Shown here: one piece after another, positions 1-64,000 of the stretch
Layout of the letters: every line of letters starts with the position of its first letter
Numbering within the stretch: position 1 is the stretch's first letter
Origin: an uncultured Gammaproteobacteria bacterium
GTDB taxonomy: Bacteria > Pseudomonadota > Gammaproteobacteria > Steroidobacterales > GCA-2729495
Length of the DNA stretch: 64,000 bases
Reading direction: 5' to 3'
Assembly: GCA_963790015.1 (NCBI GenBank)
Contig: CAWBMW010000017.1
Coordinates: forward strand, 14,252-78,251
The notes under the pieces: model-generated
What the model saw: the letters and a program-made list of their open reading frames with translations, nothing else
Databases searched by the model: none
What the model was told of the DNA's origin: nothing
Translations under genes and position numbers: made by a program

Positions 1-945
1 CAGCTCGTCGACCTCGGTCTCCCCCTTGGCAAGGATCGAGCGGCGCAGGCGCTGGACCCCGACGAGCAGCGCTAGCAGGATCAGCCCGAACGCGGTGAGC
101 TGCGCCGGCCGCCCGTCCAGGTAGTCGCGGATGCCGCCGGCCAGCGTCGTGACGTTCTGCCGCGCGACCCGGATCGGCGGCCCGAGCTTGTCCGGCACCG
201 TCCAGAGCGGCGGCGCGGTGACGGCCAGCGGCTGCTCCTGGCGCTGGAGACGCGCCTCGTCGAGCTGGGTCTGCAGCTCGCGCAGCGAGCCCTGCAGCTG
301 CCCGACGCGCACGTCGGCGCCGACGATCACGTCGAGGCGCTTCAGGAGCGGCTTGCGGGTGGCCTCGAGCTCGTCGGCGAGTTCGGTGAGCCGGGCGTTC
401 AGGGCGGGGGACAGCACGTCTTCCTCGCCGGGGTCCGCGCCGGGTGCCGGCGGGCTGGCCGCCGCGCGCAGGAAGGTGGCATCCGCGCGGAGCTCCTCGC
501 GCCACGGATCGAGGAGATCAACCTCCACCTTCAGCCGCTGGCGCCACTTGTCGAAGATGCGGTCCAGGTTGCGGAGCCTCTGGCGCGTGGCCATCACCTC
601 CACCATCTCGGCCTGGGCCGGGTCGGTGGCCTCCACCGCGCCCAGCACCGACCGGGCCTCCTGGGCCTTGCCGGGCAGCGCCACCGCGATGCCCGCCAGG
701 TCCGGCGCCGGCTTGCGCAGGTACTCGTTGATCTCGGCCAGCCGGCTGCTCACCTGGTCGAGACGCGCCACCAGCTCTGCTGCCGTGGCGGGCCGGGGCT
801 CGACGGCCGGCTTGGTGTCAGTGGCGGGCGCGTCGTTGGCCGCGGGCTCCGCCGCCGGCGAATCCTGGGCAAAGCCGGGGACGGTGAGCAGCAGCAGGCA
901 CAGGGCGAGGCTGGTGGCTCGGGCCTGTTCAATTAGAGTCGGCAT
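1..945 (-). CDS. MscS-family mechanosensitive-channel-like protein, N-terminal periplasmic coiled-coil (DUF3772-like) part; gene continues beyond window start
   Basis: ATG at 945 followed by signal peptide MPTLIEQARATSLALCLLLLTVPGFAQD. The minus frame is open to position 1 and ends in a TM segment (LTAFGLILLALLVGV). It is absent from the ORF track because it has no stop in the window. The '+' ORF 131..958 is its shadow. Confidence 0.45.
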   Translation of the reverse strand, partial: MPTLIEQARATSLALCLLLLTVPGFAQDSPAAEPAANDAPATDTKPAVEPRPATAAELVARLDQVSSRLAEINEYLRKPAPDLAGIAVALPGKAQEARSVLGAVEATDPAQAEMVEVMATRQRLRNLDRIFDKWRQRLKVEVDLLDPWREELRADATFLRAAASPPAPGADPGEEDVLSPALNARLTELADELEATRKPLLKRLDVIVGADVRVGQLQGSLRELQTQLDEARLQRQEQPLAVTAPPLWTVPDKLGPPIRVARQNVTTLAGGIRDYLDGRPAQLTAFGLILLALLVGVQRLRRSILAKGETEVDEL

Positions 946-962
946 GGGGTTAGTGTAACCGG

Positions 963-1258
<296 letters not shown>

Positions 1259-1307
1259 ACTCAAGGCGCGCAGTCTAGCCGAAAGACCCCCTCCGGATAA
1301 ATCGCGT

Positions 1308-2163
1308 TCAGGCCACCAGCACGCAGCGGCCCTGGTCCAGCACCACGACGTCCCGCTCCAGGACCCGCAGGCGGCAGGAGACGATGTTCGCGTCCTGCCA
1401 GAGCTCCGCCACCAGGGTCTCGCCGGGGCTGGCGGGCGCCGCGAAGCCGACGGCCAGGGAGCGGATCAGCGTGTGGTCGTACTCGCAGATCTCGCCGAGG
1501 ATCGCGAGGCAGGCGATGCCCTGGAGGCAGTGGGCGTCGAGGACCGGGGACGGGTGGGCCGGCCGGCGGGCGGACGGCTCCCGCGGCGGGGCGCCGCACG
1601 CCAGCGACAGGCCGGAACAGCAGGGCCTGGTCGGGACGCGTCGGGCAGGCGTGGGTCATGTCGGGACGCCGCTGGGGCATGCGGGTGCGGCTGCCGCCGG
1701 CTCACGCCCTGGGGACCCGCCGAAGCCGCCGTCGCCGCGCGCCAGCCAGGTGCGGCGGACGGTGAACAGGGGCTGCGCGTCCCGCTCGCGCCGGGCCCGG
1801 GTCTCGACGGTCAGCAGCGCGCCGCCGCTGGCGCCCTTGTCGAAGACCGAGACCACGTCGCTGTCCAGGAGCAGCGCAACCGCATCCTCGAGCGGGCGCT
1901 CGAGGCTCACGCTCTCGTCCCGCAGGACCACCTGGGCGGCATTCCAGCCACAGTCGTCGAGCAGCCGGTTGCCGACCAGGACGCTGGCGAAGCTCGGCAG
2001 GGTCCTGAGACCCGCCGGGTCGGTCAGGTAGGGCTGTTCGTGACGGGCAGCCGGATCCCGGCCAAGGCCGATCCCCAGCGCATAGAGAAGAGTGTCCCGA
2101 TCGCTGTACTGGACCCGCTCGCCCCGCGTGCGGAGCGACATCAGGTGCTCGTAGTCGATCGGC
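1308..2163 (-). CDS. MaoC-like (R)-specific enoyl-CoA hydratase/dehydratase, double hot-dog; frameshifted as given (~1690 and ~1625)
   Basis: N-terminus MPIDYEHLMSLRTRGERVQYSDRDTLLYALGIGLG. The middle (PTRPDQALLFR) and C-terminus (ILGEICEYDHTLIRSLAVGFAAPASPGETLVAELW) lie in the other two frames. Total length is ~285 aa. Confidence 0.65.
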
Positions 2164-2167
2164 ATCC

Positions 2168-2485
2168 TTACTCTTCGGGAGCCACCGTGACGGTGATACC
2201 GTCGAGGGCGTCGGAGACCTTCACCTGGCAGGCCAGGCGGGACTCGCCGGCGCGGAAGTTCTCGGTGCTCTCCAGCAGCTCGAGCTCGTCGCTGTGGACG
2301 TTGGGCAGCTTCCTGAACCACTCGGGAGCGATGAAGACGTGGCAGGTGGCGCAGGAGCACATCCCGCCGCACAGGGCCTCGATGCCCTGGTCCAGTTCGC
2401 GGAGCGGCTCCATCAGCGTGAGGCCGTTGTCTACCTTGACGGTGTGGGCATTGCCACCCCGGTCGGTTACGTGAATCGTCGGCAT
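2168..2485 (-). CDS. 2Fe-2S ferredoxin, adrenodoxin/putidaredoxin type
   Basis: 105 aa with cluster motif CGGMCSCATCHV plus a distal Cys (RLACQV). Its stop is 5 nt upstream of the MaoC start. Confidence 0.9.
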   Translation of the reverse strand: MPTIHVTDRGGNAHTVKVDNGLTLMEPLRELDQGIEALCGGMCSCATCHVFIAPEWFRKLPNVHSDELELLESTENFRAGESRLACQVKVSDALDGITVTVAPEE

Positions 2486-2532
2486 GTCTTCTGGCTACCG
2501 TGGTCGAAAAAGGCGCGGAAATATAGCACGGC

Positions 2533-2838
2533 TCAGGCGCGGCCGACGTTCACGTCGAAGGGCGTCTGGTAGTAGGTGCTGTCTTCCGCCCAGCGCTTGG
2601 CCTCCTCCATGAGCTTCCGCATCCGCAGGTCGGCGGTGCTGACCTCCGCGCAGTTCTCGCAGCGGGGATCGTCGCAGGGCTGGCGGGAGTACAGCCAGAA
2701 CTGGATGGCGCCGGCCAGCAGGCCGTCGGCGACCTCCCAGGAGTCGGCGTCCTCGTCGGCCTCCAGGAGCCGGTTGCCGAGTTCGATCACCTGCTCGGCG
2801 GCTTCATCGAGCACGGTCTTGTCGTCGTCCATGGGCAT
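2533..2838 (-). CDS. small acidic protein, DUF3144-like (tentative)
   Basis: Intact 101-aa ORF. Its size and helical acidic pattern (VIELGNRLLE...LLAGAIQFWLY) are reminiscent of DUF3144. Confidence 0.45.
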   Translation of the reverse strand: MPMDDDKTVLDEAAEQVIELGNRLLEADEDADSWEVADGLLAGAIQFWLYSRQPCDDPRCENCAEVSTADLRMRKLMEEAKRWAEDSTYYQTPFDVNVGRA

Positions 2839-2871
2839 TGCTCCGGCAGGCGCTGTTGGCCCGCCATGCTA

Positions 2872-3600
2872 TCAGAGGCGAAAGACCAGGCCGGCCAGGA
2901 CTTCCCACTGCCAGACGATGCTGCCGCTCGCCGTGATCAGGCAGCCGCTCGCCGCACCGCCAGACCGGCAGAAGACGGCCTTGTCGCTGTCCACCACGGA
3001 GCCGAAGACCCGCCCTTCCAGCCGCAGGCCGATCCGGGACGTGGGCGCGATCTTGTACCCACCGCCGATGCCGAAGGCGAAGAAGGTCTCGGAGTCGAAG
3101 CTGCTCTCGTCGGGCTCGAAGCGGGACAAGCCCACGGTGGCCACGATGTAGGGCCGGGCCCGCTCGCCCTCGAACCAGTAGGTGCCGCCGGCCTGCAGGT
3201 AGGTGATGTCCAGGTCCGTGGGCGGTGTCTCCGGCGGCACGAACAGGCCCGCCGCCTCCAGCGACGTGGACTGGCGGCTCAGGTAGACCTCCCATTCCGT
3301 GTTTTCGACGGAGGGCCAGTTCACGATCAGGCCGAAGCTGGCCGCGTCGTCGATGTCGATATCGGCGCCGGTGGTGTTGCCGTCCTCGTCCTCCTCCGCC
3401 TCGAACTCCCCACCGAGGCGGTAGCCCGCGAACGGCGTGATCTCGACGCCGTATTTCACCTCGGCCTGAGCGAAGGCCGGCAACATCAATAAGAGTAGGA
3501 GCGCCGACCGGCGCGACCGGGAATTTCCCGGCAGGCGCGTCTCAGCGCCAGAGGGAAATTCCCGGTCGCGCCGGTCGGCGCTCCTACACATATTGTTCAT
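2872..3600 (-). CDS. outer-membrane beta-barrel protein (OmpW/porin-like, 8-10 strands)
   Basis: Alternating beta-strand pattern with a C-terminal ...LAGLVFRL. The signal-peptide core is LLLLLMLPAFAQA|EV. The 5' end is read through a REP hairpin, so the start is uncertain (ATG 3600/3591 or CTG inside the REP). Confidence 0.7.
   Translation of the reverse strand: MNNMCRSADRRDREFPSGAETRLPGNSRSRRSALLLLLMLPAFAQAEVKYGVEITPFAGYRLGGEFEAEEDEDGNTTGADIDIDDAASFGLIVNWPSVENTEWEVYLSRQSTSLEAAGLFVPPETPPTDLDITYLQAGGTYWFEGERARPYIVATVGLSRFEPDESSFDSETFFAFGIGGGYKIAPTSRIGLRLEGRVFGSVVDSDKAVFCRSGGAASGCLITASGSIVWQWEVLAGLVFRL
3495..3587. repeat. GTAG-type REP, composite 93-bp hairpin
   Basis: GTAGGAGCGCCGACCGGCGCGACCGGGAATTTCCC...GGGAAATTCCCGGTCGCGCCGGTCGGCGCTCCTAC. 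The arms are perfectly complementary. Confidence 0.9.
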
Positions 3601-4976
3601 GCGGCCTCCGTGGCGACGAAGTCGGGGATCGTGACGGTGCAGAGCGTGCCCTGGCCGAGCTCGCTCTCGATGACCAGGGAGCCCCGGTGCGCCTCGGCGA
3701 TGCGCTTCGCCAGGTACAGGCCCAGGCCCAGGCCGCCGGTGCTCCGGCTGCGGGCCGGATCGGCCCGGTAGAACGGCTCGGTGACCCGCGCCAGGTGCTC
3801 CTTCGGGATGCCGGGGCCGTGATCCCGGATGCGGAGGATCACCATGCCGGGCTTGGCGCCGAGCTCGACCTCGACCGGCGGGCCGTCCGGCGGCGTGTAG
3901 CGGAGCGCGTTCTCGATCAGGTTCTTCGCGACGAGGCGCACCCGCACCTCGTCCACTTCCCTCACCAGCGGCTGCGACGGCAGGTGCAGGTTGATCCTGT
4001 CGAACCGGTCCTGGAACTCGGTATGGATCAGCGACTGCAGCATCGAGCCCAGCTCGACGCTCGAGCGCCGGAGCGTGGTGTGCCCGGCGTTCATGCGCTC
4101 GCTCTCCAGCAGGTCGGCGATCAGCTTCTCCATCTCGCGCACGTCGCCGAGGAGATCGTGCTTCACCTGGCCGTCCTCGAGGAACTCCAGCGCGACCTTG
4201 GCCCGGGTCAGCGGCGACCGCAGCTCGTGGCTGATGGCGAGCAGCAGCTGCTGCTTGGCCTCGAGCATGTCCTTGACGTCGTCGGCCATGTGATTGATGT
4301 CGCTGGCCAGGTCACCCAGGTCGTCACGCCGGGTGGACCTGATCCGGTAGTCCAGGTCGCCCTGGCCGATGCGGGCCGTCCCCTTCTGGATCCACTTGAT
4401 GGGCCGCACCAGCCAGCGCACGGCGAAGTAGCAGCCGACCAGCACGATGATGGAAATGAGCGCAATCGCCGGCTGGGTGTAGTCCGGACGGGGCGTCTCG
4501 GCCATCCGCGGGGAGGCGATGATGATCTTGTACCCGTCCCGCACCAGCTCGACGAAGGCGTGGCGCCGGTACTCGCCGAAGCGCACCAGCTTGAGGTTCC
4601 TGGCCCAGGTCTCCAGGTTCCGCTGGCTCTTCTCGTCCAGCCCCAGGAAATCGATGGGGATCGGTCCGAAGGGAATCTGCTCGATCTGCGGGAAGCTGGG
4701 GTCGGACGCCCAGTCCACGCCGGGTCCGCTCAGGCGGATGTCCACGGGCACCCGCTCGGTGATCGCCCGGGCCCGCTCGATGCTCGGCGGCGAGCCGATG
4801 TCGTTGAGCACGTAGTCCGCGTGCAGCGAGATGTGCGCGCCGACCACCTCGCGCAGGAAGTCCTGGTCGAGCACCAGCAGGTACACGAAGCGGCCCACCA
4901 CCGCGTAGACGATGGCCGTGAGGATGAAGATGCCGAGCAGGCGGGCCGACAGCGAGCGGCTGATCTCCTTGATCAC
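3597..4976 (-). CDS. sensor histidine kinase (2 TM, HAMP, HisKA, HATPase_c), partner of the OmpR-type regulator
   Basis: H-box LLAISHELRSPLT, N-box NLIENALRYT, G-boxes DHGPGIP / GGLGLGL. The likely GTG start at 4976 overlaps the regulator stop (GTGA). The track ORF extends to 5021. Confidence 0.9.
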   Translation of the reverse strand: MIKEISRSLSARLLGIFILTAIVYAVVGRFVYLLVLDQDFLREVVGAHISLHADYVLNDIGSPPSIERARAITERVPVDIRLSGPGVDWASDPSFPQIEQIPFGPIPIDFLGLDEKSQRNLETWARNLKLVRFGEYRRHAFVELVRDGYKIIIASPRMAETPRPDYTQPAIALISIIVLVGCYFAVRWLVRPIKWIQKGTARIGQGDLDYRIRSTRRDDLGDLASDINHMADDVKDMLEAKQQLLLAISHELRSPLTRAKVALEFLEDGQVKHDLLGDVREMEKLIADLLESERMNAGHTTLRRSSVELGSMLQSLIHTEFQDRFDRINLHLPSQPLVREVDEVRVRLVAKNLIENALRYTPPDGPPVEVELGAKPGMVILRIRDHGPGIPKEHLARVTEPFYRADPARSRSTGGLGLGLYLAKRIAEAHRGSLVIESELGQGTLCTVTIPDFVATEAA

Positions 4977-5665
4977 GAGGGCTGCACCTCTTCGCCGACG
5001 AAGGCGTAGCCCGTGCCCCACACCGTCTTGATGAAGCGCGGCTGCCGGCTGGTGTCCTGGAGCTTCTGGCGCAGGCGGCTGACCAGGATGTCCACCGACC
5101 GGGAAAAGAGCTGCGCATCGATGCCGCGCAGCTCGTTGAGGATTTCGTCACGGGTGAAGGTCTTGCCCGGATTGCTCGCGAACAGCACCAGCAGCTGGTA
5201 CTCCATGGTCGTCAGGTCGAGCGCCTGGCCCTCGAGCTCCACCGTCCGGCGCTCGAGATTGATGGCCAGGTCGCCGAAACGCAGGGCCTTGTCGTCATGC
5301 CGCGGGCGGCCGCGCCGGAGCACGTTCTGGATCCGGGCCACCAGCTCCCGGGGCTCGAAGGGCTTGGGCAGGTAGTCGTCCGCCCCGATCTCGAGGCCCA
5401 CGATCCGGTCGGTGACTTCGCCGCGGGCGGTCAGCATCACGACGGGCACCGAGCTGGTCTTGCGGATGGTCCGGCAGACCTCGAAGCCGTCCTGCTCCGG
5501 GAGCATCACGTCGAGGATCACCAGGTCCGGCTTGTCGCGCTGGATCTTGGCCAGGCCAACGGACGGCAGCGTCGCGGCGTCGAGCTGCATGTCGAAGCGC
5601 TGGAAGTACGCCTTCAGCAGGTCGCCCAGCTTTTCGTCGTCGTCGATGAGGAGAATTCGTGTCAT
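4973..5665 (-). CDS. OmpR/PhoB-family response regulator
   Basis: Receiver domain (ILLIDDD...DLVILDVMLP...LTARG) plus a winged-helix C-terminus (...IKTVWGTGYAF). Confidence 0.95.
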   Translation of the reverse strand: MTRILLIDDDEKLGDLLKAYFQRFDMQLDAATLPSVGLAKIQRDKPDLVILDVMLPEQDGFEVCRTIRKTSSVPVVMLTARGEVTDRIVGLEIGADDYLPKPFEPRELVARIQNVLRRGRPRHDDKALRFGDLAINLERRTVELEGQALDLTTMEYQLLVLFASNPGKTFTRDEILNELRGIDAQLFSRSVDILVSRLRQKLQDTSRQPRFIKTVWGTGYAFVGEEVQPS

Positions 5666-5776
5666 GGGTCACAGTCTTCCCGGGCACGTTCCGGTGTAAT
5701 GCGCGGCGCTTTTGGGGGTGCTGAGCCGCTGTTCACGACCTCATTCTAAGCCCTTGTCCCAAAAGGGTGATTGGTC

Positions 5777-5802
5777 GTTACAAAGTGTTACAGGGTGTTA
5801 CC
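5777..5802. promoter_or_regulatory. three direct repeats GTTACA-N4-GTTACA-N4-GTTACC (10-bp period); candidate OmpR-family operator
   Basis: Seen directly in the lower-GC divergent region between the regulator start (5665) and small ORF 5914. Confidence 0.4.
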
Positions 5803-5913
5803 CGCGTGAAAGGAAAGTGCAATGCACGGTCCCTATAGTACGCGCACCCAAAGGACTTGGGCTGACTGCGACCTGACTGCACACGCGACGGCATGACTAC
5901 ACATGGAGAGTGG

Positions 5914-6027
5914 ATGATGTTCCGGAATTTCAATTTCAACGATATCGAGCTGCTTGGCGAAGTGATGCTGGCGACCGTCGCGCTGCTGGTGCCGGTGCTG
6001 GCCTTCACGCTGTTCCTGACGGCCTGA
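5914..6027 (+). CDS. candidate 37-aa small membrane protein
   Basis: GGAGAG at 5905-5910, then ATGATG. Translation is MMFRNFNFNDIELLGEVMLATVALLVPVLAFTLFLTA with one TM helix. It is below the ORF-track size cut-off. Confidence 0.35.
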   Translation: MMFRNFNFNDIELLGEVMLATVALLVPVLAFTLFLTA

Positions 6028-6076
6028 CCCGTGCGGGCCGGAACGGTGATCCTCCGGTTCCGGCTCGCATTGGTGA

Positions 6077-6625
6077 CTACCCGGTAACGACCGCACCGGC
6101 CGCCGGCGGCCAGCGCTGGTTCACCCGTTCGGTGGCCAGGACCAGCAGCGGCACCGCCAGCGCCCAGACCACCGCCAGCACGCCGTACACCACCACGCCG
6201 CTGGCCAGCAACTCGGCCGCCCCCAGCTTGATCCCCGCCACGTAGGCCAGCGGGCCACCAATGGCCCCGAGCGCCGCTGCCAGCAGGTAGCGGCCGTGGA
6301 GCCAGCGCATGGACCCGTTCAGGGTCAGCGCAAAGTTGACCCACATGCCCAGGATCCAGTACGGCGCCACGGCCGCGAACGGCAGCGGCTCGGCGTAGGC
6401 CAGCAGATTCGCCTGGATGAAAGCGGTGTCGACGACGAAGCCCACGGCGCAGGCGATCAGCACGATCACGATCTCGGCCCGTGGATTGGCGACGGACCGG
6501 AAATGCCAGGCCGTGAACGCCACCAGCGCGATGGCGCCCAGCCAGGAACGATGCGTGCCAGCCCCGAACAGGCTCAGGAACCAGACCGACTGGAACCCGA
6601 GGAAGTTGATCAGGGCATTGAGCAC
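6077..6625 (-). CDS. polytopic inner-membrane protein, DUF2878-like
   Basis: Intact 182-aa ORF with 5-6 hydrophobic helices. The N-terminus MLNALINFLGFQSVWFLSLFGA resembles DUF2878 members. Confidence 0.55.
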   Translation of the reverse strand: MLNALINFLGFQSVWFLSLFGAGTHRSWLGAIALVAFTAWHFRSVANPRAEIVIVLIACAVGFVVDTAFIQANLLAYAEPLPFAAVAPYWILGMWVNFALTLNGSMRWLHGRYLLAAALGAIGGPLAYVAGIKLGAAELLASGVVVYGVLAVVWALAVPLLVLATERVNQRWPPAAGAVVTG

Positions 6626-6647
6626 TTGGGGCTTCTGCCAGCAGAGG

Positions 6648-7493
6648 CTATTTCCAGCGGCTCCGGGTCTCGGCCATCTGCCGGGTGCCGATGCGCATGT
6701 CCAGCCGGCGATTGAACTCGTCCATGCCCAGCACCTTCTGGGGCAGGACGTTCATCGGGTCCGTGCGGTAGCCCAGTTCGCGAATCTTGTAGTCGTATTC
6801 CTGCTGGGCCGCCCGCTCCTGCTCGGGCACCGTGTCGGCGTCATCGAGCCACTTGAACCAGCGGTCCACGAACTTCACCAGGTACTTCTCGCAGGTGCCG
6901 ATGTTGTCGTCATTGAGTTCGGCGTGGGAGCTCGTGGCGATCGGCGACATCATGGCCCGCAGGTAGGTGCCGTGGCTGACGAAGCGGGTCCACTTCGGGT
7001 CGCTGCGGAACTGGAGGAACTCCTGGTTGGCCGGCTCGTAGTACTTGAGCAGGTAGTCGTAGTTCGTGCGCAGGTCCACGCGCGGCATGTACTCGGCGTA
7101 GAAGTACAGCTTCGGAATGGTGCCGAAGATGATCCCGAGGTGCGGCACGCGGTTCTGCTGGCTTAAGAAAACCGTGGCGTTCATGTCGAGGATGCTGGCC
7201 TTGCGGTTGCCGAGCCAGGAGTGCACGAGCCAGTCCACGTCCGTGCCGGAGTAGGCCTTGAAGCAGCCCTCGAGCTGGCCGTCCGCCGAGGCCCAGTAGT
7301 CCTCGCCTTCGGTCTGCGGGTGGCGCTGCACGGCGAAGCGGGCCTGCACCCGGTCTGCGATCTTCGAGTGGATGTTCCAGCAGCGCTCCCAGGCCCTGGA
7401 GACGTCGACGTTCGGATTCTCGGCCAGGAACTCCATGATGGTCTTCGTCTCGGTGCCCTTGGTGGCGTGGGCTTCGTTGGTCTGGGCTTGCAT
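6648..7493 (-). CDS. conserved hypothetical soluble protein (function unknown)
   Basis: Intact ORF with protein-like composition. ATG at 7493 (MQAQTNEAH...); the track start at 7517 is a TTG. Confidence 0.6.
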   Translation of the reverse strand: MQAQTNEAHATKGTETKTIMEFLAENPNVDVSRAWERCWNIHSKIADRVQARFAVQRHPQTEGEDYWASADGQLEGCFKAYSGTDVDWLVHSWLGNRKASILDMNATVFLSQQNRVPHLGIIFGTIPKLYFYAEYMPRVDLRTNYDYLLKYYEPANQEFLQFRSDPKWTRFVSHGTYLRAMMSPIATSSHAELNDDNIGTCEKYLVKFVDRWFKWLDDADTVPEQERAAQQEYDYKIRELGYRTDPMNVLPQKVLGMDEFNRRLDMRIGTRQMAETRSRWK

Positions 7494-7570
7494 GCGGGGC
7501 CTGCGTGGGATGAACAAATGGGGGTGGGAGTTTAAGCCATAATCTCCGCGGGAGCCCCCCGGAGACCGCC

Positions 7571-8386
7571 ATGCCCACCGTGCAGATCAACGGCCACGAC
7601 ATGTACTACGAGGTCCACGGCCCGGCGGACGGCGGGGCCGGGCTCGCCCTGTGCATGGGGGGCTGGGGCACCTACTGCCACGGGGGCGAACGTCACCTGG
7701 CCCGGGGCCTGACGGATCGCTACCGGGTCCTGATCATCGATTACCGGGGCATCGGCGCTTCCACCGACGACCCGGGCCGGGAGCCCGCGATGGCGCTGCA
7801 CGCCGCCGACGTCATCGGCCTGCTCGACCACCTGGGCTGGTCCCGGGTGCACTTCGTGGGGCTCGTCGGCATGGGCGCCTGCATCGCCCAGGAAGTGGCG
7901 CTCGCGCGTCCCGACCTGGTGCGCAGCATGGTGAACATGGGGGCCTGGGCCAGCGCGGACCCCTTTCTCTACGGCCAGCTGGAGATGTTCCGGGACATCC
8001 ACCGGGATTCCGGCTTTTTCGCCTTCCAGAAGCACGTCTGCCTGATGTCCTTTCTGCCGGACTACTACAACGCGAACCGGGACAAGCTGCTCGGGCCGCA
8101 GGGGCCCTGGAGCGAGCTCAACGGGCGCTATCCCGCCCACGAGCGGCTCGTGGCGGCGTGCCTGGCCCACGACGTGAGCGCCCGGCTCCCGCAGATCCGC
8201 GTGCCAACGCTCATCGTTCACTCCGGCCAGGACCAGGTGACGGGACCGCGCACCACGCTGCCCCTCGAGCACGGCATTCCCGGCGCGGAGGGCGTGCTGA
8301 TGAGTGACGTCGCACACGTGGTGGCCGGCCGCGAGCAGAAGGCGGCCTTCGCGAAACTGCTCCTGAGCTTCCTGGAGCGTCACTAG
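7571..8386 (+). CDS. alpha/beta-fold hydrolase
   Basis: 271 aa. Has a YEVHGP...ALCMGGWG oxyanion region, a nucleophile elbow (GLVGMGA) and a C-terminal His region (DVAHV). Confidence 0.85.
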   Translation: MPTVQINGHDMYYEVHGPADGGAGLALCMGGWGTYCHGGERHLARGLTDRYRVLIIDYRGIGASTDDPGREPAMALHAADVIGLLDHLGWSRVHFVGLVGMGACIAQEVALARPDLVRSMVNMGAWASADPFLYGQLEMFRDIHRDSGFFAFQKHVCLMSFLPDYYNANRDKLLGPQGPWSELNGRYPAHERLVAACLAHDVSARLPQIRVPTLIVHSGQDQVTGPRTTLPLEHGIPGAEGVLMSDVAHVVAGREQKAAFAKLLLSFLERH

Positions 8387-8773
8387 ATGGGTACCGGCGC
8401 GAGCGCCGATGACGTGCGTGCCCAGGTCAGCAAACTGGGCATCGACGCCACGCGCCGGCACATCTTCCTGTGCTGCGACCAGACCAAGCCGAAGTGCGCC
8501 ACGCGGGAGGCGGGCCTGGAATCCTGGGAATACCTGAAGCGGCGCTTGCGGGAACTCGGGCTGGCGCCGGGCGGCGGCGTGTACCGGACCAAGGCGAATT
8601 GCCTGCAGGTGTGCATGGCCGGGCCCATCGCGCTGGTCTATCCGGATGGCACCTGGTACCGGTCCTGCACGCCGGCGGTGCTCGAACGGATCATCCAGGA
8701 ACACCTGATCGGCGGCCGGCCGGTCGAGGAGTTCGTCATCGCGCAGCGGCCGTTGCCCGACCCGGAGCCGTAG
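8387..8773 (+). CDS. thioredoxin-like [2Fe-2S] ferredoxin (COG3411-type)
   Basis: [13 protein letters not shown]...[22 protein letters not shown]. The start abuts the hydrolase stop, and the TAG stop lies inside a REP arm. Confidence 0.8.
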
Positions 8774-8790
8774 GAGCGCCGACCGGCGCG
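8770..8790. repeat. GTAG-type REP, single arm
   Basis: GTAGGAGCGCCGACCGGCGCG. Confidence 0.7.
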
Positions 8791-9150
8791 CAAGGGGACC
8801 AAGGAGCCCGGCGCCCCGAGCAAATCTGACAAGAAGTACCCCGACACGGGACCTATGGCCAGACTGGAACTCGGACCGCCGGGCTTTTCGACTTGAAGGG
8901 GGCTGAAGCCGCGGGCAGGAGCCGAGTATATACATCTGCTCCCGCCCTGCACCCTGCGCGAAAATGGTCGCGGCAGCGTGCCGCATGATGGCAAAGAAGT
9001 GCGCAGCAACTGCATGATTTTATTTACCTTTACCCACCCCTCCCGGCGGCAGGCCCGGCCCTTTGCACTGCTTCAATCCGGGCTTCCGGGGCACATTTTC
9101 GGGGTTGACTTTCCAGGCCCCGCACGCCAGCCAGCCGCTATGCTGAACCC

Positions 9151-9834
9151 ATGATCACGGACCCCGCCGGGGCCATCACGCTCGTCGCTTTCTGCCGGCG
9201 CCCGGCGCCCGGCGTGGGCAAGCGCCGGCTGGCCCCGGAACTCGGTGACGCGGCCACGCTGACGATCAGCGAACTGCTGCTGGCCACCACGCTGGAAGAC
9301 CTGGCCGCGTGGCCCGGACCGCGGGTCGTGGCACCGGCGGACCCGGCCGACGAACCCTGGGCACGGTCGCTGCCCGTGGCACTCGACGACGTGGTGGCGC
9401 AACCTGACGGCAATCTCGGTGACCGGCTCGGCGCCGTGGACCGCCTCCTGCGCCAGCGGGGTCACGCCCGGCTCCTCTACATCGGCAGCGATGCGCCCGT
9501 GCTGGCGGCAGCAGATTATGGTGAGGCCGCCAGGGCGCTCGGCACCCACGACGTGGTGCTGGGGCCCGCCCTCGATGGCGGGGTCACGTGCATGGGCAGC
9601 CGCAGGGCCTGGCCCGATCTCAACCGGCTGCCGTGGAGCGGCGAGCAGCTGCACCGCGCACTGCAGGCCAGTTGCGAGTCTGCGGGCCTCACGGTGCGCA
9701 ACCTGGCGCCACGTTATGACGTGGACGTCCCCGGCGATCTGCGCCGGCTGTGCAGTGATCTGGCGACCGATGCGCGGCCTGCGCGGCGCGCCCTGTACCG
9801 GGTGCTTGCCAGTCTGGGATACTCCCGCGCATGA
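9151..9834 (+). CDS. DUF2064 / TIGR04282-like nucleotidyl-transferase-fold protein (rSAM/selenodomain-associated transferase 1 type)
   Basis: LVAFCRRPAPGVGKRRLA...LLYIGSDAPVL...VLGPALDGGVTCMG is typical of DUF2064. Overlaps the next gene by 4 nt. Confidence 0.75.
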   Translation: MITDPAGAITLVAFCRRPAPGVGKRRLAPELGDAATLTISELLLATTLEDLAAWPGPRVVAPADPADEPWARSLPVALDDVVAQPDGNLGDRLGAVDRLLRQRGHARLLYIGSDAPVLAAADYGEAARALGTHDVVLGPALDGGVTCMGSRRAWPDLNRLPWSGEQLHRALQASCESAGLTVRNLAPRYDVDVPGDLRRLCSDLATDARPARRALYRVLASLGYSRA

Positions 9835-10631
9835 GCGCTGCCGCCGGCAATATCACGAACCTGTTCGCGCCGGACGCGGCCGTGCGCGTCGGCGGCGACC
9901 CGTCGTCGCCCGCCGTCAGCGTCGTGATTCCCGTCATCGGCGACAACGAGATGCTCACGCGGCTGCTCGACCGCCTGCGCAGTCTGCCGGCGCCCCCTGA
10001 CGAGATCGTGATCGTCGATGGCGGCTCCAGTGCCGGGTGCCGCAGCCTTGCCCGTCGCTTCCGTTGCGTGTACGTCGGCACGCGGGCGGGACGCGGCCAC
10101 CAGCTGCACGCGGGCGCCCTCCGCGCTTCCGGCGACGTGCTCTGGTTCCTGCACGCCGACGCCGAGCCCCCCGTGGACGGGGTGACGCTGATCCGCAGCC
10201 GGCATCTCGCCGGAGCAGCGGGCGGCTTCTTCACCTTCCGCTTCGCGGGCGAGACCACCTGGTACAAGCGCGTGCTGGCCCACCTGATCAACTGGCGCAC
10301 CCGGTTCGGCACGCCCTACGGCGACCAGGGGCTGTTCTGCGGCCGCGCCACCTACGATGCCGTCGGCGGCTTCGCGGACACGCCGCTGTTCGAGGAAGTG
10401 CCGCTGGTACGGGCACTGCGCCGGCGGGGCGCGTTCACGCGGCTCGGCGCGGCCATCGGCGTCTCGCCACGGCGCTGGGAGCGGGACGGCTGGCTCTGGC
10501 GGAGCGCGGGCAATCGCCTCCTCGCGCTCGCCTACCTGGCGGGTGTGCCGCCCCGCAGGCTGGCCCGCCGCTACCAGCCGCTGGGACCGACGGAACTGGC
10601 GGAACTGGCAGAACCGGACCCCGAACCGTGA
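9831..10631 (+). CDS. family-2 glycosyltransferase, TIGR04283-like (rSAM/selenodomain-associated transferase 2 type)
   Basis: VSVVIPVIGDNE...EIVIVDGGSSAG...VLWFLHADAEPP...PYGDQGLFC...RRWERDGW. Confidence 0.75.
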   Translation: MSAAAGNITNLFAPDAAVRVGGDPSSPAVSVVIPVIGDNEMLTRLLDRLRSLPAPPDEIVIVDGGSSAGCRSLARRFRCVYVGTRAGRGHQLHAGALRASGDVLWFLHADAEPPVDGVTLIRSRHLAGAAGGFFTFRFAGETTWYKRVLAHLINWRTRFGTPYGDQGLFCGRATYDAVGGFADTPLFEEVPLVRALRRRGAFTRLGAAIGVSPRRWERDGWLWRSAGNRLLALAYLAGVPPRRLARRYQPLGPTELAELAEPDPEP

Positions 10632-11544
10632 TGACGCCGGTTCCGGCGACGGCGCCGGTCCCATCGTCTGCCGCCGACGGCACGGGCTGGATCCAGCCCC
10701 ACGCGCTGGACGAGCTGTGGTTCCACACCGGCACGGCCTGCAACCTGGACTGCCCGTTCTGCCTGGAGGGCTCGCGCCCCGGTGACGCCCGCCTCCAGCG
10801 CATCACGCTCGCCGACGTGCGGCCACTGATCGACGCCGCGGTGGGACTCAACGTCCGCCAGTTCTCCTTCACCGGCGGCGAGCCCTTCGTGGTGAAGGAC
10901 ATGGTCGCCATCCTGGAGTACGCCGCCGGCTTCCGGCCGTGCCTCGTCCTGACCAATGGCACTGCCCCGGTCGTGCGCCGGCTCACGCAGATCCGCAAGC
11001 TCGCCGGCACGGCGCATCCGATCGCCTTCCGGATCAGCATCGATTTCGCCGACGAGGCGCGGCACGATGCCGGCCGCGGGGCCGGCAATTTCCGCCTCGC
11101 GCTCCAGGGCCTGCGCGCGCTGCACAAGGCGGGGTTCGGCGTGTCGCTGGCCCGGCAGGTGCAGCCCGGCCGCGACGAGCCGGAGGTGGACCGCGAATTC
11201 CGGCAATTGCTGGTCGCGGAGGGATTGCCAGCCGGCCTGCGCATCGTGTCGTTCCCCGACTTCGGCATTCCCGGCGAGCAACGCCAGGTGCCGCGGATCA
11301 CGGCAGACTGCATGACGCGCTTCCAGACCGAGGCAACCCGCCGCGCCTTCATGTGCGCGTTCAGCAAGATGGCCGTCAAGCAGGGGGCCGGATGCGGATC
11401 TATGCGTGCACGCTGGTGGACGATGATCCCCGCTACGACCAGGGCGACTCTCTGGCGGACGCCCTCCGCGCCCGGGTGCTGCTCGAGCATCATCGTTGCT
11501 ACAGTTGCTTCAGGTACGGTTCCTCCTGCAGCGAATTGGGGTAG
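10631..11544 (+). CDS. radical SAM protein with Cys-rich C-terminal domain; one frameshift at the G-run 11383-11387
   Basis: CNLDCPFC (CxxxCxxC) near the N-terminus and an FTGGEPF SAM motif. The C-terminus ...RMRIYACTLVDDDPRYDQGDSL...HHRCYSCFRYGSSCSELG is in the +1 frame. The ATG overlaps the GT2 stop. Confidence 0.8.
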
Positions 11545-11547
11545 CGG

Positions 11548-12017
11548 ATGCTCGTGATCGATCCAGCCTGGGCCGGCAAGGTCCAGTTCTACGAGTTGCT
11601 CTTCGGCACCTGGACCGCCTACATCTTCCTGGTGCTCCTGTGGGAGAAGGTGCTGCGCGCGCCGCTGGCCGAGTGGCGCTACGTGCTGATGAACTTCATG
11701 GGCGCCGGCGCGTTCTGGATCAACCACTACTTCCAGAAGGCGCCCTTCTGGCTCACGATGCTGAACACTCTACACCGTGATCTACCTGCTGGTGTGGTGG
11801 TGGGTCGGTGTGAAGGGCCAGCCCCGCCCGGTGGCCTGGAAAGTTGGCGCCACGCTCTCCGCGCTGCGTCTACACGGTGGCCTTCATCAGCTTCGAGCAG
11901 CTCTCCCGCTTCGGGGTCGAGCACTACGGCGTGAACGAGTTCTGGTTCATGGCCGCCAGCTTCTTCGGCTTCATCGGCGTGATCCTCTGGCGCGGTCGGC
12001 GGCACGGCCTGACGTAG
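11548..12017 (+). CDS. small polytopic membrane protein of unknown function; two frame breaks (~11770, ~11865)
   Basis: The pieces MLVIDPAWAGKVQFYELLFGTWTAYIFLVLLW..., ...VIYLLVWWWVGVKG... and ...FWFMAASFFGFIGVILWRGRRHGLT lie in three frames. The TAG stop is inside a REP. Confidence 0.5.
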
Positions 12018-12107
12018 GAGCGCCTTCAGGCGCGACCGGGTATTTCCCGGCAGGCGCGTCTGCGCGCCTGAGGCGAAATACCCGGTCGCGCCTGAAGGCG
12101 CTCCTAC
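12014..12107. repeat. GTAG-type REP, composite 94-bp hairpin between convergent genes
   Basis: GTAGGAGCGCCTTCAGGCGCGACCGGGTATTTCCC...GAAATACCCGGTCGCGCCTGAAGGCGCTCCTAC. Confidence 0.9.
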
Positions 12108-13055
12108 GCCGGGAAGAAGTCGATGGGCTTGGTGGTCGTGACGGCCGGCACGTCCTTCGACAGGAACGTGAACATGCGGATGCGCTGGACCAGCTTCTTC
12201 TCCAGCTCCTCGTCGCCCAGCTCGCTGGACACGACCTCGCACCGCCGACACCTGGCCCGACGGCTCGATCGTCAGCTTCAGCACCAGCTTGCCCTGCAAC
12301 GCGGGGTTGGCGCGGAGCGCGCGGTTGTAGAGCGCGTAGATCGCGCCCTTGTTCTGGTCGAAGACCATCTCGATTTCTTCGCGGCTGCGCCCCGCCTTGC
12401 CCGTGGACGACGCCGGCGCGTCCGGCCCACTGGCGATGCTGGCCACGGCGCTCTGCACCTGGGTCGTGCCGCGCGAGTTCAGGCCGGCGCCGCCGGTGTT
12501 GCGGCTCATGGCCGCGGTGTTGATGCCACCGCTGCCCTTGCCGACCCGCGACGTCAGCAGGGACCGCTCGTTGCGCGTCGCCTCGCCCACCGCGCCCGTC
12601 ACCGCCTGCGCACCGGCAATCTCGGTGACCGCCTTGTCATCACGCAGGTCGGCCAGATCGTCGGCGAAGGCCAGCAGCCCGGACTTCTGCGCCTTTTCCC
12701 GCGCGAGCTTCCGCCGGTCCACCGGCACGGGCTCGGGCTTGACCTCCGCCTTCGGCACGGGCTTCGGCTCGACCTTCTCCACCTTGGGTTCGGGCTTTGG
12801 CTCGACGACCGGCTCCACCTTCGGCGGCGGCACCGGCTTCGGCTGCTCGACGATCAGCTGCACCACCCGGTCCGGAATCTCCGGCGGGCGGGTCAGGTCC
12901 CGCTCGGGGACCGGCATCAGGGGAATCAGGACGCCGAAGACCAGGTAGGCAATGAAGCAGTTGCGGAGGATCTTCCGGAACCGCTCCTCCGACTCTGCGC
13001 CCGGCGACCAGGGCAGTTCGTAGAGCCGGTAGTAGGGCAGCGCGGCCGTGCTCAT
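12104..13055 (-). CDS. tonB: TonB-family energy transducer (N-terminal TM, Pro/Lys/Glu-rich spacer, TonB_C); one frameshift ~12245
   Basis: FIAYLVFGVLIPL TM and a PKPVPPPKVEPVVEPKPEPKVEKVEPKPVPK spacer. The C-terminus ...GKLVLKLTIEPSGQVS / CEVVSSELGDEELEKKLVQRIRMFTF spans two frames. Confidence 0.8.
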
Positions 13056-13579
13056 GCGGTGGCTCCCGCCGCGGACGGCGCGGCCCGCTCCTTCTCGAAC
13101 ACCGCCAGCGACACCTTGCCGAAGTCGGCGTCGGTGCAGGTGGCCATGACCTTCTTCAGCACGGCGTAGGGCGTGCTCTTGTCGCCCATGATCGTGACCT
13201 CACGGCTCGCCACCTCCGCGTCGCTGCCGCTGGCGGCTGCCTGCAGCACCCGGCTGCTCTGCTGGCCGAGGGCCGCCTTGAGGGCGGGAATCACGTTGCC
13301 CTCGGTGGCCTTGATCTCGTCCAGGGTGGCCACGGGCTTGCCGTCGACGAAGAGCGTGTCCCGCGTCAGCATCACGACGAGCGCTTCCCGGGGCTTCAGC
13401 TCCGAGACCGACTGGGGAATGGAGATGTTCTTCGTGTTGGGCAGGATCTCCACGTCAGCCGTGTGCAGCAGGAGGAACACCACCAGGATCGTCAGCATGT
13501 CGATGAACGGCACCAGAGCCAGGTGACCGTCCGGCTTGCGGTTGCGCTCGTGACGACGCTTGAGTCGGGTCGGTGTCAT
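13052..13579 (-). CDS. exbD: ExbD/TolR-family biopolymer transport protein
   Basis: LVPFIDMLTILVVFLL motif, intact. ATGA overlaps on both sides. Confidence 0.9.
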   Translation of the reverse strand: MTPTRLKRRHERNRKPDGHLALVPFIDMLTILVVFLLLHTADVEILPNTKNISIPQSVSELKPREALVVMLTRDTLFVDGKPVATLDEIKATEGNVIPALKAALGQQSSRVLQAAASGSDAEVASREVTIMGDKSTPYAVLKKVMATCTDADFGKVSLAVFEKERAAPSAAGATA

Positions 13580-14110
13580 GTCGGCGCATCCCCCACGGAG
13601 ATCTCGGGAAAGAGTTCAGCCTGTATCGGGCCCGCGCCAGCGGCGCCCGCCTGCCCCGGCGAGGCCGGAAGGACGCGAACCCGGACCGTGTCCATCACCT
13701 GCACCAGCACGTCGTAGGAGATGTCCGGCCCCATCAGGATGGTGGCCGCCTGGTTGTCCGGAAACTTGGCCTTCACGCGCTCCAGGTAGCTGCCGAGCTC
13801 GGACCAGGTCGTAGCCCGTCGCCGTGTTGGGCAGGCTCTGCAGCACGCCGGTGGCCCGGTCCGCCACGTCGATCGAGCCGTCGCGGACGATCACCTCCAG
13901 CTGGAGACCCTCGGGCAGGTCCGGCACGCCGGCCGTGCTGCTCGGCAGGTTCAGCTCGAGGACGTTCGTCTTCGAGAAGACCGCCGTGAAGATCAGGAAG
14001 AACACGAGGATGACCATCATGTCGATCATCGGCACCATGTTCAGGTCATGCCTGCCGCGCAGGCGGGCATGGTGCCGCTGCACGCGGCGGACGCTCTTGG
14101 AGGCTTTCAT
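13576..14110 (-). CDS. exbD: ExbD/TolR-family protein (second copy); one frameshift ~13800
   Basis: LNMVPMIDMMVILVFFLIF. The C-terminal part AKFPDNQAATILMGPDISYDVLVQVMDTV is in another frame. Confidence 0.85.
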
Positions 14111-14138
14111 GGCTTCACGCCTTCCCTGGCAGCGCTGT

Positions 14139-14826
14139 TCAGGCGAGGCCCCGGGCGGTGGCGGGAGCCGGCGCCGGGCGGCAGGGCCTGGGCGGCTGGC
14201 GCTGGCGCCGCGGCGCGCGCTCCGTGACCGCGTTCAGGAACTTGAGCGCGGCGATCTCCAGGCTGTCGATCAGGCCGCGTGGTCTTGGCCTCCAGGAACA
14301 TGTGGGCCATCAGCAGGGTGATGGCCACGATCAGGCCGCCCGCCGTGTTGTTCATGGCGACCGAGATGCTGGCCGCGAGCAGGCTGGCCTTCTCGGCCGG
14401 GTTGGCCGTGGCGATCGCGCCGAAGGCCGCGATCAGGCCGACCACCGTGCCCAGCAGGCCGATGCAGCATGCCCACGTTGGCGAGCGACGACAGGTAGTG
14501 CGTGCGCTTCTCCAGCTTGCGGAATGATCTCGAGGAGGCTCTCCTCCATCGCCTTCTCGAGGTCATCCCGCCGGTGGGTGACCTTGCGTGCGCGCCAGGC
14601 CGTAGCTCAGCACCGTGCCGAGGGCGGTGCCCGACTTGGCGGCCACGTTGGCGGCCTCGGTGAAGTTGCCCGCCTTGAGGCAGGGGGTGATCTTCTCCCA
14701 GAGCTGCCGGTTCGAGATGCTGGCCTTGGTCAGCACCACGAAGCGCTCGATCGCGATGGCGATGCCCACCACGAACAGGGCCGCCATGAAGTACAGGAAG
14801 ATCCCGCCCTCCTGGAAGAAATTCAC
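14139..14826 (-). CDS. exbB: MotA/TolQ/ExbB-family proton channel; at least 3 frame breaks (~14575, ~14465, ~14285)
   Basis: The pieces MNFFQEGGIFLYFMAALFVVGIAIAIERF, KLEKRTHYLSSLANVGML, LLGTVVGLIAAFGAI...AMNNTAGGLIVAITLLMAHMFL and GLIDSLEIAALKFLN are spread over three frames. Confidence 0.85.
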
Positions 14827-14919
14827 GATCGAGTGTGTACGCGTCCATGATCTTCAGTACCTCCAGCCCAGAATTGGTGATCGCACAGTTGCCGTCGGCG
14901 ATTCCCGCCGGCCCGGTAG

Positions 14920-15387
14920 TCAGTCCTTGAGTGCAGTGCCCGTTGCGCCCACCGGAGGGTCCCCACCCGCCGGCCTCCCCGCCAGAGTGCCCGCCCCATA
15001 CAATTGACTGAAATAGCGCGTTTGTCGGCGAAACACTTCACGGTCTACGGGGGCCAGGGCCTCCTCGACCAGGCTGTTGACCGGCCGCCCGGCCAGTTCC
15101 GCCATCGCCGGGTCCTTCCAGGGAACGATGTAGAGCACCTTCGGCAGCTCCTGGTTGCCGCGGATGGCCGTGGCGTCCAGGTTGAGCGGGCCGGGCGGCG
15201 GCTGCCGCGGCTCCACCGCCGTCACCGCGGCGCGCTTCACCGCCGGCGGCTGCTCGGGGTTCAGGGGTTCCTGCGCGCGCACGCCGCAGGCGAGGGACAG
15301 GCCCAGCAGGGCCATCCGGGCGCGCGCCAGCGCCGACGTCTTCAGCGCCTGCAGGCACGGCAGCAGCGCGGCGGGGAGCAGGCTCAT
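14920..15387 (-). CDS. periplasmic protein of unknown function in the TonB/TPR operon
   Basis: Signal peptide MSLLPAALL...MALLGLSLACGVRAQEP and a conserved-looking LPKVLYIVPWKDP. The ATGA overlaps the upstream TPR gene. Confidence 0.5.
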   Translation of the reverse strand: MSLLPAALLPCLQALKTSALARARMALLGLSLACGVRAQEPLNPEQPPAVKRAAVTAVEPRQPPPGPLNLDATAIRGNQELPKVLYIVPWKDPAMAELAGRPVNSLVEEALAPVDREVFRRQTRYFSQLYGAGTLAGRPAGGDPPVGATGTALKD

Positions 15388-15997
15388 GGGGTCCCCTCCG
15401 TCCGGGCCGTCTTGGCCGTGGTGCCCACGCGGCGGCGCAGGTCGGCCACCCACTTCTCCACGTCCGCACTCGCGCCCTCCTCGCCGCCCACCTGCAGGTA
15501 GCGCTCGTAGTTCTGCAGGGCCAGCTCAGGCCGCGGCAGGTAGAGCTCGTAGAGCACGGCCAGGTTGTAGTAGGCCGGCGCGTAGTCCGGCTGGAGTTCG
15601 ATCGCCCGCAGGTAGGCCTGCTCCGCGTCGGCGAAGCGGCCCTGCCGGCGGCCCAGCACGCCCAGTTCGTTCCACGCGGGACCGCAACTGCTGCAGACCC
15701 GCGGTGGCGCGCTGGAAGCAGTCGGCCGCGGCCGCCTCGTCGCCGGCGCGGGCCCTGGCGAGCCCGAGGGTCAGGAGCGGGCCGGCCAGGTCGGGGTGCG
15801 CGGCGCTGAAGCTTCTCGAGATCGGCTAGAGCGGTGGCGTCGGTGGACTGGAGGCGGGACGAGCAGACCGTCGTAGGCGCGACTGGAGCTCGGGGGATGG
15901 GGCTTCGGCGGTCGCGGCTGAAGCCGCTCCTACGGGAGCTTGTGCCAACGGTGGCGCAGCCGGCGAGTGCGCCGAGCGCCAACGCCAGCAGCACCAC
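15384..15997 (-). CDS. TPR-repeat lipoprotein; at least 2 frame breaks (~15805, ~15690); contains a REP arm in its coding sequence
   Basis: Lipobox MVLLALALGALAGC. TPR units are HPDLAGPLLTLGLARARAGDEAAAADCFQRA and AWNELGVLGRRQGRFADAEQAYLRAIELQPDYAPAYYNLAVLY. Confidence 0.7.
15911..15933. repeat. GTAG-type REP, single arm (inside the TPR lipoprotein ORF)
   Basis: GTCGCGGCTGAAGCCGCTCCTAC. Confidence 0.7.
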
Positions 15998-16009
15998 GCC
16001 AGGTTCAGG

Positions 16010-18848
16010 TCAGTCCAGCCGGGCCGCAACATCCTCGCTCCTCTCGGTACGGGCATAGCGGGCCGGCGACATCACGCTGAGACGCGCGAAGCTGGCCCGC
16101 ACCCACTCGTCGTACACACCATCCGTCGACCCGGTCCGCGTTCACGCGGAACAGTTCGATCGCCTTCTCCTCGAACGGGAAGGCCTGCTCCTCGAGCAGC
16201 AGCGCGTATTCCTCCTGCTCGTCGCTGGTCAGGTCCGCGGGCCGCTCCGAGGCCAGCAGGTCGCGGCTCAGCTGGTAGTAGAGTTCCGCGGTCTCGAAGG
16301 TGGCCGCCGTCGTCACCGGGGCCACGCCGTAGTCGGCGGCGGCGCCATAGGCGAGCAGGGCCTCCTCCATGCGCGTCTTCTTGAGCTTCAGGCTCCGGTC
16401 CAGGGGCGCCGTGAGGCTCGCGGCCAGGAAGGCGTCGCGCTTCGGCCGGGCCAGCTCGATGGCGGCGGTCGCGGCGAGGAACCGGCTGCGGTCGGTGCGT
16501 GCGGCGCCGCCGGCGGCGTCCGCCGCGACGATGGCCTCCAGCCAGCGCTTGCGGGCCTGCCAGTCAGCGTCGGCGGCAGCGATGGATGCGAGCTTGTAGC
16601 GCGCCTCCAGCGCCTCGGCGGGCGGCGCGGGAAAGCGCGTCACGATGGCCTCGTAGAGTCGTGCCTCGTTCGCCGGCTGGCCGGCGGCGGCGTAGAGCTC
16701 GGCGGCCTGCCAGAGTGCCGCGCGCTGGACCTCGGCCGTCCCGTCGGTCGCGGCGATGCGCTCGTATTCGCCGGCGGCGTCGGCCGGCCGGCCGTCTTCC
16801 CTGAACGCGACGGCGAGCTTGGCGGTGACGTCGCCGTTGAATTTGTGCGCCGGGAATTCCCGGCGGAAGCGCAGCAGCAGGTCCGTTGCCTGGCCCCAGC
16901 GCTGGCTGGTCAGCAACAGCGTGGCGGCGTCGAACAGCGCGGTCGGCCGGATGTCCGCGTCCGGTGTCGCGTCGGCGATGCGCAGGAAGTTGGCCACCGC
17001 GGCATCGACGTCGCCACTGGCCTGGGCCGACTCGGCCTGCCGGTAGATCGACGCGGCCACGCGCCCCTCCACTTCCTTGCGCTGCTCCGGCGGCAGGTTG
17101 TAGGCGCGCAGCCGCTGGTAGGAGCTCTCGGCGTCCACGAAACGGCCCAGGTCGAACTGGGCGTGGGCCAGCACGGTCCACGCGACCCGCTCCAGCTCCG
17201 GCGTGGCCGGCGGCTGGAGCGTGACGACGAGCCCGGCCACCTGGATGGCCCGGTCGAGCTGGCCCGCCTTGAACAGCTCCTCCGCGACGTTGGTCAGCAC
17301 GGCGCCGGCCTGAGGGTGCGCCGGATAGGTCGCCGCAAACTGCAGGGAGTAGCCGATCTGCTGCTCGTGCCACGCGGCGAGCGCGTCGGCGGTCAGCTGC
17401 TTCTCGTGCTCGCGGGACGCGAGCAGCGCCGCGTAGCCCGCCTCGGCCGCGTGCTCGTGGCTGCCGTAGTCGTAGGCGGAGCGCACGTAGGCATCCCGGG
17501 CCTCGGCGAAGTTCCGGGACTCGAAGAGCAGTTCACCCAGCAGGAAGCTGCGTTCGGCGGACTCCGGGTCCTCCGGGAAATACGCGAGGAAGCGGCGGTA
17601 CCACCCGGCGGCGCGTTCGTAGTCGGCGGGCAGCCTGCTCTTCTGGGCCTCGGCATGGTCGTACGCTGCCAGGTCCGTCAGGTGCGTCTTGAGGGACGCC
17701 ACCACGGTCGCGTAGTCGGCCTGCTGGCGCGTGGCCCAGAACGGCGTGTCGAGCCCGTAGGTCTCCACGTACTCGCGCTTGGCCTCCAGCACCAGGCTGG
17801 GGAACTTGCCCAGCGTGTAGGCCTCGATGGCGGCCTGCTGCAGGCGGGGCGCCTCGTCGTTCACCGGATCGTGGGCGACGAAGGCCTGGTAGGTTTCGGC
17901 CGCGTCCCGGAACCGTTCCTTCTCCAGGTACAGGTCGCCGAGGGCGTCGTAGAGCAGGTAGGTCCAGGCCGGCTCGGGGCCGGACGCCAGCGACACGGGA
18001 ATCGACGCGGCGCCGTCCAGGTACGAGTAGGTGATGCTCGTGACCCGCAGCGTGTCGTCGAGCAGCTCCCGTTCCGGACGGCTCATGCCGTCGACCAGCG
18101 CTGCGGGGCGGGCGCCGCCGGGACCGAGCTTCCGGTCCAGGAGCTGGAGGAAGGAGCGCAGCCCCTCCTCGTTGCGGCCCTGCTTGAAGAGCGCCCAGCC
18201 GTGCTTGTACAGGGACTGCTCGTAGAAGGGCGACGAGTCGCCCCGGGCCAGCACCGCCGCGTAGGCCTGCTCCGCCGCCGTGTAATTCTGCCGGACGAAG
18301 TAGGTTTCCCCGCGCCGGAATTCCGCCTCGTCCTGGTGCTTCGCGGCCGGGTGGCTCGCCACCAGCGTGTCGAGCGTGCGGAGGGCATCGTCGCCCTGGC
18401 CCGCGCCCTCCATCGCCCGGGACAACTGGTAGAGCACCTCGGCGTCGTCGCCGGCGCTGCCGGCCCCGCCCGCGCGGCGCAGTTCGAGGAGCTCGGTGTA
18501 CAGGGTGATGGCCTCGGCGAAGTAGGCGGCGCCGGCGCCAGCCGATTCGCCCTCGCTCTCGGCGTTCACGCCCGCATCCAGGTTCAGGTCGGCGAGACGG
18601 CGCAACGCCTCGGCGCGCATGTCCGCGGACCCGGTCTGCAGCGCCAGGAAGCGGCGGTACTGGTCCATGGCCTGGGCCGCGCTGTCCACCACCGGAGGCT
18701 CGGCGTTGACCTGCACGTCCTGGGACTTGAGGGTGCGGATGGTCGCGCGGGACGCGCCCCGCTCCTTCGCGGCCCCGTCACTGCCGCCGAAGGGCCACAC
18801 ACCGCCCGCGAGGGCGATGCCGACGCACAGTGCCGCCGCGGGCATCAT
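16010..18848 (-). CDS. large (~945 aa) periplasmic TPR-repeat protein; frameshift ~16125
   Basis: The start MMPAAALCVGIALAGG overlaps the stop of the upstream gene. Helical TPR-like repeats run throughout. The true C-terminus DGVYDEWVRASFARLSVMSPARYARTERSEDVAARLD is in the -1 frame. The track ORF N-terminal extension to 19499 is spurious. Confidence 0.8.
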
Positions 18849-20790
18849 TCGGCGGCTCCGCGTTGCGTCTTGCCACTGGACGCGCTTTGGGGCGCGACGC
18901 GCGCGGCCGTGGCGGCCCGGTCGTAGATGGTGGCCAGGGCGAACTGGGCCTGCACCCGGTACGCCGCCAGGCGTTCCCGCTGGTCCTTCAGCGTGTCGAT
19001 GGCGAGGGCCTGCAGCTGCTGCTCCTGCTGGCCGCGGGCCTGGGCAATCACGTTTTGCATGCGCTCGATGCGGGGCGCGACGGCCGCGATCCGGGCGGCG
19101 AAGCCGTCGAGCCCGGCGGGCGTGTCGCGGCGGGCCGTTGCGGCGCCGTCCTGGCCCCGCGTGGCGCGCGCCAGGAGCGCGTCCAGCTCCCGGAGGTTGC
19201 GGCGCTGCTGCCAGAGACGGTACTGGTAGTCCCGGTCGAGCTCCCAGGCCAGCACGCCCGTGAGCAGGCGATGCCGGTCGCGCAGGCCGGCGGCATCGGC
19301 CGCCGCGAGGCCCGGATCGGCGCCGATGCGCGGCCAGGCGCTGCCAGCGGTCCCGTTCCTCGTCGGTGGCGAGCCCGGCCACGTCCCGGCTCGTCCTCGA
19401 TCGCATCCAGGCGCGCGGCGAGCGCGTCGCGCCGGGCCTGCAGCGCCGGCAGGTCCACCCGGTCGAGTCCCTCCCGGAGCCGCGGCTCCCGCTGCGCATA
19501 GGCCAGGCGCCGCGTGTCCACCATGTCCTCGAAGGCGGCGAGCTTGTCCCGCCACTCCTGAAGGTGCGTCGAGAGCGCGGCGAGGTCCCGCACGTTCCGC
19601 AGTCCCTCCTGGAAGCGGTGGTCGGCGATCAGGTGATAGAGGTAGCGGCCTTCGTTGGAGTCGGGCAGCTCCTTGAGCTCCCAGTACCAGCGGCCGACGC
19701 CGGCATCGTCCGCCGCGAGCAGTGCGCTGATCAGCGTCCCGCCGGGATCCGCGGCGCCGGCTGATGGCGTCATCCAGGTTCGCGATCTCGGCGTCGAAGG
19801 ACGCGAGCGCGGACTGGTAGCCCTCGGCCGCCGAGCCGTGCGCGTCGAGCTCCGCGTAGGCGTAGGGAATGGCGAGGAGCGATTCCTGCACGGCGCTGTC
19901 GAGCAGATCCCGGTTCCGGAGCTCGAGCCAGGGCGTGAGGGCGCCGCGGAAGTCGTGCGCGGCGGCGTCCGCCCAGCCGACGCCGAGCAGGGCCTTGTTG
20001 GCGAAGGGACTCTCCAGGCGGACGCGCTCGAGCACGGGCCGCGCCTGGCCGTCGAGGGACTGCTGGAGGTAGGCGTAGCCGAGCGCGAGGTTGGCCTTGT
20101 CCCGCAGGTCGAGCAGCTCCGCCGACGACGGCGAGCTCCGCCCCACCCGGTCCAGCTGGCGCGCGCCGTCGTCGAGCCGGTTCAGGCGGACGAAGGCCAC
20201 GCCCAGGTTGTAGCGGGCGTAGGGCGCCCAGCCCTCCGGGCCCTGCCAGCCATCGAGTAGTTCCGCAGCAGAATCAAAGCGTTCCAGCGCCATCAGCGAC
20301 TGGGCCTGAAGCATGGGAAGCTCGGCCGCGAGCCCTTCCGGGAGCGCGCCGGAGACGCGGGCGAAGGCCGCCAGGGCGTCCTCGTGCAGGCCCCGCTGGT
20401 AGCGGACCTTGCCCAGGTAGAACCAGGCCCGGTCCCGCACGGACGGGGCGACGTCCTGGGTCAGCAGGCGGTTGAAGATCTCCTCGGCGCGCACGTGCTG
20501 GCCGTAGTGCAGGTAGAGCCCGCCCAGCAGCAGCTCCGATTCCGCCTCGTGGTTGCCGACGCGGCCGGCGGCCCGGGCCGCCAGCAGGTGCGTGAGCGCG
20601 TCGAAGTGCTCGTCCTGGTAGAACTGGAACAGGGCCTCGCCGTAGTACAGGTCCCGGATCGCCGTCGGCGCCGCCACGTCGTCCGCGCGGGCGGACAGGC
20701 ACGCGCCCGCCGCCAGCACGCCGGCCAGCAGGCCAGCAGGTTACGGCCGGCGCGCAGGGACCGGCCCCGCCTGGCGGGCGACAACGCCAC
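18845..20790 (-). CDS. ~650-aa TPR-repeat protein with signal peptide; at least 4 frame breaks (~20735, ~19770, ~19385, ~19330)
   Basis: GTG start with VALSPARRGRSLRAGRNLLA / LLAGVLAAGACLSARADD. The N-terminal TPRs (LYYGEALFQFYQDEHFDAL...) and the middle segment WYWELKELPDSNEGRYLYHLIADHRFQEGLRNVRDL lie in alternative frames. Confidence 0.75.
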
Positions 20791-20793
20791 GGG

Positions 20794-21363
20794 CTACTCC
20801 CACTCCTTCACCAGGAACTCGGGCTGCTGCTTGCTCTCCCGGTCGGAGATGCGCAGCTCGACGAACTTGGCGCCGATGCCCTTCTCCACCTTCAGCGTGG
20901 CACCGCGCCGGTAGTCCCGGGCGTGGGGGCCCTGGCCGGTGAACACGGCCGTCAGCTCGTGCTCGCCCGTCTTCAGGTTGCCCAGGTAGATCCGGTGCAC
21001 GCCGCCGCGGAGGAGCGCCGCGACCTCGCGCTCGGTGTAGAGGTAGTTGCTGACCGGCTTGTCGTCGATCCGCAGCTGCACCGAATCCAGGTCGAAGAAG
21101 TCGCCCACGTCCATGGAGACGAAGACCGCCACCTGGGTATTGGCCGGGAAGAGCAGCTCTTCCTCCAGGAGGAACAGTTCCCGGTTGAGGTCCAGCACCT
21201 CGTCCTTGAGGACCTGCACCTCGCTGTCCACGCTCGCCGTCGGCGGCCGGCGCGGCGCGGGCGCGGCGGCCTCCTCCACGGCCCGGACCGGCTGGAGGCC
21301 CAGCGCGGCGCCGAGAAGCAGGGCGCCGGTTATGAAATGCAGCTTGAAGCGTTTGGGTGTCAT
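20794..21363 (-). CDS. secreted protein of unknown function, first structural gene after the redoxin in the TonB/TPR operon
   Basis: Intact. Signal peptide MTPKRFKLHFITGALLLGAALGLQPVRA, followed by a beta-rich body. Confidence 0.65.
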   Translation of the reverse strand: MTPKRFKLHFITGALLLGAALGLQPVRAVEEAAAPAPRRPPTASVDSEVQVLKDEVLDLNRELFLLEEELLFPANTQVAVFVSMDVGDFFDLDSVQLRIDDKPVSNYLYTEREVAALLRGGVHRIYLGNLKTGEHELTAVFTGQGPHARDYRRGATLKVEKGIGAKFVELRISDRESKQQPEFLVKEWE

Positions 21364-21373
21364 GGTGCGTCCT

Positions 21374-21868
21374 CTACTCCTGGAGAAGAGCGGCCAGCTC
21401 TTCGTCGTACAGGGCGGCATCGCCGCCCCGGTATTTCTCGTGCACGTGCCGCACGGTGCCGTGGGCGTCCACGAGCACGGTCAGCGGCAGGTTGGACAGG
21501 TCGTACTGGCGGGCGACGGACTGGTCGCTGTCGTGCAGGACCAGCACGCCGGAGCGGCCAGCGGCCTCGCGGGCAGGCCTGGCGTCGGTGTCGATGTTGA
21601 CCGTGACCACCCGGACCCCGCGCTCGCCGTACTGCTTCTGGAGGCGTGCGAGTTCCTGGAGCTGGTCGCTGCAGCGGCCGCACCAGTCGGCCCAGAAGGA
21701 CAGCAGCACCACTTCGCCCCTCCATTCGGAGAGGCGCAGGTTCTCGCCGGCGGCGTTCTTCAGGGCGAAATCGGGGGCCGGCTGGCCGGGAACGACGGTG
21801 CCGGAGCCGATGGCCAGCGACGGCAAGAGAATTGCCGTGAGGAGCATGGCCAGAAGCTGCGTGCGCAT
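21374..21868 (-). CDS. TlpA-like periplasmic thiol:disulfide oxidoreductase (redoxin family)
   Basis: Signal peptide MRTQLLAMLLTAILLPSLAIG and active site WADWCGRC. The track ORF N-terminal extension was ignored. Confidence 0.85.
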   Translation of the reverse strand: MRTQLLAMLLTAILLPSLAIGSGTVVPGQPAPDFALKNAAGENLRLSEWRGEVVLLSFWADWCGRCSDQLQELARLQKQYGERGVRVVTVNIDTDARPAREAAGRSGVLVLHDSDQSVARQYDLSNLPLTVLVDAHGTVRHVHEKYRGGDAALYDEELAALLQE

Positions 21869-22140
21869 CCCGAATTCTTCCCGTGTTCCGCGTTCAGGCG
21901 GACAGGGGCAACGCACTGGCTTGGGGGACGCGCGGAAACGCGGTCTGACGACCGCGTTCGAGTCCGGCAGCCCCGCTGTCATGGACGAACTGGCGTTCGC
22001 CGGTAGACCGGTGGCTTTGCGTCCCCGCCTTTCAGCAGGTTTGCCCTTGTCGGCACGGGAATGTTGACAATTTCCGGCGGCGAATCCTGCGACCTCGCTC
22101 ACGTCCTCTCGTGCGTGAGTAAAATTGCACTGCGCTTATG

Positions 22141-23057
22141 TCAAACCTTCAGAGGCACCGGGTTTGGCATCTGGGCATTTGCGCTGCCCTGCATCCGTCG
22201 CCAGCGGGTCGCGGCCTTGGTAATCGACGACAGGTCACGATTGAAGCGCCGGGCAATTTCGGTAAACGTCGCGGCACCCTCCAGGGTGGCAGTTACGGCA
22301 ATCTCGGCGCGCAGGCGGGAGAGGATATGGCTCTTGCCGGGCTCTGCGAGATGCTCCTCGCCGTACACCGGCCCGGTGGCACACGATGGCGACGATCTCG
22401 TCAACGGTTCGCCCCGGTCGACGCCCGGCGTCGACCGGGGCAGCGCTGACGGCGTCATCGACGACCCGTTCCGCGAGGATCTCCCGGGCGATGTCCATGG
22501 CCTCGGGTGACTGCACCGCTTCCCCACAGAATCGGGCGAAGACCTGACGGGCTTCAACAGACCCTGGCGCGAGCGGTCCGAGCACGGCGTCCGGATGAAT
22601 CCACGGCACATCAACCACGCCCACGTAGCAGCGGTGACTGGACCACGGGTAGTCACCCGGCGCGGCCACCAGTCCTGGCGCGCACCGGATTGAGGTGCAC
22701 ATACCGCACGACGTGTAGCAATTGTTCCTGCCGGATGACAAGGACATCGTGATAGCGCCGCTCGAACAGGTGACCCGTGGTCCCGCAGCGACGCTGCAGG
22801 TAGCGTGCGTACCTGGAGCCGATGATCTGCATCAGGTCGCCCAGTGGCTGCCGGTCAACCCGCACGACCAGATGAATGTGATTGGTCATCCAGCAGTAGG
22901 CGATCACCCGCGCCCCGGTGCGCTCACTCGCACCCCTTGCGATGGCATCCAGCGCCGACCGGTCGGCAGGATCCCGGAAGATCTCCTGCCGATGATTGCC
23001 CCGGAGCGTGACGTGGTAGTACCCGCCCTGAATATGCACGCGCCGACGCCGCGACAT
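22141..23057 (-). CDS. IS200/RAYT-like Y1 tyrosine transposase domain fused to a DnaA-C-like HTH; two frame breaks (~22680, ~22400)
   Basis: HUH motif WMTNHIHLVV and Tyr motif VRYVHLNPVRAGL. The C-terminus ILSRLRAEIAVTATLEGAATFTEIARRFNRDLSSITKAA is a DnaA domain IV-like HTH. The ORF ends inside the left IR. Confidence 0.75.
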
Positions 23058-23188
23058 TGCCAGTCCCCTGACCAGGCTGGATTCTCGCCTGCCGGTGAAT
23101 GTCACGGCCTGCGACCAATCTGGCCTCTTTAACTGGATTCACTGCACTGACGCAGAAATGCCCAGATGCCAAACCCGGTGCTTCTGAA
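22148..23188. mobile_element. 1,041-bp unit bounded by 33-bp inverted repeats, carrying a Y1 (HUH) IS200-like transposase gene
   Basis: Left IR 22148-22180 is TTCAGAGGCACCGGGTTTGGCATCTGGGCATTT. The reverse complement of right IR 23156-23188 is TTCAGAAGCACCGGGTTTGGCATCTGGGCATTT (32/33 match). Confidence 0.6.
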
Positions 23189-24161
23189 CTACCGGGACTG
23201 CAGTGCCTTTGAGAAGCGGACGTTGCGCTCGGCGTCGATGACGACGGCGGCGTAGCCGGGCGTGGCGTCGATGAGCGCGAGGCCGCGCTCCGGACCGAGG
23301 ATGAACACGGCGTTGTCCAGGCCGTCGGTCATGGTGGCGTCCGGACCGATCACGGTGACGCTGCGGACGCCCGCGCGCCGAGTCGCCGGTCTTCGGATTG
23401 ATGATGTGGTGATAGCGGACGCCGTCCTCGTCGAAGTAGCGCTCGTAGTCACCGGCCGTGGAGATCGCCTCGTCGTCCAGCGCCAGACGCGTGACCCAGC
23501 GATCGTCCGCGTCGGGGTCCCGGATGCCGACCATCCAGGGCCTGCCCCTGGCGGTCGCCGATCAGGCGCGTGTCGCCGCCGGCATTCACCCGTCCCGAGC
23601 GGCACGCCGGCCTTGCGCAGGAGGTCCGCCACCCGGTCGCAGGAGTAGCCCTTGCCGATGCCGCCCAGGTTGATCCGGGTCCCCTCCTGCGTGAAGCGGA
23701 TGGTCGAGGCGGCCGGGTCGAGGAGCACGTGGCGGTAGTTGATGTCCGGGAGGTTCTTCCGGATCGCAGTCGGCGTCGGGCCGGACCCCGGCCCGGAAGT
23801 CATAGAGCTTCCCCACGCTGTCGAAGGTGATGTCGAAGGCGCCGTCCGACAGCACCGACAGCTCCAGGGACTTCTGGACGATGCCGAAGAGCTCGGCGGA
23901 CACCTTCACCGGCTCCCGGGCGGCCAGCCGGTTGACCCGGGAGATCTCCGAGTCCTCCCGGTACGTGCTCATCCAGGACTCGATGCGGTCGAACTCCGCC
24001 ATTCCCGCGGCGAGCAGCGGCCGGGCGGCCGCCTCGCTGTCGGCCCACAGCTGGATCTCGACCTTCGTGCCCATCTTCTGCCGGGCATCGCTGTACCACT
24101 CCGCCCGGAGTGGCGCGGCGGCCAGCAGCAGCAGGCAGGCACAGAGAGGGACACGGCGCAT
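23189..24161 (-). CDS. apbE: FAD:protein FMN transferase ApbE; at least 3 frame breaks (~23770, ~23590, ~23385)
   Basis: Signal MRRVPLCACLLLLAAAPLRA. The pieces MGTKVEIQLW, AFDITFDSVGKLYDF, INLGGIGKGYSCDRVADLL, AISTAGDYERYF...YHHIINPKTG and ATMTDGLDNAVFILG lie in alternating frames. Confidence 0.85.
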
Positions 24162-24211
24162 GGCGAGTCGTCCGCCCGGAGACGAGCCGGATGGTAACGC
24201 CCGGCGCGCCG

Positions 24212-25423
24212 TCAGAACCAGAGGGAGAAGAACAGCTGGACGACGGTGGCGTCGAAGTCGTAGAACGGTTCCGTCCCGGCGTCCACGTCGGCACGCAGGT
24301 CGCGGAAGTCGTCGTAGGTGTACATGTAGTAGTCCACGAAGAGGTTGACCGTGCTCTTCAGCGGCCGCTCGCCCTGCCGGTCCAGGAAGGTGTAGGTCAC
24401 GCCCGCGCGCGGGCCCTGGCTCTGGAAGGTGCTGAGCTCCTTGTCCCGGGCCAGGTAGTTCTGGGCATTGGCGTAGGGAAACAGGTCGCTGTAGAAGTCC
24501 GCGGCGGACTGGGTGTAGAAGCGGTACCTGACGTCGAAGAGCCACCTCGCGCGGAACGGGTGGACGTAGCCGACCTCGACCGTGTGGGCGTCGATGCCCC
24601 AGTCGTCCGTGAAGAAGCGGTACTCGCCCGAGACCGCGGCCCGGTACGGCAGGTGGTACTTGCCCCGGATCGCAACGGCGTTGCTCGCCCGGGTCTCCGG
24701 GTACACCTCGCCCTGGGTCAGCCAGTTCGTCGGGTCGGCCGGGTCCACGTAGCGCACCTGGCGATACGGGTTGTTCAGGTAGCCCTCGTCGGCGACCGCC
24801 TCGTAGGACAGGCCCATGATCAGGTTGCGGGTGATGACCTGGGTGACGCCGAGCCGGTAGGCGTGGCGGTCGACCTCCTCGGCGAAGACCTCGTCGCCGC
24901 GCCGGCTCACCTCGTCGGCGCCGCTGCCGTAGCCCAGCGTGATGGTCGTCAGCCCGCCGAACACATCCTGGCTGATGGCGAAGTTCAGCGTGTCGGCCTG
25001 GTAGTCGTTTCGTCGCTGGTGCTGTAGCCCACGCTCATCGTGGTGTCGCCACGGAGGTAGTCGACACCGACGCCGTACTGGGTGCGCTCCTCGCTGTAGC
25101 CATCGGGGCTGGCGCCCGTGGTGACCACGTCGATCGACGCGCTGCTGATCGTGTCCACGTAGTAGCTGCCCGAGACCGAGACCTTCTCACCCACGGACTT
25201 CCGCACCAGCACGCGACGGGCCATCGATCTGGACGCCGCCGCCGTCGTAGTAGTGATAGAGCGTGTCGACGCGCTCCTCGGGCAGCACGCCGGAATAGGC
25301 ACTTGTGGAGAACAGGAGCAGTAGGAGCGGCTTCAGCCGCGACCGGTATTTCCCTCTGGCGCTGAGACGCGCCTGACGGGAAATACCGGTCGCGGCTGAA
25401 GCCGCTCCTACTGTTTCGTTCAA
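24212..25423 (-). CDS. DUF3570 outer-membrane beta-barrel protein; frame breaks ~25215 and ~25010; N-terminus read through a REP
   Basis: The C-terminal 250 aa are intact and end ...VQLFFSLWF. The upstream pieces LYHYYDGGGVQIDGP and SGSYYVDTISSASIDVVTTGASP are in other frames. Confidence 0.8.
25321..25411. repeat. GTAG-type REP, composite 91-bp hairpin (inside the 5' end of the DUF3570 gene)
   Basis: GTAGGAGCGGCTTCAGCCGCGACCGGTATTTCCC...GGGAAATACCGGTCGCGGCTGAAGCCGCTCCTAC. Confidence 0.9.
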
Positions 25424-25430
25424 CGCATCA

Positions 25431-25652
25431 TCAGTTGCACCCGCAACCGCCGCCGGAGCTGCCGGAGGCGCCCCGGGCGCCCTCGCGGGCCTCGTGGACG
25501 TGATCGATATAGGAGCCCGACACCGGGTTCCGGTCGAAGCTCATGATCGGATCGGCCAGGCGGTCCCGCTCGTAGGGCTTCACCCAGGGCTCGACGCCGG
25601 TGCAGCCCGCGAGCAGGAGGGCGGCGGCCAGGATGACAGCGCCGGGCTTCAT
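25431..25652 (-). CDS. DUF4266 lipoprotein
   Basis: Lipobox LLLAGC and the family-typical C-terminus GGGCGCN. Confidence 0.8.
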   Translation of the reverse strand: MKPGAVILAAALLLAGCTGVEPWVKPYERDRLADPIMSFDRNPVSGSYIDHVHEAREGARGASGSSGGGCGCN

Positions 25653-26170
25653 GCCTTCTCCCGGATCAGCTGGCGGATCATGTCCTGGTACTTGCTCTCG
25701 TCACCGGGCTGGTAGCCCTGGTGGATGAAGCGCACGTTGCCCTTGCGGTCGACGATCACGGTGCTCGGCATGGCCGACACGTTGTAGAGCTTGCTCACCC
25801 CGTTGGCCGGATCGAGGAGGATCGGGAAGGTCACGGGCACGTCCTTGAGGAAGGCCTCCATCAGCCGGGTGTCCTCCTCCACGTTCACGCCGAGCATCGT
25901 GAAGCCCAGCGGCGCGTACTTCTTCTGGATCTGCTCCAGCAGCGGCATTTCCTTGCGGCAGGGGCCGCACCAGGTCGCCCAGAAATTGATCAGCACCACC
26001 TGGCCCTTGAGGTCAGCCAGGGCGACGGGCTTGCCAGCCCGGGATGGCAGGTTGAACGCGGCGGCCGGCGCGGCGGCATCGCCGGCAGCGCTCCCCGGCA
26101 CGACCGGCGCTGCCAGCAGGGTCGTCGCGATGACCACGGCGCCGAGCAGCTTTGGCATCGTCTTGCTCAT
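25649..26170 (-). CDS. TlpA-family thiol:disulfide interchange protein
   Basis: FWATWCGPCRKEMP active site and a signal peptide. Overlaps DUF4266 by 4 nt. Confidence 0.9.
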   Translation of the reverse strand: MSKTMPKLLGAVVIATTLLAAPVVPGSAAGDAAAPAAAFNLPSRAGKPVALADLKGQVVLINFWATWCGPCRKEMPLLEQIQKKYAPLGFTMLGVNVEEDTRLMEAFLKDVPVTFPILLDPANGVSKLYNVSAMPSTVIVDRKGNVRFIHQGYQPGDESKYQDMIRQLIREKA

Positions 26171-26177
26171 GGATACC

Positions 26178-26838
26178 TCAGAAGAACCAGGAAAGGCCCA
26201 GGTTGAACTCGATGTTGTGGGTGGTCTTGTCCTCGCCCGTGACGTCGTTGTCGAACATGTGGTTGCGCACGTCGAAGCGCAGGGCGATCGAGTCCGTCGC
26301 CAGCACCCGGTAGCCGGCGCCGAAGGTCAGCGTGAACAGGTCCTCGCCGGCGAAGCTCGTGTTGCCGGCGCCGCCGATCACGTAGAGCGCCGAGTTGAAG
26401 GCGCGGTTCCGGCCGAGGAACACCTCGCCCGGCAGCAGGTTCCAGCCGACCGCCAGGTCGTAGTAGCTGTAGTCCCGGTCGTCGCCGAGCAGGTCGATGT
26501 TGTCGAGCACCTCGACGCTGGACCGGTCCACGTCGCCGGTCATGGCGTAGGTGCCCTCGAGGAACAGGCTCTCGCTCACGTGGTAGGCCACGCGGGCGCC
26601 GTAGATGAAGTTCGAGCCGAAGTCCTCGACGCTGATCTGGCCCACGTAGGCCGTGATCTCGAAGTCCTCGGTGTCGATCTTCGGCGTGCGTGATCTCGCG
26701 CCGCTCCACCTCCGGCGAGATGACCGGCGCGGACGCCCCGGCATCCTCCATCGGAGGCTCGTCCCGGCCGAAGAGGCTGCAGCCGGTCGTGGCTGCCACC
26801 AGTCCGGTCAGAAGAAGAACGCGAAGCCCGCTTTCCAT
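26178..26838 (-). CDS. outer-membrane beta-barrel lipoprotein (OMP_b-brl type); frameshift ~26690
   Basis: Lipobox LVAATTGC. The barrel part DFEITAYVGQISVEDF...IEFNLGLSWFF ends in an aromatic C-terminal residue. Confidence 0.7.
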
Positions 26839-27550
26839 TCGTCCAGTTCCTCGTTGTCGTCGCGGCTCGTGAAAGTCAGGTAGCTGTTGTACTCACCCCG
26901 GAACATGAAGCGCCGGGTCACGTACATCCGGAGCCCGAGGCCCACGTGCCCCACCTGGTCCGTGCGGTCCTCCGTCTGGACCAGCGTCGCCGCGGGCTCG
27001 ATGTGGATCACGCCCGTCCCCAGCGCCGCGTAGGGCGACACGCGCCACTCCGGGAACGGCTGGTGCACGATGTCGGCCGTCGCGATCCAGCCGCTCGAGT
27101 AGTCGCCGCTGATGTCGCCCACCCGGAGTTCCGTCGACAGGTTGCGGGTGAAGTGGTACCCGCCGTAGACGGAAATCACGCTCGCGCCGTCGAGGTCGCC
27201 CAGCTGGAGGCCCACCTCCCAGCGCCGCCCCACGTAGTCGTCGGCCGTCGGGTCGTCCAGGGCGCGTCGGCTTGCCCGCCGTATCCAGCGTCTCCGCCAT
27301 CTGCTCGAGCTTCACCCAGCCCTCGACGCCCTTCGCCGTGCGCACCTGGAACCAGTCGGTCCGGCGCTTCACGCACGTCGATCTGCTCGCCCTTGTCCAC
27401 CACATGGAACACCGGGAAGCCCCGCCCGGGTCCCGTGTGGAGCTCGAGAAAGGGCTCCGCCACGACGGCCTCATAGTGGCTGGTCTTGCCATAAGCCGGT
27501 GTGACGGAGGGCAAGAAAACGAGGGCCGCAATGAGGATGAACTGGCGCAT
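26808..27550 (-). CDS. SH3-domain plus outer-membrane beta-barrel protein; frame breaks ~27370 and ~27250
   Basis: Signal MRQFILIAALVFLPSVTPAYG. SH3b-like region is LELHTGPGRGFPVFHVVDKGEQIDV / RRTDWFQVRTAKGVEGWV. The barrel ends ...WKAGFAFFF. Confidence 0.7.
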
Positions 27551-27568
27551 GACGCTTCCTGAACGGGA

Positions 27569-30220
27569 TCAGTCGAGGGGCGCCAGGAACGGGTCGTTGT
27601 AGTACTGGGCGCCGATGTCCACCCACTCGGAAAGCAGGCGCAGTTCCGCGGGCAGGAGTCTTCCGGCAGTGGGAGCCGCCCGCCGCGAAGCGGTTGAAGA
27701 AGGTGCCCGAGGCCAGCGCGCCGGCCGTGCTCATCGGGGGATTGACGCCCACGGGCGCGAACACGGGATCGCCGGTGACCGGATCCACGCCGACCTGGAC
27801 GAGGCGGTCCTGCAGGTTGCCCCCGTTCAGCTCCTGCTCGTTGTCGGCGGAGAAGAGCTCCCGGTAGGCCTTGAAGTGCGTCGCGTCGATGTCCGACGGG
27901 CCATTGGTGAGGTCCAGCTGCGCGGCAGGCACCCGCGCGGCCATGTTGGCGTCCACCGGCGAGTGGCAGCTGGTGCAGGTGTCGTCCGACAGCACCGTGA
28001 CGCCATCCACGTCCAGCGTCACCCGCGGCTTGGCCCAGAGCGGGTGGATGTGCGCCTCGTAGTGGAGCGTGATCCGGCAGCTCGGCGACCAGTCCGTGAG
28101 GCAGGAGCCGGGCGTGGGCAGTGGCGTCGTCAGGTCGGCGTAGCGGTACGCGAAGCTCGCGTCCTTCGCCCGCCCCGCCGCGACCGGGTCGGTCCAGATG
28201 TCGTCGTAGACCACGTCCACGCTCGGCGTGACCAGGGCGCAGTCCGTGGCGCAGCTGATCCGCTCCTTGACCTGGGCCATGGTCTCGCCGAAGTCGGCGA
28301 AGAACGCGGGCTCGGTGTTCGGGAACGGCTGGGCGTCGGCCGGAGCGCCTGCCCAGGCGCTGACGAAGGCGTCCTTCCGGCCGTGGGACACGTCACTCGT
28401 GGGGACGTGGCAGCCATTGCAGGTGAGCACCTCGCCCGGACGGACCTGCAGCCAGTTCTGGTGGCGGCTCGTGATGCGGCGGCCGTTCGCGGTCGAGCAC
28501 CGACAACGCCAGCGGCACGTTGGCGGGCACCTTCGCCACGACGGAGCCGTCCGGCTCCACCGGCACGTAGCCGAGGATCTCGCGCATGCCCTGGCCAGCG
28601 CTCACGCCAAAGGCGCTGTTGTCGAAGTCGCGCACGTCGTCGTCGGGCAGGGCCACCGCCTTCTCCAGGCGCAGGAAGCGGGCCGGCCGCTCGTCGGCGG
28701 TGGTCTGGGCCGGGTCGGCGAGGACGGCGATGTTCACGCCCGCGCCCGTCACCCCGTCGAAATCGTAGACGCTGCGGATGTCGATCAGGCCGGCACCCTC
28801 CGCCAGCAGGTCGGGGTCGGCGCTGCCCGTCGTGGCCAGGTCGTAGATGATCGGCGGCACCGCGCGGGGCTGGCCGGCGACGATGTCGCTGATCAGGATG
28901 CCCTCGACCGGCGCGAATATCGGCTGCTGCGTGTTCGCAACCCGATCGTAGATCCAGACGCCGTAGAGCGGCGGCGCGGCGACGACGTTCGGGTCAGCCA
29001 GCGCGGCGGCCGTGCAGGGAATGATCTGCAGCGTGGCGCTCAGCAGGCGGCACGGGCTCCAGCTGACGAACATGCGCTCCGTGCCGTCGAACAGCGGGTA
29101 GGCCGAGCTGAACTCGCCGCCCGGCGAGATCGTGTCGTCCGTCCGCACGTCGTTGACCACGAGCCGGGACTGGGCCGGGCCCGCGAGCAGGCCGGCGTTC
29201 GGCGCGGTGGGCTGCAGGTTCTCGACGTAATTCGCGGCCTCGATGGCCACCAGGTCACCGCCGGAGTCGTCCGTCCGGAACGGCCGGACGATGGTCAGGA
29301 TGCGACCGTCGGGCATCTCCCGCGGCTGGATGAACTGGACCGTGGCGCCGTCCGTGCCCGTAGCGTGGCTCTGGGCGCCGTAGTAGAGCTCCAGGCCCGA
29401 ACCGTCCGGGTTCATCCGGTACAGGTTCATCTCGTTGTTGCCCGCCGCGTTGTCCCAGCGGGTGAACACCACCTGCCCGTTCGTGAGCACCGTCGGGTCC
29501 AGGTCGTGGCTCTGGTTGAAGGAGACCTGGTGGACGTCGGAGCCGTCGTCGTTCATCACGTGCAGGACGAACGCGGGCTCGTTGCGGTCCTCGTCCTGGG
29601 CGTCGAACTGGGGCTTCCCCTCGTCCAGCAGCACGGCCTTCGACTGCCGTTGCCGCGTGGACGAGAAGACGATGCGCCCGTCCGGCAGGTAGTGCGGGGC
29701 CACGTCGTGGCCCGCCTCGGCGTTCAGGTCCGAGGGGATGATGCGGCGGAGCTCGTCGGTGGCGAGCGTGTACTCCCAGACGTTCCAGGTGGGCTGGTCC
29801 TCCTCCTGGGCGCCCTCGATGAAGGGACCGCGCATGGCGAAGACCACCTTCGAGCCGTCCCAGGCCATCTCCAGGTCACGGATGTCGTACAGGCCGCCAC
29901 CCTGCGTGATGCGGTTGGTGACGTTGATCTCGGCAGCGGAGACCGCGGCCCGCTCGCGCACGAAGAGGTCGGCGCCGACGTTGAAGGTGCGCAGCTCGCG
30001 CACGTCGGAGGGCTCGACGGCGCCCTGGTCATCGACGGGCACCGGCCGCTTGACGTAAGCAATGGCCACGTCAACGATGACCGGGTCGGGATCCTGTCCC
30101 GCCGCCCACGCCACCGCCGCCACCGCAGGCGGCCAGCGCGCTCGCCAGCAGACCGGCCAGAGACCTGGCCAGAAATCGAGCCGGCGCGCGTGCAAGCGCC
30201 GGCGACGGAATACTCCGCAT
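27569..30220 (-). CDS. ~880-aa lipoprotein with TolB/PD40-like beta-propeller repeats and two CxxCH motifs; at least 3 frame breaks (~30090, ~28420, ~27660)
   Basis: Lipobox LLASALAAC. PD40-like segments are PDGRIVFSSTR, NDDGSDVHQVSFN and MNPDGSGLELYY. It has CNGCH and CTSCH motifs. The C-terminus LLPAELRLLSEWVDIGAQYYNDPFLAPLD is in another frame. Confidence 0.7.
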
Positions 30221-30428
30221 CCTTGCAGTCATCATCATCCCCATCACGGCCTGCCCAAGAAAAGGCCGTGATGCATAAGAGCCGATGCGCGGCGCCCAAT
30301 TGCCCGCGAGATAACGTAATACAGCGACATTTCCACGAACCGTTAAGGCAGTCACAGAACCCCGGACTGCTCCCAAAGCTAAATGCATCCCGGCGCGCAA
30401 GGCGCCAGGCTTTTGGGATGGGCACAAC

Positions 30429-31645
30429 TTGATCACCTTGCTGTCAGGACGGCGCATTGCCGTCGCTACGTCGGCCCCGCGCGGGCGGGTCTTGAGCGCC
30501 ACGGCGCTGTCGGCCCTGCTGGTGCTGGCCGCTTCGTTGGCGTCAGCTACCGCGGACGCTGGCCCGCGCGAGCAGGCCCGGCGCATCCACGAGCGGCTGG
30601 CCGGCGTGCCGCCGACCGAGGCCGTGCTGGCCGACATGCAGGCGGACGTGGCCGGCAGCAACGCCACCGACGCGGCCTACACGGCCATGGACAACAGCAG
30701 CTTCTACAGCGTCACGCTGAAGAACTTCGCCGCGCCCTGGACAAATCGCGACCAGAGCGTCTTCGTGCCCCTGAATGACTACACGGCGACCGTCATCGGC
30801 ATGGTGCGCGACGACGTGCCCTTCAACACGCTGCTGTCGGCCAACCTGGTGTACGTCGGGACCGGCGGCGGGATTCCCGCCTACTCGCCCAGCCAACAAC
30901 GACCACTACCAGGCGCTGGAGGACCAGAATGCCGACCTGAAGACGCGGCTGACGGCCTCGAGCCAGACCGCCGTCAGCGGCCTGCCGGACTCGGCCACGG
31001 CCGGCGTGCTGACGACGCGCGCGGCCGCCGAGGCCTTCTTCGTCGCCGGCACGAACCGGGCGATGTTCCGCTTCACCCTGCTGAATCACCTGTGCCGCGA
31101 CATGGAGCAGGTGCTGGACACGCGGGGCGTGCCCGACCGGATCCGCCAGGACGTGTCGCCGAAGCCCGGGCGGCGACAGCCGCATCTTCCTGAACAACTG
31201 CATCGGCTGCCACATCGGCATGGACCCGCTGACCCAGGCCTTCGCCTACTACACCTTCGATCCGGTCCAGGGCCGCATCGTCTACACCCCGGGCGTGGTG
31301 CAGCCCAAGTACTTCAACAACGATGCCACCTTCCCGCACGGCTACCGCACGCCGGACGACCAGTGGAGCAACTACTGGCGCGCGGGCCAGAACGCCCTCC
31401 TCGGCTGGGACAGCCAGCTTCCGGGCAGCGGCGCCGGCGCCAAGTCCATGGGCCAGGAACTCGCCAACAGCACCGCCTTCGCGCGCTGCCAGGTCGAGAA
31501 GGTCTTCCGCAACGTGTGCCTGCGCTCGCCGGTGGATGGCACCGACCGCACGCAGATTGATTCGATGGTCAGTTCGTTCCGGTCCGGCGGCTACAGGCTG
31601 AAGCAGGTCTTTGCCGAGTCCGCTGCGTACTGCATGGGCGATTGA
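30429..31645 (+). CDS. secreted CxxCH-motif protein, DUF1588/DUF1585-like; frame breaks ~30895 and ~31190
   Basis: Signal ALSALLVLAASLASATA. CIGCHIGMDPLTQAFAYYTFD resembles the C..CH..DP.G motif of planctomycete-type PSCyt/DUF1588 proteins. Start codon uncertain (TTG at 30429). Confidence 0.6.
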
Positions 31646-31659
31646 ACGGAGGCTTGACG

Positions 31660-34154
31660 GTGAAAACGGAATCGGGATCGCGCCTGAAGGCGCTCCTACG
31701 GGCCTCGACCCTCGCCATCGCGGCTTCGGTCCTCGCCGCGTGCGGCGGCGGTGCCGGCACCGAGCGGCTGCCGCCGACGGGCGTCACGCCGCCGTCGACC
31801 TACACGGGCCCGGCGCCGCAGACCGTGGATATCCAGAACTTCATGAATGCCCTCTGGACGAACGTCCGGAACGGCGGCGTGGCGAACTGCTCGGCGTGCC
31901 ACGGCAACACCCAGTCACCGCTCTTCGCCCGGGACGACGACGTGAACCTGGCCTGGGCCGCGGCCGACCAGCTCGTCAATCGCACCGACCCCGGCCTGTC
32001 CACCATCGTCCAGAAGATGGCCGAAGGGCCACAACTGCTGGCTTGGCAGCAACCAGGCGGCCATCCAGGCCTGCGCGACGACGATGCAGACGTGGGTGGA
32101 GAACTGGGTCGCCGGCACGGCGAGCGGCGGCACGAAGACCATCCAGCTGGTTGCCCCGCCCCTCAAGGACGTGGGCCAGAGCCGCAACTTCCCGGCCGAC
32201 TCCGCGGGCTTCGCGGCCACGGTCTACCCGCTGGTGACCGAGTACTGCGCGGGCTGCCACAGCTCCTCCTCGGCCACCCAGCAGTCCCCGTTCTTTGCCG
32301 ACGAGGACGTGGAGACCGCCTACCAGGCCGTGAAGACCAAGATCAACCTCGACAGCCCGGAGAGCTCCCGGCTGGTGCTCCGCCTGCGCGACGAGTTCCA
32401 CAACTGCTGGGACAACTGCACGAGCAACGCCCAGGAGATGGAGGACGCCATCGCCGCCTATGCCGCGACGATCGACGTGACGTCCGTCGATCCGGCGCTG
32501 GTCATCAGCCGGGCGCTGACCATGTACGACGGGACCGTCGCGAGCGGCGGCAGCCGGTACGAGGCGGGCCAGATCGCCCTCTGGGAGTTCAAGGAAGGCA
32601 GCGGCACGACGGCCTTCGACACCAGCGGCGTCCAGCCGGCCATCAACCTGACGCTGTCGGGCGACATCGCCTGGGTCGGCGGCTGGGGCATCAACATCCG
32701 CAGCGGCCGGGCGCAGGGCTCGACCACCGCCAGCCGGAAGCTGCACGACCTGATCACGGCCACCGGCCAGTACAGCATCGAGGCCTGGGCGGCGCCCGCC
32801 AACGTGAACCAGGAGGAGGCGCGCATCGTCACCTACTCCGCCGGCTCCACGCTGCGCAACTTCACCATGGGCCAGACGCTGTACAGCTACGACTTCTTCA
32901 ACCGCAGCAGCACGTCGGACGCCAACGGCTCGCTGCTGCAGACCCTGGACGACGACGAGGACGCCCAGGCGACCCTCCAGCACGTCGTGATGACCTACGA
33001 CCCGGTCGCGGGCCGGCGCATCTACGTGAACGGCGTGTACACCGAGGACCCGGACACGGCCATGGGCGGCACCCTCGGCGACTGGGACGACACGTTCGCG
33101 CTGGTGCTCGGCAACGAGCCGTCCGGCGACCGGCAGTGGCAGGGCGTGCTGCGCATGGCCGCGGTCCACAACCGCGCACTGACGCCGGAGCAGGTCCAGC
33201 AGAACTTCGACGCCGGCGTCGGCGAGAAGTTCTTCCTGCTGTTCGACGTCGAGCGCCCACAGCGGCGCGGCGAGCAGCTACGTGCTCTTCGAGGTCAGCC
33301 AGTTCGACAGCTACAGCTACCTGTTCAACCGGCCGACCTTCGTCAGCCTGGATCCGGACTGGACGCCGTCGACGCCGATTCCGGTCCGCGGGCTGCGCAT
33401 CGGCGCCAACGGCGTGGTGCTGCCGATCAGCCAGGCCTACCGGAACCTGGACACGGCGGTCAGCGTGGCGAACGGCTACTCGGCCGCCACCGGCCAGGTG
33501 CTGTCGAGCCTCGGCACGGTGATCCCGCTGGAGAAGGGCCCGGACCAGGACGAGTTCTTCCTCACCTTCGAGGTGCTTCGGCAACAGCACCAACGTGGTG
33601 ACCGAGCCGGCACCCCTGACCCCGCCGCCGCCCGCGGACGGCGACCCCGTCTCCGACATCGGCGTGAAGACCTTCGACGAGATCAACGCCACCATGGCCG
33701 CGATCACCGGCGTCTCGCCGAACCAGCCGGCCGTGAAGGCCACCTTCGCGCTGGTCCGGCAGCAGCTGCCGGCGGTCGTCGACCTGAATGCCGTGCTGGC
33801 CTCGCACCAGGTGGGCATCGCCCAGCTGGCCATCGAGTACTGCAACGCGCTGGTGGAGGACGACGCGCTGCGGACCAGCCTGCTGGCGGCGGCTTCAACT
33901 TCAGCGCGCCGGCGAGCACGGCCTTCGACACGGGCCCGGAGCGGGACCAGATCTTCGTACCCGCTGCTGACGCGGGCCATGGGCACGAATCGTCGACCAG
34001 CCAGCCGGACGCATCGGCCGTCGCGACGGAACTCGACAACCTGACGACAGACCTGACGGCTTGCGGCGGGTCCTGCGCCGCAGACCGGACCGAGACGGTC
34101 GTGAAGGCAGCCTGCGCAGCCACGATCGGCAGCGCAGTGACGCTGGTGCAGTAG
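31660..34154 (+). CDS. ~830-aa lipoprotein with two CxxCH motifs and a LamG (concanavalin-like) domain; at least 4 frame breaks
   Basis: GGAGG at 31648, then GTG at 31660. Signal (M)KTESGSRLKALLRASTLAIAASVLAAC. Motifs CSACH and CAGCH. The LamG-like block is IEAWAAPANVNQEEARIVTYS...LQHVVMTYDPVAGRRIYVNGVY...WQGVLRMAAVHNRALTPEQV. The TAG stop is in a REP. Confidence 0.7.
31678..31699. repeat. GTAG-type REP, single arm (encodes the signal-peptide n-region SRLKALL)
   Basis: TCGCGCCTGAAGGCGCTCCTAC. Confidence 0.75.
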
Positions 34155-34172
34155 GAGCGCCTTCAGGCGCGA
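34151..34172. repeat. GTAG-type REP, single arm
   Basis: GTAGGAGCGCCTTCAGGCGCGA. Confidence 0.75.
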
Positions 34173-34188
34173 ACCGTAGGCAACGGAC

Positions 34189-35789
34189 ATGGCACGCAAG
34201 AAGACCCGCAACTACTTCGAGCCGCAACGGCACCCCGATCATCCGCGGCCCATCACGCGCCGGCAGCTGATCGCCCAGGGCTTCATGGCCGGGACGGCGA
34301 CCGTGGTCGGCGCCGGCGTCTTCAGCCTGTTCGCCAACCCGCGGGCGGCCTACGCCGCGCTCGCCCCGGACCTGGAGGCGCTGAAGGCCTCCTGCGGCAT
34401 CGCCACCCAGGGCGCCGGCAAGATCCCGTTCATCTGCTTCGACCTGGCGGGCGGCGCCAACATGGCCGGCTCCAACGTGCTCGTCGGCGGCGCCGGCGGC
34501 CAGCTCGACTTCCTCTCCACCGCGGGCTACAGCAAGCTCGGCCTGCCCGGCGACATGATCCCGCCGGTCGTGAGCGCGATCACCCAGCAGGATCACGTCG
34601 ACCAGACCCTGGGCCTCGCCTTCCACAGCGACAGCGCCTTCCTGCGCGGCATGCTCATGGCACGTGTCGGCCGGCACCGCCGCCGACATCAACGGCGCCG
34701 TCATCCCGGCCCGGTCGGAGAACGACACCGGCAACAACCCGCACAACCCCATGTACGGCATCGCCCGCGCCGGCGCCGACGGCTCGCTGCTCGGCCTGAT
34801 CGGCTCGCGCAACGCCGACTCCGGCGGCAACTCCATGGCGCCCGTGATGATGATCAACCCCGAGGACCGGCCCACGAAGGTGGACCGGCCGAGCGACGTG
34901 ACCGGCCTGGTGGACACGGGCGCCCTCGTGGGCCTGCTGAACCAGGCGGACGCGGTGAAGGTGCTCGAGTCCATCCAGCGCGTCAGCGACATGAAGCTGC
35001 AGCGCGTGGACACCCGGCTCGACGGTGACCCAGGACGACGTGATCAAGGACCTGGTGAACTGCGGCTACGTGAAGTCGGCGGACATCGCGGACCGCTTCG
35101 GCGATCCGTCGAGCCTGAATCCGTCCATCGACCCGGACATCGTCGGCCCGACCGGCATCTTCAGCCAGGCCGAGTTCGACAGGCAGCGACGAGTTCCGGA
35201 AGACCGCGTCGGTGATGAAGCTGGTGATCAACGGCTTCGCCGGCGCCGGCACGCATCACGATGGGCGGCTACGACTACCACGGCGGCCGCCGGGCCGAGG
35301 GCGAGGTGAAGGACTTCCGCGCCGGGCGCTGCATGGGCGCCTGCCTCGAGTACGCCGCGCGCGTCGGCGTGCCGCTGATGATGTACGTGTTCAGCGACGG
35401 CTCGCTGTCCAGCGACGGCGCGATCGACGACTACGGTCGACGGCCGCGGCAAGGGCGAGTGGACCAGCGACAACCAGTCCACCGCCGCGTCGTTCTTCCT
35501 GGTCTACAACCCGGCTGGGCGGCCACGCTGCTGGGCGGCACGCCCGACGCGAGCAGGCGCAGGCACCAGCAGCTCGGCTACATGCGCCGCGACGGTTCGG
35601 TGGAGACCGCGGCGCACACCGGCGGCCAACAACGTCAACCTGCTGGTGGAGACGGTGCTGCTCAACTACATGGCGCTGCACGGCGAACAGGGCAACTTTG
35701 CCACGCTGTTCCCGGGCCACGGCCTCGGGTCGCCGGCACTGCGCGACTCGCTGACGGCCTTCGAGCCGATCGTCAACGGCACGATCTAG
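34189..35789 (+). CDS. Tat-signal secreted protein, DUF1501-like (alkaline-phosphatase-superfamily fold suspected); at least 5 frame breaks
   Basis: Twin-arginine signal ITRRQLIAQGFMAGTATVVGAGVF. The pieces IPFICFDLAGGANMAGSN, MGGYDYHGG and PLMMYVFSDGSLSSDG are spread over three frames. The C-terminus is ...LTAFEPIVNGTI. Confidence 0.6.
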
Positions 35790-35794
35790 ATCCC

Positions 35795-35883
35795 GTAGGA
35801 GCGCCTTCAGGCGCGACCGGGTTCCCATCAGCTCGCGGACACGCTCACGCGGGAATCCCGGTCGCGCCTGAAGGCGCTCCTAC
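35795..35883. repeat. GTAG-type REP, composite 89-bp hairpin
   Basis: GTAGGAGCGCCTTCAGGCGCGACCGGGTTCCC...GGGAATCCCGGTCGCGCCTGAAGGCGCTCCTAC. Confidence 0.9.
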
Positions 35884-35913
35884 GGGCGCACTGACCGCAG
35901 TGCCATAATCGGC

Positions 35914-37285
35914 ATGCCGCACCCGGTGTCACCGCCCTCCTCGCCTGCCCCCGCTGCGAGGTCGCCGTCCGTCAGTACCCGGACGCGAGCTTCGGCTGCA
36001 GCGGCTGCGGGCTCAAGTTCCCGTCGCTGGCCGGGGTGCCGTGCCTGTTCGCAGAGCCGGCGGCGACACTGGCCGAGTGGCGCCAGCGGCTGAAGTTCTT
36101 CGCTCGAGAAGCTGGCACAGGACGCCGCGGGCGTGCAGGCCGAGTTGCAGAACCCGCGGCTGCGGCCCCTCACGCGGGAGCGGCTGACGCTGCAGAACCG
36201 GGCCTGCGGCGACCAGGCGCGGCGGCTCGCGGAACTGCTGTCACCGCTGGCGCTCCAGGGCTGGCCAGGCCGGCCTGGCCACCCACCTGGCGCTGCAGAC
36301 GCGGCTGCCGACCGACCAGGGCCTCACCACCTATTACCCGAACATCCACCGGGACTGGGCCTGGGGCGACACGGAGAACGCGGAGTCGCTGCAGCTCGTC
36401 GTGGGCGCGCTCGGCGGGACGGCGCCCGGCAACCTGGTGGTCCTGGGCGCCGGTGCGGGCCGCCTGGCCTACGACCTGCACCAGCAGCTGCCGGCGGACA
36501 ACACTGTCGCGCTGGACTTCAATCCGTTGCTGGCCCTGGTGGCCGCGCGAGCCGTGTCCGGCGAGGGCGTGGAACTCTGGGAGTTTCCGGTCGCGCCCCG
36601 CTCCATCGGCGACCACGCCGTGCTGCGGACCCTGGTGGCGCCGGAGCCGGTGCGGGACGGCTTCCACCTGATCCTGGGCGACGTGCTGCGCCCCCCGCTG
36701 GTCGCCGGGAGCATCGACGTGGTCGTGACGCCCTGGGTGGTGGACATCCTCCCGGAGGACTTCCGCCACTTCGCAGCCCGGGTGAACGGGCTGCTGAAGC
36801 CCGGCGGCCGCTGGATCAGCTTCGGGTCCCTCGCGTTCAGCCAGCCCGAGGCCGCCTGCCGCTACAGCCTGGAGGAGGTCCTCGCCATCGTCATGGACAG
36901 CGGCTTTGCCGAGCCCGACGTCCGGGAGGATGAGATTCCTTATATGTGCTCGCCGGCCAGCCGCCACGGGCGGCGGGAGCTCGTGGTGACGATCGGCGCG
37001 ACGAAGGAACAGTCCGTGGCCAAGCCGCCCCGGCACCGGGCGCTGCCGGACTGGCTCGTGGCAGGAACGCAGCCCGTGCCGCTGCTGCCCGCCTTCCAGC
37101 TGCAGGCCATGACCACGCGGATCTACGGCTTCATCATGGGGCTGATCGACGGCCGCCGGTCGGTGGCCGACATGGCCAAGCTGCTGGCGGACCAGCGGCT
37201 GATGACGCGGGAAGAAGCGGAACCGGCCATCCGCACCTTCCTGACAAAGATGTACGAAGACAGCCAGCGCCCCCCCGGCTTCTGA
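35914..37285 (+). CDS. class I SAM-dependent methyltransferase with N-terminal Trm112-like zinc ribbon and extra C-terminal domain; ~3 frame breaks (~35925, ~36095, ~36265)
   Basis: Zinc ribbon LLACPRCEVAVRQYPDASFGCSGCGLKFPSLAGVPCLF and SAM motif I VVLGAGAGRLAYDL. The intact 294-aa C-terminal frame is 36401-37285. Confidence 0.7.
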
Positions 37286-37397
37286 AATAGAAAAGGTACC
37301 GGACACTTAGTTCTGTTAGTTGTCGGGGTTTGGTCCCGCAATGCTGCGGTACACCCCGACAACTAACAGAACTAAGTGTCCGGTACCTTTTCTATTT
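37285..37397. repeat. 113-bp perfect hairpin (44-bp arms, 25-nt loop), low GC; MITE-like or bidirectional terminator
   Basis: The left arm AAATAGAAAAGGTACCGGACACTTAGTTCTGTTAGTTGTCGGGG (37285-37328) is the exact reverse complement of 37354-37397. The element touches the stop codons of both convergent genes. Confidence 0.9.
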
Positions 37398-38796
37398 AGC
37401 GCCGGATCAGGGGAAGGTCCCCAATGCGGGTTTTCGGCAGCAGCACCGCGATTTCGGCGCCGCCCAGGGCCGAGCGGCCCAGGCGCAGACTGCCGCCGTA
37501 GAGGCCCACGATCTCCCGCACGACGGCCAGGCCAATGCCCTGGCCGGGCACGTCGCCGCGCTGGTCCACACGAATGCCCCGGTTCAGCACGGCCTCCGTC
37601 TGGTCCTCCGGAATCCCCGGACCGTCATCCGCGACGGTCACCGACAGCCCACCCGCCGCCACCTCCACCGTCACGACGACCCGGCTGCGGCACCACTTCC
37701 AGGCGTTGTCGAGCAGGTTGCCGAGGATCTCGTAGAGGTCGCCCTGCTCGGCCGGATAGCTGGCGCCCTCCGGCACCTGCAGGTCGCAGGCCACGTCCCG
37801 GTCGCGATGAATCTTGCGGAGGCTCGCCACCAGTTCCGTCAGCACCGGCTGGAGCGCCACGGGCCGGGCGGCGAGGCTGCGGGGTCCCGTGGCCGCAGCC
37901 CGCTTCAGCTGGTAATCGATCACGCTCTGCATGCGATCCACCTGCGCCTGCAGCGCGACCCGATCGGGCTGGCCACCACTCACCTCGTTGCGCACCACCG
38001 CCAGCGGCGTCTTCAGGCTGTGCGCGAGGTCATCCATGGTGGTCCGGTAACGCTCCATGCGCTGGCGCTCCGAGCGCAGCAGCGTGTTGAAGCCGCGTCC
38101 GACCCCCTCCAGTTCCCGCGGGTACTCCTCGCTGAGCGCCTCGCGCCCGCCCTTCTCGATCTCCGCGATCTCGCTGGACATCCGCCGCAGCGGCTGGAGG
38201 CCGAAGCGGATGGCCAGCCAGAGCGCGGCGAGGAGCACGAACATGACGCTGGAGAACCAGCCGAGCAGCTGCCGGCGGAACTGGTCCAGCTGGCGCTCGG
38301 ACGCGGCGAGGTCCGCCGCCGTGAACACCTGGAACGCCGGCGTGGCGGCGGGCCCCAGTTCCCAGTTGATCGCCACACCGAGGAGCAGCGCCCGCGTGCC
38401 GTCGGCCAGCCGGCGGCGCGTGAGCGTGCGCTGGCCTGCGTTCAGCGTGGCGCCGGTGGCGAGGTCGAGGCCCACGGCGGACGGGGAGCGCCACAACGGC
38501 AGGCCGGAGGCATCGAGGATCTCGGCATACAGTCCCGACCCGGGGTTGGCGAGGCGCGGCTCGAGCAGCCGGTCGGGGATCGTCAGGTTGCCCGCGTCGT
38601 CGGGCTCGACGGCGCCGATCAGCGCCGAAACCTGGGTTTCCAGCTGGTCGGCCAGCGCCTGCTCGGCGCTGCGGCGGAAGACGATGTCGAGGACGACGAT
38701 GGTGCCGCCGAAGGCGGCCACCAGCATCACGGCGGTGATGACCAGGAGTCGCGTGCTGAGGGAGCCCGGCCGGCCAGACATCCGGCTCTGTCTCAA
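37396..38796 (-). CDS. sensor histidine kinase (PhoQ/QseC-like: 2 TM, periplasmic domain, HAMP, HisKA, HATPase_c)
   Basis: Intact 466 aa. H-box DDLAHSLKTPLA, N-box LLDNAWKW, G-boxes DDGPGIP / GQGIGLAV. Confidence 0.9.
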   Translation of the reverse strand: MRQSRMSGRPGSLSTRLLVITAVMLVAAFGGTIVVLDIVFRRSAEQALADQLETQVSALIGAVEPDDAGNLTIPDRLLEPRLANPGSGLYAEILDASGLPLWRSPSAVGLDLATGATLNAGQRTLTRRRLADGTRALLLGVAINWELGPAATPAFQVFTAADLAASERQLDQFRRQLLGWFSSVMFVLLAALWLAIRFGLQPLRRMSSEIAEIEKGGREALSEEYPRELEGVGRGFNTLLRSERQRMERYRTTMDDLAHSLKTPLAVVRNEVSGGQPDRVALQAQVDRMQSVIDYQLKRAAATGPRSLAARPVALQPVLTELVASLRKIHRDRDVACDLQVPEGASYPAEQGDLYEILGNLLDNAWKWCRSRVVVTVEVAAGGLSVTVADDGPGIPEDQTEAVLNRGIRVDQRGDVPGQGIGLAVVREIVGLYGGSLRLGRSALGGAEIAVLLPKTRIGDLPLIRR

Positions 38797-39476
38797 CCGC
38801 CGTCCGGTGGACGCGGCATCCGGTAACCCTGTCCTCGCACCGTCTCGATGAGGCCGAGCGAGCGGTCCGGATCGAGCTTCTTGCGCAGGCGCGTCAGCAG
38901 GACCTCGACGACGTTGCTGTCGCGCTCGAAATCCTGGTCGTAGAGCTGGTCGGTGAGCTCCTGCTTGCTCACGACCCGCCCCGCGCGCATGACGAGCATC
39001 TCGAGCAGGCGGTACTCGTAGGCGGTGAGCGCCACGACGCGGCCCTGCACCCGCACTTCCCGGGCGTGGGTGTTCATCTCCAGCGGCCCCGCGCGCAGGA
39101 CCGGCTGCGCCTGGCCCGCCGTCCTGCGCAGCAGCGCGTTGATCCGGGCCTTGAGCTCATCCAGGTTGAAGGGCTTCACGACGTAGTCGTCGGCGCCCGC
39201 GTTGAGACCGTTGACCTTGTCCTGCCAGTGCTCGCGGGCCGTGAGGATCAGGATGGGGAACCCGGCGCCGCTGGCCCGCAGCCGCGTGATGAGCTCGACC
39301 CCGGAACGGTCCGGCAGCCCGAGGTCCACGATGCCGAGCTGCACGGCGAACTCCGAGGCGAAGTACTCGGCCTCGGCGGCGGTGGCTGCCTCGTCCACGG
39401 CGAAGCCGGCCGCACGCAGGCTGCCGGCCAGGGACTGGCGGAGCGCGGTGTCGTCTTCAACGATGAGCAGGCGCAT
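38793..39476 (-). CDS. OmpR/PhoB-family response regulator
   Basis: MRLLIVEDD...LGIVDLGLPD...LTAREHW plus a winged helix ending ...ETVRGQGYRM. Overlaps the kinase by 4 nt. Confidence 0.95.
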   Translation of the reverse strand: MRLLIVEDDTALRQSLAGSLRAAGFAVDEAATAAEAEYFASEFAVQLGIVDLGLPDRSGVELITRLRASGAGFPILILTAREHWQDKVNGLNAGADDYVVKPFNLDELKARINALLRRTAGQAQPVLRAGPLEMNTHAREVRVQGRVVALTAYEYRLLEMLVMRAGRVVSKQELTDQLYDQDFERDSNVVEVLLTRLRKKLDPDRSLGLIETVRGQGYRMPRPPDGG

Positions 39477-39499
39477 GCGGGCAGCTTACTCCCGGGGAA

Positions 39500-39790
39500 T
39501 CAGCGAATGGCGCCCGTCGCCGCGTCCACGCGGTACTCGCGCAGCCGGCCGTCGGGCGTCAGCACACGGACGCGATAGACGAGGCTCTGCCCCTCCAGCT
39601 TGCGGTCCACGCGCACCACCTTGCCATCGGTCTGCTCACGGACCAGGGCGACCGCCGTGTCCTCGGAAATGGCCTCGCCCGCCAGGGAGTCCTGGGCACG
39701 GGATGCCGGCACGTGGGACGCCAGGACCGCCAGCAGTGCCAGACAGGCGCTGGCGGCGAGGCGACGGAGGGCTGGAGGCATGGCGGGCAT
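39500..39790 (-). CDS. PepSY-domain periplasmic protein
   Basis: Signal MPAMPPALRRLAASACLALLAVLASHVPA. PepSY core is ISEDTAVALVREQTDGKVVRVDRKLEGQSLVYRVRVLTPDGRLREYRVDAATG. Start chosen at an internal Met. Confidence 0.75.
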   Translation of the reverse strand: MPAMPPALRRLAASACLALLAVLASHVPASRAQDSLAGEAISEDTAVALVREQTDGKVVRVDRKLEGQSLVYRVRVLTPDGRLREYRVDAATGAIR

Positions 39791-39875
39791 TGTCGAGGGT
39801 CGGTGACGTGGTGGCAATGGCGGACTCACTGTTTACCCTTCGGCACTGAACCCGCGCTGAAGGGCCGGCCAGGCC

Positions 39876-41363
39876 CTACCACTGCTGCCGCCACTCCAGG
39901 AACAGCCGCCAGTCCTCGTCCGTGGCGCCGGTGGACGGCGTGTCCCGCGACTCGAAGCCGAGGCCCGCGCGCAAGCGTGCCGACCGGCAGGCTGCGGCTG
40001 TGGACGAGCGAGGCGCCGACGTACTCCTGCTTGACCGGCGTCACGGTGTTGGCCGGGTCCGGCTCGCCCTCCCGGTTCAGGTCCCCGGCGCTGAGAGTCA
40101 GGGCCCAGCTGTGGTCGTCTGCATCGTTGAGCAGGACACCGAGGGACCAGATCTCCGCGTCGTTGTCGGCGGTGTGGCCGATGGCCCGGCCGCGGTACCG
40201 CATGCCGGTGGAGTAGATCGGGTGGTTGTAGGCGCAGTTGGGCAGCCCGGACCCGGTGATGTTGCCGCCGCAGAGCGTGTCGGCCACCTCGAGGTAGACC
40301 CGCAGGCTGCCGAGGTCCCCCGCCTGCCCCCAGGCCTCGAGGCCAATCTGGGTGAGGAACAGCGAGGGCAGGAAGTCGTCCTCGTCCTCGCCGATGCGCT
40401 GGGTGTAGACGGCCACGGGCACACCCAGGCCGCGCCGCGCTCAGGCGCATGTCGTAGCCGCCCAGCTGGTTGCCCGGCTCGTCCTCCGGGTCCACGTTGT
40501 CGCCGGCATTGTCGCGGCCGAGCAGGAGGTCGGTGAAGGTGTCGAAGTCGCAGGGGCGGCCGCTGCCGCACCACATGGCGGTGCGCGAGAGCCCGAACTC
40601 CAGGAAGCTGGCCGGGCGCACGGTCGTGCGCAGGCCGAAGTACCGCGCGTTGGGGATGTCGCGGCCGTCCTCCAGGAAGCCCCAGAGAGCCACCAGGTCC
40701 CAGTGGCCGATCCAGCGCAGCCATTTCGACTCGAAGGGTGCGGTGGAGTTGCGGTCGATCGTGAAGGCGGGAATCGGCCGGGCATTGTTCGACAGGATCA
40801 TGCTGCTCTGCCAGCCGGGGCCCCACCAGCGATCGGTCATGGCCGCGGCGACCATCCAGTTGCCGAGGGCGATGCCGGCATAGCTGCCATCCGCGCGCCA
40901 CTCGCGGTCATCCTCGGGATCGGCAGCGAACTGGCCCTGCAACCGGAGTGCCGCGCGTGCGCCGGTCCACTCGATGCCGAGCTCGACCTCGGCGGCCTCC
41001 CGCGGCGTCGCTTCGAAATCGCGCAGCGTGCGGCCTTCGGTGCCGCCGCTCAGCCGGGCGCTGGGGCGCCAGTCGCCCACCGCGCGCTCCGACCGGGCCA
41101 GGCGCACCAGGCGGGCCAGGGCGCCGGCCTCGGCGGGCGACAGGTCGACCGGCCGCGCGTCGCCGAACCGCCAGGATGTCGCCCCAGGACAGGGGCCACT
41201 GGGTGACGGGCCCCTTGATGATGCCGGCATCGGCCAGCAACTGGATGTCGTGGCGGAGTCCCGTGTTTCCCGGATCGACCCACGGACCCGCGTCGGCACG
41301 CGGGGCGGCCATGACCAGGATCAGGATCAGGAGGAGCGCCGGCGCCAGTGCAGGAATCCGCAT
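39876..41363 (-). CDS. wzi: capsule assembly protein Wzi (outer-membrane lectin/barrel); multiple frame breaks
   Basis: Signal MRIPALAPALLLILILVMAAPRADA. The pieces LRHDIQLLADAGIIKGPVTQWPLSWGDI, NNARPIPAFTIDRNSTAPFESKWLRWIGHWDL and RYFGLRTTVRPASFLEFGLSRTAMWCG are present. It ends ...LEWRQQW. Confidence 0.75.
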
Positions 41364-41450
41364 CGGCGGGGATGGTACGGAGCCGGGTCGCCCGGACGCA
41401 ACCCTCGCAGCGGCTGGCAAACGCCTGACCCATCCGGCAAGCTCCCCGCC

Positions 41451-42101
41451 ATGAACTCCCTCCAGCGACTCCTGGACAACAATCGCGCGTGGTCCGAACG
41501 GATCCGCCAGCAGGATCCCGACTTCTTCCCCAAGCTCGCGGCCCAGCAGGGGCCGGAGTATCTCTGGATCGGCTGCTCCGACAGCCGCGTGCCGGCCAAC
41601 CAGATCGTCGGCCTGCTGCCGGGCGAGGTCTTCGTGCACCGGAACGTGGCCAACGTGGTGGTGCACGCGGACCTGAACTGCCTGTCGGTGCTCCAGTTCG
41701 CCGTGGATGTCCTCAAGATCCGGCACGTCATCGTCTGCGGCCACTACGGCTGCGGCGGCGTGCGGGCCGCGTACCAGGACGAGCGGATGGGCCTCGTGGA
41801 CAACTGGCTCCGGCACGTGCAGGACGTGGCGCAGAAGCACCGCGTGGTTCTGGAGAGTGCGGGCTCGGTCGATGACCAGGTGAACCGGCTCTGCGAGCTG
41901 AACGTGCTGGAGCAGGTGGCCAACGTGTGCCAGACGACGGTGATCCAGGACGCCTGGGCCCGGGGCCAGGACGTCACGGTGCACGGCTGGATCTACGACC
42001 TGGCGGACGGGCTGATCCGGGACCTGAAGGTCAACTCGTCGAGTGCGGCGGAGTTCCAGCGGGTCTACCGGTCGGCCGAGAACGTTTACATAAGACGCTG
42101 A
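41451..42101 (+). CDS. can: beta-class carbonic anhydrase
   Basis: Near full-length similarity to E. coli Can (LWIGCSDSRVPANQI, FVHRNVANVV, LNCLSVLQFAVDVLKIRHVIVCGHYGCGGV). Confidence 0.9.
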   Translation: MNSLQRLLDNNRAWSERIRQQDPDFFPKLAAQQGPEYLWIGCSDSRVPANQIVGLLPGEVFVHRNVANVVVHADLNCLSVLQFAVDVLKIRHVIVCGHYGCGGVRAAYQDERMGLVDNWLRHVQDVAQKHRVVLESAGSVDDQVNRLCELNVLEQVANVCQTTVIQDAWARGQDVTVHGWIYDLADGLIRDLKVNSSSAAEFQRVYRSAENVYIRR

Positions 42102-42188
42102 TTCGCTTAGATTACCGATCAAGGCAGGGGACCCGACGGAACGGGCCCTGATTCATCCCGTCAAGTTCGTCCCGTCAAGGAGGACACC

Positions 42189-43022
42189 ATGACCCGAATG
42201 CTCTCCCCGTTCACCACCGTCGTCCGGACCGTCGCGCTGCTTGCTGTCGCCACGCTGGGCGCTTCCCTCACCGCCCAGGCCGCCGAAGACCTGGACCGCC
42301 GGGTACAGACCGCCACCTGGGTGCTGCAGGACCTGCAGAAGATCCCCGAACAAGCCATCCCGCCCAACCTGCTGAACAGCGCCTACGCGGTCGCCGTGCT
42401 CCCGAATGTCCTCAAGGGCGGCTTCATCCTCGGCGGCAGCTACGGCAAGGGCGTGTTGCTGGTCCGGCAGTCCGACGGCGCCTGGAGCAATCCGTCGTTC
42501 ATCACGCTCACCAACTTCGGGATAGGCTTCCAGGCCGGTGCCCAGGGCGCGGACCTGGTGCTGGTGTTCAAGACCCGTCGCGGCGTGGACAACATCGCCC
42601 GCGGCAAGTTCACGCTCGGCGGCAGCGCGTCGGCATCTGCCGGCCCCGTGGGCCGCACCGCGCTCGCTATGACCGACGGCGAGTTCAAGGCGGAGATCTA
42701 CACCTACGCCCGCAGCCGCGGCCTCTTCGCCGGCGTGTCGCTGGACGGTGGCACCATCACCATCGACCAGGAGGCCAACGCCCGCTGGTATGCCGGTGCC
42801 CAGGACACGAGCGCCAACACGATCTTCACCGATCGCAGCCTGGCGGCGCCGGCAGCCGGTCAGGAACTGGTGGCGACACTTGGCACCATGGCCCCGCAGG
42901 TGAACTGGAAGGACGCCGCCCTCGCCAGCCAGCCGCCGGCAGAGGCCCCGCCCGCCGAGACCGGCAGCAAGACCTACGCCATCGAGGACGGCGCCCAGCC
43001 TGCGCCCGAAACGAAGTTCTGA
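42189..43022 (+). CDS. SYLF (DUF500/Ysc84-like) lipid-binding domain protein, secreted
   Basis: Signal peptide plus AVAVLPNVLKGGFILGGSYGKGVLL...FGIGFQAGAQGADLVLVF...FTLGGSASASAGPVGR. Confidence 0.8.
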   Translation: MTRMLSPFTTVVRTVALLAVATLGASLTAQAAEDLDRRVQTATWVLQDLQKIPEQAIPPNLLNSAYAVAVLPNVLKGGFILGGSYGKGVLLVRQSDGAWSNPSFITLTNFGIGFQAGAQGADLVLVFKTRRGVDNIARGKFTLGGSASASAGPVGRTALAMTDGEFKAEIYTYARSRGLFAGVSLDGGTITIDQEANARWYAGAQDTSANTIFTDRSLAAPAAGQELVATLGTMAPQVNWKDAALASQPPAEAPPAETGSKTYAIEDGAQPAPETKF

Positions 43023-43027
43023 GCGTT

Positions 43028-43078
43028 GTAGGAGCGCCTTCAGGCGCGAATAGTGATCGCGCCTGAAGGCGCTCCTAC
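43028..43078. repeat. GTAG-type REP, short 51-bp hairpin between convergent genes
   Basis: GTAGGAGCGCCTTCAGGCGCGA-atagtga-TCGCGCCTGAAGGCGCTCCTAC. Confidence 0.9.
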
Positions 43079-43542
43079 AAGGCCGGTACCATTTCCGGGA
43101 GGATCGTGACGGCGGTCTTCACGGAGTTGGCGATGAAGCAGCCCCGGTGGGCCTTGTCGTGCAGCTTGCCGTGATCCTCGACTGACAGCGCCGTGCCCGG
43201 CGCGAAGCGCACCCGGGGCCGGAGCTCCACCCGCGTGACGGCCAGCCGGCCCTCCGCGTCCGGTTCCAGCCAGCCCTGCGCAGAGTCCGTGTACTCCAGC
43301 ACCACCAGCCGCCGGCGGGCCGCGATCGCCAGGAAGGTCAGCATGTGGCAGCTGGCGAGCGCCGCCACCAGGGCATCCTCCGGGTCCATCAGGTCCGCGT
43401 TCCCCTGGTAGGCCGGCGCCGACGACGCCGGCACGGTCAGCCGCCCTTCCTTCACCGTCCAGGTGTGGTCCCGGCTGAAGTGGTCGTAGTCCAGCGTGGC
43501 ACCGCTGTTCTGCCAGCGGATGGTGGCGCGATGCTCGGACAT
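43075..43542 (-). CDS. OsmC/Ohr-family peroxiredoxin-like protein
   Basis: PEDALVAALASCHMLTF...KAHRGCFIANS (two conserved Cys). The TAG stop lies inside a REP. Confidence 0.85.
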   Translation of the reverse strand: MSEHRATIRWQNSGATLDYDHFSRDHTWTVKEGRLTVPASSAPAYQGNADLMDPEDALVAALASCHMLTFLAIAARRRLVVLEYTDSAQGWLEPDAEGRLAVTRVELRPRVRFAPGTALSVEDHGKLHDKAHRGCFIANSVKTAVTILPEMVPAL

Positions 43543-43606
43543 GGGCGTTCCCGGTGTGACTGGGGTCCGCTATGATCCTGCGCCTCCACCTCCTTCGGCA
43601 ACCCGC

Positions 43607-43856
43607 ATGGAACTCAGCAACCCGCACAATCTCCGCACCCCGGCGCCCGAGCCCGCCGCGCTGCGCTACGGGATTCGCGTGACGATGCCCCCCAACGACC
43701 CGCTGCGGCGGCGTGCTGGGCAACGACTGGCAGAAGGAGCACTGGTTCGTCACCCGCGAGGAGCGCGACGAGACGCTCCGGGACATGGCCAGCCGCCACG
43801 CTTTCAGCCGAATCGGCGACACGCCCAGCATCCGGCTCGAGTCGCTCGAGCGCTAG
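43607..43856 (+). CDS. small hypothetical protein; one frame break ~43705
   Basis: MELSNPHNLRTPAPEPAALRYGIRVT... continues as ...VLGNDWQKEHWFVTREERDETLRDMASRHAFSRIGDTPSIRLESLER. Confidence 0.35.
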
Positions 43857-45941
43857 TGCGCCGCGCCGTCCTGCTGCTCGCGCCGGGCGCTGCTCGGCGC
43901 ACCGTCCGTGCCGGAGGCCGCCCCGCGCAACCTGCCGGACGAGATCATCGTCACCGCCACGCGCTATCCCACGCCCGCCCTCGAGTTCGCCGGCAACACC
44001 GCCCGCGTCGACGCCGACCGCATCGACCTGCTCAACGCCACGCACATCCACGAGGTCGGCACGCAGGTCCCCGGCGTGTGGCTCTCCCGCGGCAGCGGCC
44101 AGGAGCACCTCACCGCGATCCGCTCGCCGGTGCTCACCGGCCCCGGCTCCTGCGGCAGCTTCCTGATCCTGGAGGACGGCATCGCCGATCCGCCCCACGG
44201 GCTTCTGCAACGTCAACGAACTGTTCGAGCTGCCCTCCGAGCAGGCCACGGCGATCGAGGTGATCCGCGGTCCGGGCACGGCGCTGTACGGCTCCAACGC
44301 CGTCCACGGCACGCTCAACGTGCTGCTGCCGGAGCCGGGCGGGCGCGGGATCGCGGTGAGCGGCGAGTCGGGGCCGAATCGCTTCGTCCGCGGCAAGATC
44401 CTCGTGAGCACACCCGGCGGCAACGCCGGCACCACCGGCGACGACTCCGGCTTCATCGGCGGCCTGCTGTTCGATCACGACGGCGGCTTCCGCGACGAGT
44501 CCGACTACCGGCAGGCCAAGGGCTTCCTCAAGTACGCGACGAGCCTGGCTGCCGGCCACCTGGAACTCGGCTTCAGCGGCAACGTGCTGGACCAGGAGAC
44601 GGCCGGCTTCATCCTCGGCGAGGACAGCCTACCGGGACGAGGCCATCCGCCTCACCAACCCCAACCCGGAGTCCTACCGGGACGCCAACGCCCAGCGCCT
44701 CAGCGCCCGCTGGCAGCCGGCGGCGAACACGGCCGACAGCGGCTGGGACGTCATCGGCTTCCTCCGCCGCTCCGACATGGATTTCCTCCAGCACTTCCTG
44801 CTCGGCCAGCCCACCGAGAAGAACGGCCAGACCAGCGGCGGCGTGACGCTGCTCCGCTACTTCGCCACCGGCAACGGCCCGCGTCACCGCCGGCTTCGAC
44901 GTGGAGATCGCCAGCGGCTACCTGGAGGAGTTCCAGTCGAACCCGGAGATCGGCAACCCGCCCCGCCCGGCGGGCCTGCACTACGACTACGACGCCTGGC
45001 AGTGGCTCGCCTCGCCCTACGCCCAGGCCGAGTACCCGCTCGACGAGCGCCTGACGCTCACCGGCGGCCTGCGGCTGCGAATGGCTGCGCTACGACTACG
45101 ACAACAACATGCTCGCCGGCAACACCCGGGACGACGGCACGCCCTGCACGCCCGACTGCCTCTTCAACCGGCCCGCCGACCGCAGCGACAGCTTCACCAA
45201 CGTCGCACCCAACATCGGCATCAACTACCGGCCCGGCGGAGCACACGGCCGTCTACGCGACGCTGACCCGCGGCTTCCGCGCGCCGCAGGCAGCCGAGCT
45301 CTACCGCCTGCAGGCGGGGCAGGACGCGGCGGACCTGGACGCGGAGTCCATCGACAGCCTGGAGGTCGGCTGGCGCTGGCAGTCGCCCCACCTGCAGGTG
45401 GAGTCGGCCGCCTTCGCCATGCGCAAGGAGGACTACGTCCTGCAGGACTCCAACCGCTTCAACGTGAGCAACGGCGAGAGCGAGCACGTGGGTGTGGAGA
45501 CTCGGCGTGGACCTGCAGCAGCGACCTGGGGCTGTACGCCTCGCTGGCCGCCACCTGGGCTAAGCAGACCTACGCCTTCAGCCAGGTGGTCACCGGCGGC
45601 GAGACCATCACCGACGGCAACGACATCGACACCGCGCCCCGCACCCTCGGCAGCCTGCGCCTGGGCTGGACCGGCGATTTCCTGCTGGCCGAGGCGGAGT
45701 GGGTGCACCAGGGCGAGTACTACCTCGACCGCCCAGGAACTCCAGGACTACCCCGGCCACGACCTGCTGAACCTGCGCGCCTCCTGGGCCGTGACGCCGA
45801 ACTGGACCACGACAGCTACGCATGAACAACGTGACGGACGAGCGCTACGCCGACCGCGCCGACTTCGCCTTCGGCGATTACCGCTACTTCCCGGGCCGCG
45901 ACCGCGAGCTCTTCTTCGAGATCGCCTGGCAGTCCCCGTAG
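43856..45941 (+). CDS. TonB-dependent outer-membrane receptor; heavily frame-broken (at least 8 breaks)
   Basis: The plug region is DEIIVTATRYP...IDLLNATHIHEVGTQVPGVWLSRGSGQEHLTAIRSP and IEVIRGPGTALYGSNAVHGTLNV. Barrel segments are present, and the C-terminus is ...RYFPGRDRELFFEIAWQSP. The TAG stop lies in a REP. Confidence 0.8.
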
Positions 45942-46098
45942 GAGCGCGTTCACGCGCGACCTGCCGCGGCCCGTGGCCCGCGGCATCGCGGCCGACAATC
46001 TCTTTGGCTACCGTGAGTACACGGTGAGCGCCAAAGAGATTCTCGTCCACGCTGCCGCTCTGCCGGAGCCGTCCGGTCGCGCGTGAACGCGCTCCTAC
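45938..46098. repeat. GTAG-type REP pair (arms GTAGGAGCGCGTTCACGCGCGAC / inverse) enclosing a 115-bp core with its own inverted repeat
   Basis: Arms at 45938-45960 and 46076-46098, with an inner palindrome CAATCTCTTTGGC...GCCAAAGAGATT. It supplies the TAG stops of both convergent genes. Confidence 0.75.
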
Positions 46099-48245
46099 GG
46101 GGACGACCAGTTCGTCCAGTCCTGGCGGTTCGCGGCCACGTGGAACAGCGCCGCGATGACGCGGCGGTCGTACTGGGTGCCGGCGCCGCGGAGGAGTTCC
46201 TCCAGCGCGGCCTCGATGGACACGCCCTGCCGGTAGGCGCGCACGCTCACCAGCGCCACGAAGGCGTTGGCGACGGAGAGGATCCGGCCGGAGAGCGTCA
46301 TCTCCTGGTCCGCCGAGGCCCCGCGGGTAGCCGCTGCCGTCGAGCAGTTCCTGCTTCTGGGCGATCACGTCGAGCACGGGCCCCTCGAAGTCGAGGCCCT
46401 TCAGCAGCTCGAGGCTGTAAGTCCACGTGCCGGCGGAGCAGCTCCCGGTCGGCGGGTGTCAGCGGCTCCGTCTTCGTGAGCAGGTCGCCGGGCAGCATGA
46501 TCTTGCCGATGTTGGCAAGCGTGGCGGCGAGCCCGAGGGTCTCCCGCTCCTCCTCGGGCAGCCCGAGCTCCCGGGCCACCGCCTGGGCCACCTCCGCCAT
46601 GCGGCTGGCGTGGTGGGCGGAGTACGGGTCGTGCAGGGCCACCGCGTCCGAGAGCTTCCCCACGAGTTCACGCAGCAGGTCCGCGTGCTCCTGCTCGGCC
46701 ACCTTCAGCTCCGTGACGTCGCTCATCACCAGCAGCACGAGCTGGCGCCGCTCGCCGATGCGCTCCACGGGAATGAGGCTCACCTGGAAGCTCTTCAGCG
46801 CGCCGCCGATGGTGAGCGGCAGCACCCGGTGCAGCGGCAGGCGCTGGCGGCGCACGTCGTCGCCGAGGTCGCCGAGGAGGACCGCCGTCGCGTGACCGAA
46901 GATGCCGGAGAGCTGCCCGCCGATCATCGAGGCGATGCTGCTCCTCGCGGCGCTGGCCGTGGCCTGGTTGGTGAAGATCACGTGCTGGTCCCGGTCGACG
47001 AGGACGGTGAGCACGTCGAGGTTGTCGGTGATCGTGTGGAGCAGGTCGGTCTGACGCTGGAGCTTCGCGGCCTTCTCGCGCAGCTCGTCGGCCTGGTGGC
47101 GCGCCCGCACGCTGCTGCCGTGGCGCCAGGCGGCCACCGCCAGCGCAGCGATGGCGACCAGGAGCAGGGAGAGCGTGGCCAGCAGGAATGCGCGCCGCTC
47201 GTTGGCGCCGGCCAGCGCCTCCCCGGCGTTCACCTGCTGCGCGAGGACCCACCCCTGGCCTTCCCTGCGCTGCCCGTCGGTCGCCTGCCCGCGGATCCGC
47301 CGGCTCACCTGCAGCACGGGCGTGCCCCGGTAGTTGTCGAGGGCGGCGAACCGGTCCGGCGCCAGCACGGCCGAGACCTCGGCGAGTTCCGCATCGGCCG
47401 CCGGCCGCTCGAGGGGCACGCTGCGCCGGAGGGCATTGGCGCCCTCCCGGGTGGGCGACAGGAAGAGCACGCTGTCTTCCCGGCGGGCCAGCAGCAGCGT
47501 TTCGCTGTCCTCGGCAAAGGCCGGGCCGCGGCCGAGCAGCGGGAACAGTTCCTGGTCCGCGCTGCGCACGCCGAGGATCACGCCGGCGGGCCCGCTGCCC
47601 GGCGCACCGCCCGGCTGCAGCGCGCCGGACACCGCGCTGACCGGCACGGCGATCACCAGCATGGCCCGGTCGTCGGGTCCGAGCACCAGGTCCACCACCG
47701 TCCGGGCCGGCGTGGCCAGGGCGCGCCGCGCCACGTCGCTGTAGTGGCCAGCACCCGGGCGACGCTGCTGCCGAGGCCGGGCGTGACCACCACGGCATTG
47801 AGTTCCGCATCGAACAGGGCCAGGCCCGACGTCGCCGCGCGCGGCACGTTGGCCGGCACGCGGCCGCTCGCATCCGGCAGGTAGCCGCCCCGCTCCGCCG
47901 CCGCCAGGATCAGGTTGCGCAGGTAGGCCTGCTGGGCAGGCTCGGCCGCCGCCGCGTCGGCCTGGCGCGCCTTCACCACCTGCCAGAGGTAGAGCTGCAG
48001 CGACGCGTTGCGCGCGAGCTCCTCCAGCTCCCGGCGATCCGCCGCCAGCAGCCGCGCGACGGCATCCGCCTTGGCGTCGGCCACGAGGCCCAGCCGTGAC
48101 TCCCACTGCAGCAGGTCCCGCTGCCGTTCGCCTTCTATATAGACGTTGATGAGCAGCGCGCCGAGGCCGATCAGCCCGAGCAGCGCCAGCCACCGCGATC
48201 GCGACGGGGGAGAGACAGCGGGCGCCTGGGGACGGACGCGCTCAT
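46095..48245 (-). CDS. membrane signalling protein: TM / ~330-aa periplasmic domain / TM / PAS-like / degenerate HD-GYP domain (AN...KQE...GYP); multiple frame breaks
   Basis: TM1 WLALLGLIGLGALLINVYI and TM2 AFLLATLSLLLVAIAALAVAAW. The HD-GYP-type region is HDPYSAHHASRMAEVAQAVA...LAATLANIGKIMLPGDLL...IAQKQELLDGSGYPRGL...ILSVANAFVAL. The ATGA overlaps the BTLCP stop. Confidence 0.8.
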
Positions 48246-48943
48246 GTGGGCGGCAGGTGGATCCACCAGCGGGACTCGTTGAGCGAGAAGACCGGCACGT
48301 AGTGCACGACGTCCCGGTCCGACAGGACCGCCTGCACCTGGTTGTCCAGGATCAGGGTCTCCCGCCCGCGGGCCACCGCCAGGACGGCGTGGGGCACGCG
48401 CAGGTTGGTGTCCTGCACGACGACCAGGCGCAGCTCGTCCGCCGGATAGCCGAGCCAGAGCAGCGAGAACAGCTTGGTGATCACGTAGTCCTCGCAGTCG
48501 CCGCCGCTGCCGAGGAACTCGCGGGGGATCGCCCAGTAGTCCTCGATGCCGTAGTTGTCGATGTCGAGCACGTACTCCCGGGTGTTGGCGAAGCGGTTCA
48601 CGGCCCTGAGCTGGTCGGCCACCGGCAGGTTCCGCGCCTCGTCGAGAAAGCGGCGCCACTCGGCCAGGTGGCAGCGGTTGAACACCCGGGCCGTGCAGTC
48701 GCCCCCGCCGGGGCCGTCCCTGAGATCGTCTTTCAGGTGGCGTTCAAGGACCCGCAGCCACTGTGGGAAATCGGCAATCTGCTCCTGGGGCAGTTGCCGG
48801 TAGCCGAAGAGCTCCGCCGGAAAGGCCGCCGCGCCCGCAGACGCCAGACATAAGCACAGACTGGCCAGGATCGGCGCCGGGGCACGACCGTTCAGCGACG
48901 GGGTCGGTGGTGTGTTGATGCGGGGTGTAGTAATTTTGCGCAA
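48242..48943 (-). CDS. bacterial transglutaminase-like cysteine proteinase (BTLCP, LapG family, Peptidase_C93)
   Basis: Intact. Signal-like ILASLCLCLASAGAAAF. The catalytic Cys context is GGDCEDYVITKLFSLLWLG, with downstream VPHAVLAV and LILDNQ (His/Asp). Confidence 0.85.
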   Translation of the reverse strand: MRKITTPRINTPPTPSLNGRAPAPILASLCLCLASAGAAAFPAELFGYRQLPQEQIADFPQWLRVLERHLKDDLRDGPGGGDCTARVFNRCHLAEWRRFLDEARNLPVADQLRAVNRFANTREYVLDIDNYGIEDYWAIPREFLGSGGDCEDYVITKLFSLLWLGYPADELRLVVVQDTNLRVPHAVLAVARGRETLILDNQVQAVLSDRDVVHYVPVFSLNESRWWIHLPPT

Positions 48944-48970
48944 GGCCTCGAAACTACAACAAAAAGGCTT

Positions 48971-50287
48971 ATGGAAAGCAAGCTTATGTCCGTCCCCCGG
49001 CGCGCCACCTCGACCGCGCGCGTCGTTGCCTGTTTTGCCCTGTGCCTCGCCGGGTCAGCCCTCGGTCCCGCCCACGCCCAGGCGACCGCCGACGGCGTCC
49101 AGCAGGAATTCGACGCGGCCCTGGCGGCCATCGAACAGCAGCGCCTGCGCACGGCCCGGCAGCGTCTCACCAGCCTGCTCGCCGCCAATCCCTCCCTGAG
49201 CCGGGCGCGGCTCGAGCTGGCCCGGGTGCACTACCTCTCCCGGGACTACGCCGACGCGCGCCGCGAGGCGCAGCAGGTGCTGGACGACCCCAACACGCCG
49301 CCCGCCGTGCGCGCCACGGTGCTGGCCTTCCTCGCGCAGATCGACGCGGACGAGCGCCGCTTCGCCCCCCGGCATCTCTGGTCGCCCTCCGTCTACGCGG
49401 GCGTGATGTACGACTCCAACGTCAACATCGGCCCCGGCCGCGACGTGATCGACATCGGCGGGATCGACTTCACCGTCGCACCCGCCTCCCAGGAAACCAG
49501 CGACTGGGCCGGCGTGCTCGACGCCGGCATCGCCCACACGTACAACCCGGACGGGCGCTTCGACTGGGGCGAGACCCAGGGCGACTTCCTCTGGCAGAGC
49601 GAGCTGAACGGCTACTACCGGGGCTACTTCGACGAGACCGACTTCAACCTGGGCGTGCTCACCGCGCGCACCGGCCCCGCCTGGGTCGTGCCCGGCCGCT
49701 GGCGAGCCTACGTGGCCGTGCAGCTCGACCAGATCTTCCTCGGCGGCGACGACCTCGCGCTCTTCACCAGCCTCAACCCCGGCATCGCCTGGCAGATCGG
49801 CGACGACTGGGAAGTGGGCCTCGACGCCTTCATCACCGACCGCAACTACAGCGGCAGCGACGAGGACGGGCGGGACGGCGACTACCAGTCCGCCAGCCTC
49901 ACCGTCGGCCGCTACTTCCGGGAACGCAGCCTGCTGGTGCAGGCTGGGGCCAGCTACTACAACTTCGACGCGGACGCGGAGTTCCTGAGCTACGACGGAC
50001 CGGAGGTCTTCGCCGGCTTCATCAGCCAGGCCTGGACGAACGGCTCCGTGTTCGCCCGCGTCGGCTACCGCTGGTACGACTTCGAGGGCCTGGAGCCGCT
50101 CTTCAACGAGCCGCGGGACGACGACGAGCTGCGCGCCACGGCCGGCTTCCAGCACGACTACCGCGAGGGCTGGCTCGACCGCTGGTCCCTGGTCGGCTCC
50201 TGGACGTGGACCGACAACCAGTCGGACGTGGCGATCTACGAGTACGACCGGCACCAGGTGAGCCTGGGCCTGTCGCGAACGTTCTAG
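48971..50287 (+). CDS. DUF560 outer-membrane protein (Slam / type 11 secretion system barrel) with N-terminal TPR region
   Basis: Intact 438 aa. It has a signal peptide and a TPR-like N-terminus (ARLELARVHYLSRDYADARREAQQVL), then a beta-barrel body (SVYAGVMYDSNVNIGP...) ending ...VSLGLSRTF. Confidence 0.8.
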   Translation: MESKLMSVPRRATSTARVVACFALCLAGSALGPAHAQATADGVQQEFDAALAAIEQQRLRTARQRLTSLLAANPSLSRARLELARVHYLSRDYADARREAQQVLDDPNTPPAVRATVLAFLAQIDADERRFAPRHLWSPSVYAGVMYDSNVNIGPGRDVIDIGGIDFTVAPASQETSDWAGVLDAGIAHTYNPDGRFDWGETQGDFLWQSELNGYYRGYFDETDFNLGVLTARTGPAWVVPGRWRAYVAVQLDQIFLGGDDLALFTSLNPGIAWQIGDDWEVGLDAFITDRNYSGSDEDGRDGDYQSASLTVGRYFRERSLLVQAGASYYNFDADAEFLSYDGPEVFAGFISQAWTNGSVFARVGYRWYDFEGLEPLFNEPRDDDELRATAGFQHDYREGWLDRWSLVGSWTWTDNQSDVAIYEYDRHQVSLGLSRTF

Positions 50288-50453
50288 GCCCCGGGATTAG
50301 GTTGAATGTGAACCCGGTCGCAGATTCCCGCGGCGCGTCGTGAAGTGCCGTAGGACATGGTGTAGAAGACTTAGCTAACAACAGAAGATTTGCCGGCGAA
50401 GCGCGCGCGAGACGCGGTGCCGGGACAACAGACGAAGAGACGGGGAACACTCC

Positions 50454-51609
50454 ATGCAGAAGTTACTGGCCATCGCCGCACTTGCGTTGCTGGCGCTGCC
50501 CCTCCAGGCCAACGCCGCCACGCCGCGCTCGGACGCCGACTGCGCCCAGCTGCTCGAGCGCTGGGCCGGCGACCCCAAGGCCGCGCCGAAGAGCGAGATC
50601 AATTCGTGCAAGGACCAGCTGGCCGCCATCGCGCCGGCCGCCGGTCCGCCGCCCGAACCCGTTGCCGTAGTCGATCCCTGCTCCGGTCCGGACGCGGGCA
50701 GCTCCGTGCTCTGCTGGGGACCCTGGTCCGCGCTGGCGCCCGCCGCGGCCGCGCCGCTGGCGGCCCTCGATTTCCCGGACACGTACCTGCAGTGCGATTC
50801 CGGCGCGGCGCTGCTGGCCGAGCAGTGCGTGCCCCAGCTCGAGCCCGTCCTGCCCGTGGCCGGCTGCCAGCCCGGCACACCCTGCGGCTTCGCCACCATC
50901 GTGGACGGCAGCACCAGCAACGGCGATGCCGAAGACACGGCGTTCGGCCGCATCGACCTGGCGCCCGACGGCACCGCCTTCTCGATCGACCCGGACACCG
51001 GCGAGCCGATCGACTCTGTACCGATGACCACCGTGGTCACGCCGCGGCCCGACGACGGCTACGGCAACCTGCGTGCGAACGGGCGCCAGGGGGACGTGGG
51101 CTCCCGGCTGATCGCCCGGGTCGAGCAGGACGAGGACGGCGAGATCGTGCTGGCCGCCGACGTCTGGACCCACGGCACCCGGGAGAACGCCCGGTCGGGC
51201 TACTTCGCCTGGGGCACGGCCACGAGCCAGTCCGGCCTGGATGCGCTCAACGGCGGCAACGTCAGCCTGAACTTCACCGGACCCATGTCGGTGAACAACT
51301 CGACCACCGCCAACATGACCGTGAACTTCGGCGGCAACCCGAACTGGACCGGCACCTGGACCAACCCCGCCTGGAGCTTTGGCGCGGGCGGCACGGTGAG
51401 CGGCCCCAACCTGATCTCCCTGCCCGGCCAGTTCACCAGCAACGTGACGGGCTCGGGCAATTTCGTCCAGGGCGCGCTGGTTGGCGAAGGCGGGGTCGGC
51501 CGCCCGCGGCCTCACGCACATCATCGACGTCACGCTCGAAGGCCCGGGACGCATCAAGGACGTGGGCCTGCTGCGCGACGTGGTGGCCGGCCCGGTCATC
51601 GCGCCGTAA
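50454..51609 (+). CDS. secreted protein with C-terminal TbpB-like 8-stranded barrel (candidate Slam/T11SS cargo); one frame break ~51490
   Basis: SPase-I-type signal MQKLLAIAALALLALPLQANA with no lipobox. The C-terminal pattern is GYFAWGTATSQSGLDALNGGNVSLNFTGPM...MTVNFGGNPNWTGTW...SFGAGGTVSGPNL...VQGALVGEGG / GLTHIIDVTLEGPGRIKDVGLL. Confidence 0.6.
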
Positions 51610-51628
51610 CCTGTCAGTGAGAACCGCC

Positions 51629-52201
51629 ATGCATCTCCGCAACCTCGCCGCTGCCCTGCTGCTGATCGCCGCGGGCAGCGCCGCCCAGGCGGCCAGCCTC
51701 GCGCTGGTGCCGTCCGCAAACCCCGTGGTGGAGGACAGTACCTTCACGGTGAACCTGGTGCTGAACGCCGCCGACGCGCCGGGCATCCACCCGGGCCTCC
51801 ACAGCGGCGCCATCAGCGTGGACTTCAACAGGACGCTGCTCACCTACAACGGCTTTACGCTGGCGAACGGCCTGATCTTCTTCTCGCCCCTCGCGGTCAC
51901 CACGAACGGCACTGCACAGACCGTCACGCTCGGCTTCCAGAACGCCCCGGATGCCGGCACGGTCGGCACCTTCTCCTTCACGGCGACCGGCCCGGCCGGC
52001 AGCCTCGCGACGCTCGGCCTCGTCGATGCCGACGACCTGTTCGGCAGCTTCGTGAACAAGGCCGTCAGCGATCAACCCTACGTCCCGACCTTCACCGGCA
52101 CCCAGGTGAGCATCTCCCCCGTCCCGCTGCCCGCCGGCATCTGGCTGCTGGGCACCGCCGTCGGCGCCCTCGCCGCGCGCCGCCGCCTGAAGCCGCGGTA
52201 A
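51629..52201 (+). CDS. VPLPA-CTERM (PEP-CTERM-variant) sorting-signal protein
   Basis: Signal peptide and a beta-rich domain. The C-terminus is SPVPLPAGIWLLGTAVGALAARRRLKPR (motif, TM, basic tail). Confidence 0.8.
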   Translation: MHLRNLAAALLLIAAGSAAQAASLALVPSANPVVEDSTFTVNLVLNAADAPGIHPGLHSGAISVDFNRTLLTYNGFTLANGLIFFSPLAVTTNGTAQTVTLGFQNAPDAGTVGTFSFTATGPAGSLATLGLVDADDLFGSFVNKAVSDQPYVPTFTGTQVSISPVPLPAGIWLLGTAVGALAARRRLKPR

Positions 52202-52208
52202 TGGCGCC

Positions 52209-53420
52209 GTGACCGCACGGGCTGGCACCGCGCTGGCCCTGCTCCTCGCGAGCGTCGCTGCCTTCGGGGCACCCACGCAGGATCCCGACTGGCACATTCC
52301 CCTCGCTGCCGTAGGAGCGCCGACCGGCGCGACCGGCCAGCTACCGCAGCCCGACGCCGTTCGTCTCCGCGCAGCCCTCACCCACTACCAGCACCTCGCC
52401 GCCGCCGGCGGCTGGCCCGAACTGCCGGCCGGCACGACCCTGCAGCCCGGCCAGCGCGACGCGCGCGTCGTGGCGCTCCGGAACCGGCTCCGCCTCAGCG
52501 GCGACTTCACCGGTTTGCCGGGCACCGCCGACGCCTGGTTCTTCGACGGCAGCCTTCAGCGCGCGCTGCAGGGTTTCCAGGCGCGGCACGGGCTGCCTCC
52601 CACCGGCGTGCCGGACGAGCGCACGCTCACGGCGCTGAACGTCCCCGCCGCCGACCGGGTGCAGCAGCTGCAGGCCACGCTCACCCGCTGGGGCTGGCTG
52701 CCCCGGGACTTCGGTCCCCGCTACCTGTGGGTCAACGTGCCGGGCGGGTCGCTGGAGCTGGTCGAGGACGGCACGGTCACGCTCAGCATGCGCGTCATCG
52801 CCGGCCACCCGGACCGGCCCACGCCCAGCTTCCAGGACACGGTCACCGGGATCGTGGTGAACCCGCCCTGGTCCGTGCCCCGCACCATCGCCGTGGAGGA
52901 CCTGCTGCCCACCCAGCAGGAGGACCCGACCTTCCTCGCGCGCCTCGGCATCCGCGTGCTCGACGGCAATGGTGAGGAGCGGGACCCGGCGCGCATCGAC
53001 TGGCAGCGGGTCAGCGCCGACAACTTCCCCTACCGCCTCCGCCAGGACCCGGGCCCGCTGAACAGCCTCGGCAAGCTCAAGTTCGTGCTCTCGAATCCCT
53101 GGGACATCTTCCTGCACGACACCCCGTCCCGGCGCCTCTTCGACCTGAACAGCCGGACGCTGAGCTCCGGCTGCATCCGGCTGGAGCAGCCGGAGCAGCT
53201 GGCGGAACGGCTGGTAGGAGCGGCTTCAGCCGCGACCCTGGATCGGGTCGCGGCTGAAGCCGCTCCTACGGCCGCTCCTACGGCCGCTCCAACGACACGG
53301 ACCCTCACCATTCCTCGGCCAATCCCGATATACGTGGTTTACCTGACGGCCTGGGTCACGCCCGAGGGCGTGGTCAACTTCCGCCCTGACGTTTACGGCC
53401 GGGACGCGAGGCTGCGATAA
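52209..53420 (+). CDS. YcbB/LdtD-like L,D-transpeptidase (PG-binding plus YkuD domains) carrying two in-frame REP-derived insertions
   Basis: PG_binding region is [28 protein letters not shown]. The YkuD catalytic region is IFLHDTP...LSSGCIRLE. The ORF is intact as given. Confidence 0.85.
52311..52332. repeat. GTAG-type REP, single arm inside the Ldt ORF
   Basis: GTAGGAGCGCCGACCGGCGCGA, translated as VGAPTGAT. Confidence 0.75.
53214..53294. repeat. GTAG-type REP 56-bp hairpin plus triplicated 12-bp terminal unit, all in frame inside the Ldt ORF
   Basis: The hairpin is GTAGGAGCGGCTTCAGCCGCGAC-cctggatcgg-GTCGCGGCTGAAGCCGCTCCTAC. The tandem unit follows as GCCGCTCCTACG x2 plus GCCGCTCCAACG (53259-53294). 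Confidence 0.9.
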
Positions 53421-53469
53421 TGCGCGGCTTCACCCGTCAGTCACACCGCAAACACGTCAGGAAGACCCC

Positions 53470-54770
<1,301 letters not shown>

Positions 54771-54779
54771 GAGCGCGTT

Positions 54780-54835
54780 GTAGGAGCGCCTTCAGGCGCG
54801 ATCGAAACTTGAATCGCGCCTGAAGGCGCTCCTAC
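54780..54835. repeat. GTAG-type REP 56-bp hairpin, preceded by a partial arm at 54767-54779
   Basis: GTAGGAGCGCCTTCAGGCGCGATCGAAACTTGAATCGCGCCTGAAGGCGCTCCTAC. Confidence 0.9.
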
Positions 54836-54849
54836 AGCCACGACACGAA

Positions 54850-54878
54850 GGGCCGGCCCCGCAAGGCGCCGGCCCTTT
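54850..54878 (+). terminator. weak candidate intrinsic terminator after icd
   Basis: GGGCCGGC-N10-GCCGGCCC followed by only TTT. Confidence 0.3.
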
Positions 54879-54918
54879 GCATTGGTGCTGTGCGGAGAAA
54901 CCCGGCGAATAGCAGCGA

Positions 54919-55497
54919 TTGTCCGGTTGCCCGGACCCGGGCAGGCCCTATCCTGAGTCGGTGACCACTCACCCGCGCATTGACACCGCGCCGATAGCCA
55001 GCTGCATCATCGTCGTGCGCGGCGTACGGGTGCTGCTGGATCGAGATCTGGCAGACCTCTACCGCGTCCGGGCCATCGCGCTCCGGCAGCAGGTGAAGCG
55101 GAACCGGGCACGGTTCCCGGCGGACTTCATGTTCCAGCTGACGCCCAGAGAGGTCGCCGGCCTACTATCACAATCTGTGATACCTCGCCTGACAAGGCGA
55201 GGCGGATCAATGCCTTACGTGTTCACCGAACAGGGCGTGGCGATGCTCTCCAGCGTCCTTTCCAGCGACCGGGCGGTGGCGGTGAACATCGCGATCATGC
55301 GGGCGTTCGTGCAGGTGCGATCGATGCTGGCGACCAACCAGGAGCTGTCGGAGCGCCTCCTGGAGCTTGAGCGGCAGGTCGCCTCCAATGATGCATCGAT
55401 TACCACCCTGTTCGACGCCATCCGGCAACTGATGGCCATACCCCAGGCGGGCAGCCGGCCCATTGGCTTCACCGCGGATTTGGATGGCGCCGGTTGA
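54919..55497 (+). CDS. ORF6N (KilA-N-related) DNA-binding domain protein
   Basis: VRGVRVLLDRDLADLYRVRAIALRQQVKRNRARFPADFMFQLT...PYVFTEQGVAMLSSVLSSDRAVAVNIAIMRAFV. Start codon uncertain. Confidence 0.8.
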   Translation: MSGCPDPGRPYPESVTTHPRIDTAPIASCIIVVRGVRVLLDRDLADLYRVRAIALRQQVKRNRARFPADFMFQLTPREVAGLLSQSVIPRLTRRGGSMPYVFTEQGVAMLSSVLSSDRAVAVNIAIMRAFVQVRSMLATNQELSERLLELERQVASNDASITTLFDAIRQLMAIPQAGSRPIGFTADLDGAG

Positions 55498-55507
55498 CGG
55501 ACTGACG

Positions 55508-56474
55508 CTAACCCCGGTCCAGCGGACTCTTCACCCCCTTCGCCCCCTTCCCCATGACGTGCGTGTAGATCATCGTGGTCTTCACGTCGCTGTGGCCGAG
55601 CAGCTCCTGCACCGTGCGGATGTCGTAGCCGTCCTCGAGCAGGTGGGTGGCGAAGCAGTGGCGTAGCGTGTGCGGGCTGGCCGGCTGCGTGATGCGCGCA
55701 GCCCGGATCGCGGTGCGCATGGCACGCTGGATGGTCTTCTCGTGCAGGTGATGACGGATCGGGCGCCCCGAGTACGGATCCCGGCACAGGGACGTGGACG
55801 GGAAGACGTATTGCCAGCCCCACTGGGTGCCGACGCCCGGGTACTTCGCCGCGAGCGCCATGGGCACCGACACGCCCGGGCTCGCCCCGGCGCCGCTGCT
55901 CGTCGAACCAGCCCCGCAGGCGCGCGAGGTGCGCCCGCAGCGGCAGCGCGACCGCCGCCGGCAGGACCGTCACCCGGTCCTTGCCGCCCTTCCCGTCCCG
56001 GACGATCAGCTCGCCCCGCTCCAGCGCCAGGTCCTTGACCCGCAGTCGCAGCGCTTCCGTCACCCGCAGCCCGCTGCCGTAGAGCAGTTGCGCCACCAGC
56101 AGCGCCGTACCCTGGAGGCCCGCCAGGACTGACCGAACCTCGTCCCGGGTCAGCACCACCGGGAGCCGCTGCGGCCGGCTCGCCCGGGTGACGTTCTCCA
56201 GCCAGGGCAGGTCGACCCCCAGCACATTACGGTAAAGGAACAGCAGGGCCTGTAGCGCCTGGTTCTGGGTGCTCGCGCTGACCTTGCGGCGGACCGCCAA
56301 ATGGGTCAAGAATCGCTCCACGCCCTCCGCACCCAGGTCCCGGGGATGCTGCCGCTCATGGAACTGCACGTACCGCCGAATCCACTGCAGGTAGGCCTGC
56401 TCGGTGCGATACGCCAGATGCCGGGTGCGCATCTTCTCCCTCGCCACCTGCAGCAGCCCCGGCCCCTCGCCCAT
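55508..56474 (-). CDS. intI: integron integrase IntI (tyrosine recombinase); one frame break ~55875
   Basis: Collinear by eye with IntI1. Matching segments are [63 protein letters not shown], the IntI-specific insert [21 protein letters not shown], and [39 protein letters not shown]. Confidence 0.9.
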
Positions 56475-56610
56475 GCGCCCTATCCCTCCGGCCGCTTAGG
56501 CGACATCGCCGTGGCCCCCAGAGAATGGAATCAGGACCTTGCCCCAACCACCACCAGACTATCCGACGCTTTCGACCAGTTTTATCCCCCACTTCGTCCC
56601 CCTACATATA

Positions 56611-56617
56611 GTTAGGC
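56611..56617 (+). other. attI core site GTTAGGC (candidate cassette insertion point)
   Basis: First GTTRRRY downstream of the divergent intI start. The first cassette ORF starts 4 nt later. Confidence 0.5.
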
Positions 56618-56621
56618 GTCT

Positions 56622-56924
56622 ATGTCCAGTTGTACGCTCGATCACGTTCCCATTCGTGGTTCTGGCGGCGATTGCGGGCGGGTCTTGAGCCTGTATGCGG
56701 CACGCCTTAGCGTCGTTGAATTTTCCCTTTACGTAGGGGCGATTCAGACTGGTTTCTCCACTGCTGGAGTCTTTGTCGTGTGCTATCCCGCCCTATTGAT
56801 CGCGCGGCGAATTGCTGGCGCAACTCCTCGCAAACGGACTTATGGACTCCCCCCGCAAGTCGGGCGAGTGATCGATAGTGATGGCCGCGGGGATTTCGCC
56901 TGCAGTCGTATATCCGGCATCTAA
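56622..56924 (+). CDS. first-cassette ORF, hypothetical (weak)
   Basis: 100-aa ORF starting right after attI. Composition is not strongly protein-like, and the region downstream is scrambled by an IS remnant. Confidence 0.2.
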   Translation: MSSCTLDHVPIRGSGGDCGRVLSLYAARLSVVEFSLYVGAIQTGFSTAGVFVVCYPALLIARRIAGATPRKRTYGLPPQVGRVIDSDGRGDFACSRISGI

Positions 56925-57142
56925 GGTGGGCTCTGAATGGCCCGTGCCGACATGGAATCTGCGTCACCGAGGCGCCAGTCGATACAAGCGGCAGGCGAAG
57001 CTGCCGGAAGAGTTATCGGCGTCTCTCGGTGTGGGGTGAACCCGGTTGGCCATGATGGTCGATCAATCTCGTCGCAAGCGTGTGGTGGGTCGTCAGTCTT
57101 AAGCTCGCGGCATCGCGAAGGCCCGCGCTCGAGCTTCACGGC

Positions 57143-57905
57143 TCAGTCGCGCTGCGTCCGTAACGGCTCCTGGTCTCTGAGCGTGGCGTAGCAGATGCGC
57201 GCCAGCTTGTTGGCCAGCGCGCAGGCGGCCTTGTTGTGGTTCGAGCGTCTCTGCACATCCAGGGCCCAGCGGCGCAGGCGCCATCGACGCTTTGCCGCGC
57301 GGTCGTGCGCGACGCTTGGCCGCTCGCAGCACGCTCCTGGCGCCGTGCGTCAGCAGCATGCGCAGGTAGCGGTCCCCGTGCTTGCGAGATCCGCCGAGGT
57401 GGCGGCTACTGCCCGAGGAGTGCTCCTTCGGCGTCAAGCCCGAACCAGCTGGCGAAGTGCCGTGCATCCTTGAAGTGGCCGACGATCACCCGAGTGGCCG
57501 CCACCATCGCCGTGGCGGTGCAGCAGGCCGATGCCGGGCATCGACAGCAGCGTGGTGCAGGCCGGCGACTCACTTGGCCAGCGCTGCGCAACTCACGCTC
57601 CAGCTGGGAGACGGGCTTCGAGCAAGCGGATCTCCTCGACGAGCAACGTCAGCGGTGCCTCGAAACAGCATCCGGGATCGCCGTGCTGGGATCGGCGAGC
57701 ACCCGGCCGATCGGCTCGACGCCCGATGCGGCTACCCATCGGGAATGCGCGATGCCAAACTCCGGCAGAAGCCGCGCAGGGCGTTGATCCGCGAGTACGG
57801 GTTGCCATCCACAGCGCCACGGGTACGGTGCAGCGCCTGCAAGCGCCTGTTGCTCCACGCGACTTGACGCGCACCGGTACAGATCTCGGCGCAGCGCGCA
57901 CCCAT
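57143..57905 (-). pseudogene. IS110-family (IS1111-like) transposase remnant, 5'-truncated and multiply frame-broken
   Basis: The pieces VEQQALQALHRTR, RINALRG / LLPEFGI, GHFKDARHFASWFGL / TPKEHSSGSSRHLGG.SKHGDRYLRMLLTHGARSVLRAA and NHNKAACALANKLARICYATLRDQEP lie across three frames. The N-terminal DEDD region is absent. Confidence 0.7.
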
Positions 57906-58474
57906 GCACCGGCGCCCTCTGCTCATCGGGATAGTAGCCATGTCACTTGTGGGCGTAGGCATGTTGTCGTGGAGGCTAGGGTCGTCCCTGTCAATGTCCG
58001 CAACGACTCGGGAGGCCAGCGGCTCTGAGATCCCGGCGGAGCGCATTGCCGCCATCGCCTCCGGCGAGGTTGCAGAGTTCGTGTCATTCGGCACGCCACT
58101 GTTAGTCCTTCGTCCATCACCTGCTCAATTGCAAGCTGTGGCTGACCTCAACAATCACGTCTGGAATGGTCAGTGGTCTGGGTACGACAAAGAACATGGG
58201 CTATTCATCTACTGGGGTGTAAGTACGCGCTTTCGGTGTAAATTGCAGCATATCCCCCAGGGAGAGTCCCCTCTTGGAGTTCGGCACGGGTTACCGCTGG
58301 CTCGGCGGCTATTTCGACCCCTGCCACGACTCTAGTTACGACTACGCGGGTCGCACAATCAAGTCCCTTACGTACACCCGAAATGGTTTCAATGCGGAGG
58401 TACCAAACTTGCGAGCACCTGAACATCGCTTTCGCCGAGATGGCACGCTTGTCGTCTATCCCGAAGCCAGCTAA
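57904..58474 (+). CDS. cassette protein: bc1-type Rieske-fold homologue lacking most [2Fe-2S] ligands; one frame break ~58270
   Basis: RR plus TM N-terminus (MHRRPLLIGIVAMSLVGVGML). It has GVSTRFRC in place of CTHLGC and GGYFDPCHDSSYDYAGR in place of GGWFCPCHGSHYD. The stop TAA lies in the attC inverse core. Confidence 0.6.
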
Positions 58475-58522
58475 CCAACCGCTCCACCGGTCGCCAGGCG
58501 CCGGTGAGCTCAATCGTTAGGC
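58469..58522 (+). repeat. attC recombination site (54 bp)
   Basis: AGCTAAC...imperfect palindrome...GTTAGGC. Confidence 0.75.
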
Positions 58523-58525
58523 AAC

Positions 58526-58984
58526 ATGAAAGTACGTTGGGCAGCCGTCGCTTGTCTTGTGGTTGGCCATCACGCCACGGCCGCACAGCGAAATTTGTCT
58601 TGCCCGGCGGCCACAGTCCTTCCTGATCTAGACGGTGCGTACCACGCGTGCTCCAACGGCTATGTTGACGGAAGCTGCCAGCGATTCATTGAGGCGTTCA
58701 AAAAGCTCACGGGCCGGTATGACTGTCAGCGCTCGTTTGATACCGACCCTGTGCCAGCCGTTTGGCTCGCACCACGCGGAGCGGTTGAAGATTTCGTACG
58801 GCTAACGTGGCGCCTCGCCTCAGATTCGCAATTCAAGGACAAGCTGTATAAGGACGTACGCACCGAAGCGCGTGCCTTCTTTGGAAGCGCGGATTTCCAA
58901 GGCGTTCTGGACGGAGCCCTAGCGGAGGATTACCTAGGGAAATCACAGCGCGTTGCCAGGGAACTGAAAGAGTCAGGGCCGTGA
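58526..58984 (+). CDS. cassette ORF, secreted Cys-containing hypothetical protein
   Basis: 152 aa, signal-like MKVRWAAVACLVVGHHATAA. Starts 4 nt after the attC core. Confidence 0.6.
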   Translation: MKVRWAAVACLVVGHHATAAQRNLSCPAATVLPDLDGAYHACSNGYVDGSCQRFIEAFKKLTGRYDCQRSFDTDPVPAVWLAPRGAVEDFVRLTWRLASDSQFKDKLYKDVRTEARAFFGSADFQGVLDGALAEDYLGKSQRVARELKESGP

Positions 58985-58988
58985 CGCT

Positions 58989-59072
58989 GCCTAACCAACG
59001 GTTCCAGCCGACGCCGGCGCTTGGCGCCGATTCCCTCACCGCACTCGGCGCGGCTGAACCGAGACGTTATGT
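58989..59072 (+). repeat. attC recombination site (84 bp)
   Basis: GCCTAAC...GTTATGT. Confidence 0.65.
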
Positions 59073-59139
59073 GACAAAGCCGAGCGAAAGCGTGGATTCT
59101 GGCGTTGACCCCCTCCATGGACCGATCTAAGGTGCTGAC

Positions 59140-59370
59140 ATGAAATCGGACCAATCGACCCTTGAGGATCAGATTTCCCGGTTACCTGACCGGGAACGAG
59201 CCCGGTTGGCACTTCGGCTTCTGGAGAGCCTGGAGCCGGGGTCAGACGAGAATGTCGATGAACTCTGGCTGGACGAAGCTGAACGCCGTCTTGGGGACTA
59301 CGACAAGGGCTTGACCGAGGCCCGTGATGCCGACGAAGCAATTGCCGAGATCGAGCGCCACCTTAGATGA
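59140..59370 (+). CDS. type II antitoxin (addiction-module component, TIGR02574-like)
   Basis: RLPDRERARLALRLLESLEPG...DELWLDEAERRLGDYDKG. Overlaps the toxin gene by 4 nt. Confidence 0.75.
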   Translation: MKSDQSTLEDQISRLPDRERARLALRLLESLEPGSDENVDELWLDEAERRLGDYDKGLTEARDADEAIAEIERHLR

Positions 59371-59660
59371 CGCAAATTCGACTTCTCCCGGAGGCCGAGG
59401 AGGAGTTGCAGGCTGCTGCCAGGTTCTACGAAGCGCTGCGGCTGGGCTTGGGGCTGGCTCTGCTTCAGGAGGTACGTCGCGCTAGAGAGCGTATCGCCGA
59501 GCGGCCGAGGGCATCACGCATCGAGCGTGGTGATATTCGGGTCCGAAGCATTCTCCGATTCCCCTATCGGCTTTATTATCGAGTCCGCGCCGACGAGATT
59601 GTCATCATAGCAGTCGGCCATCGGCGTCGACGACCGGGGTTCTGGCGTAGCCGAACTTAG
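59367..59660 (+). CDS. RelE/ParE-family type II toxin
   Basis: IRLLPEAEEELQAAARFYE...FPYRLYYRVRADEIVIIAVGHRRRRPGFW. Confidence 0.8.
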   Translation: MTQIRLLPEAEEELQAAARFYEALRLGLGLALLQEVRRARERIAERPRASRIERGDIRVRSILRFPYRLYYRVRADEIVIIAVGHRRRRPGFWRSRT

Positions 59661-59662
59661 TC

Positions 59663-59749
59663 ACATAACAAATCGCTGATGCTGACCGTGACAGATAAAG
59701 CGTCAAAGACGAAACCGCGGCGTGCGGCCGCTCAGCTCCAACGTTAGAG
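59663..59749 (+). repeat. attC recombination site (87 bp)
   Basis: ACATAAC...GTTAGAG. Confidence 0.65.
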
Positions 59750-59755
59750 CGCCGG

Positions 59756-60067
59756 ATGAAGACGTCACTGTCCATAGCGTTACTGATTGCTGCCGGCTTC
59801 GCAGTTAAGGCATCGCTCGATGAGGCAGAACGTTATGTCCACGTTCGAATCGTCGATACGTGCTTTGCCAAATACTCAGCCCCTCTATCCAAGGCACAGG
59901 AACTCGCGTGCTATGAGTCGCCACGTCAGAGTTCGGCCTACCGGGTCCTTGCCGCATTGGCCTTTCAGCCACAACTATGGAAGAACACTGGGGGACGGTG
60001 CGTGGATTCGCAGGATCAACAGCGTGAGTACTTCGATTGCGGGTGGTGGAACCGTGTCGCGCTCTAA
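59756..60067 (+). CDS. cassette ORF, small secreted Cys-rich hypothetical protein
   Basis: 103 aa, signal MKTSLSIALLIAAGFAVKA, 4 Cys. Confidence 0.55.
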   Translation: MKTSLSIALLIAAGFAVKASLDEAERYVHVRIVDTCFAKYSAPLSKAQELACYESPRQSSAYRVLAALAFQPQLWKNTGGRCVDSQDQQREYFDCGWWNRVAL

Positions 60068-60163
60068 TCAATCGCTCCACCGAGCGCCTGCCGCACCTGT
60101 CACGCGGCTTGCAAGCGAAACCCGCGCGCCAGCCGCTGGCGCCGCTGAGCTCAATCGTTAGGC
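60062..60163 (+). repeat. attC recombination site (102 bp), paralogue of 61268-61368
   Basis: CTCTAATCAATCGCTCCACCG...GCTTGCAAGCG...GAGCTCAATCGTTAGGC. Confidence 0.75.
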
Positions 60164-60168
60164 CTGCC

Positions 60169-60594
60169 GTGTCGTATCAGTTTGCGGTTTCCTTCTACGC
60201 GCTAACGTTGGGTTACATCGTGTTCACGGGACTAAGCGGAGGACTTCAACCTCCTCCAGAAACTGCCGCCATTATTCTGCTTTTATCGGGTCCGTTGATT
60301 CTCGTGATTCTGCGCTGGCATCGTGTCCGCCGTCGCGGAGCTCTGCTGGTACCCCATGAATACCTTAATACCCGACGGATTGGCCGATACGCCGGAGTCG
60401 CACTACTCTGGGCAGGTCATCTTCCAGTTTTGGCAGCCGTGATCTTCCTGTGGGCCGGCCTAATGGGCTCGGGGGTCGGCACCTTTGTCCCCGCCATTGG
60501 GATGGCCTGTATCACGTCATTATTGCTCTATGCGCTAGCTGTGCTGACAATCGAGATCAGCATCCGGCGATGGCAGACGTCGGGGAAGGCCTAA
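60169..60594 (+). CDS. cassette ORF, 4-TM membrane protein of unknown function
   Basis: The GTG at 60169 lies just after the attC core. Four hydrophobic helices. The stop is in the next inverse core. Confidence 0.55.
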   Translation: MSYQFAVSFYALTLGYIVFTGLSGGLQPPPETAAIILLLSGPLILVILRWHRVRRRGALLVPHEYLNTRRIGRYAGVALLWAGHLPVLAAVIFLWAGLMGSGVGTFVPAIGMACITSLLLYALAVLTIEISIRRWQTSGKA

Positions 60595-60683
60595 CTTGGC
60601 GCTCCACACGGACGCGCCCCAGGCGCGTACCTCGTGGGAGGCATAACGATGAAGGGGCGCGCCGGTCAGCTCAGGCGTTATCG
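60589..60683 (+). repeat. attC recombination site (95 bp)
   Basis: GCCTAAC...GTTATCG. Confidence 0.65.
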
Positions 60684-60691
60684 GGCAGCAT

Positions 60692-61249
60692 GTGATGGCC
60701 TATTTTGAAGACCTGACGAAGTACCAGTACTCGGGAAGGCCACAATCTGGCGTCCTCAATGTAGGCTGGCTAGCCGAGGATCGGCCGTTTAACGTCGGCA
60801 CGACATCTGAGGCATTTCACACCGCACTTAGGGATATGTGCGACAACAAGTCGATGAACCTTTGCTTTGGCCACCATGTCTGCGAGTTCTGCCCGGGTGC
60901 ATCCTGGAGTGATCCATATTTTCACAGCAATGGAAACGGTGAGATCCGCGTCCGCGGAGTTGACGGCACCTGGTATGTCGCACCTCGCCTAGTTCTTCAC
61001 TACGTAGTCGCGCATGACTATTGCCCGCCCAAGGACTTCATTGAGGCAGTATTGAACCCGGCTGAGATTGGGCAAGATCCGGAGCCGGTGCGATTGAGTG
61101 AAGACGAGCAAACAGAACGCATTCGCGAATGGGATAAACGTATGCGGGCCGAACGCGGCCCTCCACTTACTGAAGCAGAAATGGATCGAATCGTGAAGTG
61201 GGGGATTCGGAACACAGGCTCACAAAAGCCGTGGTGGCGATTCTGGTAA
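60692..61249 (+). CDS. cassette ORF, conserved-looking hypothetical protein with Cys/His cluster
   Basis: 185 aa. Contains NLCFGHHVCEFCPG and VLHYVVAHDYCPP. Confidence 0.6.
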   Translation: MMAYFEDLTKYQYSGRPQSGVLNVGWLAEDRPFNVGTTSEAFHTALRDMCDNKSMNLCFGHHVCEFCPGASWSDPYFHSNGNGEIRVRGVDGTWYVAPRLVLHYVVAHDYCPPKDFIEAVLNPAEIGQDPEPVRLSEDEQTERIREWDKRMRAERGPPLTEAEMDRIVKWGIRNTGSQKPWWRFW

Positions 61250-61267
61250 TCGAACGCGCACATACCC

Positions 61268-61368
61268 GATAATCAATCGCTCCACCGGTCGCCGAATGCG
61301 TCTTTCACGCGGCTTGCAAGCGCAACCCGCGCGCCAGTCACTGGCGCCGGTCAGCTCAAGCGTTAGAC
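61268..61368 (+). repeat. attC recombination site (101 bp)
   Basis: GATAATCAATCGCTCCACCG...GCTTGCAAGCG...CAGCTCAAGCGTTAGAC. Confidence 0.75.
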
Positions 61369-61437
61369 GGCACATATCCAGCGAATAACGGAGCTTTAGC
61401 AGATTGCGGAAATAGCTGCCACCGTTAGCGTTGGCGC

Positions 61438-61632
61438 ATGAAGGTGAGTGAAGTACTTCGACTACTCCTCGACGATGGCTGGTACCTCGTAGCGACACGC
61501 GGTAGCCACCGCCAGTTCAAGCACCGGATTAAGTCAGGTCGGGTCACCGTCCCAGGCAAACCCGGTGACGATTTGGCGCCGGGGACTCTGAACAGTATCC
61601 TCAAGCAGTCCGGCCTGAAGAAACCAGGGTGA
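61438..61632 (+). CDS. hicA: HicA-family mRNA interferase toxin
   Basis: LLDDGWYLVATRGSHRQFKHRIKSGRVTVPGKPGDDLAPGTLNSILKQSGL. Confidence 0.85.
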   Translation: MKVSEVLRLLLDDGWYLVATRGSHRQFKHRIKSGRVTVPGKPGDDLAPGTLNSILKQSGLKKPG

Positions 61633-61635
61633 TTT

Positions 61636-61848
61636 ATGCGCTACGCGATCGTGATTGAGGCGGCAGGCACCAACTTCTCGGCATACGTTCCCGATCTGCC
61701 AGGCTGCGTTGCAACTGGGACCACAGTCGAAGCTACAGAGCAGGCCATACGTCAGGCAATCGCATTTCACCTCGATGGGCTTCGAGAGGACGGCACCCCG
61801 ATTCCCCCGCCGCTGAGCCGGGTTGACTACGTCGAGGTCGCCGCCTAA
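61636..61848 (+). CDS. hicB: HicB-family antitoxin (short form)
   Basis: MRYAIVIEAAGTNFSAYVPDLPGCVATGTTVEATEQAIRQAIAFHLDGLREDG. Confidence 0.8.
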   Translation: MRYAIVIEAAGTNFSAYVPDLPGCVATGTTVEATEQAIRQAIAFHLDGLREDGTPIPPPLSRVDYVEVAA

Positions 61849-61930
61849 CCAATCGCTGGAGCGTTCGCGTGAATATTGCAGCGCCAGAACACACCCACTC
61901 CACGCGCGGCGCTCAGCTCAGACGTTAGGC
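61843..61930 (+). repeat. attC recombination site (88 bp), canonical cores
   Basis: GCCTAAC (RYYYAAC)...GTTAGGC (GTTRRRY). Confidence 0.8.
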
Positions 61931-61979
61931 CGCACGAGTACCTGCTCCACACGATCGCCAGTACTCGAGGAGTTCCGCC

Positions 61980-63827
61980 ATGCGCAAGACCCTGCTCTCC
62001 CTTCTCTTCATCCTCGTCATTGGACCCGCGCTGGCGGAGCGCACGCAGAAGCCCCCACTGCACGGCAAGGATTGGATGGCTGTCACCGGCAAGCCCCTCG
62101 GCGCCGCGGCCGGCGCGCGCATCTTCATCCAGGGCGGCAACGCCGTCGACGCGGCTTGCGCCATGCTCGCCGCCACCGCGACGATGTGGGACGTGCTGCA
62201 CTGGGGCGGCGAGACACAGGCGCTCATCTGGGACCCGCGCGCGAAGAAGGTTGTCGGCATCAACGCACTCGGCGTGGCGCCAACCGGCGCGACTCCGGAG
62301 TTCTTCGCCGCCAGAGGCCTCGATTACCCGCCGCCGTACGGCCCGCTCGCGGCGGTAACGCCGGGCACACCGGGTGGGCTGCTGGTGATGCTCGCCGAGT
62401 ACGGCAGGCTGTCGCTGGCGCAGGTGCTGCAGCCGGCGATCGAGATGGCCGACGGCTACCCCATGGAGGGCCAGACGGCGCGCTACATCGAGGAAGACCG
62501 CAAGGAGATCGAGCAGTGGCCCGATTCGAAGCGCCTGTTCTTCCCCAACCCGGGCGGCAAGGCCCCCGACCCGGGCCAGCTGTTCCGCCAGCCCGAGCTG
62601 GCCGCCACATTGCGCAAGCTGGTCGACGCCGAGCGCCAGGCGCTGGCGGCCGGAGCTGACCGCAAGACGGCGATCCGCGCGGCCTACGACCGTTTCTACA
62701 AGGGTGACATCGCCGAGCAGCTCGTCGCCAGCGTACGCGCGCAGGGCGGGCTGTTCACGCGGGAGGACCTGGCGAACTGGCAGGTGCGCATCGAGGAGCC
62801 GGTGAAAACCAGCTACAAGGGCATCGACGTCTACAAGCTCACCGCCTGGACGCAGGGACCAGTGATGCTGCAGGCGCTGAACATCCTGGAGAACTTCGAC
62901 CTGAAGGCGATGGGCTACAACAGCACGCGCTACGTACACACGGTGTACCAGGCCATGAACCTGGCCTATGCCGACCGCGATTTCTACTACGGCGACACCA
63001 CGCAGCCGCCCGAGGAGCCGGTGGCCGGGCTGCTGTCGAAGGACTACGCGAGGGCGCGCGCGAGGCTCATCAACGCCGAGCGCAACGACGCTGCAGCGTC
63101 GCCCGGTGACCCGTACCCTTTCCAGGGCGGCCGCAACCCGTACCTGGAGCAGCTGAAGCGCTGGAACGAGCCGCGAGCGAAGCACCCCGCGCCCCCCGGG
63201 GGCACGCCGGTGAGTTCGCTGGACCCAATGAGCGGGTCGTTCTTCGCGGGGACAACGTCGGTCGTCGCGGCCGACAAGGAAGGCTGGCTGGTTTCGATCA
63301 CGCCGAGCGGCGGCTGGATCCCGGCGGTGGTCGCCGGCCCGACCGGCATCGGGCTGTCACAGCGCATGCAGAGCTTCGTACTCGACGCCGCCGAGAACCC
63401 GTTCAATGTGCTCGCGCCCGGCAAGCGGCCGCGCGTGACGCTGACGCCAACGATGGCGACAAAAGATGGCTCACCGTGGCTGGCGTTCGCGGTCCAGGGC
63501 GGCGACGGGCAGGACCAGCACCTGCTGCAGTACTTCCTGAACATCGTCGAGTTCGGCATGACGCCGCAGGAGGCGGCCGAGGCACCGGCGTTCGTCAGCG
63601 AGCAGATGCGCGAGTCGTTCGAGCAACACGCGTCGAAGGCGGGCGCGATCTGGCTCAACGACGTGACGCCGCCCTACGTGCGCAGCGAACTTGGTCGCAT
63701 GGGCTACGAGCCGAGCTACGGCGCCCGCACGATGGGGCCGATCAACGCGATCCTGATCGACCCGAAGTACGGCACCTTCTGGGGCGCGTCGGGGAACCAC
63801 GGCGAGGATTACGGCATCGGTTGGTAG
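61980..63827 (+). CDS. ggt: gamma-glutamyltransferase-family protein (Ntn hydrolase), secreted; carried as an integron cassette
   Basis: Intact 615 aa. Has a signal peptide, GGNAVDAACAM, the nucleophile region FFAGTTSVVAADKEGWLVSITPS, and a C-terminal GASGNHGEDYGIGW. Confidence 0.85.
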   Translation: MRKTLLSLLFILVIGPALAERTQKPPLHGKDWMAVTGKPLGAAAGARIFIQGGNAVDAACAMLAATATMWDVLHWGGETQALIWDPRAKKVVGINALGVAPTGATPEFFAARGLDYPPPYGPLAAVTPGTPGGLLVMLAEYGRLSLAQVLQPAIEMADGYPMEGQTARYIEEDRKEIEQWPDSKRLFFPNPGGKAPDPGQLFRQPELAATLRKLVDAERQALAAGADRKTAIRAAYDRFYKGDIAEQLVASVRAQGGLFTREDLANWQVRIEEPVKTSYKGIDVYKLTAWTQGPVMLQALNILENFDLKAMGYNSTRYVHTVYQAMNLAYADRDFYYGDTTQPPEEPVAGLLSKDYARARARLINAERNDAAASPGDPYPFQGGRNPYLEQLKRWNEPRAKHPAPPGGTPVSSLDPMSGSFFAGTTSVVAADKEGWLVSITPSGGWIPAVVAGPTGIGLSQRMQSFVLDAAENPFNVLAPGKRPRVTLTPTMATKDGSPWLAFAVQGGDGQDQHLLQYFLNIVEFGMTPQEAAEAPAFVSEQMRESFEQHASKAGAIWLNDVTPPYVRSELGRMGYEPSYGARTMGPINAILIDPKYGTFWGASGNHGEDYGIGW

Positions 63828-63885
63828 ACCGTACCGGACACCGCCCCTGGTGTTCTATAGTGAGCCGGGAGGCCTGCGCGGTGTC

Positions 63886-63945
63886 GCCTAACCCTTCGCC
63901 CGAGCCGACCCGCAATGGCAGAGCGGCTCACCTCAACCGTCAGGC
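63886..63945 (+). repeat. attC recombination site (60 bp), degenerate core
   Basis: GCCTAAC...GTCAGGC. A new ORF (ATG 63961) starts after it and runs off the window. Confidence 0.55.
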
Positions 63946-64000
63946 ACCTGGAGAAACGCCATGACGCAGAGCAGTTCTGCAACTTCTGGCGCTTCCTCGG

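What the first reader, a model, noticed from the sequence alone, without database searches (positions are those of the whole stretch)
48971..51609. DUF560 (Slam / type 11 secretion) barrel with an adjacent non-lipoprotein cargo bearing a TbpB-like C-terminal barrel, divergent from the LapG-like protease
**Barrel.** 48971-50287 encodes an intact TPR plus 14-strand-type barrel protein. Its sequence pattern (SVYAGVMYDSNVNIGP..., C-terminal ...LSRTF) fits DUF560/Slam.

**Cargo.** The next gene has an SPase-I signal (ALPLQANA|AT, no lipobox), a Pro/Ala/Cys-rich N-terminal half and a C-terminal domain. That domain has the repeating G-x-F/Y, 'vnF.G', 'G.v.G' pattern of the 8-stranded TbpB/hemophilin-type barrel that T11SS recognises. 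This looks like a soluble-cargo T11SS pair in a non-host-associated-looking, high-GC gammaproteobacterium.

**Neighbours.** The pair shares a very short divergent intergenic region (48944-48970 if the annotated starts are right) with the BTLCP / HD-GYP pair.

**Speculative link.** The cargo contains a PAAG tetrapeptide (IAPAAGPPP) that matches the LapG cleavage consensus. In an Ala/Pro/Gly-rich proteome this could easily be chance.
Basis: partly seen in the sequence, partly recalled or inferred. Interest (0 to 1): 0.65.

Follow-up and report, generated by a model that had tools for sequence, protein, structure and literature searches.

The report
Protease-gated type 11 secretion module
A Slam-like outer-membrane channel and its TbpB-like passenger protein sit in a conserved four-gene unit with a LapG-type periplasmic protease and a c-di-GMP receptor, and the passenger carries the protease's cleavage motif, which suggests a way for bacteria to switch a secreted surface protein on and off.

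Summary
48971-50287 encodes a TPR domain plus a 14-strand barrel (Pfam SlipAM/DUF560 30.3 bits, DUF2860 44.9 bits). The next gene encodes a non-lipoprotein whose C-terminal 240 residues model as an 8-strand handle plus an 8-strand barrel. Its best structural match is TbpB, followed by fHbp, HphA and HpuA.

Two corrections:
- The cargo gene is frameshifted at about 51495 in a GGGG run. This is probably a sequencing error, because icd and the HD-GYP gene are also frameshifted.

The real signal lies 30 residues downstream. SVLCWGPWxxLAPAA[A/G] is present in 46/48 related genomes. Across the wider superfamily it reads DSVxxWGxW...[P/T]AAG, the LapG consensus, in 102/117 representatives. It sits just after the signal peptide in the distant relatives.

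HD-GYP, BTLCP, barrel and cargo stay together in three different chromosomal contexts. The HD-GYP protein's best solved relative is DvhD, the Desulfovibrio c-di-GMP receptor that controls a LapG-like protease.

Best reading: a Lap/Dvh-type, c-di-GMP-gated proteolytic switch wired to a type 11 secretion cargo. I found no paper that links the two systems. All mechanism is inferred.

The parts
46104..48245 (-). DvhD-like inner-membrane c-di-GMP receptor or phosphodiesterase. Architecture: TM, about 330-aa periplasmic domain, TM, PAS, HD-GYP. Broken by 3 frameshifts in the window.
   Evidence: The intact 705-aa orthologue in L007 hits HD_5 (131 bits) and PAS_4. Its best PDB sequence match is D. 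vulgaris DvhD, 9RC0/9RBZ, E 6e-35. The window copy lies in four frame pieces. Its ATG overlaps the BTLCP stop.
48242..48943 (-). Periplasmic LapG/DvhG-type transglutaminase-like cysteine protease (BTLCP) with a signal peptide.
   Evidence: Peptidase_C93 69.8 bits and NCBIfam LapG 85 bits, below the equivalog cut-off. It aligns to the LapG structures 4FGO and 4U65 with GDCED, H and D conserved.
48944..48970 (.). Very short divergent spacer between the annotated starts. An AT-rich stretch at about 48915-48990 spans it. The true starts may lie further in (barrel Met6 at 48986).
   Evidence: Sequence. The spacer is 27-28 bp in close relatives and 120-250 bp in distant ones. No consensus promoter was found.
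48971..50287 (+). Slam-like (T11SS-type) outer-membrane protein. Signal peptide, TPR domain (49088-49363) and 14-strand barrel (49373-50281).
   Evidence: Pfam. AF2 model. The best superpositions are 14-strand barrels: OmpG TMt 0.70 and CymA 0.54.
50454..51609 (+). Cargo gene, 384 aa after repairing a +1 frameshift at about 51495-51505. A non-lipoprotein with a TbpB-type C-terminal domain.
50529..50627 (+). Lineage-specific N-terminal helical hairpin with two invariant Cys (SDADC...CKDQLAA). A possible periplasmic plug.
   Evidence: Helices 27-39 and 46-57 with pLDDT 71-86. Invariant C30 and C52. Absent from distant relatives.
50634..50645 (+).
   Evidence: [TAP]AA[GV] is present at this place in only 34/104 homologues.
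50700..50750 (+). Family-defining motif SSVLCWGPWSALAPAAA. The proposed BTLCP docking element and scissile Ala-Ala.
   Evidence: APAA is present in 104/104 close homologues and WGPWxx[LIV]APAA in 46/48 genome loci. [P/T]AAG sits at the equivalent place in 102/117 superfamily representatives. In alignment A3, 6 of the 8 invariant columns lie in this motif. The region is disordered in the model.
50865..51224 (+). Handle-like 8-strand domain that opens with the invariant C-x-PG-x-PCGFAT.
   Evidence: Strands 144-256 with pLDDT above 90. Invariant columns.
51252..51609 (+). C-terminal 8-strand TbpB-type barrel, the presumed T11SS recognition domain. The last two strands lie beyond the frameshift.
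   Evidence: Strands 271-374. Foldseek matches to TbpB, fHbp, HphA and HpuA. TbpB_B_D hits at the same region in distant relatives.
51701..52201 (+). VPLPA-CTERM (exosortase-sorted) small secreted protein. A lineage-specific neighbour, not part of the core.
   Evidence: TIGR03370 29.6 bits. Conserved in lineage 1 only.
52209..53420 (+). YcbB-like L,D-transpeptidase with a PG_binding_1 domain. A lineage-specific neighbour, not part of the core.
   Evidence: YkuD 76 bits and PG_binding_1 46 bits. It moves as a pair with the VPLPA gene in L040.

Best explanation
The four genes form one functional unit: HD-GYP receptor, BTLCP protease, Slam-like barrel and TbpB-fold cargo.

**Proposed sequence of events**
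1. The cargo is exported by Sec and its signal peptide is removed by SPase I.
2. Its C-terminal handle-plus-barrel domain is passed across the outer membrane by the Slam-like TPR-barrel protein, as in type 11 secretion.
3. Its N-terminal segment carries the DSVxxWGxW...[P/T]AA[G/A] motif (SVLCWGPWSALAPAAA in the window). This segment stays in, or passes last through, the periplasm.
4. There it is the substrate of the co-encoded LapG-type cysteine protease, which cuts between the two alanines.
5. The protease is held in check by the co-transcribed PAS-HD-GYP inner-membrane protein, which senses cytoplasmic c-di-GMP as DvhD and LapD do.

The c-di-GMP level would therefore decide whether the cargo stays cell-associated or is clipped and released.

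**Shown here:** the domain identities, the folds (as models), the motif and its conservation, and the gene linkage.

**Inferred:** secretion, cleavage, c-di-GMP control, the direction of the switch, and what holds the N-terminus. The holder could be the disulfide-stapled hairpin in this lineage, or binding of the motif to the barrel's periplasmic TPR domain.
For: **Identity of the parts**
- Barrel: SlipAM and DUF2860 hits, TPR domain, 14 strands.
- Cargo: an 8+8-strand beta domain whose most significant PDB match is TbpB (E 4e-4, prob 0.99); fHbp (0.98), HphA (0.89) and HpuA (0.63) are the only other high-probability matches. The family profile reaches relatives that hit PF01298, 9 of 10.
- Cargo is not lipidated: only 3 of 232 family members show even a lipobox-like string.
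- Protease: it aligns to the LapG structures with D-C-E, H and D kept.
- Receptor: same architecture as DvhD, which is also its best PDB match. DvhD is a c-di-GMP switch for the BTLCP DvhG (PMC13090378).
- The BTLCP stop and the receptor start overlap in an ATGA.

**Linkage**
- The block 46.0-53.4 kb is colinear in 95-100% of about 45 species-level genomes. The flanks fall to 45-50% and then below 25%.
- The four-gene core recurs with 25-50% identity between pssA and leuA (L051-L055), next to an RHS locus (L050), and in L049.

**Motif**
- [P/T]AAG matches the LapG/DvhG consensus [T/A/P]AAG (PMC13090378, section 7).
- It lies in a fixed position relative to the invariant WGxW element, close behind the signal peptide in the distant relatives, in 102/117 representatives. 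It includes P-to-T switches, and it is the most conserved part of the protein.
- Known LapG sites lie at the terminus that leaves the periplasm last: the N-terminus of LapA and the C-terminus of CdrA (PMC4694147). An N-terminal site fits a cargo recognised through its C-terminal barrel.
Against: - Nothing here is experimental.
- In the window's own subfamily the conserved site is usually PAAA (57/104), not PAAG.
- The 'DP' turn described for LapG substrates is missing.
- In the wider family only about 20 residues precede the scissile bond. That is too little for a LapA-style globular retention module, so how the protein would be retained is unknown.
- The window protein itself has no Pfam hit for the cargo domain, and Foldseek TM-scores are low (0.2-0.46) because the whole model was searched.
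- The barrel matches DUF2860 better than DUF560.
- L042 lacks the adjacent HD-GYP.
- The most distant pair (L056, L057) has no adjacent BTLCP.
- The window lineage keeps the HD residues, so its HD-GYP may be an enzyme rather than a pure receptor.
Confidence: 0.55

Rival explanations
1. An ordinary soluble-cargo T11SS pair of the hemophilin type that merely lies next to an unrelated Lap/Dvh-type regulatory pair. The real substrate of that pair would be a large adhesin encoded elsewhere.
For: Known LapG/DvhG substrates are giant T1SS or T5b adhesins (PMC13090378). L042 and L056/L057 show that the partners can separate. A TonB-dependent receptor lies next door in about half of the lineage-1 loci, as at nutrient-capture T11SS loci.
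Against: BTLCP, barrel and cargo stay adjacent in three unrelated flanking contexts at 25-50% identity. The cargo's most conserved element is a [P/T]AAG motif at its N-terminus. No LapA-like adhesin or T1SS genes are seen within 10 kb in any locus inspected.
Confidence: 0.15
2. The BTLCP is a maturation protease. It removes an N-terminal pro-peptide in the periplasm as a prerequisite for export or activity, so c-di-GMP gates secretion or activation rather than release from the surface.
For: In most of the superfamily only about 20 residues precede the AAG site, and there is no plug domain. The motif region is disordered in the model.
Against: All characterised BTLCP/LapG systems release a tethered surface protein (PMC13090378, PMC4694147). 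The window lineage has added a disulfide-stapled hairpin upstream of the site, which looks like a retention element.
Confidence: 0.2
3. The barrel is a DUF2860-type porin or assembly factor, not a protein translocon, and the beta-rich neighbour is a periplasmic or outer-membrane-associated partner. The resemblance to T11SS would then be only structural.
For: DUF2860 scores higher than SlipAM. TPR_Slam is below its cut-off. No Slam structure was among the PDB matches for a direct comparison.
Against: TPR plus a 14-strand barrel followed by a TbpB-fold gene is the defining T11SS arrangement (PMC8406197). 31/38 members match SlipAM and 34/38 match TPR_Slam. NCBI names one homologue 'surface lipoprotein assembly modifier'.
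Confidence: 0.07

Closest known systems
Type 11 secretion: Slam/TbpB of Neisseria, and HrpB/hemophilin-type soluble cargo (T11SS subcluster 1B)
   Same: An outer-membrane protein with an N-terminal TPR domain and a DUF560-type 14-strand barrel. It is followed by a cargo gene with an SPase-I signal peptide, a handle domain and a single C-terminal 8-strand TbpB-type barrel.
   Different: The barrel is a divergent branch with DUF2860 scoring above DUF560. The cargo is not recognisable by PF01298. The cargo carries a conserved N-terminal WGxW...[P/T]AAG motif. The pair is welded to a BTLCP and an HD-GYP gene. It occurs in uncultured environmental Gammaproteobacteria, not host-associated bacteria. 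The two T11SS neighbourhood surveys I searched do not mention c-di-GMP, and the 2025 survey does not mention LapG, BTLCP or HD-GYP.
Dvh system of Desulfovibrio vulgaris: DvhG protease and DvhD receptor (PMC13090378)
   Same: A BTLCP encoded next to an inner-membrane protein with a periplasmic domain, PAS and HD-GYP. DvhD is the best solved relative of the window's HD-GYP protein. The scissile consensus is [T/A/P]AAG.
   Different: The Dvh substrates are giant T1SS adhesins with a beta-rich retention domain, whereas here the substrate would be a 38-kDa T11SS cargo. The window lineage keeps the HD dyad that DvhD lacks. This BTLCP has a signal peptide rather than a membrane anchor. The periplasmic domain shows no sequence match to DvhD's dCache.
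Lap system (LapA/LapG/LapD) of Pseudomonas fluorescens, and CdrA/CdrB/LapG of P. aeruginosa
   Same: A periplasmic Ca-dependent cysteine protease cuts a di-alanine in the periplasm-retained end of a surface protein that threads an outer-membrane channel. The protease is gated by an inside-out c-di-GMP receptor. CdrA shows that the logic is not tied to one secretion type.
   Different: The receptor has a PAS-HD-GYP module instead of LapD's HAMP-GGDEF-EAL. The channel is Slam-like instead of TolC-like or TpsB. There is no 'DP' turn before the site. The retention element is small or absent.

Membership tests
T11SS outer-membrane protein (DUF560 / Slam) | Match to PF04575 (SlipAM/DUF560) above the gathering score | tested here: met
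   30.3 bits against a cut-off of 22, over residues 245-438. 31/38 family members match at E<=0.01. DUF2860 scores higher (44.9 bits), so this is a divergent branch.
T11SS outer-membrane protein (DUF560 / Slam) | N-terminal periplasmic TPR domain of the Slam type (PF24575) | tested here: inconclusive
   TPR_Slam scores 19.1 bits against a cut-off of 35.2, although 34/38 members match at E<=0.01. Generic TPR_19 is above its cut-off. The AF2 model shows five helices at residues 40-131.
T11SS outer-membrane protein (DUF560 / Slam) | 14-strand beta-barrel | tested here: met
   14 long strands in a model with pLDDT 87.5. The best TM-scores are to the 14-strand barrels OmpG (0.70) and CymA (0.54). 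This rests on a model only.
T11SS outer-membrane protein (DUF560 / Slam) | Cargo secretion depends on the barrel | not testable with these tools
   Needs co-expression and fractionation.
T11SS cargo with a TbpB-type barrel (PF01298 TbpB_B_D; hemophilin class) | Sequence match to PF01298 | tested here: not met
   There is no hit at E<=10 in the window protein or in any of 39 close homologues. PF01298 is the top or only hit in 9/10 distant relatives reached with the family profile, and 2 of them are above the cut-off. Homology is therefore supported only transitively.
T11SS cargo with a TbpB-type barrel (PF01298 TbpB_B_D; hemophilin class) | Handle domain followed by a C-terminal 8-strand barrel | tested here: met
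   The AF2 model has 8 strands, a helix, then 8 strands, with pLDDT above 90. In Foldseek the most significant match is TbpB 4o4u (E 4e-4, prob 0.99), and fHbp, HphA and HpuA are the only other high-probability matches. TM-scores are low because the full-length model was searched.
T11SS cargo with a TbpB-type barrel (PF01298 TbpB_B_D; hemophilin class) | Sec signal peptide; SPase I for the soluble class | tested here: met
   The signal peptide is ...LPLQANA|AT with no Cys at +1. A lipobox-like string occurs in only 3/232 family members.
Lap/Dvh-type c-di-GMP-gated BTLCP system | BTLCP with a Cys-His-Asp triad and an adjacent Ca-binding D-x-E | tested here: met
   Peptidase_C93 69.8 bits. The alignment to LapG 4FGO/4U65 keeps GDCED, H and D.
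Lap/Dvh-type c-di-GMP-gated BTLCP system | Co-encoded inner-membrane receptor with a periplasmic output domain and a cytoplasmic c-di-GMP-binding module | tested here: met
   The architecture is TM, about 330-aa periplasmic domain, TM, PAS, HD-GYP. The best PDB match is DvhD, E 6e-35. The start and stop codons overlap in an ATGA. c-di-GMP binding itself was not testable.
Lap/Dvh-type c-di-GMP-gated BTLCP system | Substrate carries [T/A/P]AAG in its periplasm-retained end | tested here: met
   Superfamily representatives have PAAG in 95, TAAG in 7, PAAA in 3 and PAAS in 1 of 117. The window copy has PAAA at the conserved site and PAAG 30 residues upstream. Cleavage was not tested.
Lap/Dvh-type c-di-GMP-gated BTLCP system | Targeting helix plus 'DP' turn before the site, and a folded retention module | tested here: not met
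   There is no DP next to the site. Instead the invariant DSVxxWGxW precedes it. A hairpin module exists only in the window's lineage.
Lap/Dvh-type c-di-GMP-gated BTLCP system | Substrate is a large adhesin exported by a T1SS or T5bSS | tested here: not met
   The candidate substrate is a 384-aa TbpB-fold protein next to a Slam-like barrel. No T1SS or TpsB genes were seen in the loci inspected.

The most novel reading that the evidence does not exclude
A non-lipidated T11SS cargo is held at the cell surface by a short N-terminal peptide (DSVxxWGxW). That peptide stays in the periplasm, perhaps bound by the Slam-like protein's own TPR domain. A LapG-type protease under c-di-GMP control cuts it loose at [P/T]AAG. 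This would be a third secretion route under Lap-type control, after T1SS and T5bSS. It would also be the first post-translational regulator described for type 11 secretion, and a first proposed function for the Slam TPR domain.
Probability: 0.35. Interest if true: 0.82.

Novelty: new variant of a known kind. Interest (0 to 1): 0.72.

Why it matters
Type 11 secretion is known almost only from host-associated bacteria, where it displays lipoproteins or releases hemophores. No regulator acting on the secreted protein has been described.

Lap-type 'inside-out' c-di-GMP control of surface proteins is known only for giant T1SS adhesins and one T5b adhesin. A conserved module that joins the two would have three consequences:
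- It would show that the protease-release logic is portable across secretion systems.
- It would give a testable answer to how a non-lipidated T11SS cargo could stay on the cell.
- It would extend the recently defined DvhD-type HD-GYP receptors from sulfate reducers to environmental Gammaproteobacteria.

The motif DSVxxWGxW-x(5-7)-[P/T]AAG is also a practical search key for further substrates of BTLCP proteases.

Tried and rejected
- **Direct sequence searches of the cargo** against Pfam, NCBIfam and PDB sequences gave nothing meaningful. Only the structure model and a profile search of 1.84 billion representatives connected it to TbpB_B_D.
- **An unfiltered tblastx conservation profile** was misleading, with spurious matches along the GC-rich window. 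I replaced it with a strand- and colinearity-filtered version.
It is conserved in only 34/104 homologues and is absent from distant relatives.
- **The VPLPA-CTERM protein and the L,D-transpeptidase** are rejected as parts of the core. They are absent from the modules in L049-L055 and move as a separate pair in L040. The idea that the transpeptidase links the new N-terminus to peptidoglycan has no support.
- **A genuine pseudogene** was considered for the cargo frameshift and judged unlikely. icd and the HD-GYP gene carry similar frameshifts, and the out-of-frame tail still encodes the conserved peptide.
- **The promoter and terminator scan** was uninformative.
- **No Slam structure** was among the PDB fold matches, so the barrel could only be compared with other 14-strand barrels.
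- **Cooley et al. 2015**, which defines the LapG minimal substrate, was not available.
Full report
**1. What is in the sequence**

The region holds a divergent gene pair with followers on each side.

On the minus strand:
- A BTLCP gene at 48242-48943 (Peptidase_C93, 69.8 bits).
- A PAS-HD-GYP gene that ends at about 46104. Its start codon overlaps the BTLCP stop in an ATGA at 48245-48242.

On the plus strand:
- The barrel gene at 48971-50287.
- The cargo gene from 50454.
- A VPLPA-CTERM protein gene at 51701-52201.
- A YcbB-like L,D-transpeptidase gene at 52209-53420.

The cargo gene is not one open frame.
- Frame 0 ends in a nonsense tail at 51620.
- In the same window icd is split over three frames and the HD-GYP gene over four pieces.
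- I therefore read these as sequencing or assembly indels, not decay.

**2. The barrel**

- The window protein matches Pfam SlipAM/DUF560 (30.3 bits, cut-off 22) and, more strongly, DUF2860 (44.9 bits). It also matches generic TPR families. TPR_Slam is below threshold.
- Across 38 homologues, 37 match DUF2860, 31 match SlipAM and 34 match TPR_Slam at E<=0.01.
- The AlphaFold model (pLDDT 87.5) has five helices at residues 40-131 and 14 long strands.
- Its best superpositions are the 14-strand barrels OmpG (TM 0.70) and CymA. No Slam structure appeared among the PDB matches.
- It is therefore a divergent member of the DUF560/DUF2860 group with the Slam architecture.

**3. The cargo**

About 190 homologues exist. 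All come from metagenomes or MAGs of Gammaproteobacteria, and none has a Pfam domain.

The model of an 85%-identical homologue shows, in order:
- a signal peptide;
- a helical hairpin at residues 27-57 with two invariant cysteines;
- a disordered Ala/Pro-rich stretch at residues 60-128;
- a confident (pLDDT above 90) all-beta region of eight strands, one helix and eight more strands. This is the handle-plus-barrel plan of TbpB lobes and hemophilin.

Foldseek against the PDB puts TbpB first (E 4e-4, prob 0.99). The only other high-probability matches are fHbp (0.98), HphA (0.89) and HpuA (0.63), all established T11SS cargo. TM-scores are low because the full-length model, including its disordered part, was searched.

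Sequence searches do not see this relationship. A profile of the family searched against 1.84 billion cluster representatives found only 117 relatives. Of ten distant ones, nine have PF01298 TbpB_B_D as their top or only Pfam hit, and two are above the cut-off.

**4. The motif**

Thirty residues further on is SVLCWGPWxx[LIV]APAA[A/G]:
- APAA is present in 104/104 close homologues.
- The WGPW..APAA form is present in 46/48 genome loci.

In the distant relatives the mature protein begins almost directly with the same element, [DE]DSV[YRH]xWG[RPK]W-x(5-7)-[P/T]AAG. Among 117 full-length representatives, 106 carry the element, with PAAG in 95, TAAG in 7, PAAA in 3 and PAAS in 1.

In an alignment with 24% mean identity, six of the eight invariant columns lie in this motif.

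[T/A/P]AAG, cut between the alanines, is the consensus for LapG and DvhG (PMC13090378, section 7).

**5. Linkage**

In 49 species-representative genomes that carry the cargo, the order is HD-GYP, BTLCP, barrel, cargo, VPLPA-CTERM, transpeptidase. This order is kept wherever the contig reaches.

A strand- and colinearity-filtered comparison shows how sharply the block is bounded:

| Region | Colinear in related loci |
|---|---|
| 46.0-53.4 kb (the block) | 95-100% |
| TonB-receptor and icd flanks | 45-50% |
| Further out | below 25% |

The core recurs at 25-50% identity in other chromosomal settings:
- between pssA and leuA in five contigs (L051-L055);
- beside an RHS locus (L050);
- in L049.

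These versions have four genes only and lack the VPLPA-CTERM and transpeptidase genes. Those two genes also move as a separate pair in L040.

There are exceptions. L042 lacks the adjacent HD-GYP. The most distant pair, L056/L057, has no adjacent BTLCP.

**6. The regulatory pair**

- The BTLCP aligns with the LapG structures 4FGO and 4U65 and keeps the GDCED calcium/cysteine motif, the histidine and the aspartate.
- The intact orthologue of the HD-GYP protein has the architecture TM, about 330-residue periplasmic domain, TM, PAS, HD-GYP.
- Its best solved relative is DvhD of Desulfovibrio vulgaris, E 6e-35, which scores better than catalytic HD-GYP enzymes.
- DvhD was recently shown to be a c-di-GMP-binding switch that controls the BTLCP DvhG, functionally like LapD (PMC13090378).
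- The window lineage keeps the HD dyad. The pssA-leuA lineage has Y-V there and DvhD has K-A. The window protein may therefore still hydrolyse c-di-GMP.

**7. Mechanism proposed**

- The cargo crosses the outer membrane through the Slam-like barrel, recognised by its C-terminal barrel domain.
- The N-terminal motif remains accessible in the periplasm.
- The BTLCP cuts it at Ala-Ala unless the HD-GYP receptor holds the protease back. By analogy with LapD and DvhD, this would happen at high c-di-GMP.

Known LapG sites lie at the end of the substrate that leaves the periplasm last: the N-terminus of LapA and the C-terminus of CdrA (PMC4694147). An N-terminal site fits this cargo.

What would retain the N-terminus is open. 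The window lineage has a disulfide-stapled hairpin upstream. Most relatives have only about 20 residues there, which suggests either binding of the peptide to the periplasmic TPR domain or a maturation role rather than a release role.

All of this is inference from anatomy and linkage.

**8. Comparison and novelty**

- The pieces are all of known kinds. The combination is what is new.
- The two T11SS neighbourhood surveys I searched do not mention c-di-GMP. The 2025 survey also does not mention LapG, BTLCP or HD-GYP.
- None of the 20 top-ranked papers in a full-text search combining Lap terms with Slam/T11SS terms held terms from both groups.
- The Dvh paper lists only T1SS and T5b substrates.
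- I classify it as a new variant of a known kind.

**9. Verdict**

- The best explanation has a confidence of about 0.55 for BTLCP-cargo coupling. Confidence is lower for the exact tether-and-release logic.

Noticed in passing
window 53470-54767; 46104-48245; 43900-46030; about 51495: Conserved genes are broken by frameshifts: icd in 3 frames, the HD-GYP gene in 4 pieces, the TonB-dependent receptor in several frames, and the cargo gene once. The pattern looks like homopolymer indel errors of a long-read assembly rather than gene decay.
   Followed up: partly
window 55215-56474 (-), and 56500-61500: A tyrosine recombinase gene (Phage_int_SAM_4 plus Phage_integrase), itself frameshifted, resembles an integron integrase by eye. 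It is followed by about 5 kb of lower GC (58-63% against about 70%) that is not conserved in related genomes. This may be a cassette array or another insertion.
   Followed up: no
window 54919-55497 (+): An ORF6N-domain protein (97 bits) lies between icd and the integrase. This suggests mobile DNA at the edge of the conserved block.
   Followed up: no
window 51701-52201 and 52209-53420: A VPLPA-CTERM (exosortase-sorted) protein and a YcbB-like L,D-transpeptidase always travel together next to the four-gene core in this lineage. They move together in L040 and are absent from distant versions of the module. Any functional tie to the cargo is unknown.
   Followed up: partly
L051 2718-4736 (-), compared with L007 75-2192 (-): The HD dyad of the HD-GYP domain is intact in the window's lineage (LHDPY). 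It is replaced by Y-V in the pssA-leuA lineage and by K-A in DvhD. This suggests repeated loss of catalysis, so that the protein acts as a receptor only.
   Followed up: partly
L053 7890-9758; L052 8789-10654: Some distant modules carry a second, larger protein (about 620 aa) directly after the cargo. The one in L053 has a weak TbpB_B_D hit. It may be a second cargo. I did not check it for the motif.
   Followed up: no
L056 558-2966; L057 323-2731: The most distant barrel-cargo pair lies just downstream of a sigma-70-family gene and has no adjacent BTLCP. Its cargo still has GWAIW...PPAAGP near the N-terminus.
   Followed up: partly
window 39833-41299 (-); 16005-19499 (-); 61980-63827 (+): A Wzi capsule-assembly protein, a 1164-aa multi-TPR protein and a gamma-glutamyltranspeptidase. 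I recorded them only as context.
   Followed up: no

Follow-up and report, generated by a model that had tools for sequence, protein, structure and literature searches.

A probable chromosomal integron beside icd in an uncultured Steroidobacteraceae-like gammaproteobacterium

The stretch of DNA analysed here (64,000 nucleotides, henceforth the window) contains, adjoining icd, an integron integrase gene, an attI site, and an attC-bounded array of at least nine co-oriented cassettes. With high probability this locus is the chromosomal integron of an uncultured, Steroidobacteraceae-like gammaproteobacterium from soil, situated just 3' of icd; it is genuine but ordinary, of a kind that is catalogued routinely. 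A first-pass annotation had likewise read it as a chromosomal integron, and this reading is supported, as integrase, attI, attC sites, and cassettes were each tested and found. All features listed there are present at their given positions, but three points had been overlooked: the frameshift in the integrase gene, a decayed insertion sequence in the place of one missing attC site, and how heterogeneous the attC sites are. The lower GC content noted for 56.6-61.9 kb is also borne out: it is 0.55-0.62 over 56.5-61.9 kb, compared to 0.65-0.75 outside, except in a block at 57.0-57.9 kb (0.67-0.70), which corresponds to the insertion sequence remnant.

The integrase gene and the attI site

The intI gene (55508-56474, minus strand) yields, when two reading frames are joined around 55877, a product of 321 residues, whose identity as an integron integrase is established. 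It matches TIGR02249 with 447 bits (cutoff 265), covering positions 2-314 of 315, and Pfam PF00589 with 119.6 bits; it is collinear end to end with VchIntIA (2A3V; 287 bits, full length), and the collinearity with IntI1 seen in the first pass extends over 313 residues at 53% identity with no gaps, although only after the frames have been joined. The catalytic R, K, HxxR, H, and Y all align with those of VchIntIA and IntI1, and the integron-specific insertion between patches II and III is present, ungapped relative to both proteins across residues 190-245; Xer-type structures match IntI in two pieces, skipping residues 184-239, which are this insertion. The insertion and the catalytic C-terminus had both been recognised previously, and the protein is thus not a generic XerC/D-like recombinase devoid of the IntI-specific domain. 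Residues W219, P232, and HH240-241 of VchIntIA, which contact the extrahelical bases, have conserved equivalents in the alignment. Being a tyrosine recombinase with the integron-specific insertion, IntI would recombine double-stranded attI with attC in its folded bottom-strand form, resulting in cassette insertion, and recombination between two attC sites would result in cassette excision.

The spacer between intI and attI (56475-56610), the presumed promoter region, ends in the conserved attI sequence CTACATATAG. The attI core GTTAGGC (56611-56617, plus strand) is divergent from intI and lies 136 nt from its start codon, with the crossover between G56611 and T56612; an ATG follows at 56622, 4 nt past the core. 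Core and adjacent ORF had been proposed in these places, and comparison between genomes establishes the breakpoint: in six of them (the window and the relatives L001, L002, L003, L004, and L010) the sequences are alignable up to TATAG/TTAG (56611/56612) and unrelated beyond, homology breaking at G/TT. The cassettes read away from intI, and the promoter that drives them presumably lies in the intI-attI region; a scan of 56200-56700 gave no match to the sigma-70 consensus.

attC sites and cassettes

Eight attC sites, all on the plus strand, precede the window end, as had been reported. They were scored with two covariance models, R1, built from the sites of the window, and R2, built from sites of relatives only, which is semi-independent since its training sites were picked by R1. 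In this order of models, the scores are 60.5 and 55.9 bits for S1 (58469-58522, 54 bp), 69.5 and 52.6 for S2 (58989-59072, 84 bp), 63.1 and 43.8 for S3 (59663-59749, 87 bp), 85.3 and 43.4 for S4 (60062-60163, 102 bp), 69.5 and 29.3 for S5 (60589-60683, 95 bp), 84.6 and 44.1 for S6 (61267-61368, 102 bp), 80.1 and 63.4 for S7 (61843-61930, 88 bp), and 50.3 and 25.0 for S8 (63886-63945, 60 bp). Searched over the 64 kb, R1 returns these eight at 50-85 bits, with the next best at 13.5, and R2 returns exactly the same eight at 25-63 bits, with the next best at 16; all eight palindromes are thus real, and neither model rejects any of them. Matching palindromes are confined to the array, and within it to one strand. 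As a positive control, R2 recognises the attC of aac(6')-Ib from a clinical class 1 integron with 45.6 bits; among the relatives, R1 finds 163 sites, nearly all of them upstream of intI and in the opposite orientation to it.

The structure of the sites and their membership in the attC family are established. In their alignment 91% of cells are paired and seven pairs show double changes, a score reached by none of 500 shuffles. The L stem carries two bulged bases on its '' arm; S1 and S2 were folded as bottom strands, and in S1, which shows the R pairing, hand indexing gives four paired bases, a bulged G, five paired bases, and a bulged A. S8 is degenerate, with GTCAGGC as R' instead of GTT and several mismatches in the L stem; its counterpart in relative L086 has GTTAGGT. 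The proposal of a host-adapted attC family stands in part: S4 and S6 are indeed paralogous (82% identical), but the family amounts to this single pair, every other pair being at most 67% identical, and the sites are heterogeneous. At the junctions, R'' of each site agrees with R' of the preceding one in 46 of 49 positions, compared to 33 of 49 with its own R'; this is the maximum over 5040 permutations (24 ties). Such a match of R'' to the upstream R' is the mark that cassette recombination leaves behind.

The cassette ORFs are all on the plus strand, as first described, and the limits of the cassettes are established except where given here as approximate. Cassette 1 (56612-57030, right limit approximate) has an ORF of 100 residues (56622-56924) that gave no match in a family search, and its attC is missing: neither R1 nor R2 detects one between 56617 and 58469. 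The place where an attC is expected is occupied by the remnant of a decayed IS110/IS1111-type element (57031-57890, minus strand, limits approximate), identified with Pfam Transposase_20 on two ORFs, NCBIfam NF033542, blastn, and tblastn. It is recognisable only for transposase residues 142-343, approximately (about 200 of 352), in several frames with stops, and is closest to ISPa25 and ISPa21 by blastn and tblastn; the DEDD N-terminal domain was not detected, neither the ends of the element nor the attC halves beside it can be recognised, and an intact copy is absent both from the window and from the loci retrieved. Cassette 2 (57895-58516) carries a Rieske-like gene (ATG at 57904, stop at 58474) split by a +1 insertion around 58270, and is 76% identical to a cassette of L002 that has one intact ORF of 190 residues. 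The 1.9 kb from attI to the first attC are a composite of cassette 1, a decayed element probably of the IS1111-attC type, and a frameshifted Rieske-like cassette, with one attC lost; an insertion sequence of this type may have entered the attC that separated cassettes 1 and 2 and then decayed, which would have left both cassettes fused as a single immobile block.

Further along the array, cassette 3 (58517-59066) has an ORF of 152 residues with no assigned function (58526-58984), and cassette 4 (59067-59743) an Unstab_antitox antitoxin (59140-59370; Pfam PF09720) and a ParE toxin (59367-59660; PF05016). The ORF of cassette 5 (59756-60067, 103 residues; cassette 59744-60157) has a hydrophobic N-terminus that by eye looks like a signal peptide; that of cassette 6 (60169-60594, about 141 residues from a GTG at 60169; cassette 60158-60677) has no match in a family search, and its hydrophobic product looks, again by eye, like a membrane protein. 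Cassette 7 (60678-61362) encodes a DUF7919 protein of 185 residues (60692-61249; PF25535, 130 bits), cassette 8 (61363-61924) a HicA toxin (61438-61632; PF07927) and a HicB-like antitoxin (61636-61848; PF15919), and cassette 9 (61925-63939) a gamma-glutamyltranspeptidase, ggt, of 615 residues (61980-63827; PF01019), the GC content of which is similar to that of the host. After ggt and S8 a new ORF starts at 63962 and is cut by the window end (63962-64000, read from the sequence), so that the array continues past this end, as had been surmised. The ParE and HicAB cassettes have leaders of 67-69 nt; they probably have their own promoters and would stabilise the array.

Three of the cassettes recur elsewhere, attC-bounded and with different neighbours: the ParE toxin-antitoxin cassette in the array of L001 (95.7% identical), the Rieske-like cassette in L002, and ggt in a different array in L086 (90.4%). 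Past movement of cassettes between arrays is established by this comparison.

Chromosomal position, with possible exchange and decay

The flank reported for the array, icd and an ORF6N gene, is confirmed. The conserved chromosomal anchor, icd (53470-54770, plus strand), encodes NADP isocitrate dehydrogenase (NCBIfam TIGR00183/NF005425 on fragments, three-frame translation) and is followed by a REP-like palindrome (54775-54836) and its terminator hairpin (together 54775-54890, plus strand); homology with the relatives stops at 54890. The ORF6N-domain gene (54919-55497, plus strand; PF10543, 97 bits; PADLOC candidate PDC-S05) is convergent with intI and occupies a variable interval, in which relatives carry other genes. 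In five relatives (L001, L002, L005, L017, and L085) icd lies next to intI, and the window shares icd-ykuD synteny with L001, L002, and L017; the integrons of other relatives are found beside a PIN-domain gene and a gene ambiguously called pyrD or SpoU, or at other sites. The icd-adjacent location is thus conserved in a sub-clade, but not in the wider family. Sedentary chromosomal integrons in the sense of Cury et al. 2016 have long arrays (more than about 19 attC sites), homogeneous attC sites, and vertical inheritance. Here, the chromosomal location is fixed in related species; the attC sites are not mutually similar beyond the S4/S6 pair, eight of them are visible before the window ends, and in L001, the relative nearest to the window, the number is only about eight.

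That the locus represents no integron, but an XerC/D-like recombinase placed by coincidence beside REP-type palindromes, could be argued from the abundance of palindromic repeats in high-GC genomes and from the REP-like family in the window itself. This has practically no chance of being correct and is refuted by the integron-specific domain of IntI, by the R2 search, by the junction signature, and by the recognition of the class 1 attC; the palindromes moreover occur only in the array and on one strand, and delimit cassettes common to other arrays. It is also very improbable that the integron is a mobile one, carried on a transposon or plasmid within the contig, rather than a resident of the chromosome. 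Its attC sites vary in both length and sequence, like those of mobile integrons, and in L003 intI lies beside genes that, judged by eye from ORF translations, are relaxase-, replication-, and HipA-like. However, core genes whose synteny is conserved in L001, L002, and L017 (icd, ykuD, and upstream) make up the flanks, the platform is bordered neither by transposition genes nor by inverted repeats, and the relatives of IntI are found at lineage-specific chromosomal sites. One further observation that would speak for mobility is that the window and L001 share about 96% identity in intI, the non-coding intI-attI spacer, and the ParE toxin-antitoxin cassette, compared to about 85-86% for the adjacent core genes and 79% for the ORF6N gene. 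This pattern makes it possible, as a tentative reading, that the icd-anchored platform was exchanged between species, by recent replacement through homologous recombination or by transfer at a conserved chromosomal site; if so, a 'sedentary' integron would be passed on whole among uncultured soil bacteria of one genus, and a 2-kb, housekeeping-type ggt gene would also circulate as a cassette in the gene pool.

The resident integron could, finally, be an inactive relic, with a true frameshift in intI, immobile cassettes, and an array decaying like many of the ilvD-linked ones in Xanthomonas. As deposited, intI is not the single open gene that the first pass took it for, but carries a +1 frameshift around 55877, an extra C in GCCCGGGC; several features are compatible with decay, namely the lost attC and the insertion sequence remnant, the GTC in place of GTT at the S8 crossover, and the frameshifted Rieske-like gene. 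Pseudogenes of the integrase are a common find in chromosomal integrons, and inactivated intI is frequent in Xanthomonas (PMC12444791). Against this, two +1 insertions interrupt icd, a housekeeping gene, at 53758 and 54482, and GCCCGGGC is again the context of one of them; both are specific to the window, icd being intact in L001, L002, and L017. Over 8.2 kb, the window-specific 1-nt indels at cleanly aligned sites are five insertions and not one deletion (the sole 1-nt gap, at 50425, borders on a gap of 15 nt), as a systematic error would give. The extra C is absent from four relatives (L001, L002, L003, and L085, the last a short-contig relative from a public sequencing run), and apart from it intI is without lesion and 96-97% identical to intact copies. 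Because of the similar insertions in icd and the four relatives without the extra C, the frameshift is probably an error of long-read assembly rather than an inactivating mutation or proven decay, and the relic reading is rather unlikely; the integron may, we infer, still be active.

Comparison with known integrons

The IS1111-attC group comprises ISPa25, ISPa21, ISPst6, and ISKpn4 (Tetu & Holmes 2008; Post & Hall 2009; PMC11187229). The remnant resembles it in lying exactly at the missing attC, in having a transposase fragment nearest to ISPa25/ISPa21, and in facing against the cassettes, the orientation that ISPa25 has in the attC of blaOXA-17; it differs in its incompleteness, as only part of the transposase is left, in several frames, and the DEDD domain and the ends were not found.

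With the Vibrio cholerae superintegron the locus shares an integrase that matches VchIntIA end to end and toxin-antitoxin cassettes within the array; it differs in the size of the visible array (9-10 cassettes as against about 180) and in its attC sites, which range from 54 to 102 bp and, with one pair at 82%, form no uniform VCR-like family. With class 1 integrons it shares an integrase alignable to IntI1 without gaps, the attI core GTTAGGC, and short attC sites of the same R''-L''-L'-R' layout, such that the lineage-trained model also scores the aac(6')-Ib site; in contrast to them, it has no Tn402/tni backbone, no qacE-delta-1/sul1, and no resistance cassettes, and its context is chromosomal and syntenic.

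The chromosomal integrons of Xanthomonas are anchored 3' of ilvD (Gillings et al. 2005; PMC12444791). Here the anchor is icd, the host an uncultured Steroidobacteraceae-like lineage, the anchorage spans only a sub-clade (the window and five relatives), and the disruption of intI is probably an assembly error. In both cases, however, intI is found at a fixed flank of a housekeeping gene within a lineage, relatives have differing arrays of small to medium size, some members have a disrupted intI frame, and insertion sequences occur in the arrays.

The integrase gene, attI and the frame of the reading

The integrase gene intI runs on the minus strand in two frames, 200 N-terminal codons from an ATG at 56474 and 121 C-terminal codons ending at 55508 (from the ORF list and the sequence); joining them at about 55877 gives an IntI of 321 aa. 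The joined protein covers the whole of the TIGR02249 model ('integron integrase') with 447 bits (cutoff 265), matches VchIntIA (2A3V) end to end with 287 bits, and aligns with IntI1 over 313 residues without a gap at 53% identity, with the catalytic R, K, HxxR, H, and Y all in register. XerC- and XerA-type structures align to it only in two pieces, skipping residues 184-239, which form the integron-specific insertion; it is thus an IntI and not a generic Xer recombinase. The integron integrase proposed in the first-pass annotation at 55508-56474 (-) is borne out as to its kind, though not as a single ORF, since the frame changes at about 55877. Its nearest counterparts are encoded in genomes of uncultured Gammaproteobacteria or Steroidobacteraceae.

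The core of attI, GTTAGGC at 56611-56617, lies 136 nt from the intI start. In an alignment of the sequences upstream of intI from the window and five related loci (L001, L002, L003, L004, and L010), similarity is kept up to CTAC(A/T)TATAG|TTAG and the sequences are unrelated beyond, as also seen in the blastn matches of the window to relatives, which stop at 56615-56624. Integron recombination occurs at G|TT; homology among the six sequences is lost exactly there, at the attI named earlier, and TATAG|TTAG is the expected crossover point. A sigma-70 promoter scan of 56200-56700 gave no match, a negative that says little for such a GC-rich host.

The change of frame in intI is due to one extra C in GCCCGGGC, missing in four relatives: L001 (95.8% DNA identity), L002, L003, and L085 (96.8% identity), the last a short contig built from the reads of a public run. 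The isocitrate dehydrogenase gene icd (53470-54770, +) is in three frames, with two +1 insertions at 53758 and 54482, one of them in the same sequence context as the intI extra C; in 3/3 relatives with the icd flank it is intact at 432 aa. Over the 8.2 kb in which L001 and L002 could be aligned, five 1-nt insertions are private to the window (48190, 48215, 51502, 53758, and 54482), a rate of about 1 per 1.6 kb. Several such insertions sit within short C runs, and cleanly aligned sites show insertions only; the sole private 1-nt gap abuts one of 15 nt, where the alignment is poor. Among the relatives are many 'MFD' metagenome-assembled genomes, whose contigs reach megabase size; these are long-read assemblies. 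The pattern of insertions looks like systematic long-read assembly error, which makes any 'pseudogene' call in the window suspect, and the frameshift in intI is probably an artefact of this sort. The intI of L001, the closest genomic relative, has a 1-nt deletion of its own, at the position matching window 55593, with a called product of 296 aa; this fits the assembly indels in such genomes. For annotation, a one-base indel in a long-read metagenome-assembled genome can disguise an intact integrase as a pseudogene.

The attC sites and the cassette array

The eight attC sites of the array, S1 (58469-58522) to S8 (63886-63945), include S4 (60062-60163) and S6 (61267-61368), the only paralogous pair, at 82% identity; of the host-adapted attC family claimed earlier only this pair remains, and the sites at large are not homogeneous. 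As the earlier reading had asked, the bottom strands were folded: all eight pair the core R' with the inverse core R'' and form an inner L stem, separated by an unpaired spacer of 5-6 nt. The alignment of the sites holds 17 pairs, with 91% of their cells paired and compensatory changes in seven, which no shuffle or slid register approaches, and the '' arm carries two unpaired columns (17 and 25). The bottom strand of S1, indexed by hand, has four paired bases, a bulged G, five paired bases, and a bulged A, a layout that resembles that of attC(aadA7); the aligned sites, read by eye, have a bottom-strand G at the first bulge in 6/8 cases.

A covariance model built from these eight sites (R1) finds nothing else above 13.5 bits in the 64-kb window and 163 sites in 42 related loci, nearly all on the strand opposite intI and upstream of it. 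A second model (R2), trained on 150 of the 163 and on no window site, and semi-independent only, as its training sites were chosen by R1, recovers exactly the same eight in the window at 25-63 bits, the next best scoring 16. Given a class 1 integron of clinical origin as a positive control, it recognizes the aac(6')-Ib attC (45.6 bits; otherwise at most 7.3 bits in 12 kb), and the eight sites proposed from the bare sequence thus all stand. S8 is degenerate, with GTCAGGC as R'; its counterpart in locus L086 has GTTAGGT.

With the crossover at G|TT, the final six bases of an R' go with the cassette that follows. Accordingly, the R'' of each site is complementary to the R' of the previous one at 7, 7, 6, 7, 6, 6, and 7 of 7 positions, in total 46/49, which is the maximum among all 5040 permutations (24 attain it); complementarity to the R' of the same site is 33/49. 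Three window cassettes recur in other arrays, bounded by attC and with other neighbors: the Unstab_antitox/ParE cassette in L001 (95.7% over 700 bp, gap-free), the Rieske-like cassette in L002 (76%, with an intact ORF of 190 aa), and the gamma-glutamyltranspeptidase gene ggt (61980-63827, +) in L086 (90.4%, gap-free, between attC sites at 7864-7954 and 9897-9967). Given its host-like GC, ggt could have been a core gene and the array could have ended at 61930; this is ruled out by S8 and by the attC-flanked ggt of L086, which make ggt a cassette and S8 a real attC. With a new ORF beginning at 63962, past S8, the array runs off the window end, as previously proposed. In a search for its continuation, exact-sequence look-ups with the ggt and DUF7919 proteins, and with P0121, a database ggt reported to be 100% identical to that of the window, gave no record. 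PADLOC gave no defence-system match among the cassette proteins.

The 1.9 kb between attI and S1, whose make-up the first reading missed, consists of cassette 1, a GC-rich IS remnant, and the Rieske-like cassette. The ORF of cassette 1 (56622-56924) has no attC, and from 56617 to 58469 neither R1 nor R2 scores above noise. The remnant (57031-57890, -) is a decayed IS110/IS1111-type element that accounts for the GC-rich block inside the array: Transposase_20 matches it in two frames, its best DNA matches are ISPa25 and ISPa21, and residues 142-343 of the ISPa25 transposase map onto it in several frames with stops between, the N-terminal domain not being found in this mapping. No intact copy occurs in the window or in the other loci compared. 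The Rieske-like cassette starts directly past the remnant; a +1 insertion at about 58270 splits its gene (57904-58474), which also lacks 9 bp, in frame, that the intact copy in L002 has. ISPa25 is one of the insertion sequences known to use attC sites as targets (PMC11187229), and on plasmid pHPA0698-3 it lies within the blaOXA-17 attC, the transposase gene being opposed to the cassettes; the window remnant is likewise oriented opposite to the cassettes. The simplest reading is that an element of the IS1111-attC type would long ago have inserted into the attC of cassette 1 and later decayed, at the cost of that site.

Chromosomal anchorage and relation to known integrons

Adjacency of intI to the icd-ykuD synteny is common to the window, L001, L002, and L017, and L005 and L085 carry the icd end. 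On the terminator side of icd, homology with relatives stops at 54890, and the gap to intI is variable: it holds an ORF6N gene in the window, a small ORF, ORF6N, and RHH/PemK in L001, two small ORFs and HicB in L002, and three small ORFs in L085, so that each relative has different small genes or toxin-antitoxin modules there. The window's ORF6N-domain protein (54919-55497) has a 168-bit match to PDC-S05, one of PADLOC's candidate defence families. A duplicated icd 3' end, as a trace of phage-type integration, was looked for and not found, there being REP-like repeats only. One such palindrome, with core GTAGGAGCGCCTTCAGGCGCGA and its complement, lies at 54775-54836, with copies near 12014, 12086, 31676, 34151, 35795, 35862, and 43027, and is unrelated to the attC sites. 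An Rfam scan of the window also found a c-di-GMP-I-GGC riboswitch at 21962-22054 (-, 71 bits) and a tRNA at 1186-1258 (-). GC skew changes sign across the window and does not reveal the direction of replication.

Most other relatives have intI elsewhere, 22 loci with a PIN-domain gene followed by pyrD or a SpoU gene (the call between the two is ambiguous because of overlapping ORFs) and five at another shared site; anchorage at icd is therefore limited to a sub-clade. L004, L013, L014, L021, L025, L038, and L039 carry long arrays of the classical sedentary type upstream of a related intI, with very uniform attC sites of 120-126 bp spaced 300-600 bp apart, and all of these except L004 share the PIN-domain and pyrD or SpoU site. 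In L003 (11000-16800), where IntI is 86% identical, intI is flanked not by icd but by ORFs judged by eye to be relaxase-, replication-initiator-, and HipA-like, a sign that a mobile element may adjoin or carry that integron. L086 has at least seven attC sites at 3700-10900 with co-oriented cassettes (Ank, SBP_bac_3, L-PSP, cupin, ggt, and short-chain dehydrogenase) after dnaB-PhoU_div-DUF456; the 3.7 kb on its intI-proximal side show no integrase, and the array may be an attC cluster that lacks one.

Between the window and L001, intI (95.8%), the non-coding intI-attI spacer (96.4%; together 55508-56615), and the ParE toxin-antitoxin cassette (95.7%; 59048-59747) are about 96% identical, whereas ykuD (86.4%), the upstream core (84.9%), and ORF6N (78.8%) are less so. 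From this disparity, the integron platform may have been exchanged recently between species.

All tested defining features of an integron are present, save an uninterrupted intI frame (one extra C at about 55877, probably an assembly artefact), and the integron is chromosomal and lineage-anchored. No paper came up in a full-text literature search that combined 'integron' and 'Steroidobacteraceae'. The window adds a documented case, with clear limits, of a chromosomal integron in an uncultured soil lineage and leaves the understanding of how integrons work unchanged. It differs from classical large sedentary integrons in that its attC sites are not homogeneous. The anchorage of its sub-clade at icd is analogous to that of Xanthomonas integrons at ilvD (PMC12444791), and provides a second case of a housekeeping-gene flank acting as a lineage-specific integron anchor.

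What the first reader, a model, noticed from the sequence alone, without database searches (positions are those of the whole stretch)
57904..58474. Integron cassette encoding a bc1-type Rieske homologue that has lost three of its four [2Fe-2S] ligands
The cassette protein keeps the architecture of the cytochrome bc1 iron-sulfur subunit. It has an RR-containing N-terminal TM anchor, a GEVAEFVSFGTPLLVLRPSPAQL segment, and the two cluster boxes. The boxes, however, read GVSTRFRC (canonical CTHLGC) and GGYFDPCHDSSYDYAGR (canonical CPCHGSHYD). The first Cys and His of box I and the first Cys of box II are therefore substituted. I do not know of a precedent for a ligand-less, membrane-anchored Rieske fold on a mobile cassette. 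Possible roles are a decoy or assembly competitor for bc1, a scaffold, or a decaying pseudogene. One frame break (~58270) must be bridged to read box II.
Basis: partly seen in the sequence, partly recalled or inferred. Interest (0 to 1): 0.6.

Follow-up and report, generated by a model that had tools for sequence, protein, structure and literature searches.

The report
Cluster-less bc1 Rieske paralogue on integron cassette
A mobile integron gene cassette encodes a membrane-anchored copy of the respiratory Rieske protein that can no longer hold its iron-sulfur cluster. It belongs to a large, unnamed, conserved family found mostly on such cassettes, and the apparent frame break is an extra base in this assembly.

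Summary
Window 57904-58474 (+) reads as a full-length, collinear homologue of the proteobacterial cytochrome bc1 Rieske subunit. Box I is S-T-R-F-R-C where the canonical motif is C-T-H-L-G-C. Box II is D-P-C-H where the canonical motif is C-P-C-H. Three of the four [2Fe-2S] ligands are therefore gone, and both disulfide cysteines are kept.

The frame break is one extra base at 58282, not at about 58270. Near-identical copies in other metagenome assemblies lack that base and give an intact 189-aa ORF. The same assembly also has frameshifts in murA, its own petA, intI and an IS transposase, so the break is very probably an assembly error.

The gene is not a decaying pseudogene:
- dN/dS against a 77%-identical copy is 0.15.
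- A profile search finds about 130 clusters (at 50% identity) of relatives, none with a cysteine at either ligand-cysteine position.
- The two remaining cysteines co-vary (106 both, 15 neither, 2 one).

An AlphaFold model matches only bc1 Rieske subunits. Seven of ten contexts examined are attC-flanked or probable cassettes, and this cassette occurs with three different upstream neighbours. Function is untested. My best inference is a non-redox, periplasm-facing binding module, possibly acting on bc1. No curated family or paper describes it.

The parts
55215..56474 (-). Integron integrase gene (intI-like), frame-broken in this assembly
   Evidence: PF13495 (E=8e-30) plus PF00589 positions 3-80 lie in the 419-aa ORF. 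PF00589 positions 94-168 lie in a second frame, ORF 55508..55873. The syntenic L001 has an intact 321-aa intI next to an Iso_dh gene.
56611..56617 (+). attI core GTTAGGC
   Evidence: Found, 137 bp upstream of the intI start on the opposite strand.
56800..57894 (-). IS110-family insertion sequence or remnant between attI and the cassette. The left end is uncertain. The transposase is frame-broken.
   Evidence: PF02371 is split between ORFs 57099..57467 and 57406..57591. blastn finds ISPa25- and ISPa21-like IS110 transposases. It is single-copy in this genome. Contig depth is high in other metagenomes.
57895..58522 (+). Gene cassette. Its first ~9 nt (TTAGCTGAC) were lost at the IS junction.
   Evidence: Likeness to other samples starts at 57897 and ends at 58519-58522. 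L049, L051 and L052 carry the full 5' end G|TTAGCTGACGCACCC-ATG behind different upstream sequences.
57904..58474 (+). Coding sequence of the cluster-less bc1-type Rieske paralogue. It is 189 aa once base 58282 is left out.
57919..57975 (+). N-terminal membrane anchor (residues about 6-24), preceded by H-R-R-P-L-L
   Evidence: Read directly from the sequence. The AlphaFold model of the homologue P0003 has a helix at residues 2-38. Family members P0016, P0012 and P0093 give weak PF10399 hits.
58213..58239 (+). Box I, W-G-V-S-T-R-F-R-C. Ser and Arg replace the Cys and His ligands. The last Cys, the disulfide partner, is kept.
   Evidence: Alignment to 8smr_C and 7yr9_A. Family statistics.
58282..58282 (+). 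Extra base that breaks the frame in this assembly
   Evidence: It is left out in the only contigs of runs X5 and X6 that cover it. It is absent from L001 and from L049-L052.
58298..58354 (+). Box II, W-L-G-G-Y-F-D-P-C-H-D-S-S-Y-D-Y-A-G-R. Asp replaces the Cys ligand. The disulfide Cys and the second His are kept.
58469..58522 (+). attC of the cassette. R'' (AGCTAAC) overlaps the stop codon. R' is GTTAGGC.
   Evidence: Repeat families D1 and D2. It is conserved with the attC of the L001 cassette.

Best explanation
This is a mobile single-gene integron cassette. Its product is a paralogue of the cytochrome bc1 Rieske iron-sulfur subunit (PetA) that has lost the [2Fe-2S] cluster.

Shown:
- It keeps PetA's whole architecture: N-terminal membrane helix, Pro-containing hinge, bc1-type Rieske fold, and the two cysteines that form the loop-stapling disulfide in PetA.
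- The two cluster-ligand cysteines are Ser and Asp, and the first ligand histidine is Arg.
- It belongs to a large, diverse, uncurated family (about 130 clusters at 50% identity). No member has a cysteine at either ligand-cysteine position.
- The family is under purifying selection and is mostly carried on attC-flanked cassettes.
- The frame break at 58282 is an extra base of this assembly, and intact copies exist elsewhere.

Inferred:
- The protein is inserted with its head in the periplasm. The twin-arginine motif is no longer conserved in the family, which fits the absence of a cofactor.
- The head is stabilised by the disulfide and cannot transfer electrons.
- It acts by binding through the still-conserved former cluster tip.
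- The most economical partner is the host bc1 complex, either the slot normally taken by the Rieske subunit or the cytochrome b Qo face. Binding there would modulate or block bc1. I give this last step about 0.3.
For: Homology and fold:
- TIGR01416 E=2e-10 over positions 4-172 of 176.
- PDB sequence hits are almost all bc1 Rieske chains, and the significant ones all are.
- The AlphaFold model of the 67%-identical P0003 has pLDDT 77.7. Its 50 best Foldseek hits are all bc1 Rieske subunits, the best being 8smr_C at E=3e-8. TM-scores normalised to the soluble head structures are 0.70-0.73.

Ligand loss is a property of the whole family. Among 123 full-length members:
- Position 107 is S in 86, G in 18 and D in 9.
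- Position 138 is D in 93 and S in 11.
- Neither position is ever C.

Cysteine pair: both present in 106 members, neither in 15, only one in 2. The double losses are scattered over the tree.

Family size: 236 hits at E<=1e-10. True CxH/CxCH Rieske proteins first appear at about rank 126, and they form one side of a single branch (SH-aLRT 93).

Selection: dN/dS is 0.147 over 189 codons against the L001 copy.

Intact copies:
- Base 58282 is absent from contigs of two independent runs.
- P0159 is 98% identical and intact, and is seen on 4 contigs.
- L052 carries an intact 189-aa ORF.

Assembly errors elsewhere in this genome: murA has two frameshifts, petA one, and intI and the IS transposase are also split.

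Cassette status:
- The window.
- L001, the fifth cassette of a syntenic integron.
- L041, L044 and L045, with attC on both sides.
- L040 and L042, probable.
- The same cassette sits behind three different upstream sequences, joined exactly at G|TTAGC.

Twin-arginine motif: RR lies in the first 35 aa of 46 of 120 family members, against 10 of 13 true Rieske proteins.

Both genomes known to carry a family member also have a genuine petA.
Against: - No experiment bears on function, location or partner.
- Single-gene cassettes do not name a partner.
- The Pro-loop region of PetA (G-P-A-P) is replaced by a longer, poorly modelled insertion (pLDDT 54-55 at residues 151-170). That would change the surface that docks on cytochrome b.
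- The box II histidine is kept in only 52 of 123 members.
- A dominant-negative bc1 subunit would be costly to its host.
- Three of ten contexts (L003, L005, L047) show no attC.
- The co-varying cysteine pair could equally be metal ligands.
- I could not measure distances in the model.
- The two genomes that carry both the family and bc1 are too few to mean anything.
Confidence: 0.75

Rival explanations
1. It is a stand-alone, membrane-tethered periplasmic binding module that has nothing to do with bc1. The Rieske fold would have been re-used as a scaffold, for example as an immunity, receptor-blocking or ligand-binding protein, as is often suspected for cassette-encoded proteins.
For: - It is a single-gene cassette with no conserved neighbour.
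- The family diverges fast, with a median terminal branch of 0.82.
- It was absent from the 400 other phylum genomes searched, which is typical of accessory genes. A narrow motif scan of about 185,000 species genomes found one locus.
- The Pro-loop is replaced.
- PSB33/TEF5 shows that a cluster-less Rieske-like domain can serve a quite different complex.
Against: - The whole PetA architecture, including anchor and hinge, is retained.
- The former tip loops are the best-conserved part of the protein.
- PADLOC gives no hit.
Confidence: 0.35
2. The former cluster site has been rebuilt as a mononuclear metal site (Zn or Fe). The ligands would be the two retained cysteines plus Asp138 and His141, or Cys and Glu in the subgroup with W-D-x-x-C-E-V-S-Y. 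The protein would then be a periplasmic metalloprotein or enzyme, not an inert mimic.
For: - C112 and C140/141 co-vary (106/15/2).
- D138 is kept in 93 of 123 members.
- Position 141 is His in 52 members. Where the cysteine is shifted, it is followed by Glu.
Against: - These two cysteines are the disulfide pair of PetA, and a periplasmic location favours a disulfide.
- 15 members lack both cysteines yet keep the rest of the family signature.
- No position besides the cysteines and Asp is kept across all three subgroups.
Confidence: 0.15
3. It is a decaying pseudogene of a duplicated petA. The ligand losses and the frameshift would be stages of erosion.
For: The window copy is frame-broken and sits behind an IS insertion that removed the first bases of the cassette.
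Against: - dN/dS is 0.15.
- The same substitutions are conserved in about 130 diverged clusters.
- Intact copies at 98-100% identity exist in other samples.
- The same assembly has frameshifts in the essential gene murA.
Confidence: 0.03
4. It is an ordinary Rieske protein whose ligands only appear to be lost because of sequence errors.
For: The assembly does carry indel errors.
Against: - Removing the one extra base restores the frame but not the ligands.
- Independent assemblies give the same S-T-R...D-P-C-H sequence.
- Restoring the ligands would need several base substitutions, not an indel.
Confidence: 0.01

Closest known systems
Cytochrome bc1 Rieske iron-sulfur subunit (PetA; TIGR01416, PF00355 + PF10399; e.g. 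PDB 8smr chain C, 2yiu chain C)
   Same: - Similar length and collinear over nearly the whole protein.
- N-terminal membrane helix, Pro-containing hinge and bc1-type Rieske fold.
- The W-x-G-G, Y-D-x-x-G-R and N-L-x-x-P motifs.
- The disulfide cysteine pair and the second (box II) histidine.
   Different: - The cluster ligands C, H and C are replaced by S, R and D.
- It scores below the curated cut-off and gives no PF00355 hit.
- The Pro-loop is replaced by a longer insertion.
- The twin-arginine motif is not conserved in the family.
- It is not in a petABC operon but alone on an integron cassette.
- The host keeps a genuine petA elsewhere.
PSB33 / TEF5 / LIL8 of chloroplasts
   Same: A membrane-anchored Rieske-like domain that lacks the residues for a cluster or for mononuclear iron. 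It acts as a non-redox auxiliary factor of a bioenergetic complex (PMC12164590).
   Different: - It is eukaryotic.
- It has one or two C-terminal helices, not an N-terminal one.
- Its domain faces the stroma.
- It is not of the bc1 type.
- No sequence relation was found here.
NirD, small subunit of assimilatory nitrite reductase (Pfam PF13806, Rieske_2)
   Same: A Rieske-like fold without the iron-sulfur ligands (my own knowledge, not tested here).
   Different: It is soluble, cytoplasmic and small, with no membrane anchor and no disulfide. No Pfam hit to it was obtained for any family member.

Membership tests
bc1 Rieske iron-sulfur subunit (PetA, TIGR01416 / PF00355) | Score above the curated cut-off of TIGR01416 (97.4 bits), or a PF00355 hit | tested here: not met
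   40.9 bits, E=2e-10. PF00355 gives no hit for the window protein or for six other ligand-less members.
bc1 Rieske iron-sulfur subunit (PetA, TIGR01416 / PF00355) | Box I C-x-H ligands of the [2Fe-2S] cluster | tested here: not met
   S-T-R aligns with C-T-H of 8smr_C and 7yr9_A. In the family these two positions are mostly S, and R/Y/K.
bc1 Rieske iron-sulfur subunit (PetA, TIGR01416 / PF00355) | Box II C-x-x-H ligands | tested here: not met
   D-P-C-H: the Cys ligand is Asp and only the His is kept.
bc1 Rieske iron-sulfur subunit (PetA, TIGR01416 / PF00355) | Cysteine pair that forms the disulfide between the two cluster loops | tested here: met
   C112 and C140 are present. The pair co-varies in the family, 106 both, 15 neither, 2 one. 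Whether they are oxidised is not testable here.
bc1 Rieske iron-sulfur subunit (PetA, TIGR01416 / PF00355) | bc1-type Rieske fold with an N-terminal transmembrane helix | tested here: met
   The AlphaFold model of P0003 has a helix at 2-38 followed by a beta domain. The 50 best Foldseek hits are all bc1 Rieske chains.
bc1 Rieske iron-sulfur subunit (PetA, TIGR01416 / PF00355) | Twin-arginine (Tat) signal anchor | tested here: inconclusive
   The window protein has H-R-R-P-L-L. Only 46 of 120 family members have RR in the first 35 aa. PF10399 hits are weak, and only P0012 reaches the cut-off.
bc1 Rieske iron-sulfur subunit (PetA, TIGR01416 / PF00355) | Encoded with cytochrome b and c1 (petABC/fbcFBC operon) | tested here: not met
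   It is a single ORF between cassette boundaries. No pet gene lies beside any of the 10 members examined.
Integron gene cassette | attC at the 3' end, with R'' (..TAAC) and R' (GTTRRRY) cores in inverted arrangement | tested here: met
   58469-58522, from AGCTAAC to GTTAGGC. It belongs to repeat families D1 and D2 of the array and is conserved with L001.
Integron gene cassette | Lies in an array next to intI and attI, in the same orientation as the other cassettes | tested here: met
   intI-like gene at 55215-56474 (-), attI core at 56611, and at least 6 further attC sites downstream.
Integron gene cassette | 5' boundary at G|TTRRRY | tested here: not met
   In the window the first ~9 nt are replaced by the IS110-like element. 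The 98%-identical copies L049, L051 and L052 have G|TTAGCTGAC....
Integron gene cassette | The same unit is found in different positions or arrays (mobility) | tested here: met
   Three different upstream sequences are joined at the same boundary. A different downstream sequence follows position 58522 in run X5.
Cluster-less Rieske-like proteins (NirD PF13806; PSB33/TEF5) | Sequence membership in those families | tested here: not met
   Pfam gives no hit to PF13806 or any other Rieske-clan model. The resemblance is in principle only.

The most novel reading that the evidence does not exclude
A whole family of cluster-less 'pseudo-Rieske' subunits spreads between bacteria on integron cassettes. 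They would act by occupying the iron-sulfur-protein slot or the Qo face of the host's cytochrome bc1 complex. That would make them a horizontally transferable, dominant modulator or brake of respiratory electron flow.

Alternatively, the old cluster pocket has been rebuilt into a Cys2-Asp-His/Glu metal site with a new periplasmic chemistry.
Probability: 0.3. Interest if true: 0.8.

Novelty: new variant of a known kind. Interest (0 to 1): 0.55.

Why it matters
Rieske proteins are defined by their cluster. The bc1 subunit in particular is regarded as an invariant core part of respiration and photosynthesis.

This finding is a diverse, selected family that keeps everything of that subunit except the cluster, and that travels on integron cassettes. 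If it docks on bc1, it would be a mobile, protein-level regulator or inhibitor of a core respiratory complex. It would also be a natural tool for studying how the iron-sulfur subunit is assembled and how it moves. If it does not dock on bc1, it is a clear case of a redox fold re-used as a periplasmic scaffold.

It also assigns a fold and an ancestry to one family among the cassette genes of unknown function. On the practical side, automatic annotation already calls some members 'ubiquinol-cytochrome c reductase iron-sulfur subunit', which is misleading for metabolic reconstructions.

Tried and rejected
- Pfam on the two ORF pieces and on the read-through protein gave nothing. PF00355 is blind to the family.
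- PADLOC gave no hit.
- A strict search for GCCTAAC...GTTAGGC found no site. Two home-made attC scoring scripts were too strict and missed even the known sites. I therefore read the spacers directly.
- A search of 400 genomes of the same phylum with the family profile returned only genuine petA genes.
- The scan of GTDB species genomes used a narrow pattern and found only one locus, a Chromatiales MAG carrying P0012.
- Four literature searches found no description of the family.
- The first read-through, with the shift placed at 58261 (P0001), was replaced by one at the true site (P0013).
- The careful tree did not finish, so the quick tree was used.
- I could not read the model's coordinates, so the Cys-Cys distance and the pocket geometry were not inspected.
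- L052's upstream sequence does not visibly encode the IntI N-terminus, so I do not call it attI.
- Rejected readings: pseudogene, and an ordinary Rieske protein after sequence correction (see rival explanations).

Full report
**1. The observation**

These are M-H-R-R-P-L-L followed by a hydrophobic stretch, the GEVAEFVSFGTPLLVLRPSPAQL segment, G-V-S-T-R-F-R-C, and G-G-Y-F-D-P-C-H-D-S-S-Y-D-Y-A-G-R.

Each piece alone hits the proteobacterial Rieske model TIGR01416 weakly and collinearly. The read-through protein matches positions 4-172 of 176 with E=2e-10 and 40.9 bits, well under the curated 97.4 bits. Pfam finds nothing.

Against solved structures nearly all hits, and all the significant ones, are bc1 Rieske subunits. 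The alignment to the Pseudomonas aeruginosa subunit (8smr_C, E=9e-6) puts S-T-R-F-R-C on C-T-H-L-G-C and D-P-C-H on C-P-C-H. Three of the four ligands (Cys, His, Cys) are therefore Ser, Arg and Asp. The second His and both disulfide cysteines remain.

**2. The frame break**

Homologues read S-P-L-G-V-G-V-G-G-R-W and S-P-L-G-E-G-T-G-Y-R-W across the break. The window reads GGA GTT c GGC ACG, so the break is one extra base at 58282.

I laid Logan contigs of four metagenome runs from four studies on 56000-60000. The only two contigs that cover the site both leave out exactly base 58282. These are X5 (57897-58511) and X6 (58080-58519, with no other difference).

The protein collection holds P0159, an intact copy that is 174/177 identical and is seen on four contigs. 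L052 carries the full 189-aa ORF. L049 has the same downstream cassettes as the window.

The window's genome is 2.7 Mb in 28 contigs and 62% complete. It also has the following breaks:
- its genuine petA is split by a frameshift;
- murA has two frameshifts;
- intI is split;
- the IS transposase is split.

rpoB is intact. The break is therefore very probably an assembly indel and at most a single-strain lesion.

**3. Context**

GC content falls from about 0.70 to 0.58 across 58-62 kb.

An intI-like gene (PF13495 + PF00589) lies at 55215-56474 (-). A GTTAGGC core lies at 56611. A family of attC sites (repeat families D1 and D2) punctuates 58.4-64 kb. The cassette's own attC is 58469-58522, and the stop codon lies inside R''.

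Between attI and the cassette lies an IS110-family element or remnant. Evidence is PF02371 and likeness to ISPa25 and ISPa21 transposases. ISPa21 belongs to the IS1111-attC group that targets attC sites (my own knowledge).

In L049 and L051 the same cassette follows another cassette's attC. In L052 it follows an unrelated sequence. In both cases the join is exactly at G|TTAGCTGACGCACCC-ATG. The window has lost TTAGCTGAC at the IS junction. In run X5 a different sequence follows position 58522. The unit is thus a true mobile cassette.

**4. The family**

A word-based search found ten intact relatives of 181-212 aa. A profile of these, run against 1.84 billion cluster representatives, gave 1111 hits at E<=1e-3, 236 at E<=1e-10 and 67 at E<=1e-30.

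Of the sequences retrieved, 133 are ligand-less. Proteins with canonical C-x-H and C-x-C-H motifs appear only from about rank 126. In a quick maximum-likelihood tree the true Rieske proteins are one side of a single branch (SH-aLRT 93).

Residues at the key positions in 123 full-length members:

| Position (role in PetA) | Residues in the family |
|---|---|
| 107 (first Cys ligand) | S 86, G 18, D 9; never C |
| 109 (first His ligand) | R 28, Y 20, K 15, H 12 |
| 138 (second Cys ligand) | D 93, S 11; never C |
| 141 (second His ligand) | H 52, C 25 |

The two other cysteines are both present in 106 members, both absent in 15, and single in 2. This fits a retained disulfide, or alternatively a shared metal site.

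The invariant residues are largely those that PetA also conserves: G54, W132, G134-G135, D146, G149-R150 and L169.

dN/dS between the window gene (without base 58282) and the 77%-identical L001 gene is 0.147.

RR occurs in the first 35 residues of only 46 of 120 members, against 10 of 13 true Rieske proteins.

**5. Fold**

AlphaFold2 on P0003 with the ten-sequence alignment gave pLDDT 77.7 and pTM 0.68. The model has an N-terminal helix at residues 2-38 and a beta domain. Confidence is low in the hinge and at residues 151-170.

The 50 best Foldseek hits in the PDB are all bc1 Rieske subunits. The best is 8smr_C at E=3e-8 and TM 0.59. TM-scores normalised to the isolated head structures are 0.70-0.73.

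**6. Distribution and neighbours**

Contexts of the ten members examined:
- Five are flanked by clear attC sites: the window, L001 (the fifth cassette of a syntenic Iso_dh-intI integron), L041, L044 and L045.
- Two are probable: L040 and L042.
- Three show none: L003, L005 (which follows a ParE pair) and L047.

All three sequence subgroups are represented among the cassettes.

No gene is a constant neighbour. The family was not found in the 400 other genomes searched from the phylum. A narrow-pattern scan of species genomes found only a Chromatiales MAG. It is thus a rare accessory gene seen mainly in metagenomes. Both genomes known to hold it also have a genuine petA.

The protein atlas lists look-alike clusters of 'hypothetical proteins' without a Pfam family in Pseudomonadota.

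**7. Mechanism**

Shown: the protein cannot ligate a Rieske cluster, yet it is selected and it keeps the PetA architecture.

Inferred: it is a non-redox, membrane-tethered, periplasm-facing head held by the old disulfide. It acts by binding through the conserved former tip.

As a single-gene mobile unit it must work alone or with a widely conserved host partner. bc1 is the obvious candidate, and I give that about 0.3. The rivals are an unrelated binding role (0.35) and a rebuilt Cys2-Asp-His/Glu metal site (0.15). Pseudogene and 'ordinary Rieske' are rejected.

**8. Comparison with known families, and novelty**

It fails the membership tests for PetA: cut-off score, ligands and operon. It is nevertheless clearly derived from PetA.

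Cluster-less Rieske-like domains are known: PSB33/TEF5 and NirD (my own knowledge). The principle is therefore not new.

I found no curated model and no paper for a bacterial bc1-type, cassette-borne family. I rate it a new variant of a known kind, of moderate interest. It would be of high interest if it proves to act on bc1.

Noticed in passing
G000 contig C16:86777-88766 (loci L007/L008): The genome's genuine petA (with intact CTHLGC and CPCHGS motifs) is split by a frameshift. The adjacent murA matches its model in three pieces across two frames. This indicates local indel errors in the assembly. rpoB on contig C3 is intact.
   Followed up: yes
window 55215-56474 (-): The integron integrase is frame-broken. 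The SAM-like domain and catalytic positions 3-80 are in one frame, and catalytic positions 94-168 are in ORF 55508..55873. The syntenic metagenome contig L001 has an intact 321-aa intI.
   Followed up: partly
window about 56800-57894 (-): An IS110-family element (ISPa21/ISPa25-like) lies between attI and the first cassette. It is single-copy in this genome, its transposase is frame-broken, and it removed the first ~9 nt of the cassette. It is multi-copy in several metagenomes, judged by contig depth.
   Followed up: partly
window 61843-63892: A 615-aa gamma-glutamyltranspeptidase gene (61980..63827, PF01019) lies between an attC-like site (61843-61930) and a GCCTAAC core at 63886. It looks like an unusually large cassette at the end of the array.
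   Followed up: no
window 59140-59660 and 60692-61249: Other cassettes in the array are a toxin-antitoxin pair (Unstab_antitox + ParE) and a DUF7919 protein. The 152-aa (58526..58984) and 103-aa (59756..60067) products have no Pfam family.
   Followed up: no
L001 7965-8546: The called start of P0002 (181 aa) is probably too far downstream. An in-frame ATG 36 nt upstream gives M-Q-R-R-L-L-L..., which matches the window protein's N-terminus.
   Followed up: partly
L040 1123-2274: In one relative (P0016) no attC is visible in the 67-bp spacer between the family gene and the next 175-aa ORF. This may be a two-gene cassette, and the partner has no Pfam family.
   Followed up: no
G401 (Chromatiales MAG SZUA-493), contigs C3 and C40: This genome has two proteins above the TIGR01416 cut-off (235 and 133 bits) in addition to the ligand-less member P0012, so it holds several Rieske paralogues.
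   Followed up: no
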